Shown in pieces: positions 1 to 64,000 of a stretch of 64,000 nucleotides of DNA. The stretch spans positions 288,001-352,000 of the forward strand of contig CAXBMO010000003.1 of assembly GCA_963977015.1 (NCBI GenBank). The letters run 5' to 3'. Below the pieces are notes generated by a model that saw only the letters and a list, made by a program, of their open reading frames with translations, ran no database searches and was not told where the DNA came from. Each line of letters begins with the position of its first letter. Position 1 is the stretch's first letter. Source of the DNA: an uncultured bacterium. GTDB lineage: Bacteria; Verrucomicrobiota; Verrucomicrobiia; Verrucomicrobiales; DEV007. A program made the translations under genes and the position numbers.

Positions 1-3000
1 ATATCCTGCTGGGTTATTTCCCAGGTAGCGTCCTGTTTCGGAGTGCCTCCTGAGTTGTTGACTTCAAATCCGCCTTCACCATCCCACGGAGTAGTGGCAA
101 AGTTATGGTCCGTGCCATGTTGAAACTCATAGTGATCCGGATGTATGCCCCCCACGCCGTCCTTCAACTGCACGATGTCGGCATAAAACGAATCGGAAGC
201 GCCGTCTTCTCCATCCCACCTCACATAAAGCTGATATGTCCCAGGGGTCGTAACGGTCAGGTCATATTCGATGGTCGGATCATTGGTCGGTCCTCCGGCA
301 CTGCCACTCCCATCAGCGAGCAGTTGAACATATTCTCCTCCCCTGGCATTGCTCATCAGCACAGTGCCTTCCGCGTTCAGGTCTAGTCCGGTTGGCGCTA
401 CCTTCCACTCCGTTCCGTCCGTTGCAGTAGTGGTTCTCGCCGAATCATCTTCTCCTTCCACCACGGAAATTCCACCGGTGACGTTTCCGTTGAAAGTGAC
501 ATTCCCAACGCCCGCGTTCATCGAGAGACTCTGGCCGGCAGCATCGCCCGCCACGATCCCCTCAAAAATCACATCACTCCCGCTCGCCGAGGTATCCACG
601 ATAACATCCCCGCCGACCACGACCGTGGCGTCAAAGGTGACAACGCCACCCGCCCTAATATTGTGGTCCAGATCCACCCGCCCGATGTCAAAAGTCACGT
701 CGGCCGTAAGATCCAGATCAGTGGAAATCACGACCCGGTCGTCAGACGCTCCCAAAATCGTCAGCAGGCCCGAAGGCTTCGCGATCGTGGTGGACTCACC
801 CGCGGTCGAATCGATCGTGAGCGTGTTGTCAACGTTTTCGGTTACGGTAATGACCTCACTTTCCGATGACGTAAACTCAAGCGTCACATCTCCGGTGGGG
901 TTGATCGATTCAATCGGTTCGAGCCCCGTGTAGGTGATCGTCGACGTGCCGTTGAGCAGGATGGAGCCGTCGTTTTCGCTGGTGTAAGTGTAAACCGCGG
1001 AAGCGAACGAACCGTTCTCAATCACCAATTGGTCGCCCATCCCGCCATTGTCGCCTTGACCGTTGACCTCGATATCCACGTTCAACAGCGCAGCATTGGA
1101 ATAGTCGATCGTGAAAGTGTCGTTGCCAGTGCCTCCATTGTCGCCATTGATGACCAGCTTGTCGACTGCGTCGAGCGGCCGCGAATCGACCACGACGTTG
1201 TTCTGGAGAACCTGTACGGTCGATTCCACGATCCGGACCTGGAACTGGGTGTCACCGTTCGGGCCCTGGACCGTGGTCGGGGTCGAATCATTCGTGTCGA
1301 TGAAGGAAATGGTGACGTCGTTGCCGTCCCCGCCAAAATAGGAGATGAAAGCGTCGATCGTCCCCGAGGAGAGCGCGTCGATCCGGGTTCCGTCGGCGAG
1401 CCCCGCGAACGTGCCGGAAACTGCGTTGGTTCCCTGATTGTCGATCAGGGTCAACTGGCTTCCGTGCGAACTGCTGAACCCGCTCAGAGTCGCCAGCGAG
1501 AGAGAGACGTTGGTCAGGACCACGTCGCCGGTCACTTCCACCAGATCATTCGCGCCGCTTTCGACCTCCAGGCTCAGATCGCCGCTGTTGCTGCCTGAAG
1601 TCGAGTCAAAAACTAGATCCCCGTTGATCCGCAGAGTCGCCGTGGCCCCGGACCCGCCCACTTCGACCTCGCCCAGGTTGACGTCCACGTTTCCGGTCAC
1701 CGTGCCCGAACCGGCCAGGACGTCGCCACCGGCCATGGACAAGCCATTGCTGACGGTGAGGGTCCCCCCGCTGATCGTGATGTCGCCGACTGAAGCCGCG
1801 TCCGAATCCAGGATGGTGACGGCCTCTCCGGCCACATCCAGCGTTCCATTGAAACTGAATCCCGTACTGGAGCCGTCGCCGAGGCTCAGGGTTCCCGTCG
1901 CGGTGATCGCCGCGGTGGTCGAGGTGCCCGCGATCGGAGCGTTGATGACGCCGCTGCCCGCCAGGGTCGCGCCGGTCCCGATCGTCAGGGTGTCCGCCGG
2001 CCCGCCATTGCCGATCTCTCCATTCACCACCAGCATCCCGTCCTCAATGTCCGTGGTCCCGAGATAGGTGTTCGTACCGGAGAGGGTCAACGTGCCAGTG
2101 CCGTCTTTCACCAGGGAAACCGACCCGTTGATTTCACCCACGTAGGTGGTGTTCGTCGACTGGTCGATTGTCAACGTCGCGGCCGTTGCCGAGGTGATTT
2201 GAGAACCCGAGTCATTTGGTGTGGTGGCATCCGTGTATAATCTCGCGATCGTCTGGGCAAAACCGTTCAGGTTCAGGGTGCCGCCGCTGCTGCCGAAGTG
2301 ACGGAACGTGGCGTTGGTAGGAAGAGCGTTGGCCACTCCGAGGCTCAGAGTCCCGTTTTTCAAGAAGGTGGTGCCCCATGTGTTGCCGTCCACGCCTAGA
2401 ACGGTAAGTCCGTTCGAGTCCGTGTAGAATTGACCGCTGCTCCCGATGTCGATCGGATTGGTGGTGAACTCGATCGAGCCGCCGGAGGCATTGATGACAA
2501 AGAACGTATTGGTGCCGGTGATGCCTCCGGTGAAGGTGAGACTGCCACCGTCGGATTTCACCCGAATGTTCCCGGGAAGCGACACCTCTCCGCTGATGAC
2601 GTTGTCTCCGCTAACATTGCGCAAAGCGTTGTTCAAACCACTGCCGGTGAAGCTGATGGCATCCGCCACCGTGATGCTTCCACTCAGGTCGAGCCGAGCA
2701 TTGTTAGCTTTGTTGACGGTAGTCCCGCCTGCGGTGGAACCGAGAGCGTTGCTGTGAGAGATCGCCAGCACTCCGTCATCCACCAGGGTGTCTCCTTGGT
2801 AACTGTTATCTCCGGAAAATGCCAGAGTTCCCGATCCCGTCTTGGTGATCCCTCCGGTTCCGGCAATCGCGCCTCCAAAATTCCCGCTACTCAATGTCAG
2901 CGTCGTCGGTGTGTTGTGAACTCCATCCACCCCGCCCAGCTCGACCGTCACATTCGACCCGCCGGTCAAGGAACCGATGCTACTGTCGCCCTCGATGAAT

Positions 3001-6000
3001 TTGACGATGACGGAGTCGGTAAAGCTGCTCAGATCAAGGTCTTCGGCGCTGTAGTCGCCCTGATTCACGATGAGGGTGAGGGGTTCGTCGGTCGCGGCTG
3101 CGGCCAGAGCATCGGCAATCGTCTCAAACCGCGTTCCTGGCTGCTCCCCGGCGATCTCGTCGTCCACATCAGGAACGTCTGTTGCGAAACTACCAGGGAC
3201 CCGGAGAAATGTGATACCGTCGGCGATCACATAGCCGTTTGCCCCATTCGATATCGTTACCTTCCCCGCATTTCCGGGGGAGAATTCGAATTCTCCCAAG
3301 AAAAGATCTCCCCCCGTTGTCTGATCGACTGATCGATCGTGGGAACCGTTCATATCGACAATGGTGACCGGAGTAGTCGATGCACGATCCGCCCTTGCAG
3401 CCCATTGTATCGACACTTCGTAGGTTCCTCCCAAAAGTTCCGGCCTAAACTCCACCGATTTACTACCCTTGTCCGTATTGCCATCGTGGAGATAGCTGCT
3501 TCCCTGATAGCCAGGCGCCGATGTGCTTTGTGCCCAACTCCCTGTCAGGGTAATCGCAGCATTCCCGGAGTGGTCCTCGCTGTCCAGGACAATCTCTTCG
3601 GCAACAAAATCAGGATTGACGTAAAAAACCTGTCCGTAGGTCAGAACGACATCGTTCCCGTCTCCGCCCGCATAACTGATGTCGTAGTCGATCCCATCTA
3701 CGCTGACGGTACCCCCTTCTGCGATGACGTTACCGAGGCTGTCTTTGAAGAATCCGGTCGTCGTGCCGGAGGTATTGTTGATCAGGGTATAGGCATGGGC
3801 GCCAGTTGGCACCATAGCCAGCGATGCCACGTCCAGTGTCGCCACTCCCGCACCCAGATCCACATCACCCGAGACATTGACGACATCGTTTCCTGCTCCG
3901 GCGAGCATGGTGCCATCTCCATGGATCTGGACTTGAAAGGCGGAACCAGGAGCGAACGTCAGGGCCCCTACATCGAGGCTTTCGACAGGCGATGCCGCGT
4001 TCCCGGGCGACAGCGTGCCGCGAATCGTGACGGCCCCATCCGTGGAGCCGGTTCCGCTCAATGTGGATGTCTCGCCGATGAAATAGTCGCCTGCATTGGT
4101 GTGGGTTCCGTCGAGGATCAAAGTAGGACTGTCCTGAACGATGCCAGCCCAGACGTTGTCCAACTGTCCTTCAAAAGGACTCGAAGATCTGGAGCCACCT
4201 GCTCCGAATGCAATGAAATAGTCCAAATCTCCAGTGGCTCCATCAAAGTTCAGAGTGCCGCCCTGCTGAACACCGCCGACGAAGACTTCGTAGGTCTTGG
4301 CGGTATGATCGATGAGCAGTTCGATGTGATGCCATTCGTTGATATCCACTCCCGTTGCCAGGGTGACCAATCCCGTTCCGCTGTCTCCCGCGACCAAATT
4401 CACCTTGTCATCACCTGCTGCTGCGTCTTTTACGAAGCCGACATAGGCCCGCATATCGGAGAGACTCCTTGGTTGTGCCCCATTATTTCCGACATCCTCC
4501 ACTCGCCCGTCGATCCTTTCAGTCACTCCGTAATACCACTCACCACCATCATGAGTGACTCGAGCATCGAACGTCACGACTCCGGAGGAATTCTCCCCGA
4601 TTGCAGCGTCCTCCAGGTTTCGGTGTATTCCCCGATACGCTGTGCTTGCTCCGATTGTCGTTGAATTCAATCCGCCGTCATACCCGAAAGTCATGAAATT
4701 CCCGTCACTGTCGGACGCGACGGCCACTCTTCCTGTCGTATTTCGATTCCACACCGTATCCGCGCCCGCATTGCCCGTCGAATACGACTCAAAATCATCG
4801 GAAATGCTAACGAGACCGACCGTGGTCTCCTGGACATAACTATTGTCCCCCGCGAACGTCACGGAATGGTCTCCGACGATTTTTACGGCATCCGTCACGA
4901 CGCTGCCAACGTGCGAAATATCGCCGCCCACGACGATGTCTCCGGTATCCGCATCGAAGACCAACCCCGTGTTTTGATCGGTGCGATGGATCAACCTGGT
5001 ATTGATCGTCTGAGTATCGGTCGAATTATTGACGACAACTGCGGAAGCCGCGTCTCCTCCCTCTCCCAACATATCGAAGTAGGCCGGGCCATTGATCGTG
5101 AATGCGCCCGCTCCCGCCGCGAATTCCAGGCTGTCCGCATTCCAACCCGCAGCCGCTCCCGCCTGATCCATGGTAACGGTCGTATTGGCGGTTCCATCAA
5201 AGACAAAAGTATGGAAGCTCCCATCATCCAAGGGAACCACATCGCCATCCCAGTTTTCCTTGGTCGACCAATTTCCATCCGCGCCACCGCCATCCCAGGT
5301 ACCGATAAGGGTCGCGTAGTGAACTCCTTCCAAACTCCCCGCAATCGCCCCTTCCGCCTGCCCGTCCGAGATAAGCCGGCGTTCCCCGGTCTCGAAAAAG
5401 GCATACATGATGCCTTGTGAGGAGGAACCGTAGACATCGCTTAAGCCCAGGATGTGCCCCTGCTCGTGCAGCAATACACTGAGCAAATCCACACGGTCGT
5501 TCGCCGCAGAATCGATATCCGCGATCATCTGGGTGCTCCCGAGGCTCGCCGAGATGTATTCTTCGTCGTCCAACGGCGTTTCGTCGAGAAACCAGGTTCG
5601 ACCTGCTGCGTCAAGGTCGATCGTGATGATACTATTCTCCGCCGAGCCGAGATAATTCCCGGGCAGATCCACCACCTGGTAAACCACGTTGGCCAGCGCG
5701 AGTGATTGTTCCTCGGTCAGTCCGGTCATGCGCCATCGCTCCGCCGCCGCCTCAGCCATCCAGTTCACCATATCCGGGTTCAGGTCAGATTCCGGTGCTT
5801 CAGCCGAATACTGGCCCCATTCATCGACCTCCAGTAGGCTTTCGCCAATCACTTCCATCGGAGCCTCTCCCTCCACGCTCGGCGCTGCATCAAAGACCTC
5901 GCTCTCGTCCGTCAACAGGTAGACCTCGGTATCAAGCACCGACTCCGGCGCGGCATCGAACGCTTCCTGCGCCTCGATCTGGGACTCCGCAGATGGTTGC

Positions 6001-6206
6001 CCACTTTGCGAAGCCAACAAGGGTGCCTCGTGGGCTGGTTCGGAACCCAATTCTGCATCGGGAGTACATCCCCCATCAACCGGCGCGGCCGAGTAGAGAA
6101 TCCGTGGCTCGAGGTTCTCGAGAAGCATCCTGCTGCCTACCGGCTTTTCCGAGTCCGGTTTGTTACGGCCAAAGTGGCGTTCGAGGAAGTTCGGTTTCTT
6201 TTTCAT
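1..6206 (-). CDS. Giant LEPR-XLL-family surface/secreted repeat protein, copy B (>2068 aa, 3' end outside the window)
   Basis: ATG at 6206. Hand translation gives MKKKPNFLERHFG...LLENLEPRILYSAAP...HEQGHILGLSD...GIMY, paralogous to the head of 6962..26212. The same frame is still sense at the window edge (..WDGEGGFEVNNSGGTPKQDATWEITQQD). It contains autotransporter-associated beta-strand repeats and CBM-like inserts. It is absent from the ORF track, consistent with having no stop codon in the window. Confidence 0.93.
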   Translation of the reverse strand, partial: MKKKPNFLERHFGRNKPDSEKPVGSRMLLENLEPRILYSAAPVDGGCTPDAELGSEPAHEAPLLASQSGQPSAESQIEAQEAFDAAPESVLDTEVYLLTDESEVFDAAPSVEGEAPMEVIGESLLEVDEWGQYSAEAPESDLNPDMVNWMAEAAAERWRMTGLTEEQSLALANVVYQVVDLPGNYLGSAENSIITIDLDAAGRTWFLDETPLDDEEYISASLGSTQMIADIDSAANDRVDLLSVLLHEQGHILGLSDVYGSSSQGIMYAFFETGERRLISDGQAEGAIAGSLEGVHYATLIGTWDGGGADGNWSTKENWDGDVVPLDDGSFHTFVFDGTANTTVTMDQAGAAAGWNADSLEFAAGAGAFTINGPAYFDMLGEGGDAASAVVVNNSTDTQTINTRLIHRTDQNTGLVFDADTGDIVVGGDISHVGSVVTDAVKIVGDHSVTFAGDNSYVQETTVGLVSISDDFESYSTGNAGADTVWNRNTTGRVAVASDSDGNFMTFGYDGGLNSTTIGASTAYRGIHRNLEDAAIGENSSGVVTFDARVTHDGGEWYYGVTERIDGRVEDVGNNGAQPRSLSDMRAYVGFVKDAAAGDDKVNLVAGDSGTGLVTLATGVDINEWHHIELLIDHTAKTYEVFVGGVQQGGTLNFDGATGDLDYFIAFGAGGSRSSSPFEGQLDNVWAGIVQDSPTLILDGTHTNAGDYFIGETSTLSGTGSTDGAVTIRGTLSPGNAASPVESLDVGALTFAPGSAFQVQIHGDGTMLAGAGNDVVNVSGDVDLGAGVATLDVASLAMVPTGAHAYTLINNTSGTTTGFFKDSLGNVIAEGGTVSVDGIDYDISYAGGDGNDVVLTYGQVFYVNPDFVAEEIVLDSEDHSGNAAITLTGSWAQSTSAPGYQGSSYLHDGNTDKGSKSVEFRPELLGGTYEVSIQWAARADRASTTPVTIVDMNGSHDRSVDQTTGGDLFLGEFEFSPGNAGKVTISNGANGYVIADGITFLRVPGSFATDVPDVDDEIAGEQPGTRFETIADALAAAATDEPLTLIVNQGDYSAEDLDLSSFTDSVIVKFIEGDSSIGSLTGGSNVTVELGGVDGVHNTPTTLTLSSGNFGGAIAGTGGITKTGSGTLAFSGDNSYQGDTLVDDGVLAISHSNALGSTAGGTTVNKANNARLDLSGSITVADAISFTGSGLNNALRNVSGDNVISGEVSLPGNIRVKSDGGSLTFTGGITGTNTFFVINASGGSIEFTTNPIDIGSSGQFYTDSNGLTVLGVDGNTWGTTFLKNGTLSLGVANALPTNATFRHFGSSGGTLNLNGFAQTIARLYTDATTPNDSGSQITSATAATLTIDQSTNTTYVGEINGSVSLVKDGTGTLTLSGTNTYLGTTDIEDGMLVVNGEIGNGGPADTLTIGTGATLAGSGVINAPIAGTSTTAAITATGTLSLGDGSSTGFSFNGTLDVAGEAVTILDSDAASVGDITISGGTLTVSNGLSMAGGDVLAGSGTVTGNVDVNLGEVEVGGSGATATLRINGDLVFDSTSGSNSGDLSLEVESGANDLVEVTGDVVLTNVSLSLATLSGFSSSHGSQLTLIDNQGTNAVSGTFAGLADGTRIDALSSGTIDAFISYFGGDGNDVTISFIDTNDSTPTTVQGPNGDTQFQVRIVESTVQVLQNNVVVDSRPLDAVDKLVINGDNGGTGNDTFTIDYSNAALLNVDIEVNGQGDNGGMGDQLVIENGSFASAVYTYTSENDGSILLNGTSTITYTGLEPIESINPTGDVTLEFTSSESEVITVTENVDNTLTIDSTAGESTTIAKPSGLLTILGASDDRVVISTDLDLTADVTFDIGRVDLDHNIRAGGVVTFDATVVVGGDVIVDTSASGSDVIFEGIVAGDAAGQSLSMNAGVGNVTFNGNVTGGISVVEGEDDSARTTTATDGTEWKVAPTGLDLNAEGTVLMSNARGGEYVQLLADGSGSAGGPTNDPTIEYDLTVTTPGTYQLYVRWDGEDGASDSFYADIVQLKDGVGGIHPDHYEFQHGTDHNFATTPWDGEGGFEVNNSGGTPKQDATWEITQQD

Positions 6207-6224
6207 TTAGGTCATGGCGATCAT

Positions 6225-6734
6225 TCAATCGCCGGAGTTGGAGAGGGAATTGAAAGGAACAATCCAGATTGGGTCGGATTGTCTGACACAAAAAAAGCCT
6301 GCATTTAGCTGAAGAGCACCTGGCAGGCTGTTCGCGGGAACTAACGGGTTTTGATGAGACACAAGTGGACGAAGGGGGGAGGTTCTCTCCCACGGCCAGG
6401 ATTTACCCCCGAAAAGCAGGGAGTAACGCCGCAGTAGTCCGAAGAGAGTTCGCCCGATGGTATTGGCCCGCCGGAAGGTCTGACTGCAAATTGCCGAAAC
6501 CCGCCTTTCCCAAATGCGCAACTGTGCGCCGTCCAATTGGAGCAGCCACGAGAAAAAACAGACCGGTCGCCACAAAACCGCCGACAGCACTGTTGACTCG
6601 CGTTCCGGGGGAGCACTCGAGGTCAACACGTCAGACTGTTCCGTAACCGAGTCTTCGTCCAAAAACGTGACACGTTCCGGCACAGAGGCTACGGAAAGGA
6701 TCCAAGTTGGTAGATGTTCGCAAGAAATAACCAT
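6225..6734 (-). CDS. Uncharacterised leader ORF, copy B (169 aa; first 110 aa conserved)
   Basis: About 59/110 ungapped identities (hand count) to 26231..26734. Many changes are synonymous third-position ones, e.g. APPERE = GCT CCC CCG GAA CGC GAG vs GCG CCT CCT GAG CGT GAG. Confidence 0.65.
   Translation of the reverse strand: MVISCEHLPTWILSVASVPERVTFLDEDSVTEQSDVLTSSAPPERESTVLSAVLWRPVCFFSWLLQLDGAQLRIWERRVSAICSQTFRRANTIGRTLFGLLRRYSLLFGGKSWPWERTSPLRPLVSHQNPLVPANSLPGALQLNAGFFCVRQSDPIWIVPFNSLSNSGD
6290..6329 (-). terminator. Intrinsic-terminator-like hairpin inside leader ORF B
   Basis: Minus strand reads AGCCTGC-20 nt-GCAGGCT then TTTTTT, ~85 nt before the giant gene ATG. Conserved in copy A. 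Confidence 0.6.
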
Positions 6735-6844
6735 GTCAGCGAGCTTCCAAAGTTATTCAGCCCTGCCAATTTCGTGAATCCAGACACCCGCCTCTTCATC
6801 ACACGTGAAACTATCTTTGCCATTTGCCTCAACCCAAGGGACTA

Positions 6845-6876
6845 CGCAATCGCGAGATTGTAATCCTTTCGTATAG
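6845..6876 (-). promoter_or_regulatory. Conserved upstream motif, copy B (candidate regulator box next to a -35-like TTGCG)
   Basis: Plus strand CGCAAT-N7-TTGTA-N3-CTTTCGTATAG, with identical bases and spacing at 26940..26971. Confidence 0.6.
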
Positions 6877-6961
6877 GCGCCGGACACAGCCCCTCATCCT
6901 CTGACAGAACTCAACACGGCTTCAGGTGCACCTTTTTCATCAATCTCAGCGTTTCCAATCT

Positions 6962-9900
6962 TCAGAGTTTTTGCTCCAGCTGAAGGATGGCGTCTTCGGG
7001 AATGGTGGCGTCGATGATCAATCCGTAGATATCTCCCAGGGTCAGCTCTTCCTCCGTGCTCAATCCCGGAATCAAGCCACCTCGGAAACTTCCGGCCCGG
7101 AAGATGGACGAACTCCCTCCTTCCATCGCGAATATCGGCGAGACTTCCTGAATCGTAATGCTGTAGACGCGGTCTTCCAACGTCACCCCGGACAGGGATG
7201 CCGACCAGTTGCCCGCCGCATCGGCTTGAACGGTCGTCGTGTAACTGAAACCACCAGCTCCATCGCTGATCGTCACGACAATCTGAGCGCCCACCGCTGA
7301 GGTGCCGGCGAAGAACGGCGTCAGCGAGAATGCCGGCGGCAAGGACGGCAACACGCTGGATTCCCCACTCCGGATCGTTGACGGATCGATCACGACACCA
7401 TCCGGATTGATCAATTGTCCGTTCAGGAACTGATAGGCGGAGGTGCCATCCAGCACCTCATCGAGCCGCACCCCGGCAAAGACGCCGGAGTCGCCAAAGC
7501 TGTTCAGAAGGCTCTGTAGATTGCTCAATTCTCCAGACGCACCTTCTTTCCCGGCTGGAGTGGTCCCTGCAGTTGGCGGAGGGGTGCCCTCGGCTTCGAC
7601 TGCGGACGCCGGTTTGGCTTTGCCTTCCTGGATCACCGAAACCTGCAGGGCATTGCTTCGGTCGGTGCCGTCCTGAACCTCGACCACGAACCACCTCGTT
7701 CCCGGTGTCGGATCGCTCAGATCCTTGTTGCTGTAGGCAACCGCTCGTAACGCCTGTTCCATGGCCTTGGCCGAAACGCCGCCCGGTCCCGCCGAAATGG
7801 TCAGGGTGCCCGAGCTTCGATCGAACCTCTGGCTCAATCCGGCCGGCAAGACGATCGCAGAAAGGCGGTCCTCGTCCGGCTGATAGCCGCCGTGAATCTG
7901 AATCGTGGCTGAGGTCACCAAGTTGGCCTGCGTAACCTGAATGTTGGAAAAAAGAGCAATCGGTCCCTGCCCCACTCCATGGACCAGGCTGTCACTGATG
8001 CTGACGCCAAGCAGGACCGGTACCAGATTGTCGGACTCGATCCCCGTGAAGTGGACCGGCTGCAAAGCCGGATTGGCCGTCGGGAAGGTATAGGTCCCCT
8101 TGCCGGTTCCGGTGGAAGCAAGTTGAGGGTTGGGGCCGAGCACCACCAGCGCGTCACCGGGCAACGTCGTCGGATCGTGCCCGTGGACGGTGATCTCTGT
8201 CGTCTCGCTTGGTTGAATGCGGAAGACGTCCTCATCCTGGCCGCCGTTGATGACAGCTGCACTCGCATCGATCCGGCCGAGGAAATTGACGACCACCCCG
8301 GTTCCATCCGCCACTCCCGGATCCAGATTCACCTCAACGGCTCCGGCCGCATTCAGGACGGCCCTCACATCGAAGGTGAAATTCCCCGACGCATTCAGCG
8401 TCATGCCGCCCGTGGTCGAGGTAACGATGACGTCCGCAGCGATGTTCAGATCGCCGCTCGTGGCCGTCGCCGCCAAATCGCCGCCAACCGTGGAATCTCG
8501 CAAGTCGATCCCCGTGGCGTTGACGATCGTGGCCGTGCCCGAGGCGTTCAATGCGATGGAACCCGTCACATCCAGTTGGTCCAGGATGATGTCCGCGGAA
8601 CCGCTGGTCGTGGTCAAATCCGCGGTCCCGCCGATGCTGATGAAGCCCGCACCAATGTCGGTAATGGAGCCGGTGTTGGTGTCGATCGCCAGATTCCCGG
8701 TTGTGGTCAGGACCGCCAACGTCACGGCGCCATCGGCGTCAATGTCGATGTCACCACTTCCCGCATCGATCACAGCAGACGCAGCCATGCTCACGGAGCC
8801 ACCGGCCGCCGCCGCATTCAGCGTCACGCCGCTCGCGGTCAGGTTCTCATTCACCACGATGGTCTGAGCATTGATGACGGCCTCACCAGTCAGCGTCAAT
8901 TCACTGGCGATGGTGACGGATCCCACGGCGAACGTTGGCGTCGCGCTGGCCGCGTTAACGATCAGTCCGCCGGTTACCTTGGCCGTTGCAACCCGGACCG
9001 TAGAGGCATTCGGGCGCATGATATCAGAGCGTTCGATGCCAGTGGTCGAAAAGACACGCGAGCTGTCGCTGTCGCTGATTTCGTAGTATTCGGTGCTATC
9101 GATCGTCACTCTGGAGATCGTCAGATCATCCGAGGAATCACTGCCGATGTCGCTGATGACGAGGTTTCCGCTCCCATCGATGGCGACATTCGCGTCCGCC
9201 ACACCGCCAAACAGCACCACGTCGTTCCCATCGCCGCCCACGTAGCTGATGGTGAACTTCTCACCGCCCGTCGCGGTGACGGTGGCGCTTTCAGCCAGAT
9301 TTCTGAACATACCAGTTACCGCGTCGGCGGTCCCGTCGTTATCCACGATGACGTAGGACGCTCCGGCAACCGGTCCGCTGGTGACCGTGACCTCCAGCGT
9401 TGGGCTCAGCAATTCGCCAACTGCGCGTTGCAGGACCAGATGGCCTTCCGGTGTGAGTATTTCCACATTGTGGCCGGTCCAGCTGCCGATAAAAATCCGG
9501 TCTCCACCAGCCACCCGTCCGTCTGCGCCAAGGGCGTCGCCCGCATTCCAACGGGCCGCGATGATGTGTCCGCCTGAACCACCGGTGGCGAGAATCTTTC
9601 CGTCGCCAACCCCTGCACTAACGATGGCATCGTAGTTGGAGTTGTAGAGATCAGCTGGAGTTGCCACCCCTTCAAAGAGCGGATCGCTCCGGCCAGAGGT
9701 AGTGACAGCGGTTTCGTTACCTGCCGCAGATAGGTTCGAGGCAAGTCCGCCGGTGTCCACCCAATCCCAGCGACTGCTTCGCGCGAGAAAAGAACTCATC
9801 AGAATTGTCGGCGTTTCCAGGGTTTCCCAAAACGCGGTTTCGGCCTCGCTATTCGTGTAGTCACCGCTGTTCGTGGCTCGGCTCACGATAACGAGATCCG

Positions 9901-12900
9901 CCGCTTCAAGAATATCTTGTTCCGCTTGGCTAAAGGAACTGAACAGCCCCGTCGTGACGTTGGCTCCGAAATTCGTGGTTAGAAAGTCAATCGTATCCTG
10001 ATCCTCTGCCAGTCTATTGGTGACGAGAACCACGTTTGGCGTGAGCTTCAGATCGATCGAACCGGTCACAGCCACTTGGTCATGATGACCCGACCCGTCA
10101 CCCGGCGTGATTCCGTCGATCTCCACCGTGTAGGTTGAACCGGCCCCGAGATTGAGGTCGCCCGTCGCCAAATCACCAAAGGTGATTCCCGGATTCACCG
10201 TGCCCGCTGCGTTGATCGTGGCGTTGGTTATGCCAGTGCCGCCGAGCGTTGCATCGCCTTGAACGGTGATGGTGCCGGGCGTGCCGCTGATCAGTGATCC
10301 GTTGAGGAGGAAGGTTCCTTCTGCGATGACCGTCGGTGCGTCGTAGGTGTTGGCGCCGGTCAGGTCCAGGGTCCCCTCACCGGCCTTCGTGTATCCTCCG
10401 GTCCCGGAAAGGACGCCAGCTACGGTGATGGTTTGGCTCGCCTCCGCATCAAAGACCTGATTATTGGCTCCCGTCACGGAAATCGACACATCGCTCTCGA
10501 TGGAAAGATCGCTACCCGCCAGGTTCGCGATGGTGCCGCCGGTCCAGTTGAAGGTCACCGCCGTGCCGTCGCCGGCGTCGATCGTGGTCGCCTCCAATCT
10601 GCCTGCCGCCAAGTTGTAGATCGCGGTCGCGTCGCCCGCCTGCTCGTCGGCCAGGATCAAGGTTCCGACCGTAAGGGTGCCGCCGTTTTGATTCAGCGTC
10701 CCCGTGCCGAGGTGGTCGGTTCCCACCTCGGAGGTTCTGCCCACGCTCAGGCTGGTCGCGTCGAGGGTTCCGGCCTCAAAGGTGAGGATCCCGATTCCAC
10801 CAGCTCGATTTGTCGCATCGCCAAGGAAGACTTCATCAAGCAACGCGTCCACCGTGCCGCCGGTCAAATCCAGCGTCCCGGTATTCGCGGTATTCTGGGT
10901 GCCACCCATTCCCACGATCAGATCTGCCCGACCCGTTCCGGCTAGGTCACGGATCGTCAAGACGGGGGCGGTGAGTCCGCTCTGGAAAGAAATCTCAGAT
11001 TGTCCTCCATTCGCATTCCCGGCGGCGGATGGCAGATTGCCTCCGAGGGTGATGGTGTCGGCATGGATGAACGTAGTCTCTCCTAGCTTCATGGTAGGAG
11101 TGCTGTTCCAGCCCCCCAGGGAGACCGCGTCCGCCGTGATGGTGGAGGTCGCCGCCAAGATCAGATCCGCGTCGTCTCTTCCTCCGGGGCTCAGGTAAAA
11201 GGTTCCCGTCGTCGTCGCCTCGAACTCGTTCAATCCCGTGAGATCGAGCGTATAATTTCGGCGTTCGTTTCCGAACTGGGAATCAACGATTCCGATACTG
11301 ATATCCGTCGAACCGCTGTTAACGACAAACTTCCCGCCCGTCATCGTCAAGGTCGCGGCGGTCGTGGTGGAATCGGAATGGGTTCCCGAGTCCACGATGC
11401 CATTGATAAATCCGCCCGTCGTGAGCGTCGCCGCTGACGCGATATTCGTGGTATTGCCAATCACCGTGCCGGTGATGTCGAACCGGTAGTTCAACTGCGC
11501 GAGCGTCTGGTCGGAATTCACGTTCAACTCCGTATCGAACGCCGTGCCGCCCGCGCGGCCGATCGAAAGCGTGTTCGTCGCAGCCAACGTATTGCCCGCG
11601 GTCGCATCCAGCGTCAGGGTCCCATTGGTCAGCAAGATCTCGCCGTCGAAGGTGTTCTGGGCCGTGAAAATCAACTCGCCGCCGTCATGCTTCTCCAACA
11701 CGCCACTCCCACTGATCACTCCATTGATCGTCATGGTGGTGCCCCCCCGGACGTCGATTCGTCCACCAGAGGCCGTCACCGTAACACCGCGGTTGGCAAC
11801 CAGATCGACCGAAGGACCATTGTTCTTCAGGATCCCGCCGTTGAGCGTGATGTTGGCCCCGTCGAAAGCGCCGGGAACCGCGCCCAGCGAGCCGTCCGCC
11901 TGAATTCGAATTGTTCCCTGTTCGATCACCGTCCCGCCGGTGTAGGTATTGGAAGTCCCCGTTAAATAAAGCAGCGATGATCCCGTCTTGGTCAAACTGC
12001 CGCTCCCAGAGATAACCCCGGAAATTGTGCTATTGGTGGAGTTGCCTACCGTCAGATGGACCGCTGTCCCGTGCTGCCCCAGAACAACGGTGTCACCGCT
12101 GCCCGACTGAAGCGATCCGATCGTGACGGTGGATTCCGTGTTTTCGGAGTCGTTCACCAATTGCAGGGCCACATTCCCAACCGTGGCGTTCAAATCGACC
12201 GCGTCGGAGCTGTAGTCGCCGCCATTGACGATGATGGTTCCCGAATTGGAACCGAGCGCGTTGACCGCGGCTTGAATCGAGCCAAATGCTGTATAACCAA
12301 CAACCGCGTCCTCCGCCGTCCCGGTCGTTTCCAAATCTCCATCGACTACAATCCCGTCGCCCAGACTGCTCCATTGATCGTTCACGTAGACGATCGTGGG
12401 GCTCGCCTTGACCAACATGACATCGTTCCCGTCACCGCCGTTGTAGACGATTTCGTAATCCACACCACCCACATCCACGATGGCCCCACTCACGTTGGCA
12501 TTGGTGAACACTCCGCTGAGCGTGTCGGCATTGTCAATCAGGTCGATTAACAGATAGACGTCCCGGTCTGGCGACACGCCGGTCACGGTCAGCGTTCCGC
12601 CAAGGGTCGCATTTCCGTCCACCTGGAGCACGTCGGTGATCGCGTCGATGATATCGACTTCCAAATCCCCCGAGCTTGTCGTTAAATCGCCCGCGATTTC
12701 CATCGTGCCGGTGGCGGCATCTCCCCCAATCTGAAGATCCCCTCCCGTCTGGGTGTAGGCGCGGTTGAACTCGCCCACATCTTCAAGTCTTCCGCTGGTG
12801 AAGGTAAAGGTCCCAATCGGGTTGGCCAGGGTGCCGATGTCGTTCCCTCCCAGACTCAGAGTGGCTCCCTTCAAATCTATCACAGCGTTTTGGGTGCCGA

Positions 12901-15900
12901 TCCCGGCAGCGTCCACCGTAATATCGCCGCCGACGTTCACCTCTCCTCCAATGAGGTTAAGGGTGCCGCTCGAAACGCTGTCAACACTGCCGGTTGCGCT
13001 GGCCAGGCTAATCCCACCGGTCACGTTGACCGTTCCGCCGGACACATTGATCGTTGCGGTGGCCCCCCCGTTCGCTGAGGTTGCCGAGCTCGAATTGAGG
13101 CCCATCGCAATGGCCCCGAACGTCGCCGTCCCTCCCTCAAGGTTCAGGATCGAGGTAACCTGCCCGGACACATTGCTGCCCTTGCGGTTGGACATCGTCA
13201 GGCTGGTGACGTCGAGGCTCCCTTGGTTGAAGGAAAGCGTCGCCGTCGTACCTCCCGAACCGCGATCACGGCCCCCAATGATCAGGTCGTCGATCAGCAA
13301 ATCCGCGCCGTGATCGAGGAAATCGACCGTTCCCGTCGGGCTTCCACTCGTTCCCGTCGTTCCATTGGCAATCTGCAAATCGGCGCGAGAACTGCCACCC
13401 GCGGCCCCCCGGATCGTGACCGATCCACTGCTTGTCCCAAAATCAAGGGTTCCACTGGACCGCGTTCCCGTGTAGTCCCCCGGTCCCACCAAGATGGTAT
13501 TCGCGTTGAGGGTGTTCTCGATCGAACCAAGGTGCAGCCTCTGCATCGCAACCCCACCCGTGTGCGCACCCACGCTAATGGTAGCGGCAGTGACCGTGCT
13601 GGTATCAGCGAGAATGAGTGTCGATGCCGCTCCTCCGCCGGAATTGCCGGCAAAGCCGACGCGCAACGTGCCGCTGGAACCCAGGTCGATATCCGCGCTG
13701 GCCAGGTCGCTCATGTCCACCGTGGCGCCTCCGTAGTTCGAACCGGTGGCACCGCCCAACTGAAACAAGGAAGAGCCATTGCCGTTGACGTCCAGGCTAC
13801 CTTCCCCGGTGAACAGGACATTCGTCGTGGAGCCACCGGCGATATTCGGCCCGAAAATCACATCAACGGGCGTGGTGCCGTCGCCCACGGTCAACGTCTT
13901 GCCCGCCCCAATCGTGACGACGTTATGAAGCGGCGAGTGCGTGAAAAAATAGAGATTCGAAACGGCGGCGCTAAACGCTGATAGGTCCAGGGCTCCCACG
14001 GTGGTCGTTGCAGGCGAGCTGGCGTCACTTGAACCGAAGTAGAGATCTCCGGAACCGATCCCGGTGTCCGATCCGGCGACCACGGTTCCGTCAACAATCA
14101 CGGTCGTTCCGCTGTAGGAGTTGTCTCCGCTCAGGGTGAGCGTGCCCGCCCCGACTTTCTCAAGCGAAACCACGCCCATCCCGACTCCATCCTCGATCTT
14201 CCCGGTGATGTTCACGTTGCCAGCACCCTGATTCGGAGCGCCAATCGTTAAGGTGACGGGTCCGGCGGTTCCGTTCACGATATCTCCCGAGATCGTCCCG
14301 TTGGTGGTCTGGATTCCCAAGATGGTGTCGCCCAACAACGTGATCTGCCCGGAAAGACTGCCGTTGAGACGGATGGCTCCCCGAGTCTCGGTATTTCCGC
14401 TGCCGGAAACCTCGATCTTGCTCACGATCGTGCCGCTCGAGAAAAGCTGAGTTCCCTCGTTAATCCGGATCGTGGCGCTGGCGTCGAGACCAGGGTTGCC
14501 GCTGAGTTTGTTGCCGGTCGGGCTTCCGTCGGTTTCCAACTCCAGCAATCCGGTGAATCCGGAATTGGCCCCCAAAAGGCTGGTGTTGCCCGATGCGCCG
14601 GAAAGAGTCACCAGGATGCGACCGTCTCCGCTAAACGCATTATCAAAATCGTTGATCCCGTCGCTGAGCAAATGGAGCGTCGCGTCGGTTGAAACGGAGG
14701 CGGTCCCCGGAAGCGCGGAAGGTTGGGTCACTTCAAGCGTGCCTGTCTCGATGACGCTGGTGTCGCCGGAGTAGGTGTTGTCCTGGCTCAACGTCCAGGT
14801 ACCACTACCAGCCTTCACCAGATTCCCTTCGCCGCTGACGATGCCTTGGGCCTCACCAGTTCCGGTGTTCGTAATGGTGAGGGTGTGAGTGCCGGTATCG
14901 ACCGTTGAGGTGAAGTTGACGTCTTCACCGGTCAAGATGTAGTCGCCTCCCATCGTCACCGCGTGGTTCACCGTTACATCACCAGTGGTCGCGGTGGCAG
15001 TGAACGCGCCGCCGATGGAACTGGTGGATTTCAGGTCAATTGACGTGGCATTGACCACGGTGGCGTCGCCATTGGTTTCAACCCCAATCTCACCTGTCAC
15101 GGCAAGGGTGTTGGTTCCTCCCAGTTCGATCACCGATTCGTGCGAATACCCAACCTGGAAAATCGCAAGCATTTCCTCCAGTTGTTCATCGGTGAGCAAT
15201 CCATCGTGGAAGCTGGCAAAATCGAGTTGCCCCTCGAAGCTGTCCAGGCTTCCAATCCCGCTTGAACCATCGCCTCCAATCCGAAAGTCGGTGGCATTAC
15301 TCAGCCCGTCGGTTCCCGATGCGCTACCGGTGAGAGCCGGCCCGTCTGCGATCGTGCCGTCTTTGGTCGTGACAAAGGACTCCAATGACTTGTCCGTATG
15401 ATCGTAGCGCAATGTTATAAGGTACCAGTCGCCAGCTGTTAGCGGTTCACTTCCGCCAAACGTTCCGCCCGGCGATGTCAGCTGCCCCTGAAGGTTGCCA
15501 CTCACATTCTGATACCGAAAACGGTTCGACCCTAACAGGGTATCATAGCCATAGTTCGGGTTGGTTCGCATTTGAGCGACTGAAAAGGTGAAACTTCCTC
15601 CGGAGTAGACACTGTTCGGAATGCTCAGAACATTTTGAGAATTGTCGAATTGAGCCACGTTCCCATCTGCCAATTCGCTGGGAGTCCATCCATTGCCACT
15701 ATCAGTCGCCGTAACAAACGTCGGGAGAGATGACCCGGCAGCCGACAAGGTGTAACCGTTGCCGTACTTATCAGCCAGCGGATCGGAACCATCAAAATCC
15801 CAAACCGCTGTCAGAGCCGATAAATCACCGGCTCCTCCTGTCGCTTGAAAATTGGCCATCCCGGCTACGGAAACGGTTCCCCCTTCATTGGTGATGTTTC

Positions 15901-18900
15901 CACTCGTCGCGGTTACGTCGAGATCCCCTCCGATGTCAGTGGATGAAAAGTCGATTGTCCCAGTATTGACGATCAGTGCGTTGCCACCGGAACCTGTGGT
16001 GTTGAGTCCAATCGAGCCACTCACCGCCAATTGATCGAGCTCCAGATCCGCATCCACCTGAGTTGAGGCGAATTGGGCACCTCCCGTTACGGCAACGGTG
16101 CCCGAATCGGTAATGCTACCATTGGCACGAGCGGAGAGATCGCCTCCGATCGTGCTGGCGCCGAGCGCAAGATCTCCGTTGTTCGTCACCGAAGCGTTGC
16201 CTGCGGATGTCAACGAGAGCAGGTCTCCAAAAACCACTGCGTTCGTGCCGCCGAGATCGATGCTTGTGCCGATTAAACTGGCGAGTCCCGTTGCCGTCAC
16301 CGTTCCTGCGGTATTGGAAATCGCACCACTAGCGACAACATCGAGTTCGGACACATTGCTGGTCTTGAAGTCGATCGCTCCGACGCTGTTGATCGTCGCA
16401 CTTCCCGTCGTCAGGCCAAGCGCACCACCTACTTCAAGAGTGTTGCCGTCCCCTCCAAGGTTCACCGCCGCAACATTCCCGTTACCCGTGGTGAACTTGC
16501 TGAACATCTGCTGCACTTCGGAGTCGTCGAGCGCCTCATTGTGGAACGCGATAAAATCCAACTCTCCCCTCCAACCATCGAATCCGCCGATTCCGCTAAT
16601 TCCGTCTCCTCCGATGCGGAATTTTTCGATCGGATTGGTTGCCAGCCAGGTTTCCATGAGAACGGGCTCTCCGGCAATTCCCGTATTCGTGCTAACAAAT
16701 ACTTCGATCAAACCGGTCGCCTTGGTATAACGCATCGTGGTGAGATACCAATCATTATCGGTGTAGATGCCACTAACCACATCGTCGCCGTCGGAAGGTG
16801 ACTGGGTCCGAAGTCGCAGGCTGCCACTGTGGTTGAGCAAAGCTAAATCGTCCGAGGCCAGCATCACCCTCCAAGTACCGGTATTGGAACGCCCGGCGAT
16901 CGTGAATGTGAAATCATCACCGGTGTAGGCACTCGCGGGGATGTCCAAATAGTCATTCCCATTAAACGTTGCTGAGTTCCCGAGATTCGTAGGAGCCCAG
17001 CCGTTTCCACTGGCCGAAACGGCCCCAATCACGGGACGCTGGTCCGTTGTACCCGATTGAGTAAGGTCGTTTCCGTTGCTGGACTTGTCGGCAAGCGGAG
17101 TTCCACCCTCGAAATCCCAGAAGCCGCCCACATTTGCCAGAGAGGGCAGTTGATTCACGATTCCTCCTCTTCCTGGATCTACCGTGGTCGCGTTAAAGTC
17201 AGCCATTCCGCCGACAGTGAGTGCGCCTCCCGTGTTTGTGATGTCACCTATCGTCGCTGTGGCATTGAGGTCACCGCCAATCGTCGTCGTGGCGAAATCA
17301 ATCCCCGTCGCATTCTCCAAGGAAGCGTCACCACTGGTCACCAGAGCGATTTTGCCACTCACATCTGCTCCCGGCAGCGAGATCGTGCCCGTTCCGGCAT
17401 CGATATCGAGATTGCCGGTCGTCTTCACCGTTCCGGCGAGATTCACCGCGCCGTCCGCGTCGATCTCGATGGTTCCCGAACCGGAATCGAGCGTCGCAGT
17501 CGCCAACTGTGTCACCGTTCCACCGGTCGCACTCAAGGTGAAGCCCGTTGCCGTGATGTCGGCATTCAGGTTGATCGTTTCGGCGTTGACCGAAAGCAAA
17601 CCGCTGAAGCTTGAAGCGCTGGAACCACTGAAGGTGACCATGTCCGCCCCACCGTTGGCGTTGATCGTGACGTTGGCAAAGTTGCCCACTCCCAAATCGC
17701 CAATCGCAATCGCATCCACGTCTCCGGACCCTTGGATGTCCAGATCCGGGGTATTTCCCAGCACGGTTGCGGAGACGGTCCGCAAGAGGGTGCCGTTCAC
17801 CTGGATTTCCAGATCGCCGGAGGCGTTCAAAGCCACGGAAACCGTGTCCACCGTTCCGTCGTCGCCCGGGGCGCGATTGGCAAACGTATCCGGCATCGAC
17901 AGCCGCGTATCGATCTCGATCGCGCCTTCACCGGTCACCGTGATCCGCACCGTGGCGGTTCTTTCCTCTCCGGAACTGTCTTCCATGGTGTAGGTGAAGG
18001 TGTCCTCCACCGTTTCACCGTCGGCCAGGGCCTGGAGCGCGGCTGCACTGGTCGCGTCATAGCTGAAAATGCCTCCGCCGGTATGGCTCACCGCGGCACC
18101 CAACTCGCTCAACCCGGTCAACGTGGTTGACCCGTTCAGTTCGACCACGGTTTTGGTATCACCCGAATCCGCATCGGTGTCGTTGGCCAGCACGTCGATG
18201 TCGATCGCTGCGGCGTCTTCCGTCGTCGCCGCGGTGTCGTCCACCACAACCGGCGCATCGTTGGTTCCCGTGATCGTGATGGTCACGGTATGCTCGTCGA
18301 CCCCTCCCTGACTGTCATTTGCCTCTACGGTGTATTCCAGGGTTAACACCTCCCCATCCGAGAGATGGTCAAACCGTTCGCTGTTGCTGTTGAACGTCCA
18401 GGTAATCTGCCCGGAAGTGGCACTGCCATTGACCGGAGCCGCAGGCGCCACTGTCAGCATCGCCTCCAAGTCCCCATTGGAAACCGGCGTCTGGCCGTTT
18501 GCCACGGTCACGCCGGTTACCTCCGCCGACACCGTGTCGGTGAAGTCTGGATCAGACACGGTCAGCGTGTCGCTTGCCGACAGCGTCCCATTTCCTTCCG
18601 TCAACGCCGCTGAATCCGCGTCACCGGAAGCGGTTTCCACCGTGATCTGAGGAACATCGTTGGTCCCATTGACCGTGATCGTCAGCGTTGATTCGGATTC
18701 GGGGGCAACCGTCGGAATGAAGTTCAACAACAGACCGCTGAGCGGCGTTTCCCGATCGGAAGCCGCAGTGCCGTCGAACAGAATAATTACATCATTGGTT
18801 CCATCGGCCACGAAGCTGAACTGCGCTGCGGTGGACTCGACATCGGCATCAGTAAGGCCATTCACTCCGCCGAATGCCACATTTGCATTGCCAGTCTGGC

Positions 18901-21900
18901 CGGTATTCACCAATCCGTTGCCGTCTCCATTATCCACCAAGACCTGAATCGCTTCGCTTTGCGTATGCTGGGCGTCCGCATGATAGGAGGTCACTTCGTA
19001 GGTTCCGGCCGGCAATTCGCCCAAGGTCACTCGAATGATCCCGCTGCTGTTCTTGACAAAATCTTCAGCCAGTTTGGCTAGGTCACTGGTTAAGTTGCTG
19101 TCCCCTCGATCCCTCCAGTCGACACTCCCTGCATCGTTCCCGATCGCGTTTGTGTCTTCGATCGACAACGTGAAGCTCAACCCATTCGCAGTCGTATAGG
19201 CACGGTCAACAAAACCTTCATTCCCGGCAAAATTGGCTCCACCTTCCACGGAAATCGCGCCGTCGGCGGTCCTTCCTCCATCGGCCTGAATATCGATCAG
19301 GATCTGTTGCGCCTGTTCATTTGCGCTCCCGTAGGTAAACACATCGGACACGCTTTGCCCCGTTGCCAGGTGGTCCGTGGCTTCTTGGTCCGGCACGTAG
19401 GTGTAGGAGCCATCCGGACGAATCGTCAATCTTCCGTATTGACCGTCCACGATCGTTTCGCCATCGACGGTGCCTCCGCCATTGGTCCCCAGCGGAGAGC
19501 CGCCACCGGAATATTCAATGGTTACCACGGCAACATCGTCATTGAAATCGGCATCGACATCCGTTCCGCCGTTGGTGGTACCGGTTCCCGTGAGCACATT
19601 GCCTTCGGCGTTTTCGGCGGGCGTCGAGTTGCCATCCCCTCCCGCTTCGGTGGCCTCGTCCGTATCGGCCGTTGCCACGGGAACATCGTTGGTTCCGGTG
19701 ATCGTGATGGTCACCGTCTCGGAATCACTGAGCGGAGCCGCGGCGTCATCGGTCGCGGTGAGGGTATAGGTCAGGACCAAGCTTTGACCTTCGGGCAGGT
19801 AGTCGAACGCTTGTGAACCGCTGTCAAAGGTCCAGTTCAGCGTCTTGGTCGTTTCCGATCCGCTCAACCATTGTCCTGGCGTCGCGGGGTCTACCGAAAA
19901 CATGGCCAGAAGCTCGGCGTCGCTGGGCCGGGAAGGATCAGCAGGATCGTCACCGCTTACCGCAAGCGACACGGCTCCGGTCACGATGTCGGATTGATCC
20001 GGGTCGGTTACCGTCAACGAACCGCTGGTCGAAAGCCCAGCGTTGGTCTCGGTTAGTTCCGCGGAATCGGGTCCGCCGGTAATTTCCGGCGCGTCATTCG
20101 ATCCCTGAACCATGACCGTCAGCGTGGATGCAGACACCGCGTTCACATCCGGAAGGTAAAACAACTGAAGCCCGTTGAGCGGCGTCTCAGCCTTATTCGT
20201 CCCCTCGGTTCCATCAAACCGAATGATCACATCATTGGTCCCGTCCGCGGTAAAGGTGAAATGTGCCGCCGTTGCCGCCAAATTTTCCTCGGACAATCCA
20301 GAAACCCCCGGAGCCGAAAGGCCGGCTGTTCCACGCTGACCGGTATCCACCAGTCCGCTGCCGTCTCCATTATTCACCAAGACCTTGATCGTATCGCTCT
20401 GCTCAAACTGGGGATCCCGATGATAGGAAGTCGCAAGGTAGGTTCCCGCAGGAAGAGTACCGAGCGTCACTTCAATGATGCCATGATTGTTCTTGATGAA
20501 ATCCTCGCCCAAATCCACCGGTGAATCCGCGCTACCATCAGCTCTTCGGTCTCGCCAATCGACGGATCCCGTTCCCGCTGCATCGATCGCGACGGAAAAC
20601 GCCTGGCCGGTTTGAGAGATGAAGGACTGCTCGCTCAAGTTTCCGCTGGTGTTTCGAGCATATCCGTTGATCGAGATCGCGTTGGTCGCCGTTTGTCCGC
20701 CGTTGGGTTCAATATCCAGCAACGCGAATTCCTCGGGCGTTTCGTTGGCGATCCGGTAGGTGAACTCATCCGTGGCAAATTCGTCCTCAGCCAGAGTGTC
20801 CGACGTATTGTCGTCCAGCGTGTAAACATAGGAACCATTCGGTTGAATCGTCAGGAAACCGTACTGCCCGTCCACGACCGTCTCGCCGCTCATCTGGCCG
20901 CCAGAGTTGCCTCCCACCGGCGTGCCACCACCTGAGTACTGTGCGCTAACCACCAGAACGCTGCCGTCGTCCGCGGACGGGTCGTCGTCGGTATCGACAT
21001 CGAAGTCCGTTCCTCCATTCGTCGTTCCGACACCCGTGATCACGTTCCCCTCCGCATTAACTGCGGCGATGCCGTTGGATTCTCCCCCGGCTTCCACCGA
21101 TTCGTCGGTATCGGCATGAGCCTCGGGCGCGTCGTTGGTGCCGTTGATCGTGATCGTGACGGTATGCTCTCCGAAACCGGTATCGTCATCCGTGGCGCGA
21201 ATTGTGTAGGCGAGCATCAGCGATTCCCCATCCGCCAGGTGATCGAATGCTTCGCTGCCGCTGCTGAAATCCCAATCGATCGTGCCAACTCCGCTCGCGT
21301 CGAGCGTTAACGAATCAGATGAGAAGCCGAGCATTCCCTGCAAGGTAGCGTCGGCAATCCCATTGGCATCCCCGGTTACGAGAACCGATTCGACGGTGAG
21401 ATCTTCCGTGTCCAGCACGCCTGCATCCGTGACCGTTAGCGTTCCCGAAGCCGAAATCCCGGCGTCGGTCTCGCTAAGCGTTTCCGCATTCGAATCGCCC
21501 GTCCCCACCGAAATGACCGGCGCTGCATTCGATACGGTGGTGGTTACGGAAACGGTCTGGCTGAAAATGTTTTCCGTCGGAATCGTGGCTCCACCAAACA
21601 ACTGTCCCACTTCGTCGCCCGAAAGCGCGCGGCTCCAGATCCCGATATCGTCCATCAGACCATTGATCGCGTCTGCAGTACTTTTTCCCAAGAGTTGAAG
21701 CACATCGGTATTCGAAAGGCCATTCCCGTGACGATAGGTCTGCGAATGGTTGAGACTACCATCGATGTATTCCGAACTGGTGCCGTTATCGAGGACGTAG
21801 GTGACGTGGTGCCAATTTCCATCGAGCACCGCCCCTCCTCGGTTGTAATTCAGATTCTGGTTGTGATCCCCCGTCACGTCGTCATTGGGAAAGGTATCAA

Positions 21901-24900
21901 CCCGAATGTTTACTTGATCGGTGCTACCGGAGCGATTGATGAACCAAGTGGGCGTGCCGTCACTTCCGCTTTCATTCCCTTTCCGCAAAAAGCGAAACCA
22001 GGATTTATTGATGGCTTGATCATCAACAGGCGCCTCAGCCTTGATCCAGAAAGAAACCGTGAGTTGATCGTCGATCTCACCAAGGGAATCGGAGTGCGGC
22101 ACTTCAATGTAACCCGTTCCCGATCCGGAAACGACTCCCCCGCGTTCAGGATCGTCGATGAACGCAATCCCCGAACCGTGAATGGTACTTCCGTCATTAT
22201 TGTTCGTCGTAGAATCGTTGGCATTCCCTGCGTCGAAACCATAGAGCGCCTGGAGCTGATATCCGAGCGTCTCCGTGACCTGCACATTGACGGTATAGGT
22301 GTTCGAGGAATCGGAACTGGGATCATCATCCGCGTAGGTGTGCCAAAGCTCGAACTCTCCGGTCGTTGCATTGTAGGTGCCATTGGCACCTAGGTCCGCC
22401 AAGTCATAAGTCTTGGTGCCGGAATCGTTGGGATCAGCCCAGTCAACCGCAATCGTGTACCCGTCACCATTGAACTCGGCGTCGAGAATGGTCCCGGACA
22501 GCCTAGTTTGCGTGCCCTCATCCCCGCTGGTGATTTGAACATTGCTGAGTTCTGGAGCGTCGTTCACCGCAACCAGCACGACATCGGAACCATCCACCCC
22601 AAAGTCGTTCACTTGAACCTCGAAAGTGTAGCCGCCTACGGTGACCGTCCCGTTGGAGAACGCTCCAGATATGGTCCCGGTCGACTTGATGATGGTGAAC
22701 TGGTCGCCAGTCGTCACATCATTCGGCAGCGTATAATTCAGGCTCAGCTCTCCGGCCAAGGTGACATCACCATTGACGATCAGGTAGTCGTTCCCGGTGT
22801 CCACCGTTCCCGCATCGCGCGAATTGGCATCATCCGCGCCGAAGAAGTCCACTTCCAAGATCCCGCCGACTTGCAGTTCATAGTTTCCTTCGATGGTCGC
22901 GCTGTCGACCGCATCGTCCGCGCCAATCTGCACAGTGCCGCCCTGTTGAATGACCGTGCCCATGGTTCCCCCATCGAGAATGAGACGGCCAGACTCAACA
23001 ACCACTGATCCGGTGTAGGTATTCTCTCCCCCAAGGGTAAGAACTCCCGAGCCGGTCTTGGTCAACTCCCCAATCCCGCTAAGGACTCCAGAGAAGTCGC
23101 CGCTTTCGATGGCGAGCGTCGTTGCATCATTGTGAACCCCATCGACGCCGCCAAGCTCGATCGTGACATTGTCGCCGCCGATAAGCCCGCCGAGCGTGCT
23201 GTTCCCCTCCACGAATTTCACCGTGATGTCGTTGCTAAATGCGCTTAGGTCGAGCGTTTCTCCACTGTAATCCCCCTCGTTCACAATGAGAGTAACATCC
23301 CGGAGGGTATCGATGGCATCAACCGCATCCTGCAGCGTACCAAAGGCGTTGTTGCCGAAGGTGGCGGTCTGCGTGCCGACGGCCTCCAGGTCGCCGTCCC
23401 CGTTTGTGATGTCGGATTGGTTAGTCCAACTATCGTTGACGTAGACGGCTCGCACCGGATTGGCGATGGCGGCAATATCATCGGGCAACACCAGCGAATT
23501 GTAGAAAACGACGTCGTCGACCCGACCGGTCATCGGACGGTTGCCACTTTCCTGTGCTCCGAGGTTGAGCATCAGGCCTGCGCTGAAATCGGGCCGCAAG
23601 GCATTGGTGTTGGCAGCGACTTCGATTCCGTCTACGTAGGCACGGACCACGCCACGGCCTGTTGTCGGACTGGCATCGGCATCGAAGGTCAGTGCGAGAT
23701 GGTGCCAACCTGCCCCAAGTGCGCCCGTTCTGTAGATCGTTTGCTCCGTTGATTTGAAGGTGACCGCAGTCGTATTGTCATCGAACTCGAAAAACGGATC
23801 GAGGATCCTGTCATACTGCGACTGATTGCCGTCAATGTAGACTGAAGCTGCAACCGTGAAATCCGAGTCTATCCCGATGGTTCCGGCGGGAATGGAGTAC
23901 GTAACCACGTTATTGTTTTCATCGAACTGGGCGGCGAGTTCTCCTGTAACCGTGCTGTCCGCATAGGTGAGGGAGCCCGAAACTGTCGCGTTGCCGCCGA
24001 GGGAACCGGAATTGGCTGTGCCGGTGAGGGAATCGCCTGAGCTGGCCGAATCAGCGTCGAAGGTAAGATTGACCAACGGGTCGGTGACCGCAGGAAGCGC
24101 GATCGCGCTGAACGAGATATTGTCGTAGTAGATCTCGGCAGGAATGGACGAATCGCCTGAACCCGTGTTCCAGAACTCCAGCCTCATGCTGGAAAATTGC
24201 CCCTGTTCAAAGACATTCACGCCGGTAGGCGTTTCCCCCGGCGCGACGATCGTGAGTATGGCTGGATTTTTTGCCGAGGTTCCCGCGTTATTTTCCGTGG
24301 AGATGGAGACATGGGAAAAGGCATTGTCCCCACTATCATCTCCAGGCGCGGCACTTCCGAGACCTCCGTGGCCGACGTTGTGGACCCGCCAAAAGTTTGC
24401 ACCACCACGCGAGTCGCCCGAGCCGCCGTTAACGCCATTCAGCGTTAATCCAAATTTGGCGTTTTTCTCAACGACATACTGGTCGTATTCCGTAACCAAT
24501 TGGTAATCGCCTGGCGTCAAGGCATTGAGAGCGGCGAGGGCCGCACCGGAGTCGTAGGAACTGGCGTTGAAGGTAAGCGTGGCGGTCGAGAATTCGTTGC
24601 CCACTTCGCTCTTCATTCCCCAGACCGTATCGGTCGCGCCGGCGCCGGTGTTGTTAGTTGCGCCCAAAGCTGCCACGGAGTTATCCACGCTGCTGGCACC
24701 GCTACCACCTGATATGAAAAGGCTCGAACCCGGATTATCCTCGAAATCCAGCGTAAAGATGGTCGAGGAGGGATGAACCAATCCGTAAACCGAAACCGCG
24801 TCCAGACCGGAATTGTTTCCCCCACCCTGTCCCACACTGGAAATCCTCAACTCATAGCTTTCCCCATTCGAAAGCCGGAGTGGAGCGGGGAAATCAAAGG

Positions 24901-26212
24901 CTATCTCTCCTGCCGCCGAGGTATTCTCCACAGTCTGGACCAGCATACTACCGGACGAGGTCCCGAAGACTTCAACCGTGAAGTCCATGTCGTTGACTTG
25001 GGTTATGCCGGAATTGCTGAACGCTTGAACGTCCAAAATCGCACGAGTCAGGGTAATGCTCGGCTCGGTCAGCACAATCGGGACCGAAACCTGCCAGGTT
25101 CCCTCGGTGTGGATATTCAAATCCGGAGCAAAATGGCCTTCAGCGCCCACTGTATCATGGAAGCCGTTGAGTTCCTCACTTCCATCATCCACCTCGGTGA
25201 CGGTGAGATCCCCCGGATCCTGAACCCCATTGGTCGTCCACGTGATATTGCTTGCCGTCGTTCCTGAAACCACACGATCGGTGAAATCGGTGGAGAGGAT
25301 CACTTCATCAACCGCAGCCAAGGCGAAATGCTCGCCGTCGAGACTGCCTGGCGCAGCGCCCTCCGCTTGGCTGATCATCGGAACGCGTCGCTCACTGGTC
25401 TCGAAAACCTGATACATGATCGACGCTGAATCTGCGGATTCTTCCAAGCCCATGATGTGCCCCTGCTCGTGCATCAAAACGCTGAGCAAATCGAGACGGT
25501 TATCCGCCGCGGATTCGAACACGGCGATCATCTGGGTGTCGCCTTCGCTCAGCGAAATGTACTCTTCATCGTCCAGTGGCGTTTCATCGAAAAACCAGGT
25601 TCGACCGGCCGCATCAATATCGATCGTGATGATGTTATTCTCTGCCAAGCCGAGATAGTCCCCGGGCAAATCCACCACCTGATAAACCACATTGTTCAGA
25701 GCGAGGGATTGCTCCTCGGTCAACCCCGTCATTCGCCAACGTTCCGCCGCGGCCTCCGCCATCCAATTTACCACATCCGGACTCAACTCTGAACCCTGCG
25801 CTTCATCCGAAAACTGTCCCCATTCATCGACCTCCAACAAACTCTCCCCTATCACCTCCATCGCATTCTCTTCTGCGTCGCTCTCGATCGGAGCTGCGAA
25901 CTCCCCGCTCTCTTCTCCCAACAGGTAAACTTCTGTCTCAAGAACAGACTCCGTCGTGACATCCAGATTATCCTGAGCCACGGGCTGGGATTGGGACGAT
26001 GACTGTTCGCTCTGTGAAACAACATCGGGTGCGTCTTGAGCCGGCTCTGAACCCAATTCCGCATCTGGAGCACTGCCTCCGTCAACGGGCGCAGCCGAGT
26101 AGAGAATCCGTGGTTCAAGGTTTTCGAGAAGCATCTTGCTGCCTGCCGGCTTTTCTGAGCTGGGTTTCTTGCTGCCGATGTGACGATCGAGGGAGGTCGG
26201 TTTCTTTTTCAT
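6962..26212 (-). CDS. Giant LEPR-XLL-family surface/secreted adhesin-like protein, copy A (6416 aa)
   Basis: N-terminal LENLEPRILYSA motif and a metzincin-like HEQGHIMGLEE with SIMY Met-turn. LamG/ConA-like domains (WHHLALTFD..YVDG, WHHVTYVLD..YIDG). Autotransporter-associated beta-strand repeats (LTKTGSGVLTLGGENTYTG), VCBS-type repeats (TITINGTNDAP), a cadherin/Ig-like unit (IDVLANDTDAD) and a C-terminal Ig-like domain (ADAAGNWSASL). Confidence 0.95.
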   Translation of the reverse strand: MKKKPTSLDRHIGSKKPSSEKPAGSKMLLENLEPRILYSAAPVDGGSAPDAELGSEPAQDAPDVVSQSEQSSSQSQPVAQDNLDVTTESVLETEVYLLGEESGEFAAPIESDAEENAMEVIGESLLEVDEWGQFSDEAQGSELSPDVVNWMAEAAAERWRMTGLTEEQSLALNNVVYQVVDLPGDYLGLAENNIITIDIDAAGRTWFFDETPLDDEEYISLSEGDTQMIAVFESAADNRLDLLSVLMHEQGHIMGLEESADSASIMYQVFETSERRVPMISQAEGAAPGSLDGEHFALAAVDEVILSTDFTDRVVSGTTASNITWTTNGVQDPGDLTVTEVDDGSEELNGFHDTVGAEGHFAPDLNIHTEGTWQVSVPIVLTEPSITLTRAILDVQAFSNSGITQVNDMDFTVEVFGTSSGSMLVQTVENTSAAGEIAFDFPAPLRLSNGESYELRISSVGQGGGNNSGLDAVSVYGLVHPSSTIFTLDFEDNPGSSLFISGGSGASSVDNSVAALGATNNTGAGATDTVWGMKSEVGNEFSTATLTFNASSYDSGAALAALNALTPGDYQLVTEYDQYVVEKNAKFGLTLNGVNGGSGDSRGGANFWRVHNVGHGGLGSAAPGDDSGDNAFSHVSISTENNAGTSAKNPAILTIVAPGETPTGVNVFEQGQFSSMRLEFWNTGSGDSSIPAEIYYDNISFSAIALPAVTDPLVNLTFDADSASSGDSLTGTANSGSLGGNATVSGSLTYADSTVTGELAAQFDENNNVVTYSIPAGTIGIDSDFTVAASVYIDGNQSQYDRILDPFFEFDDNTTAVTFKSTEQTIYRTGALGAGWHHLALTFDADASPTTGRGVVRAYVDGIEVAANTNALRPDFSAGLMLNLGAQESGNRPMTGRVDDVVFYNSLVLPDDIAAIANPVRAVYVNDSWTNQSDITNGDGDLEAVGTQTATFGNNAFGTLQDAVDAIDTLRDVTLIVNEGDYSGETLDLSAFSNDITVKFVEGNSTLGGLIGGDNVTIELGGVDGVHNDATTLAIESGDFSGVLSGIGELTKTGSGVLTLGGENTYTGSVVVESGRLILDGGTMGTVIQQGGTVQIGADDAVDSATIEGNYELQVGGILEVDFFGADDANSRDAGTVDTGNDYLIVNGDVTLAGELSLNYTLPNDVTTGDQFTIIKSTGTISGAFSNGTVTVGGYTFEVQVNDFGVDGSDVVLVAVNDAPELSNVQITSGDEGTQTRLSGTILDAEFNGDGYTIAVDWADPNDSGTKTYDLADLGANGTYNATTGEFELWHTYADDDPSSDSSNTYTVNVQVTETLGYQLQALYGFDAGNANDSTTNNNDGSTIHGSGIAFIDDPERGGVVSGSGTGYIEVPHSDSLGEIDDQLTVSFWIKAEAPVDDQAINKSWFRFLRKGNESGSDGTPTWFINRSGSTDQVNIRVDTFPNDDVTGDHNQNLNYNRGGAVLDGNWHHVTYVLDNGTSSEYIDGSLNHSQTYRHGNGLSNTDVLQLLGKSTADAINGLMDDIGIWSRALSGDEVGQLFGGATIPTENIFSQTVSVTTTVSNAAPVISVGTGDSNAETLSETDAGISASGTLTVTDAGVLDTEDLTVESVLVTGDANGIADATLQGMLGFSSDSLTLDASGVGTIDWDFSSGSEAFDHLADGESLMLAYTIRATDDDTGFGEHTVTITINGTNDAPEAHADTDESVEAGGESNGIAAVNAEGNVITGVGTTNGGTDFDVDTDDDPSADDGSVLVVSAQYSGGGTPVGGNSGGQMSGETVVDGQYGFLTIQPNGSYVYTLDDNTSDTLAEDEFATDEFTYRIANETPEEFALLDIEPNGGQTATNAISINGYARNTSGNLSEQSFISQTGQAFSVAIDAAGTGSVDWRDRRADGSADSPVDLGEDFIKNNHGIIEVTLGTLPAGTYLATSYHRDPQFEQSDTIKVLVNNGDGSGLVDTGQRGTAGLSAPGVSGLSEENLAATAAHFTFTADGTNDVIIRFDGTEGTNKAETPLNGLQLFYLPDVNAVSASTLTVMVQGSNDAPEITGGPDSAELTETNAGLSTSGSLTVTDPDQSDIVTGAVSLAVSGDDPADPSRPSDAELLAMFSVDPATPGQWLSGSETTKTLNWTFDSGSQAFDYLPEGQSLVLTYTLTATDDAAAPLSDSETVTITITGTNDVPVATADTDEATEAGGDGNSTPAENAEGNVLTGTGTTNGGTDVDADFNDDVAVVTIEYSGGGSPLGTNGGGTVDGETIVDGQYGRLTIRPDGSYTYVPDQEATDHLATGQSVSDVFTYGSANEQAQQILIDIQADGGRTADGAISVEGGANFAGNEGFVDRAYTTANGLSFTLSIEDTNAIGNDAGSVDWRDRGDSNLTSDLAKLAEDFVKNSSGIIRVTLGELPAGTYEVTSYHADAQHTQSEAIQVLVDNGDGNGLVNTGQTGNANVAFGGVNGLTDADVESTAAQFSFVADGTNDVIILFDGTAASDRETPLSGLLLNFIPTVAPESESTLTITVNGTNDVPQITVETASGDADSAALTEGNGTLSASDTLTVSDPDFTDTVSAEVTGVTVANGQTPVSNGDLEAMLTVAPAAPVNGSATSGQITWTFNSNSERFDHLSDGEVLTLEYTVEANDSQGGVDEHTVTITITGTNDAPVVVDDTAATTEDAAAIDIDVLANDTDADSGDTKTVVELNGSTTLTGLSELGAAVSHTGGGIFSYDATSAAALQALADGETVEDTFTYTMEDSSGEERTATVRITVTGEGAIEIDTRLSMPDTFANRAPGDDGTVDTVSVALNASGDLEIQVNGTLLRTVSATVLGNTPDLDIQGSGDVDAIAIGDLGVGNFANVTINANGGADMVTFSGSSASSFSGLLSVNAETINLNADITATGFTLSATGGTVTQLATATLDSGSGTIEIDADGAVNLAGTVKTTGNLDIDAGTGTISLPGADVSGKIALVTSGDASLENATGIDFATTTIGGDLNATATIGDITNTGGALTVGGMADFNATTVDPGRGGIVNQLPSLANVGGFWDFEGGTPLADKSSNGNDLTQSGTTDQRPVIGAVSASGNGWAPTNLGNSATFNGNDYLDIPASAYTGDDFTFTIAGRSNTGTWRVMLASDDLALLNHSGSLRLRTQSPSDGDDVVSGIYTDNDWYLTTMRYTKATGLIEVFVSTNTGIAGEPVLMETWLATNPIEKFRIGGDGISGIGGFDGWRGELDFIAFHNEALDDSEVQQMFSKFTTGNGNVAAVNLGGDGNTLEVGGALGLTTGSATINSVGAIDFKTSNVSELDVVASGAISNTAGTVTATGLASLIGTSIDLGGTNAVVFGDLLSLTSAGNASVTNNGDLALGASTIGGDLSARANGSITDSGTVAVTGGAQFASTQVDADLELDQLAVSGSIGLNTTGSGGNALIVNTGTIDFSSTDIGGDLDVTATSGNITNEGGTVSVAGMANFQATGGAGDLSALTAVWDFDGSDPLADKYGNGYTLSAAGSSLPTFVTATDSGNGWTPSELADGNVAQFDNSQNVLSIPNSVYSGGSFTFSVAQMRTNPNYGYDTLLGSNRFRYQNVSGNLQGQLTSPGGTFGGSEPLTAGDWYLITLRYDHTDKSLESFVTTKDGTIADGPALTGSASGTDGLSNATDFRIGGDGSSGIGSLDSFEGQLDFASFHDGLLTDEQLEEMLAIFQVGYSHESVIELGGTNTLAVTGEIGVETNGDATVVNATSIDLKSTSSIGGAFTATATTGDVTVNHAVTMGGDYILTGEDVNFTSTVDTGTHTLTITNTGTGEAQGIVSGEGNLVKAGSGTWTLSQDNTYSGDTSVIETGTLEVTQPSALPGTASVSTDATLHLLSDGINDFDNAFSGDGRILVTLSGASGNTSLLGANSGFTGLLELETDGSPTGNKLSGNPGLDASATIRINEGTQLFSSGTIVSKIEVSGSGNTETRGAIRLNGSLSGQITLLGDTILGIQTTNGTISGDIVNGTAGPVTLTIGAPNQGAGNVNITGKIEDGVGMGVVSLEKVGAGTLTLSGDNSYSGTTVIVDGTVVAGSDTGIGSGDLYFGSSDASSPATTTVGALDLSAFSAAVSNLYFFTHSPLHNVVTIGAGKTLTVGDGTTPVDVIFGPNIAGGSTTNVLFTGEGSLDVNGNGSSLFQLGGATGSNYGGATVDMSDLASADIDLGSSGTLRVGFAGNSGGGAASTLILADTSTVTAATISVGAHTGGVAMQRLHLGSIENTLNANTILVGPGDYTGTRSSGTLDFGTSSGSVTIRGAAGGSSRADLQIANGTTGTSGSPTGTVDFLDHGADLLIDDLIIGGRDRGSGGTTATLSFNQGSLDVTSLTMSNRKGSNVSGQVTSILNLEGGTATFGAIAMGLNSSSATSANGGATATINVSGGTVNVTGGISLASATGSVDSVSSGTLNLIGGEVNVGGDITVDAAGIGTQNAVIDLKGATLSLGGNDIGTLANPIGTFTFTSGRLEDVGEFNRAYTQTGGDLQIGGDAATGTMEIAGDLTTSSGDLEVDIIDAITDVLQVDGNATLGGTLTVTGVSPDRDVYLLIDLIDNADTLSGVFTNANVSGAIVDVGGVDYEIVYNGGDGNDVMLVKASPTIVYVNDQWSSLGDGIVVDGDLETTGTAEDAVVGYTAFGSIQAAVNALGSNSGTIIVNGGDYSSDAVDLNATVGNVALQLVNDSENTESTVTIGSLQSGSGDTVVLGQHGTAVHLTVGNSTNSTISGVISGSGSLTKTGSSLLYLTGTSNTYTGGTVIEQGTIRIQADGSLGAVPGAFDGANITLNGGILKNNGPSVDLVANRGVTVTASGGRIDVRGGTTMTINGVISGSGVLEKHDGGELIFTAQNTFDGEILLTNGTLTLDATAGNTLAATNTLSIGRAGGTAFDTELNVNSDQTLAQLNYRFDITGTVIGNTTNIASAATLTTGGFINGIVDSGTHSDSTTTAATLTMTGGKFVVNSGSTDISIGIVDSQFGNERRNYTLDLTGLNEFEATTTGTFYLSPGGRDDADLILAATSTITADAVSLGGWNSTPTMKLGETTFIHADTITLGGNLPSAAGNANGGQSEISFQSGLTAPVLTIRDLAGTGRADLIVGMGGTQNTANTGTLDLTGGTVDALLDEVFLGDATNRAGGIGILTFEAGTLDATSLSVGRTSEVGTDHLGTGTLNQNGGTLTVGTLILADEQAGDATAIYNLAAGRLEATTIDAGDGTAVTFNWTGGTIANLAGSDLSIESDVSISVTGANNQVFDAEASQTITVAGVLSGTGGYTKAGEGTLDLTGANTYDAPTVIAEGTFLLNGSLISGTPGTITVQGDATLGGTGITNATINAAGTVNPGITFGDLATGDLNLGAGSTYTVEIDGITPGDGSGHHDQVAVTGSIDLKLTPNVVLVTNRLAEDQDTIDFLTTNFGANVTTGLFSSFSQAEQDILEAADLVIVSRATNSGDYTNSEAETAFWETLETPTILMSSFLARSSRWDWVDTGGLASNLSAAGNETAVTTSGRSDPLFEGVATPADLYNSNYDAIVSAGVGDGKILATGGSGGHIIAARWNAGDALGADGRVAGGDRIFIGSWTGHNVEILTPEGHLVLQRAVGELLSPTLEVTVTSGPVAGASYVIVDNDGTADAVTGMFRNLAESATVTATGGEKFTISYVGGDGNDVVLFGGVADANVAIDGSGNLVISDIGSDSSDDLTISRVTIDSTEYYEISDSDSSRVFSTTGIERSDIMRPNASTVRVATAKVTGGLIVNAASATPTFAVGSVTIASELTLTGEAVINAQTIVVNENLTASGVTLNAAAAGGSVSMAASAVIDAGSGDIDIDADGAVTLAVLTTTGNLAIDTNTGSITDIGAGFISIGGTADLTTTSGSADIILDQLDVTGSIALNASGTATIVNATGIDLRDSTVGGDLAATATSGDLNIAADVIVTSTTGGMTLNASGNFTFDVRAVLNAAGAVEVNLDPGVADGTGVVVNFLGRIDASAAVINGGQDEDVFRIQPSETTEITVHGHDPTTLPGDALVVLGPNPQLASTGTGKGTYTFPTANPALQPVHFTGIESDNLVPVLLGVSISDSLVHGVGQGPIALFSNIQVTQANLVTSATIQIHGGYQPDEDRLSAIVLPAGLSQRFDRSSGTLTISAGPGGVSAKAMEQALRAVAYSNKDLSDPTPGTRWFVVEVQDGTDRSNALQVSVIQEGKAKPASAVEAEGTPPPTAGTTPAGKEGASGELSNLQSLLNSFGDSGVFAGVRLDEVLDGTSAYQFLNGQLINPDGVVIDPSTIRSGESSVLPSLPPAFSLTPFFAGTSAVGAQIVVTISDGAGGFSYTTTVQADAAGNWSASLSGVTLEDRVYSITIQEVSPIFAMEGGSSSIFRAGSFRGGLIPGLSTEEELTLGDIYGLIIDATIPEDAILQLEQKL
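17930..21530 (-). repeat. Intragenic VCBS/Ig-like repeat tract, including a tandemly duplicated ~480-aa unit
   Basis: Repeated FD[HY]LxxG..L.YT...T.TITI.GTND[AV]P. Units ~20100-21530 and ~18660-20100 align at both protein and DNA level. Confidence 0.85.
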
Positions 26213-26230
26213 CTAGGTCGTTGCGATCTT

Positions 26231-26734
26231 TCAATCGCTGGAGTCGGAAAGGGAGGGAGTAAAAAGTCCGGTTTGATTTTCGGACACAAAAAGAGCCTGC
26301 TCGAAGCTGGGATGCGGATGGCAGGCTCTTGGCGGAACCCTGCGGTTCCGAATGAGAGAAAAATTCAAGGAATTGATCGTTCTTCTCCGGCGGCCAAGAT
26401 TCCCTCCAAAAAGCCAAGAGTAATCCCGCAACAATCCGGAGATAAATCGTCCGATCGCATCAGCCCGCCGGAAGGCCTGACTGAAAATCGCCGAAATCAG
26501 CTTTTGCGTGATGCGCAACCGCCCATTCTCAAATTGGGGCAGCCACGAGTAAAAGCAGACCGTTTTCCCGACACCTGACAACATGGTCGTTTTCTCACGC
26601 TCAGGAGGCGCTTCCGAGGTTGCAACTTCCGGCAGGGCAGCCACCGAGTCTTCGTCCACAAAAATGACGCGTTCCGGCTCGCTAACACCGCAAATCACCC
26701 AGGTTGTAAGTTGTATCGAGGAGGTTACCATCAT
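26231..26734 (-). CDS. Uncharacterised leader ORF, copy A (167 aa)
   Basis: Paralog of 6225..6734: PERV.F.DEDSV, APPERE, VCF.SWL, SQ.FRRA..IGR, GLLR.YS.LFGG. Its TGA lies 18 nt before the giant-gene ATG, as in copy B. Confidence 0.65.
   Translation of the reverse strand: MMVTSSIQLTTWVICGVSEPERVIFVDEDSVAALPEVATSEAPPEREKTTMLSGVGKTVCFYSWLPQFENGRLRITQKLISAIFSQAFRRADAIGRFISGLLRDYSWLFGGNLGRRRRTINSLNFSLIRNRRVPPRACHPHPSFEQALFVSENQTGLFTPSLSDSSD
26288..26330 (-). terminator. Intrinsic-terminator-like hairpin inside leader ORF A
   Basis: Minus strand reads AAGAGCCTGC-20 nt-GCAGGCTCTT then TTTGTGTC. The stem is conserved with copy B while the loop has diverged. Confidence 0.6.
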
Positions 26735-26939
26735 TGCGACAAATCAGGTGGGCAGGAGCGTCCAAACGCCGAATACATCTTAGCTTCGAGGCTCAGAATT
26801 TCAGGCCACCCGACCTGTTGATCGAGCCCCCGCGCCCATCCAACTTTGGAACAAATTCCGGAGAGAATCGCACCCTAGTTGAAAGCTGCCGAGGGGTTTC
26901 AGTCTATAGGGCGGCAACTACCGTATATTCGTGGTGATG

Positions 26940-26971
26940 CGCAATGGTTCCCTTGTAGTGCTTTCGTATAG
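26940..26971 (-). promoter_or_regulatory. Conserved upstream motif, copy A
   Basis: CGCAAT-ggttccc-TTGTA-gtg-CTTTCGTATAG, matching 6845..6876. Confidence 0.6.
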
Positions 26972-27115
26972 ATCCGGGCGCTTTGACGCCACGAAAGTGG
27001 CCTTTTCCTCGAAGTGCCGCATTTCCGGACATGATGATGGAGATGCCACCGGATTGCGCGAACACGACACGCCACCTCTAACCGCCATCCTTATCTTACC
27101 TTCCCGGTAATGACC

Positions 27116-27772
27116 TCAATCTAGGGAGATCAATCCTCGCCTCAGAGCGATGGTTGCTGCGGAGGTTCGGTCTTGAGCGCCAAGTTTTTCGAACATCCTG
27201 CGCAAGTGCACCTTAACCGTTACCTCAGCAATCCCAAGCTGCTCGCCAATGACCTTATTGGGACAGCCTTTCGCGACGCGTCGTAAAACATCCAACTCGC
27301 GCTCGCTCAGGTCTTTTTGCTGACACCGCCGCTCGTACTTGGCCTCCAATTCTGGCGGAAGAAAGGTTTCACCCTTTGCCACTTTCCGGATCGCTTCCAG
27401 CAGCTGCTCACGCGGCGTCATTTTCGACAAATAGCCGCAGGCCCCCGCTTGCATGGCGCGATAGACGGCTTCCTCAGAATCCTCCGCTGACAGCATTAAC
27501 GCATGGACGCCGGGGAATTTCGCCTGAATCCGAGAAAGCGCAGTTAGCCCGTGTCCATCCGGCAAATTGGCATCGAGCAAGATCACGTCAGGCACGGTTT
27601 GACAGTACCGCTCTACAGCTTCATGAACTGATTCAGCTTCGGCAACGATTTCAAGATCGGATTCCACCTCCAACGACGACGTAAGGCCTGAGCGAACGAA
27701 AAAATGATCGTCCACCAAGAGTAGTCTGATGCGTTTGGCTTCAACTCCGGTCATCTGATTTCTGCTGCTCAT
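27116..27772 (-). CDS. NarL/FixJ-family response regulator (REC + LuxR HTH)
   Basis: LLVDDHFFVR, PDVILLD, GYLSK, and LSERELDVL..G.PNKVIGEQLGIAEVTVKVH. Confidence 0.96.
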   Translation of the reverse strand: MSSRNQMTGVEAKRIRLLLVDDHFFVRSGLTSSLEVESDLEIVAEAESVHEAVERYCQTVPDVILLDANLPDGHGLTALSRIQAKFPGVHALMLSAEDSEEAVYRAMQAGACGYLSKMTPREQLLEAIRKVAKGETFLPPELEAKYERRCQQKDLSERELDVLRRVAKGCPNKVIGEQLGIAEVTVKVHLRRMFEKLGAQDRTSAATIALRRGLISLD

Positions 27773-28118
27773 CCCTGCTTCTTGGACTCAGCTTGTCGTT
27801 GTTTAATTCTTGGTTTCCGTCGCATCAGGTATCAACACACCAATGACTCCAGTTGGATTGAGATTCTTACGAAAATTTAGTTTAGACATCTCAGTTTTCC
27901 ATTTTGACACCAGAAATACAGAATTCGGGCGCCTCGCCGATTCGAGCAGATGGATTGAGGCTGCCGCGCTTATCACGGGCGTAAGCGTGCGGTTGTTGCG
28001 CGCCATTCTTCGAAATTCCTAGATTTGGCTTCGCCGCCCTCCAGATCCAAAGCACCGGATCTTCATCAAATCATGATCAAAGCCCTTGGTGCGCTCCATG
28101 TCGCTCATGGGAAAAAGG

Positions 28119-28191
28119 TGGACGGACTGGGACTCGAACCCAGGACCAACCGGTTAAAAGCCGGTTGCTCTACCAACTGAGCTATCCGTCC
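28119..28191 (-). tRNA. tRNA-Lys (anticodon UUU); CCA not fully encoded
   Basis: Reverse complement GGACGGA TA GCTC AGTTGGTA GAGC A ACCGG CT TTT AA CCGGT TGGTC CTGGG TTCGAGT CCCAG TCCGTCC A folds as a 73-nt cloverleaf. Confidence 0.97.
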
Positions 28192-28264
28192 ATTGAGCTA
28201 GCTTCGATCAGGAGGCTGAAAGGGCGGGTATTAACGTCGCAGGAATCGACTTTGCAAGTAAGAA

Positions 28265-28753
28265 TTACGAATTCTGATCGCTCGAGACACTTTCGCGATT
28301 CTTCTGCCGTTTCTCCAATTCAATTTCGATTCTCTCGATGAGAAACTCCAAATCGTTCAGATTCATCGGTTTCTCCAGAACATCATGTTCCCCAAAATCG
28401 ATCGGGCTGTCAGGAAATACGCGATTGTTGAGGAATGCGGACATGATAATGAAGGGAATCCGAGAAAGCTCGGGGTCCTCCTGAAACGATACGAAGACTT
28501 CTGCCCCGTCCCGTGGTGCCATGATGATGTCCGCCACGACCACGTCCGGTTTCAGATTCCGGGCCTCATGTTCGGCCTCATTGGAATCATGAAGTGGCAC
28601 AACCTGGTAGTTTCCGTGGTCCTCCAACAGCCGCTTGACGAGGCTCGTGAACGCAATGTCATCATCGATCAGAAGAATCTGCCGCTTTGAATCTGAATCC
28701 TTGCCGGACTTGGCCGAACCGCTTTGCCAAGCGGTGTTCGCCTTGGGGTGCAT
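28265..28753 (-). CDS. Stand-alone response regulator receiver protein (start may extend to 28819)
   Basis: ILLIDDD, PDVVVADIIM..RDG, IPFIIMSA, LEKP. No output domain. Confidence 0.88.
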   Translation of the reverse strand: MHPKANTAWQSGSAKSGKDSDSKRQILLIDDDIAFTSLVKRLLEDHGNYQVVPLHDSNEAEHEARNLKPDVVVADIIMAPRDGAEVFVSFQEDPELSRIPFIIMSAFLNNRVFPDSPIDFGEHDVLEKPMNLNDLEFLIERIEIELEKRQKNRESVSSDQNS

Positions 28754-28988
28754 GTCGTAACTGAGGGGTAAGTTTGCGTGGTTGGGTTTCTCCCCAAGAA
28801 ACGACATCGACTTCGACACTCAGCTCCTGGCGACAAACCTCTAAGGCGCAAAAAAGCCCATTTTTCCGTAAAAGCAAAGAAAGTTAGCAATAATGCTATG
28901 GCGTAAAATGGCGAGTCTATTCTCACCTCACTCAAGTGGTCTCCTTCTTTGGGTGTGAGATCGTTCCCTTCGCGCTGACAGGCCATTT

Positions 28989-29867
28989 TCAGAGTGTGGT
29001 AGAATCCTGACTTTCCAAGCTCGGAAACCCCAATTCATTCAACCAAAGTTCGACCTTGCTCATCAGCCATTCGGCTTGCCGGTCATGGAGCGGTTCATGA
29101 AGCGAGTCTTCCACGGTAATGAATGCCTTTCTGCTGACAGGCAAAAGTTCAAACATCTGGCGACTGGCCTGGGGAGAACAAATATGATCAGCCGATCCGT
29201 GGGTCATCAAAAGCCTCAATTTCCCATCCAACTTTTCCACCATTTTGGGCAACGATGCCCCTTTTTGAAGTAACTCAGCCCCAAAGGATGCCGAGACGCG
29301 GCTATGCATCAGCGGATCTTTTTCAACAACCCCAGTTTTCGGATCGCCGTGATGAAGCCATTCGCTGCGCACCCCAGTCCCCAAACTGAGCCAAGGGAGC
29401 CATGGCCCGATCTGCTGCGAAAACTTCACCAGCAGTTGAGGTTGCCGCTCCGATGGATCGATGAGCGGGGAACTAATCCAGGCAAACTCGAAGAGTCCTA
29501 TCCGGCGCGGCAGGTAATCCAAGGCCACCAGCCCTCCCATCGAATGTGCGAACAGCCCCAAAGGGGCGCCTTCCGGCAATCGCCCTCGCAGGAGGAGGCA
29601 ATCGCGGTCCAATAAATCCCCGATCATTTCAAAGGAAGGCACGTGCCCCCGCGCTCCACTGGAATGGCCGTGCCCCGGGAGATCGACGCCGACACACAGG
29701 AACCCTCGCTTGCAAAAGAGCTCTGCAACGTGTCGATATCGCCCCAAATGATCCCCCAATCCGTGAACCATGATTAACCCGCCAATGGGTTTAGCCGTTG
29801 GTGTAAACCAATAACGCTGAAGAGAATGACCCGTTTCGGTTTCGAAACTTTCCGTTTCGCAAGTCAT
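28989..29867 (-). CDS. Alpha/beta hydrolase, lysophospholipase/monoacylglycerol lipase family
   Basis: VHGLGDHLGRY, DLPGHG.S.G.RGH, nucleophile elbow AHSMGG, HGSAD, HEP. Confidence 0.92.
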   Translation of the reverse strand: MTCETESFETETGHSLQRYWFTPTAKPIGGLIMVHGLGDHLGRYRHVAELFCKRGFLCVGVDLPGHGHSSGARGHVPSFEMIGDLLDRDCLLLRGRLPEGAPLGLFAHSMGGLVALDYLPRRIGLFEFAWISSPLIDPSERQPQLLVKFSQQIGPWLPWLSLGTGVRSEWLHHGDPKTGVVEKDPLMHSRVSASFGAELLQKGASLPKMVEKLDGKLRLLMTHGSADHICSPQASRQMFELLPVSRKAFITVEDSLHEPLHDRQAEWLMSKVELWLNELGFPSLESQDSTTL

Positions 29868-30727
29868 CGATCGTTGTGGGAAAAAAGCGCCGTCTGCAAC
29901 TTTGCTGCAAACTGTTCTTCGGTGCCCAGATTGTTCTGTCGAAACGAATTCTCCAGATTTCTGAGAACTCTCGAAAGAATGGCGCGGGTCGTTGCCGGCT
30001 GTGATACCACCTGATGAACTTCCTGGTCAGCAAGTGGATGATAGAGAATCAGGTCCTTCGCGGAAATGACCCGTCCATCATTGAAGCAGTCCACCAGGAA
30101 TAACTCGCCGCTCCGGGCGCAGGTGGCTCGCGCCAGAAAATGGGCCGGATAATTGCAACCTCCGACATCAAGCTCCAAGCGTTTGCCCACCAAAATGAAA
30201 ACGCATGCCAGGCTGATTGGGTTCCCCTTTTTTCGATACAGAACCCTTTTGAGGTTACTATTGTCTGGGTGGTAATAGCGCTCGGTATCTCCGGTAAACA
30301 TGGCGCTGCTGAACAAGTAATTGGCCAAATTCCGAAATTCAGGGAAGAGCGATTCCTCCAGGAAACCTTCCGCCAACTCATCAAGTTCTTTGGGAATTTG
30401 AACCTCCGATCCCGAAGAGTCCAAGTACCCTGCCAGTAAAACCAATCCCTTTTCGAGATCTTCGCACCGGTCCAGTCCAGTGACGAAATGAAGCCATTGC
30501 CGCAGGAAATCCTCCTGCCGATACTCGCGCTGAAGCTGAACGGCACGCTCGCGCAGGTCCAGATCCGCATCCTGAACCTCCGATTCGAGTAGCGCCCGCA
30601 AATCCTCCCCAAAACTGGCCAGTTTCTCTTTCACAGCGGCCCTCACCGTGGGGTTATCGTCGTCCAGGAGCCGCAAAATAGGTCGAAGTTCAGTACCTTG
30701 TGATGGCATAATTCGTTCTGACATCAT
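29864..30727 (-). CDS. SirB1-like/transglutaminase-like domain protein
   Basis: YYHPDNSNLKRVL..KKGNPISL...GCNYPAHFLAR...ILSRVLRNL. Confidence 0.85.
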   Translation of the reverse strand: MMSERIMPSQGTELRPILRLLDDDNPTVRAAVKEKLASFGEDLRALLESEVQDADLDLRERAVQLQREYRQEDFLRQWLHFVTGLDRCEDLEKGLVLLAGYLDSSGSEVQIPKELDELAEGFLEESLFPEFRNLANYLFSSAMFTGDTERYYHPDNSNLKRVLYRKKGNPISLACVFILVGKRLELDVGGCNYPAHFLARATCARSGELFLVDCFNDGRVISAKDLILYHPLADQEVHQVVSQPATTRAILSRVLRNLENSFRQNNLGTEEQFAAKLQTALFSHNDR

Positions 30728-30832
30728 ATCTCGAGAACCGGGATTCTGCCTCTAAAAGATGCTTCCTTTAGATTGCTACATTTCCATTGACCCATCCCCC
30801 GGTGCATGATGTTTTGGCAAGGTACCAACTTC

Positions 30833-33289
30833 ATGGCCAACGACTCTGATTCTACACCACCCAACGATGCATCGTCGGCTCCAGACGTCGAGGGGGGGCG
30901 TTCGCCCGTGAGAATTATTGACAAACTGAAACCGGTTCCTGTCGAATTGCCGGAATCCCCCAAACTTCCCGGCAAGCCAACCATGGAAATCCGGAAGAGC
31001 AAGCCACCGGAAGAATCCCCACCCGACAAGCCCACCCCTCAACCGACGTATCAGGAACCAGAGTTGGCGAGGACGAAACCAGAGACCGAGGAAACCTCAA
31101 GTCCCAAGCCAGAACGCCCCCCTTCAGCGGCAGTTCCCAGCAAACCTCAGGAGCCTCCCGCCAAACCAAACACGCCAAGACTGGGACCCGAGCCGAAGGC
31201 AAGACGCCCCAGAAAACAACAACCTGAGCCCGAACGCCCAGACGCGCCGGCGCTGGAAATCGATTGGGCCGGTGATGACACTGATACCGGGAGAGTTTCC
31301 GCGAAGAAACCCAGGGCGTTGATCGACGTGGATTTGGGAAAAAAGAGGCGGGACGACGACCGGAATCAGGGCGAACGAAGGCCGACAAAAGGCACCGCGC
31401 GTTTTTTGGTGGAACCAAAGACGAAGCCCCGAAAAGAGCCCACCTCCAAGCAGAAAACCAAACCCAAAGCAGCCCCCAAACCTCAGGAGGTCGAAGAAGA
31501 ATTTCATTTGCAGCCAAAGCTTGGCTTGATTGCGAGGTTGGGACTGGGCATTCGAGACTTGATTTTCCTTTTCTTCGCTTCCGTTCCCATCCTCGCTGCA
31601 GCCTGGTTGGTAGATTGGAAGGCGGTCAACGTCCCGTTTGAAGCTGAGTGGGGTCGAGTCGATGTCCTCGCAAAAGTACTCCAAGACCAGCTGACTGTTT
31701 CTGAGTTTCTCGCCCCCGAGAATGGCCAACGCCAACCGGTTGTTCGCGCCGCCTACATTTTCCTTTCGACGCTGACCGATCACGACATCAAGATGGAGGT
31801 CTGGGTTTCCTTCGCAGCCCTGGCGGCGACTGCCGCTGGAATCTTCTTTCTCCTTGGCCGGACGGTTGGATCCGGAATGAAACTAGGAATCACCTTCCTT
31901 CTGGCCAATTTGCTGCTGTTCTCGCCAGCTCACGCCCAAGCAATGCTCTCCGCATCAACGCTCGGAATCCACCTCGCAAACGCCTGTTTGATTTGGGGAA
32001 TTTTCTTTGCGACGCGCAGTCTTCCCTGGTGGCTCAGGCTCGGATTTTGCCTCTTTTTCGGGGTGGTCGGATCTTACAGCGCGATTCATGCCCTCGCAAT
32101 TTGGCCAGCGGTACTGATCCTCCAACTTCTCTCAGGAAATGCAGGCAGGATCTGGCATCGATTCTTATTTGTCGTGGTTTGGCTGGCGGTGGGCTCCTTT
32201 GTTTTTATCGATTACTTCTCGACGGCGAATCCCGACGGCAGCCGATCCTTCACCGCAGCGGAGCAAGTTCAAAATATTGATGTTGAAACGGAGATTACCG
32301 AATGGTTTTCCCTATCGGGAGACCTGATTCTGCGAGGCTGGCAACCGCCAGAACAGCGAGAGTTCTTTGTGATTCCCGGATTGATCGTCGTAAGCCTGTT
32401 TCTCCTTTGCGCGATCGGATGGCTCATGTCGTCGTTGGGAAGGAGTCGGACGTTGCTTTGGAATCGCTGCCTACCCTGGGTGGGAATAGGCGCATCATGC
32501 CTTCTGGGCGCAATGTTGATTAGCGTCCTGATTGATTCATCCCAAGCCTCGAACACAGGTCTGGACTTCTCTCTGGTATTGATGCCGACCTTGATCAGCA
32601 TTGTGGCTCTGTTCACCATCCTGACCACGGACAAAGTTCAACGGTCTCCGCAATCCAGCATTTCAGACCATCTCCCAATCTGGTGGGCCACCGCCGTATG
32701 CGGAGTCCTCCTTCATCAGGGTGGAGCTTGGTATCAGGGATATTGGATGATTAACGATGTTCAGGCGGATCGGCTGAAAACGCGCTCACAATTGGTGTTT
32801 CTCGACGTTCACCCTCCCCAGGAACTCTTTGGGTTCGGCACGAAAGACCTGTCGGTGGCAACGAAGCGAGCCCACTTCTTGGATCAGAACAAATACTTGA
32901 AGCCGGCACTTTTTCCAAATTTGAGGATGGAACCTTTTTCCCTCGAAACCGAGCCACTCAGCAGTGAACAGGCCGAGCTCTACGTGCCGGAAATTGAGGG
33001 AAACACTCTCCATTTTCGGGGAATCGCCGAAATTCCCGGATTTCAATCCCGCCCGGCGGATTTGGTCGCCATGGTTCGGCAGCTTCCTCAAGATGGCGTT
33101 CGGGAGATTCTAAAACTGGCCAAAGCAAGCGAATTAGGCCCGCGAGCCTGGGAGCTCAGCATCTCAAACAGCCTCAATGACACCCTTGAATTCTGGGTGC
33201 TCGACATGGCAACGATGAAAGCTTTTCCAATCGGAAAACAATACTCAAAACGCGATGGCATACCGGTTTTGGAAAGCTTTGCGTTTTAA
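30833..33289 (+). CDS. Multi-pass membrane protein with a long Pro/Lys/Glu-rich disordered N-terminus (possible GT-C-like fold)
   Basis: About 230 aa of low-complexity sequence, then roughly 10-12 hydrophobic segments and a soluble C-terminal domain. Alternative start at 30806. Confidence 0.75.
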   Translation: MANDSDSTPPNDASSAPDVEGGRSPVRIIDKLKPVPVELPESPKLPGKPTMEIRKSKPPEESPPDKPTPQPTYQEPELARTKPETEETSSPKPERPPSAAVPSKPQEPPAKPNTPRLGPEPKARRPRKQQPEPERPDAPALEIDWAGDDTDTGRVSAKKPRALIDVDLGKKRRDDDRNQGERRPTKGTARFLVEPKTKPRKEPTSKQKTKPKAAPKPQEVEEEFHLQPKLGLIARLGLGIRDLIFLFFASVPILAAAWLVDWKAVNVPFEAEWGRVDVLAKVLQDQLTVSEFLAPENGQRQPVVRAAYIFLSTLTDHDIKMEVWVSFAALAATAAGIFFLLGRTVGSGMKLGITFLLANLLLFSPAHAQAMLSASTLGIHLANACLIWGIFFATRSLPWWLRLGFCLFFGVVGSYSAIHALAIWPAVLILQLLSGNAGRIWHRFLFVVVWLAVGSFVFIDYFSTANPDGSRSFTAAEQVQNIDVETEITEWFSLSGDLILRGWQPPEQREFFVIPGLIVVSLFLLCAIGWLMSSLGRSRTLLWNRCLPWVGIGASCLLGAMLISVLIDSSQASNTGLDFSLVLMPTLISIVALFTILTTDKVQRSPQSSISDHLPIWWATAVCGVLLHQGGAWYQGYWMINDVQADRLKTRSQLVFLDVHPPQELFGFGTKDLSVATKRAHFLDQNKYLKPALFPNLRMEPFSLETEPLSSEQAELYVPEIEGNTLHFRGIAEIPGFQSRPADLVAMVRQLPQDGVREILKLAKASELGPRAWELSISNSLNDTLEFWVLDMATMKAFPIGKQYSKRDGIPVLESFAF

Positions 33290-33320
33290 CGCCTCTTCCT
33301 AACCCCAGAGAACCATTCAC

Positions 33321-33354
33321 AAAAAACCTCGACCACCCAAACGGTAGTCGAGGT
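33321..33354 (-). terminator. Intrinsic terminator of the HU gene
   Basis: Minus strand ACCTCGACTACC-GTTTG-GGTGGTCGAGGT-TTTTT, ~30 nt after the stop codon. Confidence 0.8.
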
Positions 33355-33384
33355 CATCCAAAAAGGATTGGTCGAAGCCGTGGC

Positions 33385-33705
33385 TTAAACCATGTCTTTA
33401 AGGGCCTTAAGAGGACGAACCTTCACAACCTTGCCGGCTGGCTTCGCTGCGATTTCCATTGGCTCGCCTGTACGAGGATTGACGCCCATGCGCTTTTTCG
33501 TCGCCGGCTTCTTCTTAACTTCAATCTTCAACAATCCCGGAAGCGTGAAGCTACCTGGTCCGCGCTTGCTGATGCTCTTGTTGATGAGGTTACCCAATTC
33601 ATCCAAAACACCGTTCACATCCGCTTTGGTAAGCCCTGTGGTTTCGGCGAGTGATGTGACGATCTCAGATTTCGTCGGCTCTTTTTTTGCAGCTGCAGTA
33701 GCCAT
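33385..33705 (-). CDS. HU/IHF-family DNA-binding protein
   Basis: TKSEIVTSLAETTGLTKADV...FTLPGLLKI...RMGVNPRTGEPMEIAAKP. Start reassigned to MATAAAKK. Confidence 0.95.
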   Translation of the reverse strand: MATAAAKKEPTKSEIVTSLAETTGLTKADVNGVLDELGNLINKSISKRGPGSFTLPGLLKIEVKKKPATKKRMGVNPRTGEPMEIAAKPAGKVVKVRPLKALKDMV

Positions 33706-34203
33706 GTTATTATCTAGTATGTGGTTAGGGAATCCATCTCCAGCACTACTTCGTGCAATGCTAGTGTGGTTTGAAGGCTCATAATATCCTCCGGCCGCAT
33801 CGTCAATGCGATTTGCTGTTTTTTTAGCGACAAAACTGGGACACCTCCTGGAGCCAGCCTGGCCATTCTGACGCGATTGGGAATCACAGTTGCAGGAATT
33901 CAGCCCATCCTTCCCTAACAAATCGCCTTTTGGGACCGTTCAACGAAGCGGACCGATTGAAGTTGGATTTCCGTCCCTACCCCAAAAGTATTGCAGGTTT
34001 AGTGATTCTGATCTATCATTCTCTATTGCCTTATTGTCGGACATTTCTACAACAATCGGAAACTTTCCGTCTAAACCGCAACAACTAATGTCTGCCCCTA
34101 AACCCCCCTTCCATTCAATCATCGCTGCAAAATCTGGCTTCACAAAACATCCCATCTTCATCAATCAGCCCGAAGGGAGAAACGGGGGCAGAAACTGATC
34201 ACA

Positions 34204-35232
34204 ATGCAGTTTCCAAATTACAACCGTCTGGCCGCGCTGCCGTTTCTGGACCGTCTCCTTCCAAACTGGCAGGAGAACAGGCCTTCCTCGGAAGATAGCC
34301 AGAATAAACGAGGTGAACGCCCCAAAATTGGACTGGCACTCAGTTCTGGTGGCGCAAAAGGACTAACCCATATCGGAGTCATTCAAGTCCTGGAGGAACA
34401 TCAGATTCCCATCGACATGATTGCCGGCACCAGCATGGGCTCCTACATTGGAGCCTGCTGGGCGAGCGGCTTAACGGGGAAGGAAATGGAAACCCTGGCG
34501 GGCGAAATCCAGACTCCCAGGGACCGGATTCACCTTTTGGATCCCGTGTTTCCACCAAGGAAGGGATTTCTCCGGGGTCACAAGGTTCGCAAACGACTTC
34601 AGAAGTCCATTGGTGAGCGCGATTTCTCGGAATTGAAAATTCCATTGGCAGTCATCGCGACTGAGATGGGAACCTACCGGTCTCATGTGATTAAAACCGG
34701 CAATGTGGCTGACGCCGTCCACGCCAGTTCCGCCATTCCCGGAATCTGTTGGCCCGTGGAAATTGATGGATCGCTCTTTGTTGATGGCGGCGTCGCGAAT
34801 CCATTGCCCGTCAATGCACTCCTTGAAGCCGGAATGGATTTCATTATCGCCGTAAACGTCATACCATCCGTCTCCCAGCTCCAAGCGGAAAAGGTTCGCG
34901 CAGCTGAGTCTGAACCCCCTGTAAGCGGGTTGCGCCGCGTGTCCCGGTGGTTCAATAAGCATTTCAACTACTTCGCCGCTGGCAACATTCTCGACACCTT
35001 AAGGAGTTCTGCATTGGGTGCCCAAATTCGGGTTGCCGAGTTCAGTGGCGAACAGGCACATGTCCACCTGCGCCCGTCCCTCTGCACCGGCGATTGGCAC
35101 GATTACCACAACTCAGGAAAGTACATCCAAGCAGGACGGGAGTGTGCCGAAGCCCATTTGAACGAAATTCTGGCACTTTTAGAAGAGCCCACCTCGCCCA
35201 ATCCCTCCAACCCAAAGTTGAACCATGCTTAA
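34204..35232 (+). CDS. Patatin-like phospholipase (RssA/NTE type)
   Basis: LALSSGGAKG, GTSMG nucleophile, DGG motif. Confidence 0.93.
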   Translation: MQFPNYNRLAALPFLDRLLPNWQENRPSSEDSQNKRGERPKIGLALSSGGAKGLTHIGVIQVLEEHQIPIDMIAGTSMGSYIGACWASGLTGKEMETLAGEIQTPRDRIHLLDPVFPPRKGFLRGHKVRKRLQKSIGERDFSELKIPLAVIATEMGTYRSHVIKTGNVADAVHASSAIPGICWPVEIDGSLFVDGGVANPLPVNALLEAGMDFIIAVNVIPSVSQLQAEKVRAAESEPPVSGLRRVSRWFNKHFNYFAAGNILDTLRSSALGAQIRVAEFSGEQAHVHLRPSLCTGDWHDYHNSGKYIQAGRECAEAHLNEILALLEEPTSPNPSNPKLNHA

Positions 35233-36757
35233 GCCTCTTGATTCATTGATCAGTAAACGTTGGGATTCCTGTCCACCAGAACTGCTGCGGAATTGGCAAA
35301 TCGATCGGTTTCGCCGCTACCTGAGGGATACCGTGCTCCCATTCTCCAAACACTATCGAGAGCTGGAGATCGAACCAAACGACCTTCGTTCGTTTGATGA
35401 TCTGGCCAAGCTTCCGTTTACCCAAAAGCGTCACCTGATCCCAACTGAAGAAGCGCCCAACCGCCCAAGGGACTTTGTTTTGATCCCCGATAAGGATGTG
35501 CTCAAGAGGCGCCCGTCAACCTTAACGAAAGCGTTGTTCATGGGAAAAGGACGGGTCGAGCGGGACTTTGAACGGGAATTCCGACCCATCATGATGACTA
35601 GTACCACGGGGAGATCGACCGAACCCGTTCCTTTTCTCTATACTGCCCATGATCTGGAGAACCTGAAGACATCCGGGATTCGTCTCATGCAAATTTGCGA
35701 CTCCAGAAAGGAGTTTCGCCATATGAACCTCTTTCCCTTTGCGCCGCACCTCGCCTTTTGGCAGACGCACTACGCGGGGATAGGCTTTAACACCTTCAAC
35801 ATCGATACCGGCGGTGGGCGGGGTATGGGCACGGACGCGAGCGTCTCACTCATGGGCCGCATCAAACCCGATGCCATCATCGGAATGCCCACCTTTATTT
35901 ATCACGTGCTCCAACAGGCCGTGGAAGAGGGGCTTACCTGGAAAAACCTTCAAAAAGTCGTCCTCGGAGGTGAAAAAGTTCCCAATGGTATGCGCCGAAA
36001 ACTCAAGGCGCTAGCGGCCGAACTCGGTTCCGGGAAGGTTGATGTTTTGGCGACCTACGGGTTTACGGAAGCAAAGACGGCATGGCCCGAATGCCCAAAC
36101 CCAAGCGGCGAGTCAACCGGCTATCATCTTTCGCCGGATTTGGGAATCGTTGAGATCATTGATCCGGAAACCGGAACCCCGGTCGGAGAGAACTCGCCCG
36201 GTGAGATTGTCTATTCCCCTTTGAATGCCCGGGGATCTGTAGTAATCCGCTATCGAACAGGTGACGAAATCAGCGGTGGGCTTACCCACGAACCCTGCCC
36301 TTCTTGTGGTCGAAGTGTCCCCAGACTCATTGGAAACATTTCCCGTGTCAGTGACTACCGCCGCCTGCGGATCGGGAAGCTGAAGGGAACGCTGGTGAAC
36401 TTCAACGAACTTGAACACATTCTCGATGATATCGATGAAATCGGAACCTGGCAGATGGAGATCCGAAACGTCAATGACGACCCGTTGGCCGGCGACGAAA
36501 TCATCGTGCACGTTTGTCGCAATCCCAGACTCCGAAACATCAAAAGGGACTCTCTCAATGCGATGATCAGACGCCGCTTTCAAGTCGGTGCGGAAATATC
36601 ACCGAATCGGATCGAGTTTCATTCCGCGGCTCAGATCCGCGATAAACAAGGCGTCGGCGAGAATCTAAAGGAAGAGAAAGTGATCGATTTAAGGGTCCAA
36701 GATCAACATTTGGACAGAAAGAATAAGATCTTGTCAAACCAGCCTATTTCGAGGTAA
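35225..36757 (+). CDS. Phenylacetate-CoA ligase-like (PaaK family) adenylate-forming enzyme
   Basis: DLAKLPFTQK, TSTTGRS P-loop variant, YGFTEA, EIIDPETG..V..GEIV, IRYRTGD. Overlaps the patatin stop codon. Confidence 0.85.
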   Translation: MLKPLDSLISKRWDSCPPELLRNWQIDRFRRYLRDTVLPFSKHYRELEIEPNDLRSFDDLAKLPFTQKRHLIPTEEAPNRPRDFVLIPDKDVLKRRPSTLTKALFMGKGRVERDFEREFRPIMMTSTTGRSTEPVPFLYTAHDLENLKTSGIRLMQICDSRKEFRHMNLFPFAPHLAFWQTHYAGIGFNTFNIDTGGGRGMGTDASVSLMGRIKPDAIIGMPTFIYHVLQQAVEEGLTWKNLQKVVLGGEKVPNGMRRKLKALAAELGSGKVDVLATYGFTEAKTAWPECPNPSGESTGYHLSPDLGIVEIIDPETGTPVGENSPGEIVYSPLNARGSVVIRYRTGDEISGGLTHEPCPSCGRSVPRLIGNISRVSDYRRLRIGKLKGTLVNFNELEHILDDIDEIGTWQMEIRNVNDDPLAGDEIIVHVCRNPRLRNIKRDSLNAMIRRRFQVGAEISPNRIEFHSAAQIRDKQGVGENLKEEKVIDLRVQDQHLDRKNKILSNQPISR

Positions 36758-36787
36758 GTTTAGTGACCTGAAACTTACGTCGAAATC

Positions 36788-37711
36788 ATGGAAACGAACG
36801 CCCAAGAAGCAGATAGAGAGCTTCTCTTACGCTACGAGCGTGCTGCAAAACAGTTGGAACCTTGGAAGTTGGCGATCGATTCAATCGACGATCTGAGCCA
36901 GAAAGAGCTGGCCAATGGCCGCTTTTCCAAGATCGAGAAATTGGCGACCTACGTCTCCGAGCGTCTTTCTGATTTGAGTTTTGCCCGTGAGAACGGCCTC
37001 GACTATTTGTGTCGAGACGCGGCAAACAAAGTCGACGAATTTGAGCGCGAAATCCTGAAGTTGCGCAACGACTACAACATGACGGCGACGACGCCGACCG
37101 ATACGGCGCCGACCAAGAACGCGTCACGACCATCCGCCCTTCAGGATATGCGGGCGGCCTCGAGTGTTTCCGCGTCTTTAGCGCCACCATCAAATTCCAC
37201 GGCCCCGGGCAGAAGTTCCGTCATTCAGGAAATGAAAGCCAAAGCAGCAACCGGCTCCGTCCAAATATCGACCTCTCAGTTCGCCGAAGTCGCCAACGAG
37301 GTGCAACGCTGGGCGGCTTCCTTGGAGAGTTTCTCTCAACAGATTCGAGACTTGGAAAAAAATGTCAACATTGGCAATTCCCCGTCCGATCGTCGCCGTC
37401 GAATTGTTGACCTTCAGTCTAGGCATCGCAAAGCCATGGAACGAATCGGCCGCTGCCGCGGATGGGTTCGCACCGGAGTCACCAGACTGGCTTCAACCAA
37501 GGATTGGCAAAGGGACTTTGAGATGGCACGGGACGAAGTTTCCAACTTGGGCGACATTCTCGATCGCTTGAACACTCCCAGCTCTACGATTTCTCCACCA
37601 CCCGTCCCTTCGAAAAAGCCCGAAGTGAAGACGGTTCCGATTGGAAGGGGGAGCAAGGCAAAGATCCGCCCTTCGATCGGGCTGGCGCCCTCCGACTTTG
37701 AGAACAATTAG
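36788..37711 (+). CDS. Hypothetical helical/coiled-coil protein
   Basis: 307-aa ORF with two charged helical regions separated by a Ser/Thr/Ala/Pro linker. Family not recognised. Confidence 0.7.
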   Translation: METNAQEADRELLLRYERAAKQLEPWKLAIDSIDDLSQKELANGRFSKIEKLATYVSERLSDLSFARENGLDYLCRDAANKVDEFEREILKLRNDYNMTATTPTDTAPTKNASRPSALQDMRAASSVSASLAPPSNSTAPGRSSVIQEMKAKAATGSVQISTSQFAEVANEVQRWAASLESFSQQIRDLEKNVNIGNSPSDRRRRIVDLQSRHRKAMERIGRCRGWVRTGVTRLASTKDWQRDFEMARDEVSNLGDILDRLNTPSSTISPPPVPSKKPEVKTVPIGRGSKAKIRPSIGLAPSDFENN

Positions 37712-37763
37712 GCGAGGCTGAGACTGAATCTGACCTTCCGGCCGAAGGACTTGTTTAGTCTTC

Positions 37764-38336
37764 TCAGTCCATTTCCCGCGATCTCGGTTCGCGCTGAACC
37801 GTGCTGGCGCTCGAAGGACAGGTCACAAACGGTCCTCCCGCGAGAGGAGCTTCCCCGGTGAATGCCACGTCTGGAAGGTCGCTTTCCTTGCCCGCCAAGG
37901 GGAAATCTTTGCGGAGGGGATAAAAGGGATAACCGTCCCACATCAAAATTCGCCGCAAATCCGGATGTCCTTCGAACTTGAGGCCCATCATGTCGTAGAT
38001 TTCTCGCTCATGCCAATCTGCGGTGGCCCAAAGATCAGAAACCGTTTGGACAGTTCCTTCATCTTCCGAGACGGCGAATCGAACGCGGAGATGAGCTTTG
38101 GTGCTGTAAGAATATAGCTCATAGACCATCTCAAACCGTGGTTCCTGGCCAAAATGATCAAGGCTGCTGATATCAACCATACAATCAAACGCCAACTCAT
38201 CGCGGCAGTACTTAAGAATGGCTTTTCCCGATGAAGGATCGACCACGACCGTCTGTTCCCCGCGAAAATCGACGGTCTTCTGAATAGCGGTCCCAAATTG
38301 GGATTTAAGGGCGTCTACAACTTCTGATGCAGTCAT
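37764..38336 (-). CDS. nuoC: NADH-quinone oxidoreductase subunit C
   Basis: RFEMVYEL, ADWHEREIYDMMGLKFEGHPDLRRILMW..YPLRKDFP. Confidence 0.96.
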   Translation of the reverse strand: MTASEVVDALKSQFGTAIQKTVDFRGEQTVVVDPSSGKAILKYCRDELAFDCMVDISSLDHFGQEPRFEMVYELYSYSTKAHLRVRFAVSEDEGTVQTVSDLWATADWHEREIYDMMGLKFEGHPDLRRILMWDGYPFYPLRKDFPLAGKESDLPDVAFTGEAPLAGGPFVTCPSSASTVQREPRSREMD

Positions 38337-38341
38337 CTGCG

Positions 38342-38878
38342 TTAGGCTTTGAGTTCCTCAAGTAGAGCTTTTTTCTGATCCACAAACGAAGTCTCTGATT
38401 CGATTTTTTGCTGAAGTCTCATGAGACCTTCCAAGAGAGCTTCTGGCCGTGGAGGACAACCTGAAATGTAGACATCCACGGGGATCAATTGGTCGATGCC
38501 TTGAAGCACCGCGTAGCTCCGATACATGCCACCGCTGGACGCACAAGCTCCCATCGCAATGCACCACTTTGGCTCTGCCATCTGATCCCAGATGCGTTTC
38601 ACCGCGAGAGCCATCTTGTAAGTCACCGTTCCAGAAACAATCATCACATCCGATTGCCGAGGTGAAAACCGCATCGCTTCCGAACCGAAACGCGCAATGT
38701 CATACCGAGCTGCGCCGGCGGCCATCAGCTCAATTGCGCAACAGGCAAGTCCCATCGGCATTGGCCACAGAGAGTTTTTCCGCATCCAGTTAATCGCCGT
38801 GTCCAACCTCGTGAAGATGATGTTGTTTTCGGCCTTCGTATCGAAGGAAAGCGGGGAGTTGGTTAGATCTTTCTCCAT
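38342..38878 (-). CDS. nuoB: NADH-quinone oxidoreductase subunit B
   Basis: [36 protein letters not shown]. Confidence 0.97.
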
Positions 38879-38969
38879 ACTAGAGGGTGCGGAAATTCAA
38901 GTTCCAACAGCCTATGATTGGGACGACTGGCTGCAAGCCGACTTTGTGAATTTTTTCACAAGCTCGGAA

Positions 38970-40067
38970 TTACCTTTGGAACGCATGATTGGCATAACTC
39001 TGCTCAGCGGTACTGAACCACTGTGACGAGGCCTCTTTAAACGCCTTCCAGTGCTCATAGACACGCTTGTAGTCTGAATTGGAGGCGGCAAGTTCTGCAT
39101 GAAGCTTTTCCGATTCTTTTTCAGCAGCCGCCATGATATCCGCGCTGAACGGGCGCAGGTTCACGCCTTTTTCGATCAATTCCTGTAACGCCTGGGGATT
39201 CTTGGCATCGTAAGATTCCAACATGGTCGAAGATGATTCGGCGCAGGCCGCTTCAAGTGCTGCTTGATACGAAGTTGGCAACTCTTCCCAAAACGTTTTG
39301 TTCACGTAGATGCTGATGTTCGCACCCGGCTCCCACCATCCGGGATAATAATAGTTCTTCGCGACCTGCCAGAACCCCAGTTTCTGATCGTCATACGGGC
39401 CAACCCATTCTGCGGCATCGATCGCGCCTCGTTCCAGTGCTGGATAGACTTCACCACCTTGAAGAACCTGAACGGTTACACCCAGACGATCCATAATTTC
39501 GCCTCCTAACCCTGGAATTCGCATGACCAATCCCTGCAGATCCTGAAGCGAATTGATCTCCTTGCGAAACCAACCGCCCATTTGCTGGCCGGTATTGCCG
39601 CCCGCAAACGACTTGATGTTAAACTGGGCGAGAATCTCGTTCATCAACTCCAAACCTCCTGCCTGGTTGAGCCAGGCGTTCTGTTGACGGGCGGTAAGTC
39701 CAAAAGGAACCGCCGTCTCAAACGCGAGCGCCGGGTGTTTGCCTTTGTAGTAGTAGGCAGCCGTATGGCCAATCTCGACACCACCTCCTGAAACGGCGTC
39801 CATCACCTCCCCGCCAGGAACGAGTTCTCCGGCAGGGTAAACCTCGATCTCAAAAAATCCGTCCGTCAGTTGAGCAACTCTGGTCGCCATCTTCTCGGCA
39901 AATCCGTAGATCGTGTCAAGTGAGCGCGGATAACTGGAGGCCAATTTCCAGCGGATTCGTTTCCGTTCTTGGGTTCCCGCTCCGTTTTCTTCCGAGCCAC
40001 AACTGGTCAAGGCGGCCCCTGCTGCAGAACTCGCACCGAGCCCGGAAACAAATTTTCTTCGATTCAT
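38970..40067 (-). CDS. TRAP transporter solute-binding protein (DctP/TakP-like), Tat lipoprotein
   Basis: MNRRKFV..LTSC leader, GNTGQQMGGWFRKEI, MRIPGLGG, ALERGAIDAAEWVGPYDD, YYYPGWWEP. Confidence 0.93.
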   Translation of the reverse strand: MNRRKFVSGLGASSAAGAALTSCGSEENGAGTQERKRIRWKLASSYPRSLDTIYGFAEKMATRVAQLTDGFFEIEVYPAGELVPGGEVMDAVSGGGVEIGHTAAYYYKGKHPALAFETAVPFGLTARQQNAWLNQAGGLELMNEILAQFNIKSFAGGNTGQQMGGWFRKEINSLQDLQGLVMRIPGLGGEIMDRLGVTVQVLQGGEVYPALERGAIDAAEWVGPYDDQKLGFWQVAKNYYYPGWWEPGANISIYVNKTFWEELPTSYQAALEAACAESSSTMLESYDAKNPQALQELIEKGVNLRPFSADIMAAAEKESEKLHAELAASNSDYKRVYEHWKAFKEASSQWFSTAEQSYANHAFQR

Positions 40068-40136
40068 ACGTGTGTCTTCGTGCCATAGAGACACCGAGGC
40101 ACCAACGCAAGAGAAACTCGGCTGACAGGTAACCCT

Positions 40137-40505
40137 TTAACTCCACTCGTGCCCACAACTGCGGCAACAGAGATGAATTGGATCACCCGATTTTTGCATC
40201 AAGCGAAAACGCGGCTCCAACGGGAAATAGAGGTCCCGTTCATCATCCTCCACAGCCGGGTGCACATCTTGCGAACTGCATTCCGGGCACTGCAGCACAT
40301 CGTCCTCCGCCATCTTCTCTTGAACAATATCTGCCAGTAACCGCATCGCGTCCTCGATCTGCCGATCGGACACAAACAAATTATAAATCGTGTCTCCCGA
40401 TGCCGTGTGATCACCGGTGAGGCCGGTCCGAATCCTTTGCTGCTCCATTCTCCCCGCAACGGTCTCGGCCGAGCTTTCGCGATGAAAAATTGCTAAATGC
40501 TGCAT
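40137..40505 (-). CDS. Small DUF2007-like protein with C-terminal zinc ribbon
   Basis: N-terminal DUF2007-like segment, then CPEC ... CRSCGHEW. Confidence 0.7.
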   Translation of the reverse strand: MQHLAIFHRESSAETVAGRMEQQRIRTGLTGDHTASGDTIYNLFVSDRQIEDAMRLLADIVQEKMAEDDVLQCPECSSQDVHPAVEDDERDLYFPLEPRFRLMQKSGDPIHLCCRSCGHEWS

Positions 40506-41032
40506 GATTCTTTTGGGTTGTTTTCCTACCTATTTAACTAGTCTTTATCCCATCTTGTAAAGCTAAATTCGTGCCATCACCGAATCGAACCTCAAAGCTC
40601 TTCTTTTTGAGCCGTTTTAAGCGCTCAAAGCCCTCCTGCCGTTGACACTTATTATGACGGTTTTGAAACTTTTAGCTTAGTCCTTTTGCTTGTTTGCTCA
40701 GTTCCTTGCCGATCCGTCGCGTCTTCGGCGCTGTTTTCCTGCCGCTACGGTCCCTTTTTCCTTCTCAGATTCACGAGAACCCCAAGGTTGAAGCGCGCCC
40801 TACCTATCATCACCACAATTTGCCAGGAAATCACAAATTTTGGAGGACAATCGCCAGTTTTAAGCGAGGATAATGACGCCCGAAGTGGCTGCTGAGCGAG
40901 ACTAGATTTCCTTTCGCGGAACGATGTTGCCTGCCTCAGAAATGAGTTCACCATCATCACCCGGACTTTAACAATGAAGGTCATACCAGCAGTCCTTCGG
41001 GTATTTTTGTTTGAGCTTTTGCTCCAACGCTC

Positions 41033-43717
41033 TTGAGACGGATTTTGACTGCGGCAACCGACATCCAACTCCATCCTGACGGGACGGTTTCACTCCCCAA
41101 TCAACTGGAGCTGGGCGATTCCATTTATGGTTCGTTCAAAAAGGGACTTCCAACCGGCATCATCGCCCTCGCCTCAACAAACACGGGGTCCGCTATTCCA
41201 CCGTTCCTGGGCTTTTGGCGCAATTTTGGCAGGGATTACCTCACAGAGCTTTGCCATCGCGGTAGCGGGGATCCCGAAATGTGGGAACCGGTTCCACTTC
41301 CAACAAAAGGAGAATTGGCGAAATGGGTGGAGATGGTTCCTCCCGCTCCTGGTGGAGAATATGTGAGTGCGGAGTTTCTCTCGAACCTCTGGACGTTTCT
41401 CAACCACCTGGTTGCAGGCGAAACGAAACAAGGAAAGACGCTCAGCCGATGGTTGGAAGAGAGGAACCCACTTTGGAAGCAAATCGGCCGGGTCACCTTC
41501 CATCTCGCCGAGAATCCACGGGACGAGGAAAAGCCCTTTGCTTTCCTCGCGACCTACACTCACCGCTTGAGTTCTCAGAGTAAATTGCAGTATTTGCCTC
41601 TCGGAAACGCGATCAAAAGATTCGGCGAGAAGAAGGATCAAAAGCTCTTGAAATCGATTCTCGCACCACTTCGCGAAGCCGCACAGCTGAGTCCATTCGT
41701 CAGGGGATTAGTTGAGTCGAAAGAGGTTTTTCAAGCCCTGGCCTGGAGCCCTGATCAGGCGTTTCAGTTTCTCGAGTGCATTCCGACCGTTGAGGAATGT
41801 GGCATCACCGCAAAGGTCCCCGACTGGTGGAAAGCCGGACGGCCCTCTCGCCCGAAAGTGTCGGTTCAACTGGATGCCAAAAGCCTTTCCCTCGGAGGCA
41901 TACAAAGCCTACTTTCGTTTCGAATCGACAAGACTCTTGACGGCGAAAAATTGACCGACAAGGAGTGGGAGAAACTGGTAAATGCCAGTTCTGGCCTTGT
42001 TTCCATCAAGGGACAGTGGGTCGAGGTGGACGCGGCAAAACTCGAACAGGCGTTGGAGCACTGGAAGAAAGTGGAGCAGGCTCGCGCGGTGGCGGGAATC
42101 TCGTTCGCGCAAGGTATGCGGATGCTTGCAGGCTTTCGCCAATCGGATTTCGCCAAGCCCGACCCATCATCGGTGAAAAACCTTGGAGAGTGGACGGATG
42201 TCGTTCCTCAGAAAGGGCTCAAGGAGTTGCTTACTCAAATCCGCGATCCGAAAAACAGGCCGAAAGTTCCGCCAAATGAGGACCTCCAAGCAACTCTTCG
42301 CCCCTATCAGGAGACGGGAGTCGACTGGCTTTGCCTGATGCGAAAATTGGGCCTTGGCGCGTGTCTGGCGGATGACATGGGGCTCGGGAAGACGATTCAG
42401 GTCATTGCTGCATTCCTTCACGAAAAACGGACGCAGCAGAAACCCAATTTGCTGATCGTCCCCGCATCCTTGTTGGGAAACTGGCGCAATGAGATTCGGC
42501 AGTTTGCACCGTCTCTACGCGTCTTTTACGCCCACCCTTCCATGTCCAGCAAAGAAGAGTTACAGTCGCCGCGCTTCGGGAACATCGACCTCGTCATTTC
42601 GACTTTCAGCATGATGACCCGGCTTCCATCGATCGTAGAAGGTCATTGGAATATCTTGGCCATCGATGAGGCGCAGGCATTGAAAAACCCCGCCTCCACT
42701 CAGACTCAAGCGGCAAAGGCCCTCAACTCTCAACATCGCATCGCGCTGACCGGCACCCCAATCGAGAACAGCATCACCGATCTCTGGTCCCTGTTTGATT
42801 TTCTTAATCCCGGCCTTCTCGGGACTGCCGCCGAATTCAAGACCTCGATCAAGAACCTGAGTTTGAAAGCGGAAGGATACAGTCCGATCAGACGCTTGAT
42901 TGCTCCTTTCATTTTGAGGCGATTGAAAACCGACAGAACCATCATTGCCGACCTTCCTGACAAACTGGAGGTGAACGCGCTTTGCCCCCTAAGCAAAGGT
43001 CAGACCGCCATCTACCAACAGAACGTCAGGCAACTCGCGAAAGATTTGAGCGCGCCCGAGAGCAGCGGCATTCAGCGAAAGGGACTCGTCCTGAGTTACC
43101 TGATGAAATTCAAGCAGATCTGTGATCATCCGGGACTGTTGACCGGCAGTGGAAATTTCGAAGAAAAGCACAGTGGCAAATTCCAGCGTCTTCGGGTGAT
43201 TGCAGAGGAACTGTTTTCGCGGGGAGAAAAGGTCCTTATTTTCACCCAGTTCCGGGAAATGGCGGATCCACTGACTGAATTTTTGGACTCGATCGCTCCA
43301 GGGCCCGGATTGACCCTACACGGCGGAACAACGGTCAAAAAGCGGCAAGAGTTGGTACGGAAGTTTCAGGAACCCGACGGACCACCATTCTTTGTCATCT
43401 CCCTCAAGGCAGGCGGAACGGGACTCAATTTGACCGCAGCCTCCCACGTAATTCATTTCGACCGCTGGTGGAACCCTTCCGTCGAAAATCAGGCTACGGA
43501 TCGCGCATTCAGAATCGGGCAAAAACGGAACGTCTTCGTCCACAAATTCGTTTGTCCCGGCACAATTGAAGAGAAGATCGATCGGCTCATTGCCGCGAAA
43601 ACGGAAATAGCGGAGGAACTTGTTGGCCAGCCATCCGCTCAAGCAAACCTCATGGAGATGAGTGATGCGGAACTCTTGGACTTCGTAGCGTTGGATCTGC
43701 GTTCGGTTTTCTCATGA
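41033..43717 (+). CDS. SNF2-family helicase/ATPase
   Basis: LRPYQ, LADDMGLGKT, DEAQ, LTGTPIEN, LKAGGTGLNLT, WWNPSVENQATDRAFRIGQ. Confidence 0.96.
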   Translation: MRRILTAATDIQLHPDGTVSLPNQLELGDSIYGSFKKGLPTGIIALASTNTGSAIPPFLGFWRNFGRDYLTELCHRGSGDPEMWEPVPLPTKGELAKWVEMVPPAPGGEYVSAEFLSNLWTFLNHLVAGETKQGKTLSRWLEERNPLWKQIGRVTFHLAENPRDEEKPFAFLATYTHRLSSQSKLQYLPLGNAIKRFGEKKDQKLLKSILAPLREAAQLSPFVRGLVESKEVFQALAWSPDQAFQFLECIPTVEECGITAKVPDWWKAGRPSRPKVSVQLDAKSLSLGGIQSLLSFRIDKTLDGEKLTDKEWEKLVNASSGLVSIKGQWVEVDAAKLEQALEHWKKVEQARAVAGISFAQGMRMLAGFRQSDFAKPDPSSVKNLGEWTDVVPQKGLKELLTQIRDPKNRPKVPPNEDLQATLRPYQETGVDWLCLMRKLGLGACLADDMGLGKTIQVIAAFLHEKRTQQKPNLLIVPASLLGNWRNEIRQFAPSLRVFYAHPSMSSKEELQSPRFGNIDLVISTFSMMTRLPSIVEGHWNILAIDEAQALKNPASTQTQAAKALNSQHRIALTGTPIENSITDLWSLFDFLNPGLLGTAAEFKTSIKNLSLKAEGYSPIRRLIAPFILRRLKTDRTIIADLPDKLEVNALCPLSKGQTAIYQQNVRQLAKDLSAPESSGIQRKGLVLSYLMKFKQICDHPGLLTGSGNFEEKHSGKFQRLRVIAEELFSRGEKVLIFTQFREMADPLTEFLDSIAPGPGLTLHGGTTVKKRQELVRKFQEPDGPPFFVISLKAGGTGLNLTAASHVIHFDRWWNPSVENQATDRAFRIGQKRNVFVHKFVCPGTIEEKIDRLIAAKTEIAEELVGQPSAQANLMEMSDAELLDFVALDLRSVFS

Positions 43718-43773
43718 TCAACTGAGATTCCGCAGTTTTTTTTTTCAGCATGGTTCCCACCAGAATTCCATGC

Positions 43774-44154
43774 TTATCCGTCGACGGTTCCGCCCCCGGT
43801 CACCTCATCCGAATAGGTGTTGATCCGAGCGATAATCTCATCCATATCCCGGTCATCGATCTCGAAATTCTTCAGAGCGCTAAACAAGTGGTCCACAAAC
43901 TTCTGAACGTGTTTGGTGCGAATCCCCCTCCCCTGGTGAGCCTCGGAAATCGATTTACCCGTAAATTTGGCAGGTCCATCAATCGCCGCCGCGATGAATT
44001 CCCGAAACATGCTTCGCTGATGACTCATGTCGCTCTTGGTGAAAAACGCCGCGAGTTCGGGGTCGAGCACAATTCGCTCGTAAAAATCATCGATCAGACG
44101 TTCTACGGTCGATTCACCACCAATGCGGTCATAGAGGGTAATGTTTTCGCTCAC
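43774..44154 (-). CDS. Group I truncated hemoglobin (GlbN-like)
   Basis: TLYDRIGG, FYERIVLDPELAAFF, GP..FTGKSISEAH (proximal His). Confidence 0.92.
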   Translation of the reverse strand: MSENITLYDRIGGESTVERLIDDFYERIVLDPELAAFFTKSDMSHQRSMFREFIAAAIDGPAKFTGKSISEAHQGRGIRTKHVQKFVDHLFSALKNFEIDDRDMDEIIARINTYSDEVTGGGTVDG

Positions 44155-44365
44155 AATACAAACTTTACGCGTGGTTCGTCCAGGTGCTGCCCGTTTCTTG
44201 GCAATTTCCGACCCTCTTTTTCCTCACTTCGCTTTCGGGGATTTTTTGGCCTTCCCCAAGCTGCTTCGGCTAAGCAATGGACAAAGAGAGCGGCATTGAT
44301 CCAAGAAATGCGTAAGTATGTTCTCCTCTGTCCCCACCAATTGGAACGACCCAACCATTTTCCTG

Positions 44366-45784
44366 ATGAAGCCCCTTCTCACACTTTTTCTCTATTCGGT
44401 ATTTCTCGCCTCGTCATTCGGCTTTGAACAGGCCCATTCCGAGCTCGATCAAATCCTGGGGACGCACGTCGATTCCGGCTTGGTTGACTACGAGGCCATT
44501 CACGAGTCGCCCGAACAACTCAACCAATACTTGGCTTCGGTCGCAAAGGTCACGACCCAGGAATTTGAGCAGTGGAGCCGCGATGAACAGCTTGCTTTTC
44601 TCATCAACGTCTACAACGCGGCGACGCTCCATCTCATTGTGGCCCATTACCCGACCTCCAGCATCAAGCAAATCCCAGATCAATGGGACCTGGAGCACAT
44701 TGCCCTCTTCGGGGGAATGGTGTCTCTCAATAACGTGGAGCATGAGTTGATCCGGGCGCGGTTCGACGATGCCCGCGCCCACTACGCCCTGGTCTGCGCC
44801 GCCCTGAGTTGTCCCCCGCTTCGTGCCGAAGCCTATGTTGCGTCGAAACTTGACGCGCAGCTGGACGATCAAGGGACGATCTTCTTTTCTCAGGCCAACA
44901 AGAATTTCGTCAGCGACGATGGAACGCTTCACCTCTCACCAATTCTCAATTGGTTCACCGAAGACTTCGTGGACTCCGAGTCTGAATTGGCCAGCTACGC
45001 CAAGAAGTGGTTGCCCAAAGAGGCAGCTTCCAAGATTGATCCTGAAAAGCCCGTTCAATTCACCTTTTACGATTGGGGATTGAACCAAAAGGGTGCTGTA
45101 ACCGCGGAAACCGCTCCCAGTGGAATCCAAGCAAAAATCCTAACCGGCCTGCAATTCATCGACAACCTCGGCACGATCAAAGCGGTCGTCTACGGCCTCG
45201 CCTACATCGGCCTTTCCCTGGCCTTCGTTTCTGCCGGAATGCTCACCATCGCTGGTGGTTTCTTTTTTGGCCCAGTCTGGGGAACCGTCATTGTGTCGCT
45301 GGTTTCCACAACCGCTGCTGCCTTGGCCTTTCTGATCAGCCGATACCTTGCCCGGGGCTTCATTGAAAAACGGATTGAAGGAAACGAGAAATTTGCGGCG
45401 GTGGACCGGGCGGTTGGCCGCGAAGGATGGAAAATCGTCGGGCTGACGAGACTATCGCCATTGTTCCCCTTCGTTTTCCTGAACTACGCCTACGGGCTCA
45501 CCAAGGTAAAATTTCCCCACTACGTTCTGGCCTCATGGCTCACCATGCTACCAGGAACCATCGTCTATGTCTGGATTGGTTCACTGGCGAAAAACCTGAC
45601 CACCATCGCGGCTGGAGGAGGCGCCGGTTCAACGCCCAAACTGATTCTCAGTATCATCGGAATCGCCGCCACTTTTGCCGTGACCGCCTACGTGACAAAA
45701 CTGGCTCGAAAAGCGCTGAACGAGAAGGTTGGAGCGGACGAAGTTCGTGAAGATGGGGGAGATTCGGTTCCAAGCCCTTCCTGA
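44366..45784 (+). CDS. DUF547 domain fused to a VTT/DedA (TVP38/TMEM64) membrane domain
   Basis: Signal peptide, then QLAFLINVYNA, RAHYALVCAALSCPPL and YDWGLN (DUF547), then GGFFFGPVWG..AFLISRY..RLSPLFPF..NYAYG (VTT). Confidence 0.88.
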   Translation: MKPLLTLFLYSVFLASSFGFEQAHSELDQILGTHVDSGLVDYEAIHESPEQLNQYLASVAKVTTQEFEQWSRDEQLAFLINVYNAATLHLIVAHYPTSSIKQIPDQWDLEHIALFGGMVSLNNVEHELIRARFDDARAHYALVCAALSCPPLRAEAYVASKLDAQLDDQGTIFFSQANKNFVSDDGTLHLSPILNWFTEDFVDSESELASYAKKWLPKEAASKIDPEKPVQFTFYDWGLNQKGAVTAETAPSGIQAKILTGLQFIDNLGTIKAVVYGLAYIGLSLAFVSAGMLTIAGGFFFGPVWGTVIVSLVSTTAAALAFLISRYLARGFIEKRIEGNEKFAAVDRAVGREGWKIVGLTRLSPLFPFVFLNYAYGLTKVKFPHYVLASWLTMLPGTIVYVWIGSLAKNLTTIAAGGGAGSTPKLILSIIGIAATFAVTAYVTKLARKALNEKVGADEVREDGGDSVPSPS

Positions 45785-45867
45785 GGACAAGCCAGAACCT
45801 AACAGGGTGCCGGAACTTGCGATTTGATGATTGAATACTCTGCTGGGCCGATCGAGACTAAGCATCG

Positions 45868-46332
45868 ATGAATTTTCGCTTTGTAGGTCTCACTGGAATC
45901 GTGGTTACGGCCTTAACTTTATGTTCTTGTCTGACCTCCGAACCGCGGGCTGATGTTCAGGTCACGCCCGGCACCAAGCTGGGGGACTATCAAATCGTCT
46001 ATTTTGTGTTTGAAGACGCCTGGGCTGCGAATCACAGCATCGTGCAACTCCTGCAACAGGAATTTCAGCGACGCTCTTTTGCGATCAAGGTAGGGCCACC
46101 GTTGGAAGAGGATAAGTCAATTTCGACGGTGCTCCGGCTGAAACACGCGGGCGAAAACAAGGATTCCCAAAAAGGAAGTGTCACCAGCCTTCGCTATCTC
46201 CGCTTCGATCTCACGGATGCATCGAGCGGCAAATTGCTTGCTTCCGTCAATCGGGATCATGGATCCGATATGGATCCCATTGAACAAAAGCTGTTTGCAA
46301 AAGCACTCGTGGACGACCTTTTGGACGGCTGA
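45868..46332 (+). CDS. Hypothetical lipoprotein
   Basis: MNFR, a hydrophobic stretch, and the lipobox-like LCSC. Confidence 0.65.
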   Translation: MNFRFVGLTGIVVTALTLCSCLTSEPRADVQVTPGTKLGDYQIVYFVFEDAWAANHSIVQLLQQEFQRRSFAIKVGPPLEEDKSISTVLRLKHAGENKDSQKGSVTSLRYLRFDLTDASSGKLLASVNRDHGSDMDPIEQKLFAKALVDDLLDG

Positions 46333-46793
46333 TGAGAACTGGTTGGCTTACCCTCCTGACACAACTGGTTCGCGGCCATCAGGTGGCTTCAGGCATCGCC
46401 GAAGAAGAGAGGTTTCCCAACGGAACCCTCGCGATGCAACTCCCGCACTTTGAGCAACGAGGTTTGGACCTGACGTCATTTTACAAGGGCACCTTGAACC
46501 TCTCCATCGCTCCAAAGCAGTTTCGTATTCTTGAAACCACCCATTGCTTTGAAGACGTGAAATGGGCGAGCAATGAACCCGCCGAGAACTTCTGGTTTCT
46601 CGATTGTCGGGTTGGTCTGAACCTGGAGGATTTTGTCGATGGATACATCTACTATCCGGATCCCGAAACCAAGCCGTGCCACTTCCAACCACCCAATGTG
46701 CTGGAAGTAATTGCCCCGGAACTACCAGATGTAAACTACGGCGACTCCATCTGGCTGGCGATTCGCCGCAACCAAATTGAGATCACGGATTGA
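46332..46793 (+). CDS. Conserved hypothetical protein, CTP-dependent riboflavin kinase-like fold
   Basis: VRGHQVASG ... FYKGTLNLSI ... LEVIAP..P.V.YGD, resembling the G..SG / GTLN / EIIAP..L..GD layout. Confidence 0.55.
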   Translation: MRTGWLTLLTQLVRGHQVASGIAEEERFPNGTLAMQLPHFEQRGLDLTSFYKGTLNLSIAPKQFRILETTHCFEDVKWASNEPAENFWFLDCRVGLNLEDFVDGYIYYPDPETKPCHFQPPNVLEVIAPELPDVNYGDSIWLAIRRNQIEITD

Positions 46794-46876
46794 GGCCGGC
46801 TGTTCGCGAAAGGACGGGAACTTCTCATCCGAACCTTGCTATCTCGCGGATGTTTGGCTGAGTCTGGCTCCCACCC

Positions 46877-48328
46877 GTGAATCCGTCCGACTTTTCCAAC
46901 TCTCCAACACAATCCAGCTACGATGCTGTGATTGTCGGCTCAGGTCCCAACGGCCTCGCGGCTGCCATTCACCTTGCCCAGAACGGTGCGCAAGTGTTGG
47001 TGGTCGAAGCGAAGTCAACACCGGGCGGAGGAATGCGCACGGCGGAACTCACCCTTCCAGGATATCTGCACGATGTTTGCGCCGCGATTCATCCCATGGG
47101 GATCGCCTCCCCCTTTCTCAAGTCGTTGGATTTGGAGGCCCACGGGCTGGTCTGGGCTCAGCCAACTTATCCGGTGGTTCAACCGATGGATGACGGAAAA
47201 GCCGTCGTTCACGAACGCAGCGTTGCCGATACGGCGGCCAGACTTGGTCCCGATCGGGACACCTATCAAAAACTCTTCACGCCCCTGACCGAAGATTCGG
47301 AGAAACTTTATCATTCGCTCCTTGGGCCACTCAGCATTCCACGGCATCCCTTCGCAATGCTGAAGTTTGCCCGGCACGCCCTGAAATCCGCCCGGCAATT
47401 GGCCGATCGCAGTTTCAAAACTCCGGAAGCGAAAGCGCTCTTTTCCGGCCATGCGGCGCACTCGGTTCAGCCCCTGGAGAATACCGCGACCGCGGCGGTC
47501 GGGATGATGTTGGGCGTTAGTGCGCACAGCGTGGGTTGGCCGGTTGCCGTTGGGGGAACACAGAGTATCACCCGGGCGTTGCTCTCGATTTTGCGGGGTT
47601 TGGGTGGTGAGATCATCTGCGAGACCTCCGTTTCGGCGCTTGAAGCTCTCCCCAAGGCCAAGGCCTATCTGTTCGACACCTCTCCAAGGGCGATGTCGGA
47701 GATCTGCCACTCTCAATTTCCCGAAGGATACCGCGATCGATTGAAGTCCTATCGATACGGTCCCGGAGTGTTCAAGGTCGACTGGGCGCTGAACGAGCCG
47801 ATTCCATGGACCAATGCCGAGGCCAGATTGACGGCGTGCCTTCACGTCGGAGGAACGTTTGATGAGGTGGCGGACGCAGAAAGAGAATGCTGGCAAGGTC
47901 ACCACTCCCGCCGCCCATTCCTGATTCTGGCGCAACCCACCGTTGTCGATCCCAGTCGCGCGCCCGAAGGGAAACACACCGCGTGGGCCTACTGCCACGT
48001 ACCAAATGGTTCCACCGTCGACATGCAGGCACGGATTGAGGAGCAAGTGGAACGTTTTGCGCCAGGCTTCCGCGATTGCATCCTGGAATCCCACACCATG
48101 ATGACGACCGATGTTGAGGCCTATAACCCCAATTACATTGGTGGCGATGTCATCGGCGGCGTCCAGGATTTGGGTCAGCTTTATACCCGCCCTGTGGCCC
48201 GGTTGAATCCCTACACGACGCCGGCGAAAAACATTTTTCTGTGTTCGGCATCCACACCTCCGGGAGCAGGCGTCCACGGGATGTGCGGCTATCACGCAGC
48301 CAAAACAGCGCTGAAGCGCATCCAATAG
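46877..48328 (+). CDS. Phytoene desaturase-family FAD-dependent oxidoreductase
   Basis: VGSGPNGLAAA, GGG.RT.ELTLPG..HD, SASTPPGAGVHGMCG. Confidence 0.92.
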   Translation: MNPSDFSNSPTQSSYDAVIVGSGPNGLAAAIHLAQNGAQVLVVEAKSTPGGGMRTAELTLPGYLHDVCAAIHPMGIASPFLKSLDLEAHGLVWAQPTYPVVQPMDDGKAVVHERSVADTAARLGPDRDTYQKLFTPLTEDSEKLYHSLLGPLSIPRHPFAMLKFARHALKSARQLADRSFKTPEAKALFSGHAAHSVQPLENTATAAVGMMLGVSAHSVGWPVAVGGTQSITRALLSILRGLGGEIICETSVSALEALPKAKAYLFDTSPRAMSEICHSQFPEGYRDRLKSYRYGPGVFKVDWALNEPIPWTNAEARLTACLHVGGTFDEVADAERECWQGHHSRRPFLILAQPTVVDPSRAPEGKHTAWAYCHVPNGSTVDMQARIEEQVERFAPGFRDCILESHTMMTTDVEAYNPNYIGGDVIGGVQDLGQLYTRPVARLNPYTTPAKNIFLCSASTPPGAGVHGMCGYHAAKTALKRIQ

Positions 48329-48340
48329 TCTTTCGCAAAT

Positions 48341-49657
48341 CTATCCGAGGGACAAGGGACCACCCGCGCAGTGTTTTTCCGTCCCAAACGTGGAAATGTT
48401 GTGCCCCATGGACTGAGCGACCGACAGCCAAAGCCGGTTGTGCTCAGCTTTGTCGAATCGTAAATGGCGCCCCATTTTGAATCCGTGAGCCTTTCCGCCA
48501 AGCAACACGAACGGAATATTTTCCAGGGTATGCGAGTTCCCTTTACCCAACTCGTTGAGCCAAACGATCAACGTATGATCCAACATGGAGCCATCGGCAC
48601 CGGGTTCCGGAGTTTTCGCGAGGCGCTCGGTCAGGTAGGCAAGCTCATTGCTGAACCATCGATTAATTTTCACGAGCTTCTCCTGGGCCTCCTCTTTCCC
48701 GTCCGGCTCGTGAGAGAGACCGTGGTGGCCTTCGGTAATTCCGAGCCATTGCATGCGGGCCTGACCGACTGAACGCATGTACTGCAGGGTGCCAATCCGA
48801 GTCATGTCGTTGGCCATGGCATTGACCAAAAGATCAATCTGCATCCGGCTGATCTGCGGGGTGTTGTCGTTCACTAGTTCAATATCCGGATCAATATCGG
48901 GCATGGGGTGCGCCAACTCGGTGTCGCCATCGACCTGCTGAAGTTCCGACTCCATCTCACGAACCAGCGTCAAATGCTGGTCGAGCAGAGCCCGATCTTC
49001 ACTTCCCAACCGTCCCGCTACTCGCTTGAGATCTTCCCTCACGCCATCCAGAACGCTGACCAGGCTTTCCTTGTCCTGCATCTTCCCATAAAGCCTTCCC
49101 ATCATTTGTTCCGGGTCGTTGATTGGTGCGACAGGCTTATTGGCCCCTTGATAGCTCATTCGCGTCCATGGATCCGCACGATTCGGGACGGCAACTCCAA
49201 ACTCCAATGATCCAAACCGCGTCCTCGTCTCGTCACGACTTTGCAGAAACTTGCGGAGTTCCTGATCGATGGAAATTCCGCTCGCCCATCCCGCCGGCGT
49301 GTCGGAACCACCCTGAATATTTCCCGGGAGCAACTCGGTTCCGGTCAACAAACAACTCATCCCGCGCATGTGACGATCGCCGTCCCCGCCAACCTTGTTG
49401 GAGATGCCATTGAGGATCAACATCTGATCCTTGAACCGGGCAAGCGGCTCCAAAATGCGTCTCGGCTGAAAATCAGGACCTTCACCATCAGGCCAGAACT
49501 CCGACGGGATGGTTCCGTTCGGGGAGAACATGATGATCAGGCGTTGCTTCGGCTTTGCGCTCGCGGCATTCAGCCCCGGCAAACCGGTCAAGAACGGCAA
49601 GGTTCCGGCAGAGACGCCGAGATTACGCAGGAATTGGCGGCGATTGGTGGTCGTCAT
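48341..49657 (-). CDS. DUF1552 domain protein (Tat substrate)
   Basis: [16 protein letters not shown]...[29 protein letters not shown]. Typical partner of DUF1592 genes. Confidence 0.9.
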
Positions 49658-49659
49658 TT

Positions 49660-51963
49660 CTAAGTGGGAGGTTGGGCAGATTCGATTTGGTGGCAGGCAG
49701 CAAAGGCTGCAATCTTTACGAGCAGGAGCCGCATATCGTAACCGCTCCACTGAAACTCTTGTTCCAAAATCTGGGGCAAATCCGGTCGATACGCAGCGAC
49801 GGGTTGCTTCACGCTGTGGTGGAAAAGCTGGCGAATAAACGCACGATGGCCAGCTGGGCTGGTTGCCGCGTATTCGGCGACATCGCGCGCCCCTTTCAGC
49901 CGGATGGTCTCTCCGGAATCCGTCACGAAGTCGCTGGCTGGGTTAATCGGCTTGTTGAGCTTTTCGTCCCGGGTACGCCACTGGCCGATGGCGTCGTAGT
50001 TTTCCAGGCTGAAACCCAGAGGATTAATCGACGAATGGCAGGCCATACAGGCTTTGCTGCGGGTTAACTCGGTCACTTTTTCGCGCATCGTCAAATGCGG
50101 GTCAAACTCGGCGTCCTCAAACGCAATGGCTTCCGGTGGTGGCTTCAGGGTTCTTCCCACGATGTTCCGCGTCAAAAACACGCCCCGATGAATCGGCGAT
50201 GTGTCATTGTGATAGGCAAACGCAGTGAGGAGGTAGGGATGGGTCACGATTCCAGAACGCTGCCGGGGATCCATCTTCACCTTCGTAAATCCGCGCCCCT
50301 GGTGGTCGTTCCCATAAACCGGAGCGAGCCGCTCGTTGATGAAGAGGTAATCCGCCAACAGGAGCTGACGAAAGTCCGCTTTCTCGCCCCAAAAAACGTC
50401 CTCGATGAAGAGATTGAGAGACGTCCGCAAATCCGCCATGATCTCCGGGGCAAACTCGGGAAACAACTTGCTGTCACGAGTGACGTCTCTCGCTCGTTCC
50501 AACTCCAACCAATGATGGAAAAACTCCTGAAGTTTGGCCTTCGATCTCACGCTATAGAGCATCCTCCAGGCTTCGTCTTCAATCTGTTTCCAGGTTTTCA
50601 GCTTGCCCTGGCTCGCCTTTTTCATGAGTTCGCGATCAGGAACGGAATCCCAAATCGCCAACGCCAATCGACTGGCCACATCCCAATCGTTGGGTTCTCC
50701 AGCTTCCGCCAAGGTCGGATAGAGAAATTGCGGTGAGGTGAGCGACATCATCATGCTCCGTTTCGCGGCCTGCTCAAGACTCTCCGCACTCTCAAACCAG
50801 CGATCCACATAAGTTTTGCGCTGGGTTTCCGTCAGCGGCTTCCGAAGGGCAGCCTGAGCCAAGTTTTCGCAATACTTCCGCACTTTCTCCGGACGATCCG
50901 GAGCTCCCGCCTTCGTCCCAGCGAGGCGGTCGAGTCGCCGCAACACATGATCAGCCGCCTGCATTGCACCGGCATTGACCGCTTCCATCCATGTTCGCGA
51001 CACTGAAATTCCCCGCTCATAACCATAGCTCCGGTCATCTGCGGGAAACGGAACATCCACGATCATCATTTCCTGGTTCCAACCCGGTGAAAGCACACGA
51101 TTCGGAATCGTCTCCTTGACGCCGTGCGGCGGCTTCCAGAGGAGTTCAATGGACGCGGATTTCTCCTTGTAGCTGAAGAACTCAACCTTGATGAAATAAG
51201 GCCGATCTCCCAACAAATAGAGACTCCCTTGCTCCTCCCTGACCTCTTCGCCGGAACTGACCCAGGCGTCGATGACGTGGCGTTCGTAATCGTTGCCGTT
51301 CACCCAGAGCCGGGCCCCGTTTTTCGTTCGCAGCATGAACTCGTAAACCCCGGTTTCCTCCGCGAGAAGAACGCCTTCCCAACGAACCGAAAACTCTTCT
51401 GAACCCATCTTCTCTGGATCGGGACTCTGCTCTCCAAAATCAAATTTCAGCACTGGATCGAGCCGCTTGAAGGTGTCCGTTCCGAGCTTCTCCTTCTCAC
51501 CGCGAAACTTTCGCGTCCCAAAATAGCGCCCGGTCAATCCCCGCTCTTTGGGATACCCGCTCATGTGATCATTGAACGGCAAGCCAATCAGATCCGCGAC
51601 TGAACGTCGATATTGCGGAACCGTGAGTCGGCTGAGTTCCATTTTCGGGGGATGATTCCGAACCTGCGCCTCCGGGGAATAGAACGCGTGAAAAATATAG
51701 TCCGCCACCGTCTTGGCGTTATCACCGACACAGGCGTCCTCATCGTCTTCCGGCATGGTCCGCTCGATCCGGCGGGTCAGAGACGCCAAGTCACGGTTTC
51801 CGTAAAGTGGATCGTCAGCCAACCCATCGACGCCTTCCCCCATTTCACCATGGCATTCCACGCACTGTTTTTCATAGATCACAGCACCCGGATGCTCTGC
51901 CCGGACGAATCCGATCAGGGCGAAAATGAAGAACGTGGCGGTGGCAGGGAGGCGTCTGGGCAT
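49660..51963 (-). CDS. Cytochrome c + PA14 + DUF1592/DUF1588-family protein
   Basis: CVECH, RLTVPQY, FSVRWEG (PA14), [40 protein letters not shown]. Confidence 0.9.
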
Positions 51964-52055
51964 GACTCAGCTTGGGACTACCAGAGCCCGTCAGCTGCTC
52001 AAAATCAGTCGAAAAATCAAACCACGACTACGGAGAGGGACACTCTGAATTGTAA

Positions 52056-53744
52056 TCAAAGGTCCGTCACGGCACCCAGGCTTGCTGAGGTCACCAACTT
52101 TGCGTACTTGGCAAGAACGCCACGTTTGTATTTCGGATCCGGGGCCTGAAACTTCGCCTTGCGACTCTCCATTTCCGCTTCGTCGACGTGAAGTGTCATC
52201 TCGTGATTGACCGCATCAATCGTAATTTCGTCCCCATTTTGAATCAGTCCAATCGGACCGCCTTCAAAGGCTTCAGGCGTCACATGGCCCACCACAAATC
52301 CGTGACTACCGCCGGAAAACCTTCCATCGGTAATGAGCGCGACTTCCTTGCCGAGTCCCCGGCCCATAATGGCACCGGTTGGCCCCAACATTTCCCGCAT
52401 CCCTGGGCCACCTTTGGGGCCTTCATAACGGATAACGATCACGTCCCCACTCACCACCGTTCCATCCAGAATCGCCTTCATGGCCGATTCCTCAGAGTCG
52501 AAGCACCGGGCTTTGCCGGTGAACTTTTCGCCCTCTTTGCCACTGATTTTCGCCACCGCGCCGGTTGGAGCGAGGTTCCCATAGAGAATCACCAAATGGC
52601 CCTCCTTCTTAATGGGATTGTCGAACCCCCGAACCACGGTCTGGCCTTCCGGGTAATCTGGAGAAACTTTTTCGAGATTCTCACCCATGGTCTTGCCGGT
52701 AACCGTCAGGCAATCCCCATGGATCAACCCTTCGTCGAGCAGTCTCCGCATCAGCGGAAGTGTTCCGCCAATTTCGACCAGCTTCATCATGACGTGTTGC
52801 CCGCTTGGTTTTAGATCGGCCAACACCGGGGTCTTGGCGCCGATCCGAGTAAAATCGTCAATCGTCAGTTCCACGCCTGCGGCGGAGGCCATCGCCAGCA
52901 AATGGAGGACCGCATTGGTTGAGCCACCGAGTGCTGTGATCAACGTGATCGCATTCTCAAACGCTTCGCGAGTCATGATGTCGCGCGGCCGAATGCTCTT
53001 CTCAATCATGTTCATCACGGCAACTCCGGAATCAAAACAATCCATCATCTTCTCGTCCCCAACGGCGGATTGCGCGGAACTGTTCGGCAAACTCATGCCC
53101 AAAGCCTCAATCGCACTCGCCATCGTATTGGCGGTGTACATACCACCGCACGAACCGGGTCCGGGGATCGCCGTCTCCGTCACTCCCTGCAGCGCTTCGT
53201 CGGAGATCAGGCCTCCGGAATGCTTGCCAATCGCCTCGAAGACCGAAACGATATCAACATCATTGTCTTCAAAACATCCGGGTTTGATGGTCCCTCCATA
53301 GACAAAAATTCCCGGCCGGTTCAGCCGCGCCAGCGCCATGAGACAACCCGGCATATTCTTGTCACATCCTCCAATCGCCACCACGCCATCCATTCCCTCA
53401 CATCCAGCTACCGTTTCGATCGAATCCGCGATCACTTCCCGTGAAACCAGCGAATACTTCATCCCTTCGGTCCCCATCGAGATCCCGTCGGAAATGGTGA
53501 TCGTGTTGAAAACCACCGACTTCCCGCCACTCGCGTCCACTCCTTTTCCAGCCTCTTCCGCCAGGCGATTGATGTGCATGTTGCAGGGGGTGACCATGCT
53601 CCAGGTGCTGGCGACCCCAATCTGGGACTTCTCAAAGTCTTCCGTCTTGAAACCAACGGGATAAAGCATCGCCCGACTCGCAGCGCGGTCGGGTCCATCG
53701 AGCATCGGGCCAGAAAACTGGCGATGGGCAGATTGATCACTCAT
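52056..53744 (-). CDS. ilvD: Dihydroxy-acid dehydratase
   Basis: [55 protein letters not shown]. Confidence 0.98.
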
Positions 53745-53789
53745 AAGGGCGTGAATGTGGGTCAGGACGAGGCGGTTTCCAATTGGAAA

Positions 53790-54461
53790 TTAGCTTGCGA
53801 CGTAAATCGATGAGATTCCTCCGGTTAACGGAATCGACGCCGCCGAAACAAAGCCGGCCTCCTTCAACAAGTCTTCCATCTCGGCACCGGAAGGAAAGCG
53901 CTCAATCGATTCGGAGAGATACTCGTAGGCACCACGGTTGCCCGCGATCGCCCCAGCCAGTTTTGGCAACACGTGATGAAGATAGGCACGATAGGGCCCT
54001 CTCATCAGCCCCTCCGGGAGCGAAAAATCGAGAATCACGAGACTGCCCCCAGGCCGAATCACGCGCCTCATTTCTTTGGCGGCCCCGACCCAGGATTCCA
54101 TGTTACGGAGACCAAAGGCAACGGTGACTGCGTCAAACTCACCTTCGCCGAAGGGCAGGTTCATCGCGTCTGCTACCATCGTGTTAGGCACTCCTGCCTT
54201 CGTTGCGACTTCCAACATCTCCGGACAGAAATCGGTCGCTGTAATTTCGGTATTCGGGCAGAATTTCCCGATTTCCAAGGCAAGATCACCGGTCCCCGTC
54301 GCCACATCGAGCAAGCTCCCGGGATTCAGTCCCCGAACGATTTTGGCGACGCGCTTGCGCCACAACACATCAATACCCAGGCTCAAGACATGATTCGCCA
54401 ACACATAACGTGGAGCGATGGAAGCAAACGCAGCTTGAACGAACTTTGGATCTTGAGACAT
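53790..54461 (-). CDS. ubiE: Ubiquinone/menaquinone biosynthesis C-methyltransferase (UbiE/MenG)
   Basis: FASIAPRY..NHVLSLG, LDVATGTGD, AFGLRN, AYEYLSESI..FP. Confidence 0.92.
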   Translation of the reverse strand: MSQDPKFVQAAFASIAPRYVLANHVLSLGIDVLWRKRVAKIVRGLNPGSLLDVATGTGDLALEIGKFCPNTEITATDFCPEMLEVATKAGVPNTMVADAMNLPFGEGEFDAVTVAFGLRNMESWVGAAKEMRRVIRPGGSLVILDFSLPEGLMRGPYRAYLHHVLPKLAGAIAGNRGAYEYLSESIERFPSGAEMEDLLKEAGFVSAASIPLTGGISSIYVAS

Positions 54462-54525
54462 GGGTCGGTAGCTTGCAGACGGTTACGAATCAGCAGCCCA
54501 CTCCGAAACCGACGATCCGCTTTAC

Positions 54526-55239
54526 CTAAGCTCCACGAAGTCTGGAAACTTCGGGCAGGCTCAGCATTTTTTCGACGATCTCGCTTCGTTCACCATTTTT
54601 CAATTCGGAAGCGGTCACCGCTTTATCGAGATTGAAACGGCCGGATTTGGTCCGGCGAAGACGGCTGAGGTGTGCGCCACATCCCAGTTTTTGCCCAATG
54701 TCGTGAGCGTAGGTCCGGACGTAGAATCCCTTGGTGCAAACCACGCGGAAATCGATCTCAGGGAGCTCAATTCGCGTGATCTCATAGCTGTAAATGTGAA
54801 CCAATCGCGGATCACGCTTCACCTCCTGTCCCTTGCGGGCCAACTTGTACAAGGGCACTCCGTCCTTCTTGATCGCGCTGACCATGGGAGGAATTTGGTA
54901 AAAATCGCCCTTAAACTCCTCGAACACGTCGATGATTTCCTGTTCGGTGAGTTCGGGCACCTCCGCTTCCTCCGTCACTTCGCCTTCCTTGTCCTGGGTC
55001 GAGGTTGAGACTCCGAGCGTGATCGTACCCACGTATTCCTTGTCTTCGGACATGAGCAGTTCACTGATCTTGGTGCCACGTCCCAATACGAGCAGCAAAA
55101 GTCCGGTTGCCATGGGGTCGAGTGTTCCACAATGACCGATTTTCTTCATTCCCAACGTTTTGCGCGCAATCGCTACCACGTCGTGAGAAGTCATATTTGG
55201 CTCTTTGTCTACAATGAGAACTCCGTCAACTGGTTCCAT
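54526..55239 (-). CDS. truB: tRNA pseudouridine(55) synthase
   Basis: TSHDVV, GHCGTLDPMATG, QIPPMVSAIK, KGFYVRT. Confidence 0.97.
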   Translation of the reverse strand: MEPVDGVLIVDKEPNMTSHDVVAIARKTLGMKKIGHCGTLDPMATGLLLLVLGRGTKISELLMSEDKEYVGTITLGVSTSTQDKEGEVTEEAEVPELTEQEIIDVFEEFKGDFYQIPPMVSAIKKDGVPLYKLARKGQEVKRDPRLVHIYSYEITRIELPEIDFRVVCTKGFYVRTYAHDIGQKLGCGAHLSRLRRTKSGRFNLDKAVTASELKNGERSEIVEKMLSLPEVSRLRGA

Positions 55240-55240
55240 C

Positions 55241-56230
55241 TTAATCTAAATGTGTTTGGGCTACTTTGATAAATTGTTCGGCGACATTGTCGATCTGCCC
55301 GGAAATTCGAGCACCGGCCGCCAGCTTATGCCCGCCCCCACCAAATTCCTGACAAATCTCGGATACATTCGCAGCGTCCGACTTCGATCGCGCGCTGACT
55401 CGAATGGTGCCGTCCCCGACCTCCTCGAAGGCGATCGCGACAACAACGCCATTGATCGCTCTCAGATGTTCGATCAGACCTTCCGTGTCTCCGCCTTCAA
55501 TCTTCAGTTCCTCCAATTTGTCGCGGCGAAGTTTCCAGGAGGCGATTCTACCGTCAGCGCTCCTCGTCAACGAATCAATCAGCGCACCGAGAAGCTCGAG
55601 TCGCCGATAGGGATAGTTCTGGTAAATTTGGGATGAAAGCCACCCGATATCAGCACCAGCGCCAAGGAGTTTTGCCGAGATCTCGAGCGTCCGAGCAGTT
55701 GTATTCGGATACTGAAAGGAGCCGGTATCGGTTACGATGGCCGTCCACAAGCTATCCCGTCCCTGCGGTGAAAGCGTCCAACCTTCCTGATCGATCAACT
55801 CAAAGACGGTTTGGCCCGTCGCCGGGCTCTGGTCATCAACGTAGTTGAGGTCTCCATACCGCTCGTTGCTGATGTGGTGATCCATCACTATCACCTGACC
55901 TGGATTTCCGATGATGTTCCATACCCTCTCACCCACGCGCTTTGCATCGGCGGTATCCAACGCCACAAAAACGTCTGGATTCAGCGGTTCCGTGATTTCC
56001 TCTGGTTTGCGGATCTCCGAAACTCCCTCGAGAAACTCATAGTTTGCCGGGATATCGTCCTGATTCAGCATCACCACCTCTTTTCCCGCACCTTTCAACG
56101 CTTCCCCCAACCCAATCAGGGAGCCAATCGCATCGCCATCAGGTCGGGCGTGACTCGCAAGGGCAATGCGTTTTGCAGAACGCAGCCTTTCACCAATGGT
56201 TTTAAGAAGCTCTGGAAGACTCTCGCTCAC
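55241..56230 (-). CDS. nrnA: DHH/DHHA1 phosphoesterase (NrnA-like)
   Basis: HARPDGDAIGS, DHH, TDTGSF, GGGGHKLAAG, in the usual rbfA-truB context. Confidence 0.9.
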   Translation of the reverse strand: MSESLPELLKTIGERLRSAKRIALASHARPDGDAIGSLIGLGEALKGAGKEVVMLNQDDIPANYEFLEGVSEIRKPEEITEPLNPDVFVALDTADAKRVGERVWNIIGNPGQVIVMDHHISNERYGDLNYVDDQSPATGQTVFELIDQEGWTLSPQGRDSLWTAIVTDTGSFQYPNTTARTLEISAKLLGAGADIGWLSSQIYQNYPYRRLELLGALIDSLTRSADGRIASWKLRRDKLEELKIEGGDTEGLIEHLRAINGVVVAIAFEEVGDGTIRVSARSKSDAANVSEICQEFGGGGHKLAAGARISGQIDNVAEQFIKVAQTHLD

Positions 56231-56604
56231 AGTTCGATATCGTCCTCTCCAAGCGGTTCCAGCTGATCTGGAATCTCGATACCATCGATCAGGTCAACGA
56301 CGTCAACACCACGCTTTACGGAGTCATCATGCTGAAAATGAAGTTGTGGCGTGTTCTTCAGCACCACACGCTTCGTCAACTTCTGCTGAATCAATCCACG
56401 GCTTTCATTCAGCTTATCGATGATCTTATCCTCGCGCCCGCTGGCGCCCAAGGTGCTGACAAAGACGTGCCCCTTGCGCAAATCCGGCGTGAGATCGACA
56501 TCATTGATGGTTACGAGGGCACCGCCAAATTCGAAATCACGACTGATCACGGTACTGATTTCACGGCGAAGCAATTCACGAACACGAAGAAGACGCTGAG
56601 ACAT
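56227..56604 (-). CDS. rbfA: Ribosome-binding factor A
   Basis: RLLRVRELLRREIS, VDLTPDL, LKNTPQLHF.HD.S, directly after infB. Confidence 0.95.
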   Translation of the reverse strand: MSQRLLRVRELLRREISTVISRDFEFGGALVTINDVDLTPDLRKGHVFVSTLGASGREDKIIDKLNESRGLIQQKLTKRVVLKNTPQLHFQHDDSVKRGVDVVDLIDGIEIPDQLEPLGEDDIEL

Positions 56605-56690
56605 AACAATCGCTATTGTAGATTTCGAAGTCGTTCCGCCTGGAGCCAAGCCTTTGGATCCAGACCAACGGTGGATGAGAGAGACTTACT

Positions 56691-58814
56691 TTAAAGCGTC
56701 TGCTCTACTTTCTCCAACTCATAGCACTCAATAACGTCACCCTCCTCATAATCATTGAAATTCCCCAAGCGAATTCCGCATTCCAGACCGTTCTTCACCT
56801 CGTTCACGTCATCTTTGAAGCGTTTCAACGTCTGAACACCCCCATCGTAGACTTGCTGACGGTCCCGGAGAACGCGAGCACGTCCGGACCGCAGAATCTT
56901 ACCTTTGGTCACTTGGCAGCCAGCGACTCGTCCGCCGGTCAACTTGAAGACCTGAAGCACCTTCGCGTAGCCAAGATTCGATTCACGGGTCTCCGGATCC
57001 AGCATTCCAACCATCGCCTCTTTGACCTGATCGATCAGTTCATAGATGATGGAGAACAGCTTCACTTGAACACCTTCACGCTTGGCGACCTTGACGGCAT
57101 TCCCTTCGAGCTTGGTGTTGAAACCGATAATCACCGCATCGGAAGCACTGCCAAGTAAAACGTCGCCTTCGGTAATCGGCCCCGCGGCTGAATGGATGAT
57201 ATCGAGATTAATTTTGTCGCTCTCGATCAGCTTCAGCGCGCCAATGATCGCTTCACCAGACCCGGCGACATCCGTCTTCAAGACCAGCTTCAGAATCTTC
57301 TTCTGACCTTCCGCCATTTCGCCAAAGAAGGACTCCAACGTGGAGTGAACCGGCTTTTCCAACTTATTGAGGCGCTGTGCGTCCAGCCTCTCTTCACTGA
57401 GCTTCTTCGCATTCCGCTCGTTGTCCATTTGAACCAACTCATCGCCAACGGCGGGAACGCCACTGAAGCCAAGAACCTCAACCGGGGTCGAAGGACCAGC
57501 TTTCTTGACCGGTTTCCCCTTGTCGTCGAGCATCGACTTCACCTTGCCACTGTAGTTTCCACAGATGAACGGCGTTCCGACCTTAAGGGTGCCGCTTTGC
57601 ACGATGACACTGGTCATGACTCCACGACCTTGCTCCATTCGTGCCTCGATCACCGCAGCGCGAGCATTGCCCTTGGGATCAGCCTTCAATTCCAGCACTT
57701 CTGATTGAAGCGAAATCATCTCCAGAAGATCATCCAGACCAATCCGCTCCGTTGCAGAAACATCAACGCAGATGGTCTTTCCACCCCATTCCTCCGGCTG
57801 AAGATCGTATTCGGACAATTGCTGCTTCACCCGGTTGGGGTCGGCAGTCGGCAAATCGACCTTGTTCACCGCAACAATGATTTCAACTCCTGCCGCTTTG
57901 GCGTGATTGATTGCCTCCACCGTTGTTGGCATGATGCCGTCGTTCGCGGCGACAACCAGAACGACGATATCGGTCACATTCGCACCACGAGCACGCATTT
58001 CGGTGAACGCAGCGTGACCGGGAGTATCGATAAACGTGATCGGCTTTCCGTTGTGCTCCACTGAATAGGCTGCGATGTGCTGGGTAATCCCCCCAGCCTC
58101 ACCATCAACGACTTTCGCGCTACGAATTGCATCCAAAAGCGAGGTCTTGCCATGGTCCACGTGTCCCATGACCGTCACGATCGGAGGACGAAATTCGAGC
58201 TTTTCCTCTTCAGGTTCCGGTTCGGGTTCCGGTTCCGCGATCACCTCCTCTTCCTTGTGGACACCGGCGCCTTTCTCGCGTTTTTCGCGTTCAAATAGGA
58301 ATCCGTGCTTTTCGCAAATCTGGGCAACCACATCAGGCTCGACCGACTGGTTCTGATTGGCAAAGACATCCAGTTCCATCAGATCCTGGATGATCTTAAA
58401 CGGCTTCAAGCCCAAGGAATCCGCCAAGTCCTTAACGATGATCGGCGGTTTCAGCTGGACGACTTTCTGACCTTCGTCATTCGTCTCGACCGCAACCGGT
58501 TCCTCTTCCTTCGGCTCAACAACTTTCTTCTTCTTTACCCCTCCGCCTTTGCCGATCTTTTGGAACACCGACGCATCCTCTTTGGCGGCGATAGCCTTTT
58601 TTACGACCGGCTTTTCTTCATCATCAATCCCCAAATCCAAGGCCTCTTTTTTGGCCTCAGAGACGACCTTGCCCCCCATTTTCGACTTCTCGACCGCTGC
58701 ATTCGTCTCCCCTCCGGACTGCGTCTTTGTCGCTTTTTGCGCAGTCTTCTTTGAACTCGCCTTAGTGGCGGGTTTGTCGGATATCAGATCGAGAGCTACT
58801 TTCTTTTTCGCCAT
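56691..58814 (-). CDS. infB: Translation initiation factor IF-2
   Basis: [31 protein letters not shown]. Confidence 0.98.
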
Positions 58815-58889
58815 GCGGAATTTTTCGTGGATAAAGGGGTGTTTGGGAAGGGATGGGGGAATCGTTCATCGTAAGCGCGGATTGTCCGG

Positions 58890-60161
58890 TTACGAATCGC
58901 TGGGAGACAGTTGATCGAGAGCGTAGATTTGCTCGGCCTTTTTCACAATATCCCCCGCAACAGTTTCTTCGACTTCAAGAATGCCGGAAACGTCTTCAGC
59001 ATCCATTTGGGACAGCAGTTCCAGGGTGGTTACCCCACCTCGAACCAGGCCCATGGCCATCTCTTCCTCCATCCCAAGTTGATTCACAAAGATGCTTGCG
59101 GCATCAGCAACCCGAGCTTCAAACTGCTCGTGTTCGCTTTCGTCCTTCTCGACCTTGACGTCCCAACCGATCAATCGCGACGTCAGTCGCGCATTTTGAC
59201 CGTGCCGACCGATGGCGCGTGAAAGCTCTTCTTCGTCGACTGTGACTCGAACGGTCCTGTTTTCCTCATCCAACTCAATCGTTCTGAGCTTGGCGGGTTT
59301 CAGGGCATCTTTGACAAATTCACGAACGTTGTCGCTCCAACGAATGATATCGACTTTTTCGTTATTCAGCTCGCGAACGATGTTCTTCACCCGAGCGCCA
59401 CGAAGACCAACGCAGGCACCGACAGGATCGACTTTTTCATCATCACTGTGAACGGCAACTTTGGTTCGGTAGCCGGCTTCGCGGGCAATGCCCTTCACTT
59501 CAACCGTCCGGTCCGCGATCTCGCTGACCTCAGATTCAAAGAGGCGTCGCACAAAATTGGGATGACTCCGCGACAGGATGATTTCCGGTCCCCGGGCACC
59601 ATTATCAACCGCCAAAACATAGGCGCGAATTCGATCGCCGATGTTGTAATCCTCGGTCTTCACCCGCTCGCGCGACGGCATCGTCCCTTCAAAACGGCCC
59701 AAATCAACCATCACATCGGAACGTTCGAACCGACGAACGGTTCCGCCAACGATGTCTCCGGCGCGATCCTTGAACTCGTCATAGATCATCGCCTTCTCGG
59801 CCTGGCGAAGACGCTGCATCATCGCCTGCTTCGCCGCCTGCGCAGCAATCCGTCCAAAATCTTTCGGCGTGATCTCTACGTCGATCTCGTCTCCCAACTC
59901 GGCACCGGGTTGGATTTTTTTCGCCGTACTGATTGAAATCTCGTCGTAAGGAGCCACAACTTCCTCAACCGCAATGAGCTTTGCAATCGCGCTGATTTTC
60001 CCCTTGTTCGGGTCAACCTCGATGCGTAATTCACGAGCCGGTCCAATGCTCTTGCGTGACGCTGATAACAACGCCTGCTGGATGGCGTCGACCATGGTTT
60101 CCCGGTCGATCCCTTTTTCCTTTTCGTAATACTCAAAAAGCGTTAGAAGCTCGCTAGTCAT
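58890..60161 (-). CDS. nusA: Transcription termination/antitermination factor NusA
   Basis: FGRIAAQAAKQ, S1 domain, AREAGYRTKVAV, DPVGACVG, AIGRHGQNARL. Confidence 0.98.
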   Translation of the reverse strand: MTSELLTLFEYYEKEKGIDRETMVDAIQQALLSASRKSIGPARELRIEVDPNKGKISAIAKLIAVEEVVAPYDEISISTAKKIQPGAELGDEIDVEITPKDFGRIAAQAAKQAMMQRLRQAEKAMIYDEFKDRAGDIVGGTVRRFERSDVMVDLGRFEGTMPSRERVKTEDYNIGDRIRAYVLAVDNGARGPEIILSRSHPNFVRRLFESEVSEIADRTVEVKGIAREAGYRTKVAVHSDDEKVDPVGACVGLRGARVKNIVRELNNEKVDIIRWSDNVREFVKDALKPAKLRTIELDEENRTVRVTVDEEELSRAIGRHGQNARLTSRLIGWDVKVEKDESEHEQFEARVADAASIFVNQLGMEEEMAMGLVRGGVTTLELLSQMDAEDVSGILEVEETVAGDIVKKAEQIYALDQLSPSDS

Positions 60162-60184
60162 TTTTATAAGTTTTTCTTTCCGAC

Positions 60185-60215
60185 AAAAAAGGGCGGGAAC
60201 CTACAGTCCACGCCC
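60185..60215 (-). promoter_or_regulatory. Leader terminator/attenuator hairpin upstream of nusA
   Basis: Minus strand GGGCG-T-GGA-CTGTAGGT-TCC-CGCCC-TTTTTT, ~25 nt before the nusA ATG. No minus-strand gene lies immediately upstream for it to terminate. Confidence 0.65.
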
Positions 60216-60305
60216 AACTTGATCCCAAAAAGAAATTTGGTTGCGTCAGTGCTTAGTCTTCGCAGATTGGCACCATAACGGTATTGCAAAGGGTCGCAAC
60301 CAGTT

Positions 60306-60977
60306 TTGAACTTAGAATTCTCCAACTTCTCCACGATCCTTTTTGATGCCGCGGGAACCCTCTTTGAGCTCCGCGAATCCGTTGGGCAAGGCTACGCGAA
60401 AGTTGCAACCGAGTTTGATTTGGAACTCTGTCCTGATTTGACCGAACTCGCCTTTCGCAAGCATTTCCGGGCGATGCCATCTCCCTACCCTAGCGAATCA
60501 ACCGATCCAGAACAGGATTGGTGGTCTGAGCTGGTCGACCGAGTCTTGATGGAACAACAGATTGAGACTCCTGGCGGCTTTTTTACCGCACTTTGGGAGC
60601 ACTATGCCGCAGCCTCGACCTGGAAACTGTTTCCCGAAGTTCCCGAGGTGCTTTCAACACTTCAAGAAAAGAACATTCAGATGATTCTCGTGACCAATTT
60701 TGACGAGCGTATTTTCCCGATTCTTTCCGGGCTCGAGGTCATCGACTATTTTGGCGATGATGTGGTGACCTCAGCCAGCGCCCGATGCCGCAAACCTGAA
60801 TCGGCAATTTTCCAACAAGCCGTGGCAAAGTCGTCGAATGGTCCCATTCTGCATGTTGGAGACGAACGAAAAGCTGATTGGGAAGGGGCAAGAGCAGCCG
60901 GCATCGAGGCATTTGAACTGGAACGACCGAAGAATTGCCTTCGAGATCTGATTCGCACTCAGCAGACCGAAGGCTGA
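60306..60977 (+). CDS. HAD-IA family hydrolase (REG-2-like)
   Basis: ILFDAAGTL, VTNFDER, KPESAIF, HVGD..ADWEGA..AG. Confidence 0.92.
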   Translation: MNLEFSNFSTILFDAAGTLFELRESVGQGYAKVATEFDLELCPDLTELAFRKHFRAMPSPYPSESTDPEQDWWSELVDRVLMEQQIETPGGFFTALWEHYAAASTWKLFPEVPEVLSTLQEKNIQMILVTNFDERIFPILSGLEVIDYFGDDVVTSASARCRKPESAIFQQAVAKSSNGPILHVGDERKADWEGARAAGIEAFELERPKNCLRDLIRTQQTEG

Positions 60978-61106
60978 ACAGTAGAAATACGCCGCATCCA
61001 GTCGGATTGCCTGGGAATTGTCAGCCGATCAACACAAAGCAAGGAATCCACGCATTGATCGCTTGCGTTTTAAGGATTGTCAGACATTCTGTTTTGGCTT
61101 TTTCCC

Positions 61107-61211
61107 ATGAAACTTGCGCTCCATCATGGTTACTCTCGCAGCACCGGCACTAAGATGACGACCTCCCGTGCGTTTGTCATCGCAGGTCCATTTTTCCATC
61201 GAGCCAGGTAG
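61107..61211 (+). CDS. Candidate leader peptide (34 aa, or 18 aa from the ATG at 61155)
   Basis: MKLALHHGYSRSTGTKMTTSRAFVIAGPFFHRAR*, ending 34 nt before a strong terminator that precedes the MFS gene. Confidence 0.4.
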   Translation: MKLALHHGYSRSTGTKMTTSRAFVIAGPFFHRAR

Positions 61212-61245
61212 AAGCCCCCACGAAATCCAATTTCTCGAATTTTCC

Positions 61246-61281
61246 GCCCCGCTCGTTTCCTCACGAGCGGGGCTTTTTTTT
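61246..61281 (+). terminator. Strong intrinsic terminator immediately upstream of the MFS gene
   Basis: GCCCCGCTCGT-TTCCTC-ACGAGCGGGGC-T8, a perfect 11-bp stem. Confidence 0.85.
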
Positions 61282-61295
61282 GCCGAATCACCCCT

Positions 61296-62522
61296 TTGAC
61301 CACCCCTGACACAACCTTCCTCGAAGAGCTCAAAAGCCTCTCTCGCCCGGTGCGAATCTTGGCGATGGGCACGTTTGTGGACCGCTTTGGAGCCTACATT
61401 TACCCATTTCTTGTGCTCTTCTTAACCGACCAGGGTTTGAGCAAGGAATCAGCCGGATTCGGAATGGCTTGCGTTGGCATCGGAGGCCTTGGCGCCGGCT
61501 GGCTGGGTGGTTACCTTTCAGATTTAATTGGAAGAAGGAAAACCATCGCCATTTCGATGATTGGCGGGGGCTTTTTCGCCATATCCCTGTATCTCGCAAC
61601 CATCTACGCCACTCAACTAGGCGGATATTGGGCCACCTTTGTGGCGGCAGGTCTCTACGGATTGGTCCGTGGAATGTATCACCCGGCAAGCAGTTCACTG
61701 GTCGCTGACATTGTCCCGCCAAAAAACCGGGTGGCTGCCTTTGCGCTCCTTCGTTTTGCAATCAACCTCGGTTTCGCCCTCGGAATGATGCTCGGAGGTC
61801 ATCTGGCGGAAATTTCGTTCCTGATCCTGTTCCTCCTCGATACAACGACCTCGGTCATCTTTGGCATTGCCGCCGTGTTTTTCCTGCCTCAAGGCATTCG
61901 ATCCGAACGATCGCAGGCCAGCTGGATTCCTGCCCTTAAGGTGATGAAAGGTTCCAGAGCATTCCTTCTCGTTTTCATCAATGCGGGGATTCTTGCAATT
62001 GTGTTCGTTCAGATGGGATCTTCGTTTGCAGTCCATCTTCGGGACGGGAATTACGGGTTGAAACTCTATGGGTGGCTCATGGCATTCAATGGGCTTTTAA
62101 TCGTGTTTCTCGAAATGCCAATCAGCGCCTGGACTCGGAGATTTTCCGCTCCACACATGATTGCCCTGGGATCGCTGCTCGCCGGGCTCGGTTTCGCGAC
62201 CAATGCCTTTGCGGTGACCTGGATCGGCTTCTCGTTGGCGATGTTTACGTTCACTGTCGGGGAGATGATCTCGATGCCTGTGCAGGGCGCCTACGTCTCC
62301 CAACTCGCGCCAGAATCGATGAGGGGACGCTTCAACGGGGCGATCGGTTTCGCCTGGTCCGGGGCCAATGTTGTCGGCCCGATCCTTGGCTTGTGGCTAC
62401 TCGGCTTAGGATTCGAAGTCCTTTGTCTCACGATTTTCTGCCTGAACACGGCGAGCGCATTGATGCTAGTCCTCCGGCCAACCACCGCCCCCGCCCCCCA
62501 ACCGAGCCAAGTCGAGGGTTAG
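61296..62522 (+). CDS. MFS transporter, drug/H+ antiporter-like
   Basis: About 12 TM segments, motif A GGYLSDLIGRRK, PASSSLVAD, NLGFALG..LGG, APESMRGRFNG. Confidence 0.93.
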   Translation: MTTPDTTFLEELKSLSRPVRILAMGTFVDRFGAYIYPFLVLFLTDQGLSKESAGFGMACVGIGGLGAGWLGGYLSDLIGRRKTIAISMIGGGFFAISLYLATIYATQLGGYWATFVAAGLYGLVRGMYHPASSSLVADIVPPKNRVAAFALLRFAINLGFALGMMLGGHLAEISFLILFLLDTTTSVIFGIAAVFFLPQGIRSERSQASWIPALKVMKGSRAFLLVFINAGILAIVFVQMGSSFAVHLRDGNYGLKLYGWLMAFNGLLIVFLEMPISAWTRRFSAPHMIALGSLLAGLGFATNAFAVTWIGFSLAMFTFTVGEMISMPVQGAYVSQLAPESMRGRFNGAIGFAWSGANVVGPILGLWLLGLGFEVLCLTIFCLNTASALMLVLRPTTAPAPQPSQVEG

Positions 62523-62638
62523 GCAGGTTTTCGGGAAAAGTGTGGCATTTCCTTCGAATTTGTTAGACAACTCTTTGTGACTTTTTCGGCCATTTCAAGG
62601 GTCCAACAGGGCGGTGACGTGTTTTTACTTTGGAATGA

Positions 62639-62668
62639 TTGACAAAGTCACCATCGGCCAGCTAGCTT
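62639..62668 (+). promoter_or_regulatory. Putative sigma70-type promoter for the GspE/PilB gene
   Basis: TTGACA-18 nt-TAGCTT, ~80 nt before the start codon. Confidence 0.45.
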
Positions 62669-62749
62669 TCGGGTCCCTTTCCGCGGAGCTCCAGTTGTTG
62701 CAAGGCCTGCGGAAGGGGAAATCACGATAACGACCATCCCCACACAGCC

Positions 62750-64000
62750 TTGTATTCCAACCAAGAATTCCTCCTTACCCTGCTGCAAGAGAATGGGTCC
62801 GTAGATCAGTCGCTACTTGATCTCGCATCACAGCATCGACGGAATGTTGAGACTCCAGTTCAGACTCTCTTGAGGATTGGGCAGCTTACCGAAGAAACGG
62901 TCGCTCAAACTCTGGCGTTCGCCTCAAACATGGAGACCGTCGATCTCAATCAGTATCCGATTGATGAGAATGTCGTTAAAATTGTCACGGCAGCCGACTG
63001 CATCCGCTACCGGATGCTTCCATTGGCGTTTGATGGCACGAATTTGATCGTGGCGGTTGGCGATCCCATGAATATGGAGACCCTTGACAGTCTCCAACAC
63101 GTCCTTCCCTACCCTCCCGAGTTTGTCTGTGCCCAGATTGGCCAGATCAACAAATGCATCGCGGACTACTTTGCCGGCGAGATTGACGGAGAACTCGCCA
63201 AGCAGATCGACACGAATGCAGTTTCGGTAAAGGGAAACATGGATGAGGGCGCTCCCGTGTCTGGTGAAGATGCGCCCATCATCAACTTGGTAAACCAACT
63301 CTTGGCGGATGCCTTCCAAAACCGGGCCAGTGACATTCACGTCGAGCCACTGGAGAAAGAGGTTCGAATTCGTTATCGGATTGACGGTGCGCTTCATCAC
63401 ATGGCCAGCCACCCGTCGAAGCTCCTCCCGTCCATCGTCGCCCGGATCAAGATCATGACCGGGTCGATGTCGATCGCGGAAAAACGAATCCCCCAGGATG
63501 GACGAATCCAAGCCAACATGGGGAATCGGGAACTGGATTTGCGGGTAAGCACGATCCCGACCAGTTGCGGAGAATCCATCGTCATGCGGATTCTCGATAA
63601 GAACTCCCTGTTGCTGGGCCTTCCCCAACTTGGATTTTTCACGGACGACCAGGAAAACTTCGATCGCCTCATTCGCCTTCCTGACGGGATTATCCTCGTA
63701 ACCGGACCGACCGGTTCCGGTAAAACGACGACGCTTTACGCCTGTCTGAACGAGATCAACAAGCCTGACCGCAAGATTATCACGGTTGAGGATCCGGTCG
63801 AATACCAGCTCTCCGGAATCAACCAGGTGATGGTTAAGGAGGACATCGGCATGACGTTCCATGCCGCGCTTCGCTCCATTCTGCGGCAAGCACCCAACAT
63901 CATCATGATTGGTGAGATTCGCGACCTGGAAACCGCAACGATTGCCATCAACGCCTCGCTCACCGGTCACCTGGTCTTCTCGACACTCCACACGAACGAT
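62750..64000 (+). CDS. GspE/PulE/PilB-family secretion/pilus assembly ATPase (3' end outside the window)
   Basis: Hand translation from TTG 62750: MYSNQEFLL...DAPII..V..ASDIHVEP..RYRIDG..PQDGRI..GPTGSGKTTTLY..TVEDPVEY..GEIRDLETA..TGHLVFSTLHTND. Not in the ORF track. Confidence 0.95.
   Translation, partial: MYSNQEFLLTLLQENGSVDQSLLDLASQHRRNVETPVQTLLRIGQLTEETVAQTLAFASNMETVDLNQYPIDENVVKIVTAADCIRYRMLPLAFDGTNLIVAVGDPMNMETLDSLQHVLPYPPEFVCAQIGQINKCIADYFAGEIDGELAKQIDTNAVSVKGNMDEGAPVSGEDAPIINLVNQLLADAFQNRASDIHVEPLEKEVRIRYRIDGALHHMASHPSKLLPSIVARIKIMTGSMSIAEKRIPQDGRIQANMGNRELDLRVSTIPTSCGESIVMRILDKNSLLLGLPQLGFFTDDQENFDRLIRLPDGIILVTGPTGSGKTTTLYACLNEINKPDRKIITVEDPVEYQLSGINQVMVKEDIGMTFHAALRSILRQAPNIIMIGEIRDLETATIAINASLTGHLVFSTLHTND

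Follow-up and report, generated by a model that had tools for sequence, protein, structure and literature searches.

Leader genes under coding selection precede LEPR-XLL giant genes in an uncultured Verrucomicrobiales bacterium and may act as translation-coupled attenuators

Analysis of the window, a stretch of 64,000 nucleotides from the genome of an uncultured bacterium of the Verrucomicrobiales (contig CAXBMO010000003.1), revealed two small open reading frames on the minus strand, designated leaders A and B, each situated directly in front of a giant gene. Judged by their codon patterns, both are real, unnamed small protein-coding genes, and the leader ORFs are almost certainly translated. 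They belong to an unannotated family which resembles known attenuators without passing the tests that define any one of the named families. Some regulatory role in cis is very likely for the leader, and on balance we lean towards a translation-coupled attenuator that would gate the transcription of the giant gene, with the nascent peptide setting the progress of the ribosome.

An initial annotation had placed leader genes at 6225..6734 and 26231..26734, and both were found there, on the minus strand, encoding 169 (A) and 167 (B) amino acids. Giant gene A (1..6206, minus strand) encodes 6811 aa in the genome and leaves the window, with the LEPR-XLL element at residues 28-44; giant gene B (6962..26212, minus strand) encodes 6416 aa and also has a LEPR-XLL head. 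Both carry an M10-like metalloprotease motif, both start 18 nt past the stop codon of their own leader, and the giant N-termini pass the cut-off of NCBIfam model NF012209 for LEPR-XLL (22 vs 17 bits). The end of giant B is separated from leader A by 227 nt, and a stock scan found no terminator in this gap. Positions 1-26734 of the window form the first part of an array (G000:C3:247233-314734) of four giants of 6416, 6811, 8526 and 4990 aa, situated head to tail and each with its own leader, B and A being the first two. Immediately upstream of leader B a response-regulator-like gene (27116-27772), a tRNA gene (28119-28191) and a receiver-domain-like gene (28265-28819) are located, all on the minus strand and with protein labels given by eye; the array may be under two-component control.

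When Met1 of A was placed opposite Met2 of B, 59 of 110 residues were the same (53.6%), in agreement with the roughly 54% previously counted by hand for a gapless alignment of codons 1-110. The gapless alignment covers about 112 codons, and BLASTP of A against B gave 61/118 identical residues (E 1e-38). The reported synonymous codon use was found again: five of the six codons of the word APPERE are synonymous variants according to the codon list, and the pair CTA CTG against TTG TTG was located at codons 100-101. For the antisense frame sharing third positions, in which a TAA had been noted in A, the recount added a TGA in A and found three stops in B, and all other frames of the aligned region are interrupted by stops. 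The dN/dS ratio, proposed initially as a check, was 0.46 over codons 1-112 (Nei-Gojobori), thus below 1, compared with 0.89 +/- 0.22 in column shuffles (n=2000; P 0.0065, or 0.022 for the best of six frames). This pairwise signal is uneven, with 0.30 for codons 1-50 and 0.63 for codons 51-112; the giant heads gave 0.19-0.28 where in register. In a subfamily of four copies (A-D), third positions vary more than the other two in each of the four quarters of the 110-codon core (p 0.002-0.009). Together with the shuffles, this bore out the coding-type selection claimed for the pair.

The selected core comprises codons 1-110 in A (6405-6734) and extends to 26402 in B, and is followed by a frame-free tail. 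In the tails of A-D the excess of third-position changes is gone (p 0.21), codon periodicity stopping at LFGG. A 1-nt indel just past LFGG puts the tails of A and B in different frames, with the DNA similarity carrying on, which suggests a border between a protein-selected and an RNA-selected part. Indel length modulo 3 was uninformative for this division (13/36 in the core vs 22/72 in the tail). The DNA identity of A and B is the same in tail and core (0.68 each), as would be expected if the leader were a conserved non-coding DNA or RNA element with a chance open frame. This explanation is highly improbable given the codon periodicity, the spread of synonymous codons and the 26 intact frames described below. 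The start codons cluster as well: in 16 of 25 copies the tyrosine of the conserved motif is preceded by an in-frame ATG at a distance of 90-112 codons, compared with 1 and 2 in the other frames. Furthermore, no Rfam family matched a leader, a tRNA being the sole match in the window at the gathering threshold.

A profile search of 56,153 six-frame segments identified ten leader copies in the genome, each directly before a LEPR-XLL giant and none elsewhere. The two-copy family of the initial annotation is therefore larger than supposed, both of its copies being real. The proposed link to a giant gene held for all ten copies, but three of the 13 LEPR giants of the genome (2,334-12,519 aa) have no leader. 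Run on the three remaining genomes of the genus, which had not contributed to it, the ten-copy profile matched further copies, again always before LEPR heads, bringing the number of intact leaders to 26 in four genomes. These copies are paralogues from related genomes and counts over them are not independent; the profile was built from 17 of them, and nine joined by iteration at E < 5e-3, of which the weakest (L051, L054, L090 and L073) are less certain members. Of 58 distinct LEPR heads collected, 26 follow an intact leader and one (L060) a leader interrupted by an N run; for the other 31 the profile detects no leader. Four metagenome loci are 100% identical to the genome and do not represent independent copies.

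In the other genera examined, leaders are missing from most giants, and nothing credible was found outside the genus in samples of 134, 301 and 401 genomes, the last searched with one protein as query. A single-protein search of 40 relatives gave no match, relatives being detected by profile only. The profile search of the whole library yielded 15 matches, 11 of them family-like; two (P0009 and P0014) are new and known as proteins without context, and four were dropped as repetitive or low-complexity proteins. Weak matches beyond the genus (L018; L109-L114; L128, L129) were likewise dropped, with E values of 2e-4 to 9e-3 and internal stops in five of them; seven of these loci were scanned (L128 and L129 not among them) and contain no LEPR head. 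The earlier statement that no family is recognisable agrees with the searches for A and B, for which Pfam and NCBIfam gave sub-cut-off matches only. No match was found in Pfam for 17 members, in the PDB sequences, or among viral proteins with copy B as query, and the ESM Atlas gave no relative (best 0.82, TM below 0.4). Gene callers label the leader genes 'hypothetical'. Titles and abstract openings in the literature contain no description of the family that we could find, and the main texts of two arrest-peptide surveys (one of them PMC10987492) show no LFG motif, their supplements being a place where such uORFs may be listed.

The median pairwise identity among the 26 copies is 19%. The motifs named in the initial annotation (DEDSV, APPERE and FRRA..IGR...GLLR) are present in the four-copy subfamily, while the family-wide ones are Ser-Trp (SW) and YxRLFGG. 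SW is encoded at 6546..6551 in A (codons 62-63) and 26543..26548 in B, and Y-x-x-L-F-G-G at 6405..6425 in A (codons 104-110) and 26402..26422 in B, all on the minus strand, the indel relative to A following directly in B. Serine is found in 23/26 and tryptophan in 20/26 copies, and in the 19 of 26 copies with a clear SW the word L-T-S-Y-x-R-L-F-G-G sits 37-43 codons after it. The tyrosine position is Y or F in all 26 copies, and the motif glycine is present in 24/26, using all four Gly codons, with the motif leucine written by five codons; this codon usage points to conservation of YxRLFGG at the protein level. For 12 close leader pairs dN/dS was 0.18-0.53 in the 10 cases where it was computable, and the third position was the most variable in 12/12. 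The leaders are 140-200 aa long and run on for 30-75 codons beyond the motif. A hydrophobic targeting segment or signal is lacking, the maximal Kyte-Doolittle 19-mer remaining below 1.6 in 25/26 copies. RAPP/RAGP/RGPP-like words occur in 0/26 and no known arrest motif was found, nor is there a conserved Cys column or a conserved run of control codons in the leader alignments. The possibility that the leader is a copy of the giant head was rejected, no profile match being obtained (hhalign probability 0.1; the alignment began 12 residues before LEPR).

A peptide conserved in this way could also be a small trans-acting protein, such as a chaperone, export adaptor or membrane-binding partner, which is co-expressed with the giant, the hairpin only setting the ratio of small protein to giant. 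Purifying selection in all four quarters of the core, as found in A-D, is expected of a trans-acting protein too, and the acidic N-part and basic middle are kept family-wide. Structure prediction of the leader alone, one of the checks initially proposed, was partly informative: an AlphaFold model from 17 sequences contains one confident helix (residues 71-110, ending at the motif), which would suit such a protein, but most of the model is of low confidence (pLDDT 57, pTM 0.30) and, like the identity of 19%, argues against it. The motif resembles the end of the MinD membrane-targeting helix, KRLFGG, as given in the part of a preprint available to us (bioRxiv 10.64898/2026.10.05.756812), and 11/26 motif helices lie above the 90th percentile of the proteome for hydrophobic moment. 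In a post hoc count, the word R-L/I/F-F/L-G occurred in 9 of 53 giant N-termini vs 0.6% of other proteins; only 2/53 exceeded the control 95th percentile with the leader-motif matrix. The likeness to giant N-termini is not supported by the full motif matrix and, like the resemblance to the MinD helix, is a lead only.

If the leader were a dedicated partner, its history should follow that of its giant. No correlation was found between the distances among leaders and those among heads (Mantel 0.0, with two incomplete head sequences), and nearest neighbours agree in 10/26 copies, reflecting recent co-duplication. Of three leader clades with good support, two are rejected by the head data (AU p 0.044 and 0.00013; 0.15 for the third). 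Leaders thus seem to have been exchanged among giants, and the disagreement of the two trees disfavours a dedicated chaperone. Furthermore, with a terminator inside the ORF, a protein required in excess would be encoded by shortened messages lacking a stop codon, and the ten copies are dispersed, none of them alone. On this evidence a trans-acting protein is unlikely. As to the two functions initially suggested, the dedicated chaperone or export partner lost ground, with leaders not tracking their own heads and three of 13 giants leaderless. The regulatory leader gained ground from the in-ORF terminator-like element, the fixed spacings, the frame-free tail and the stop at the giant start.

In the tail of each ORF a terminator-like hairpin is predicted on the minus strand, with a 7-bp stem, a loosely paired loop of about 20 nt and U7 in A (6290..6329) and a 9-10-bp stem, a large loop and U5 in B (26288..26329); the loops of the two measure 20-26 nt. 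According to a relaxed rule, a GC-closed hairpin with a U-tract was called in 21/26 leaders, where shuffles predict 1.4; the 31 leaderless giants gave none, the sole control match being the N-broken leader L060. The background of this rule is 111/2923 gene upstream regions (3.8%), 32/1219 coding windows (2.6%) and 3/30 other long genes. A strict rule selected 9/26 leaders, including A and B, vs 2/1015 coding windows. Five leaders fail the relaxed and 17 the strict rule, and both rules were self-made and post hoc, being written after the first copies were seen. The stock terminator scan, which accepts loops of 3-8 nt, does not call the hairpin of A or B. Folding was modest relative to shuffles in A (z -1.8, 12/200) and had a z of -4.2 in B. 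The stem is invariant in A-D without compensatory change, so covariation is silent.

The hairpin begins at 72-119 nt (median 91) from the Tyr codon and at 388-433 nt from the leader start in 12 of 13 measurable copies, and ends 38-129 nt upstream of the giant start. Of 22 copies with a called hairpin, 21 have no stop in the leader frame until the hairpin has been passed (9/22 and 13/22 for the other frames), copy C having a stop codon inside its own hairpin. In 24/26 copies the leader stop falls within -49..+4 nt of the giant start, compared with 7/26 and 8/26 for the other frames; among 25 giants with ATG, six ATGA overlaps and one one-base overlap were found, and fusion of leader and giant was seen in none of 26. 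The observed layout is therefore an ATG about 100 codons before YxRLFGG, a selected core of about 110 codons, and a tail passing through a hairpin about 400 nt from the start.

For the attenuator proposed here, the hairpin and U-tract would act as an intrinsic terminator. A ribosome trailing RNA polymerase through the leader would block the hairpin so that transcription goes on, and the same ribosome would then be handed to the start codon of the giant. If the ribosome slowed or stalled at YxRLFGG or shortly past it, it would become uncoupled and termination could follow; since a ribosome held at this motif is 72-119 nt upstream, too far to cover the hairpin, the giant gene would be off during a stall and on after its release. 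The SW segment lies about 45 residues further back, which the length of the ribosome exit tunnel places just outside, and a factor or a folding event there might relieve the stall. As a guess, the signal could be the availability of the export or membrane-targeting route of the giant. In the parts of the sources available, terminators of E. coli are reported to work within the first 100 bp of an ORF and to be partly suppressed by ribosomes further along (PMC4824070), which would explain the fixed run-up of 400 nt, and a stall upstream of an in-ORF terminator to raise termination (PMC5021804). The distance from terminator to stop codon has been used as a proxy for coupled transcription and translation (PMC7858274, as far as available). 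Applied to the surroundings of 3469 gene ends in the genome, the strict rule predicts 62 terminators, which are thus rare and lie at a median of 35 nt after stops, with 3% within 12 nt. By this proxy, the host appears to couple the two processes.

Another function would be translational coupling, in which the leader brings ribosomes to the giant start and unwinds structure there, the hairpin being a pause, processing or stability element. The clustering of stops and overlaps at the giant start fits this, as does the lack of SD-like words before the 25 giant starts, which are also absent before the leaders. SD-like words are rare throughout the genome (128/1463), so the giants need no special help in this respect. 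Strong terminators do not usually have large hairpin loops, which would favour a role of this kind; against it, 38-129 nt separate the end of the hairpin from the giant start, a U-tract follows the hairpin, and the conserved motifs and their spacing are left unexplained. Such coupling is probably also at work, and as the whole explanation it is quite unlikely.

Less likely again is a pure coupling gate that any ribosome could open, in the style of pyrL or pil1, or RfaH-like antitermination, with the peptide conserved on other grounds, for example to be turned over rapidly. Pairing with an antiterminator was not above shuffles (mean z -0.04), the base stem staying paired in 20/21, and the absence of an antiterminator agrees with a gate of this type. 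The genome also contains a second NusG-family gene (L104, G000:C24:54139-54420), without a giant beside it within 3.3 kb, which we take by eye to be RfaH-like. On the other hand, ops-like 8-mers with one mismatch occur in 5/26 leaders and are scattered, as judged by the E. coli consensus, from which an element of this phylum may differ, and tandem repeats as used in phase variation are absent from A and B, the two copies scanned. A pure gate needs no particular peptide, and the persistence of two spaced motifs at 19% identity suggests that the peptide is a sensor, as in CruR. In the strongest form of the attenuator, which we regard as doubtful, a proline-free nascent-peptide sensor would license genes of 7-38 kb, YxRLFGG stalling or slowing the ribosome until SW or the RLFG helix is engaged by the export route. 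If so, a giant gene would be taken on by the cell only if its product can be shipped, and the leader cassette would be an exchangeable module with ten copies in a genome.

Further elements were seen around the giants. The stock scan found no sigma-70 promoter for A or B. The palindrome TGAC-N6-GTCA precedes 7/26 leaders (L016, L017, L023, L024, L037, L043 and L054) and 0/32 controls, and overlaps the -35 box of a sigma-70-like promoter in five of the seven; it is a possible operator, and it was not seen before the copies of our own genome. AraC-type regulator-like genes, labelled by eye, precede several giants (L009, L010, L047) with or without a leader. The leaderless LEPR giants of the genome are located on G000:C11 near 121733, C12 near 81201 and C2 near 348328, the upstream DNA being AT-rich on C11 and C12, and the gene just before the C11 giant resembles one for a membrane-fusion adaptor. 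Two matches to the Rho RNA-binding domain are present in the genome.

A second ORF family was found before LEPR giants of three other genomes (L062:1762-2334, L061:1758-2381 and L056:1787-2386), with 31-44% identity and third positions the most variable. Each member carries a GC hairpin with a GNRA loop and without U-tract; this family occurs in 3/133 family genomes and has no profile similarity to the leaders. In one other genome, two single ORFs precede giants: L035:1704-2240 shares the word W-x-P-S..Y-G with the second family and contains RAGP, and L050:1968-2381 has an SW motif and no LFG. For the same phylum, a SecA_DEAD/HlyD/M50 locus has been described, the part of that paper available making no mention of such leaders (PMC4452313).

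The leader cassette would represent a concrete and testable checkpoint, being a unit of 500 nt with a defined motif, a defined spacing, a terminator-like element and 26 natural variants. To our knowledge, the means by which bacteria avoid waste on genes of 20-40 kb have been little studied beyond RfaH-type antitermination. If the peptide stalls ribosomes, it would add a proline-free arrest motif with a polarity opposite to that of CruR, and even without stalling the leaders provide an unannotated gene family and a natural series of putative in-ORF terminators.

Among known systems, NF012209 (LEPR-XLL) names the downstream giants only, the leader having no profile similarity to the head region compared, and the leader differs from trp-type attenuators in lacking an antiterminator and a conserved codon run. 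Attenuation of E. coli pyrBI is blocked by the ribosome, its short leader pyrL sensing UTP via polymerase pausing. The leaders, in contrast, are 140-200 aa long, have conserved residues and are repeated before ten genes. Both would have in common an intrinsic terminator inside a leader ORF, a predicted one in our case, and its blockage by a ribosome close behind the polymerase; the pyrBI system is mentioned in PMC4824070 and PMC5021804. The pil1/pil3 system of Streptococcus gallolyticus, from the part of PMC3894217 available, shares a leader ORF before a surface-structure operon and, as predicted for the leaders, translation-driven read-through of a premature terminator without need of an antiterminator; there, slippage in GCAGA repeats does the switching and the peptide sequence is incidental, whereas the leaders have a constitutively open frame across the hairpin and a selected peptide, and A and B are free of tandem repeats. 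The CruR/DUF2946 uORF of Bordetella, as described in the part of PMC9426467 available, is also a long, poorly structured uORF with two motifs at conserved spacing and a proposed control of termination before the next gene. It uses CXXC and RAPP, Rho-dependent termination, stalling that permits expression, and a long intergenic gap, whereas the leaders have SW and YxRLFGG, an intrinsic-type hairpin within the ORF, a predicted opposite polarity, and adjacency of stop and start. SecM, MifM, VemP and ApcA/ApdA/ApdP (PMC7897499, as far as available) resemble the leaders in length, narrow phylogenetic range, a motif late in the ORF and a place upstream of an export-related gene. The gene downstream is Sec/YidC machinery in those systems and the cargo, a LEPR-XLL giant, in ours; moreover, the leaders have no hydrophobic targeting segment (1/26 reaches a KD19 of 1.6) and no RAPP-like motif (0/26), their ORF goes on 30-75 codons past the motif, and their control is predicted at transcription. 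By analogy, the leader would thus be pil1/pyrBI-like in its geometry and CruR/SecM-like in having a selected peptide.
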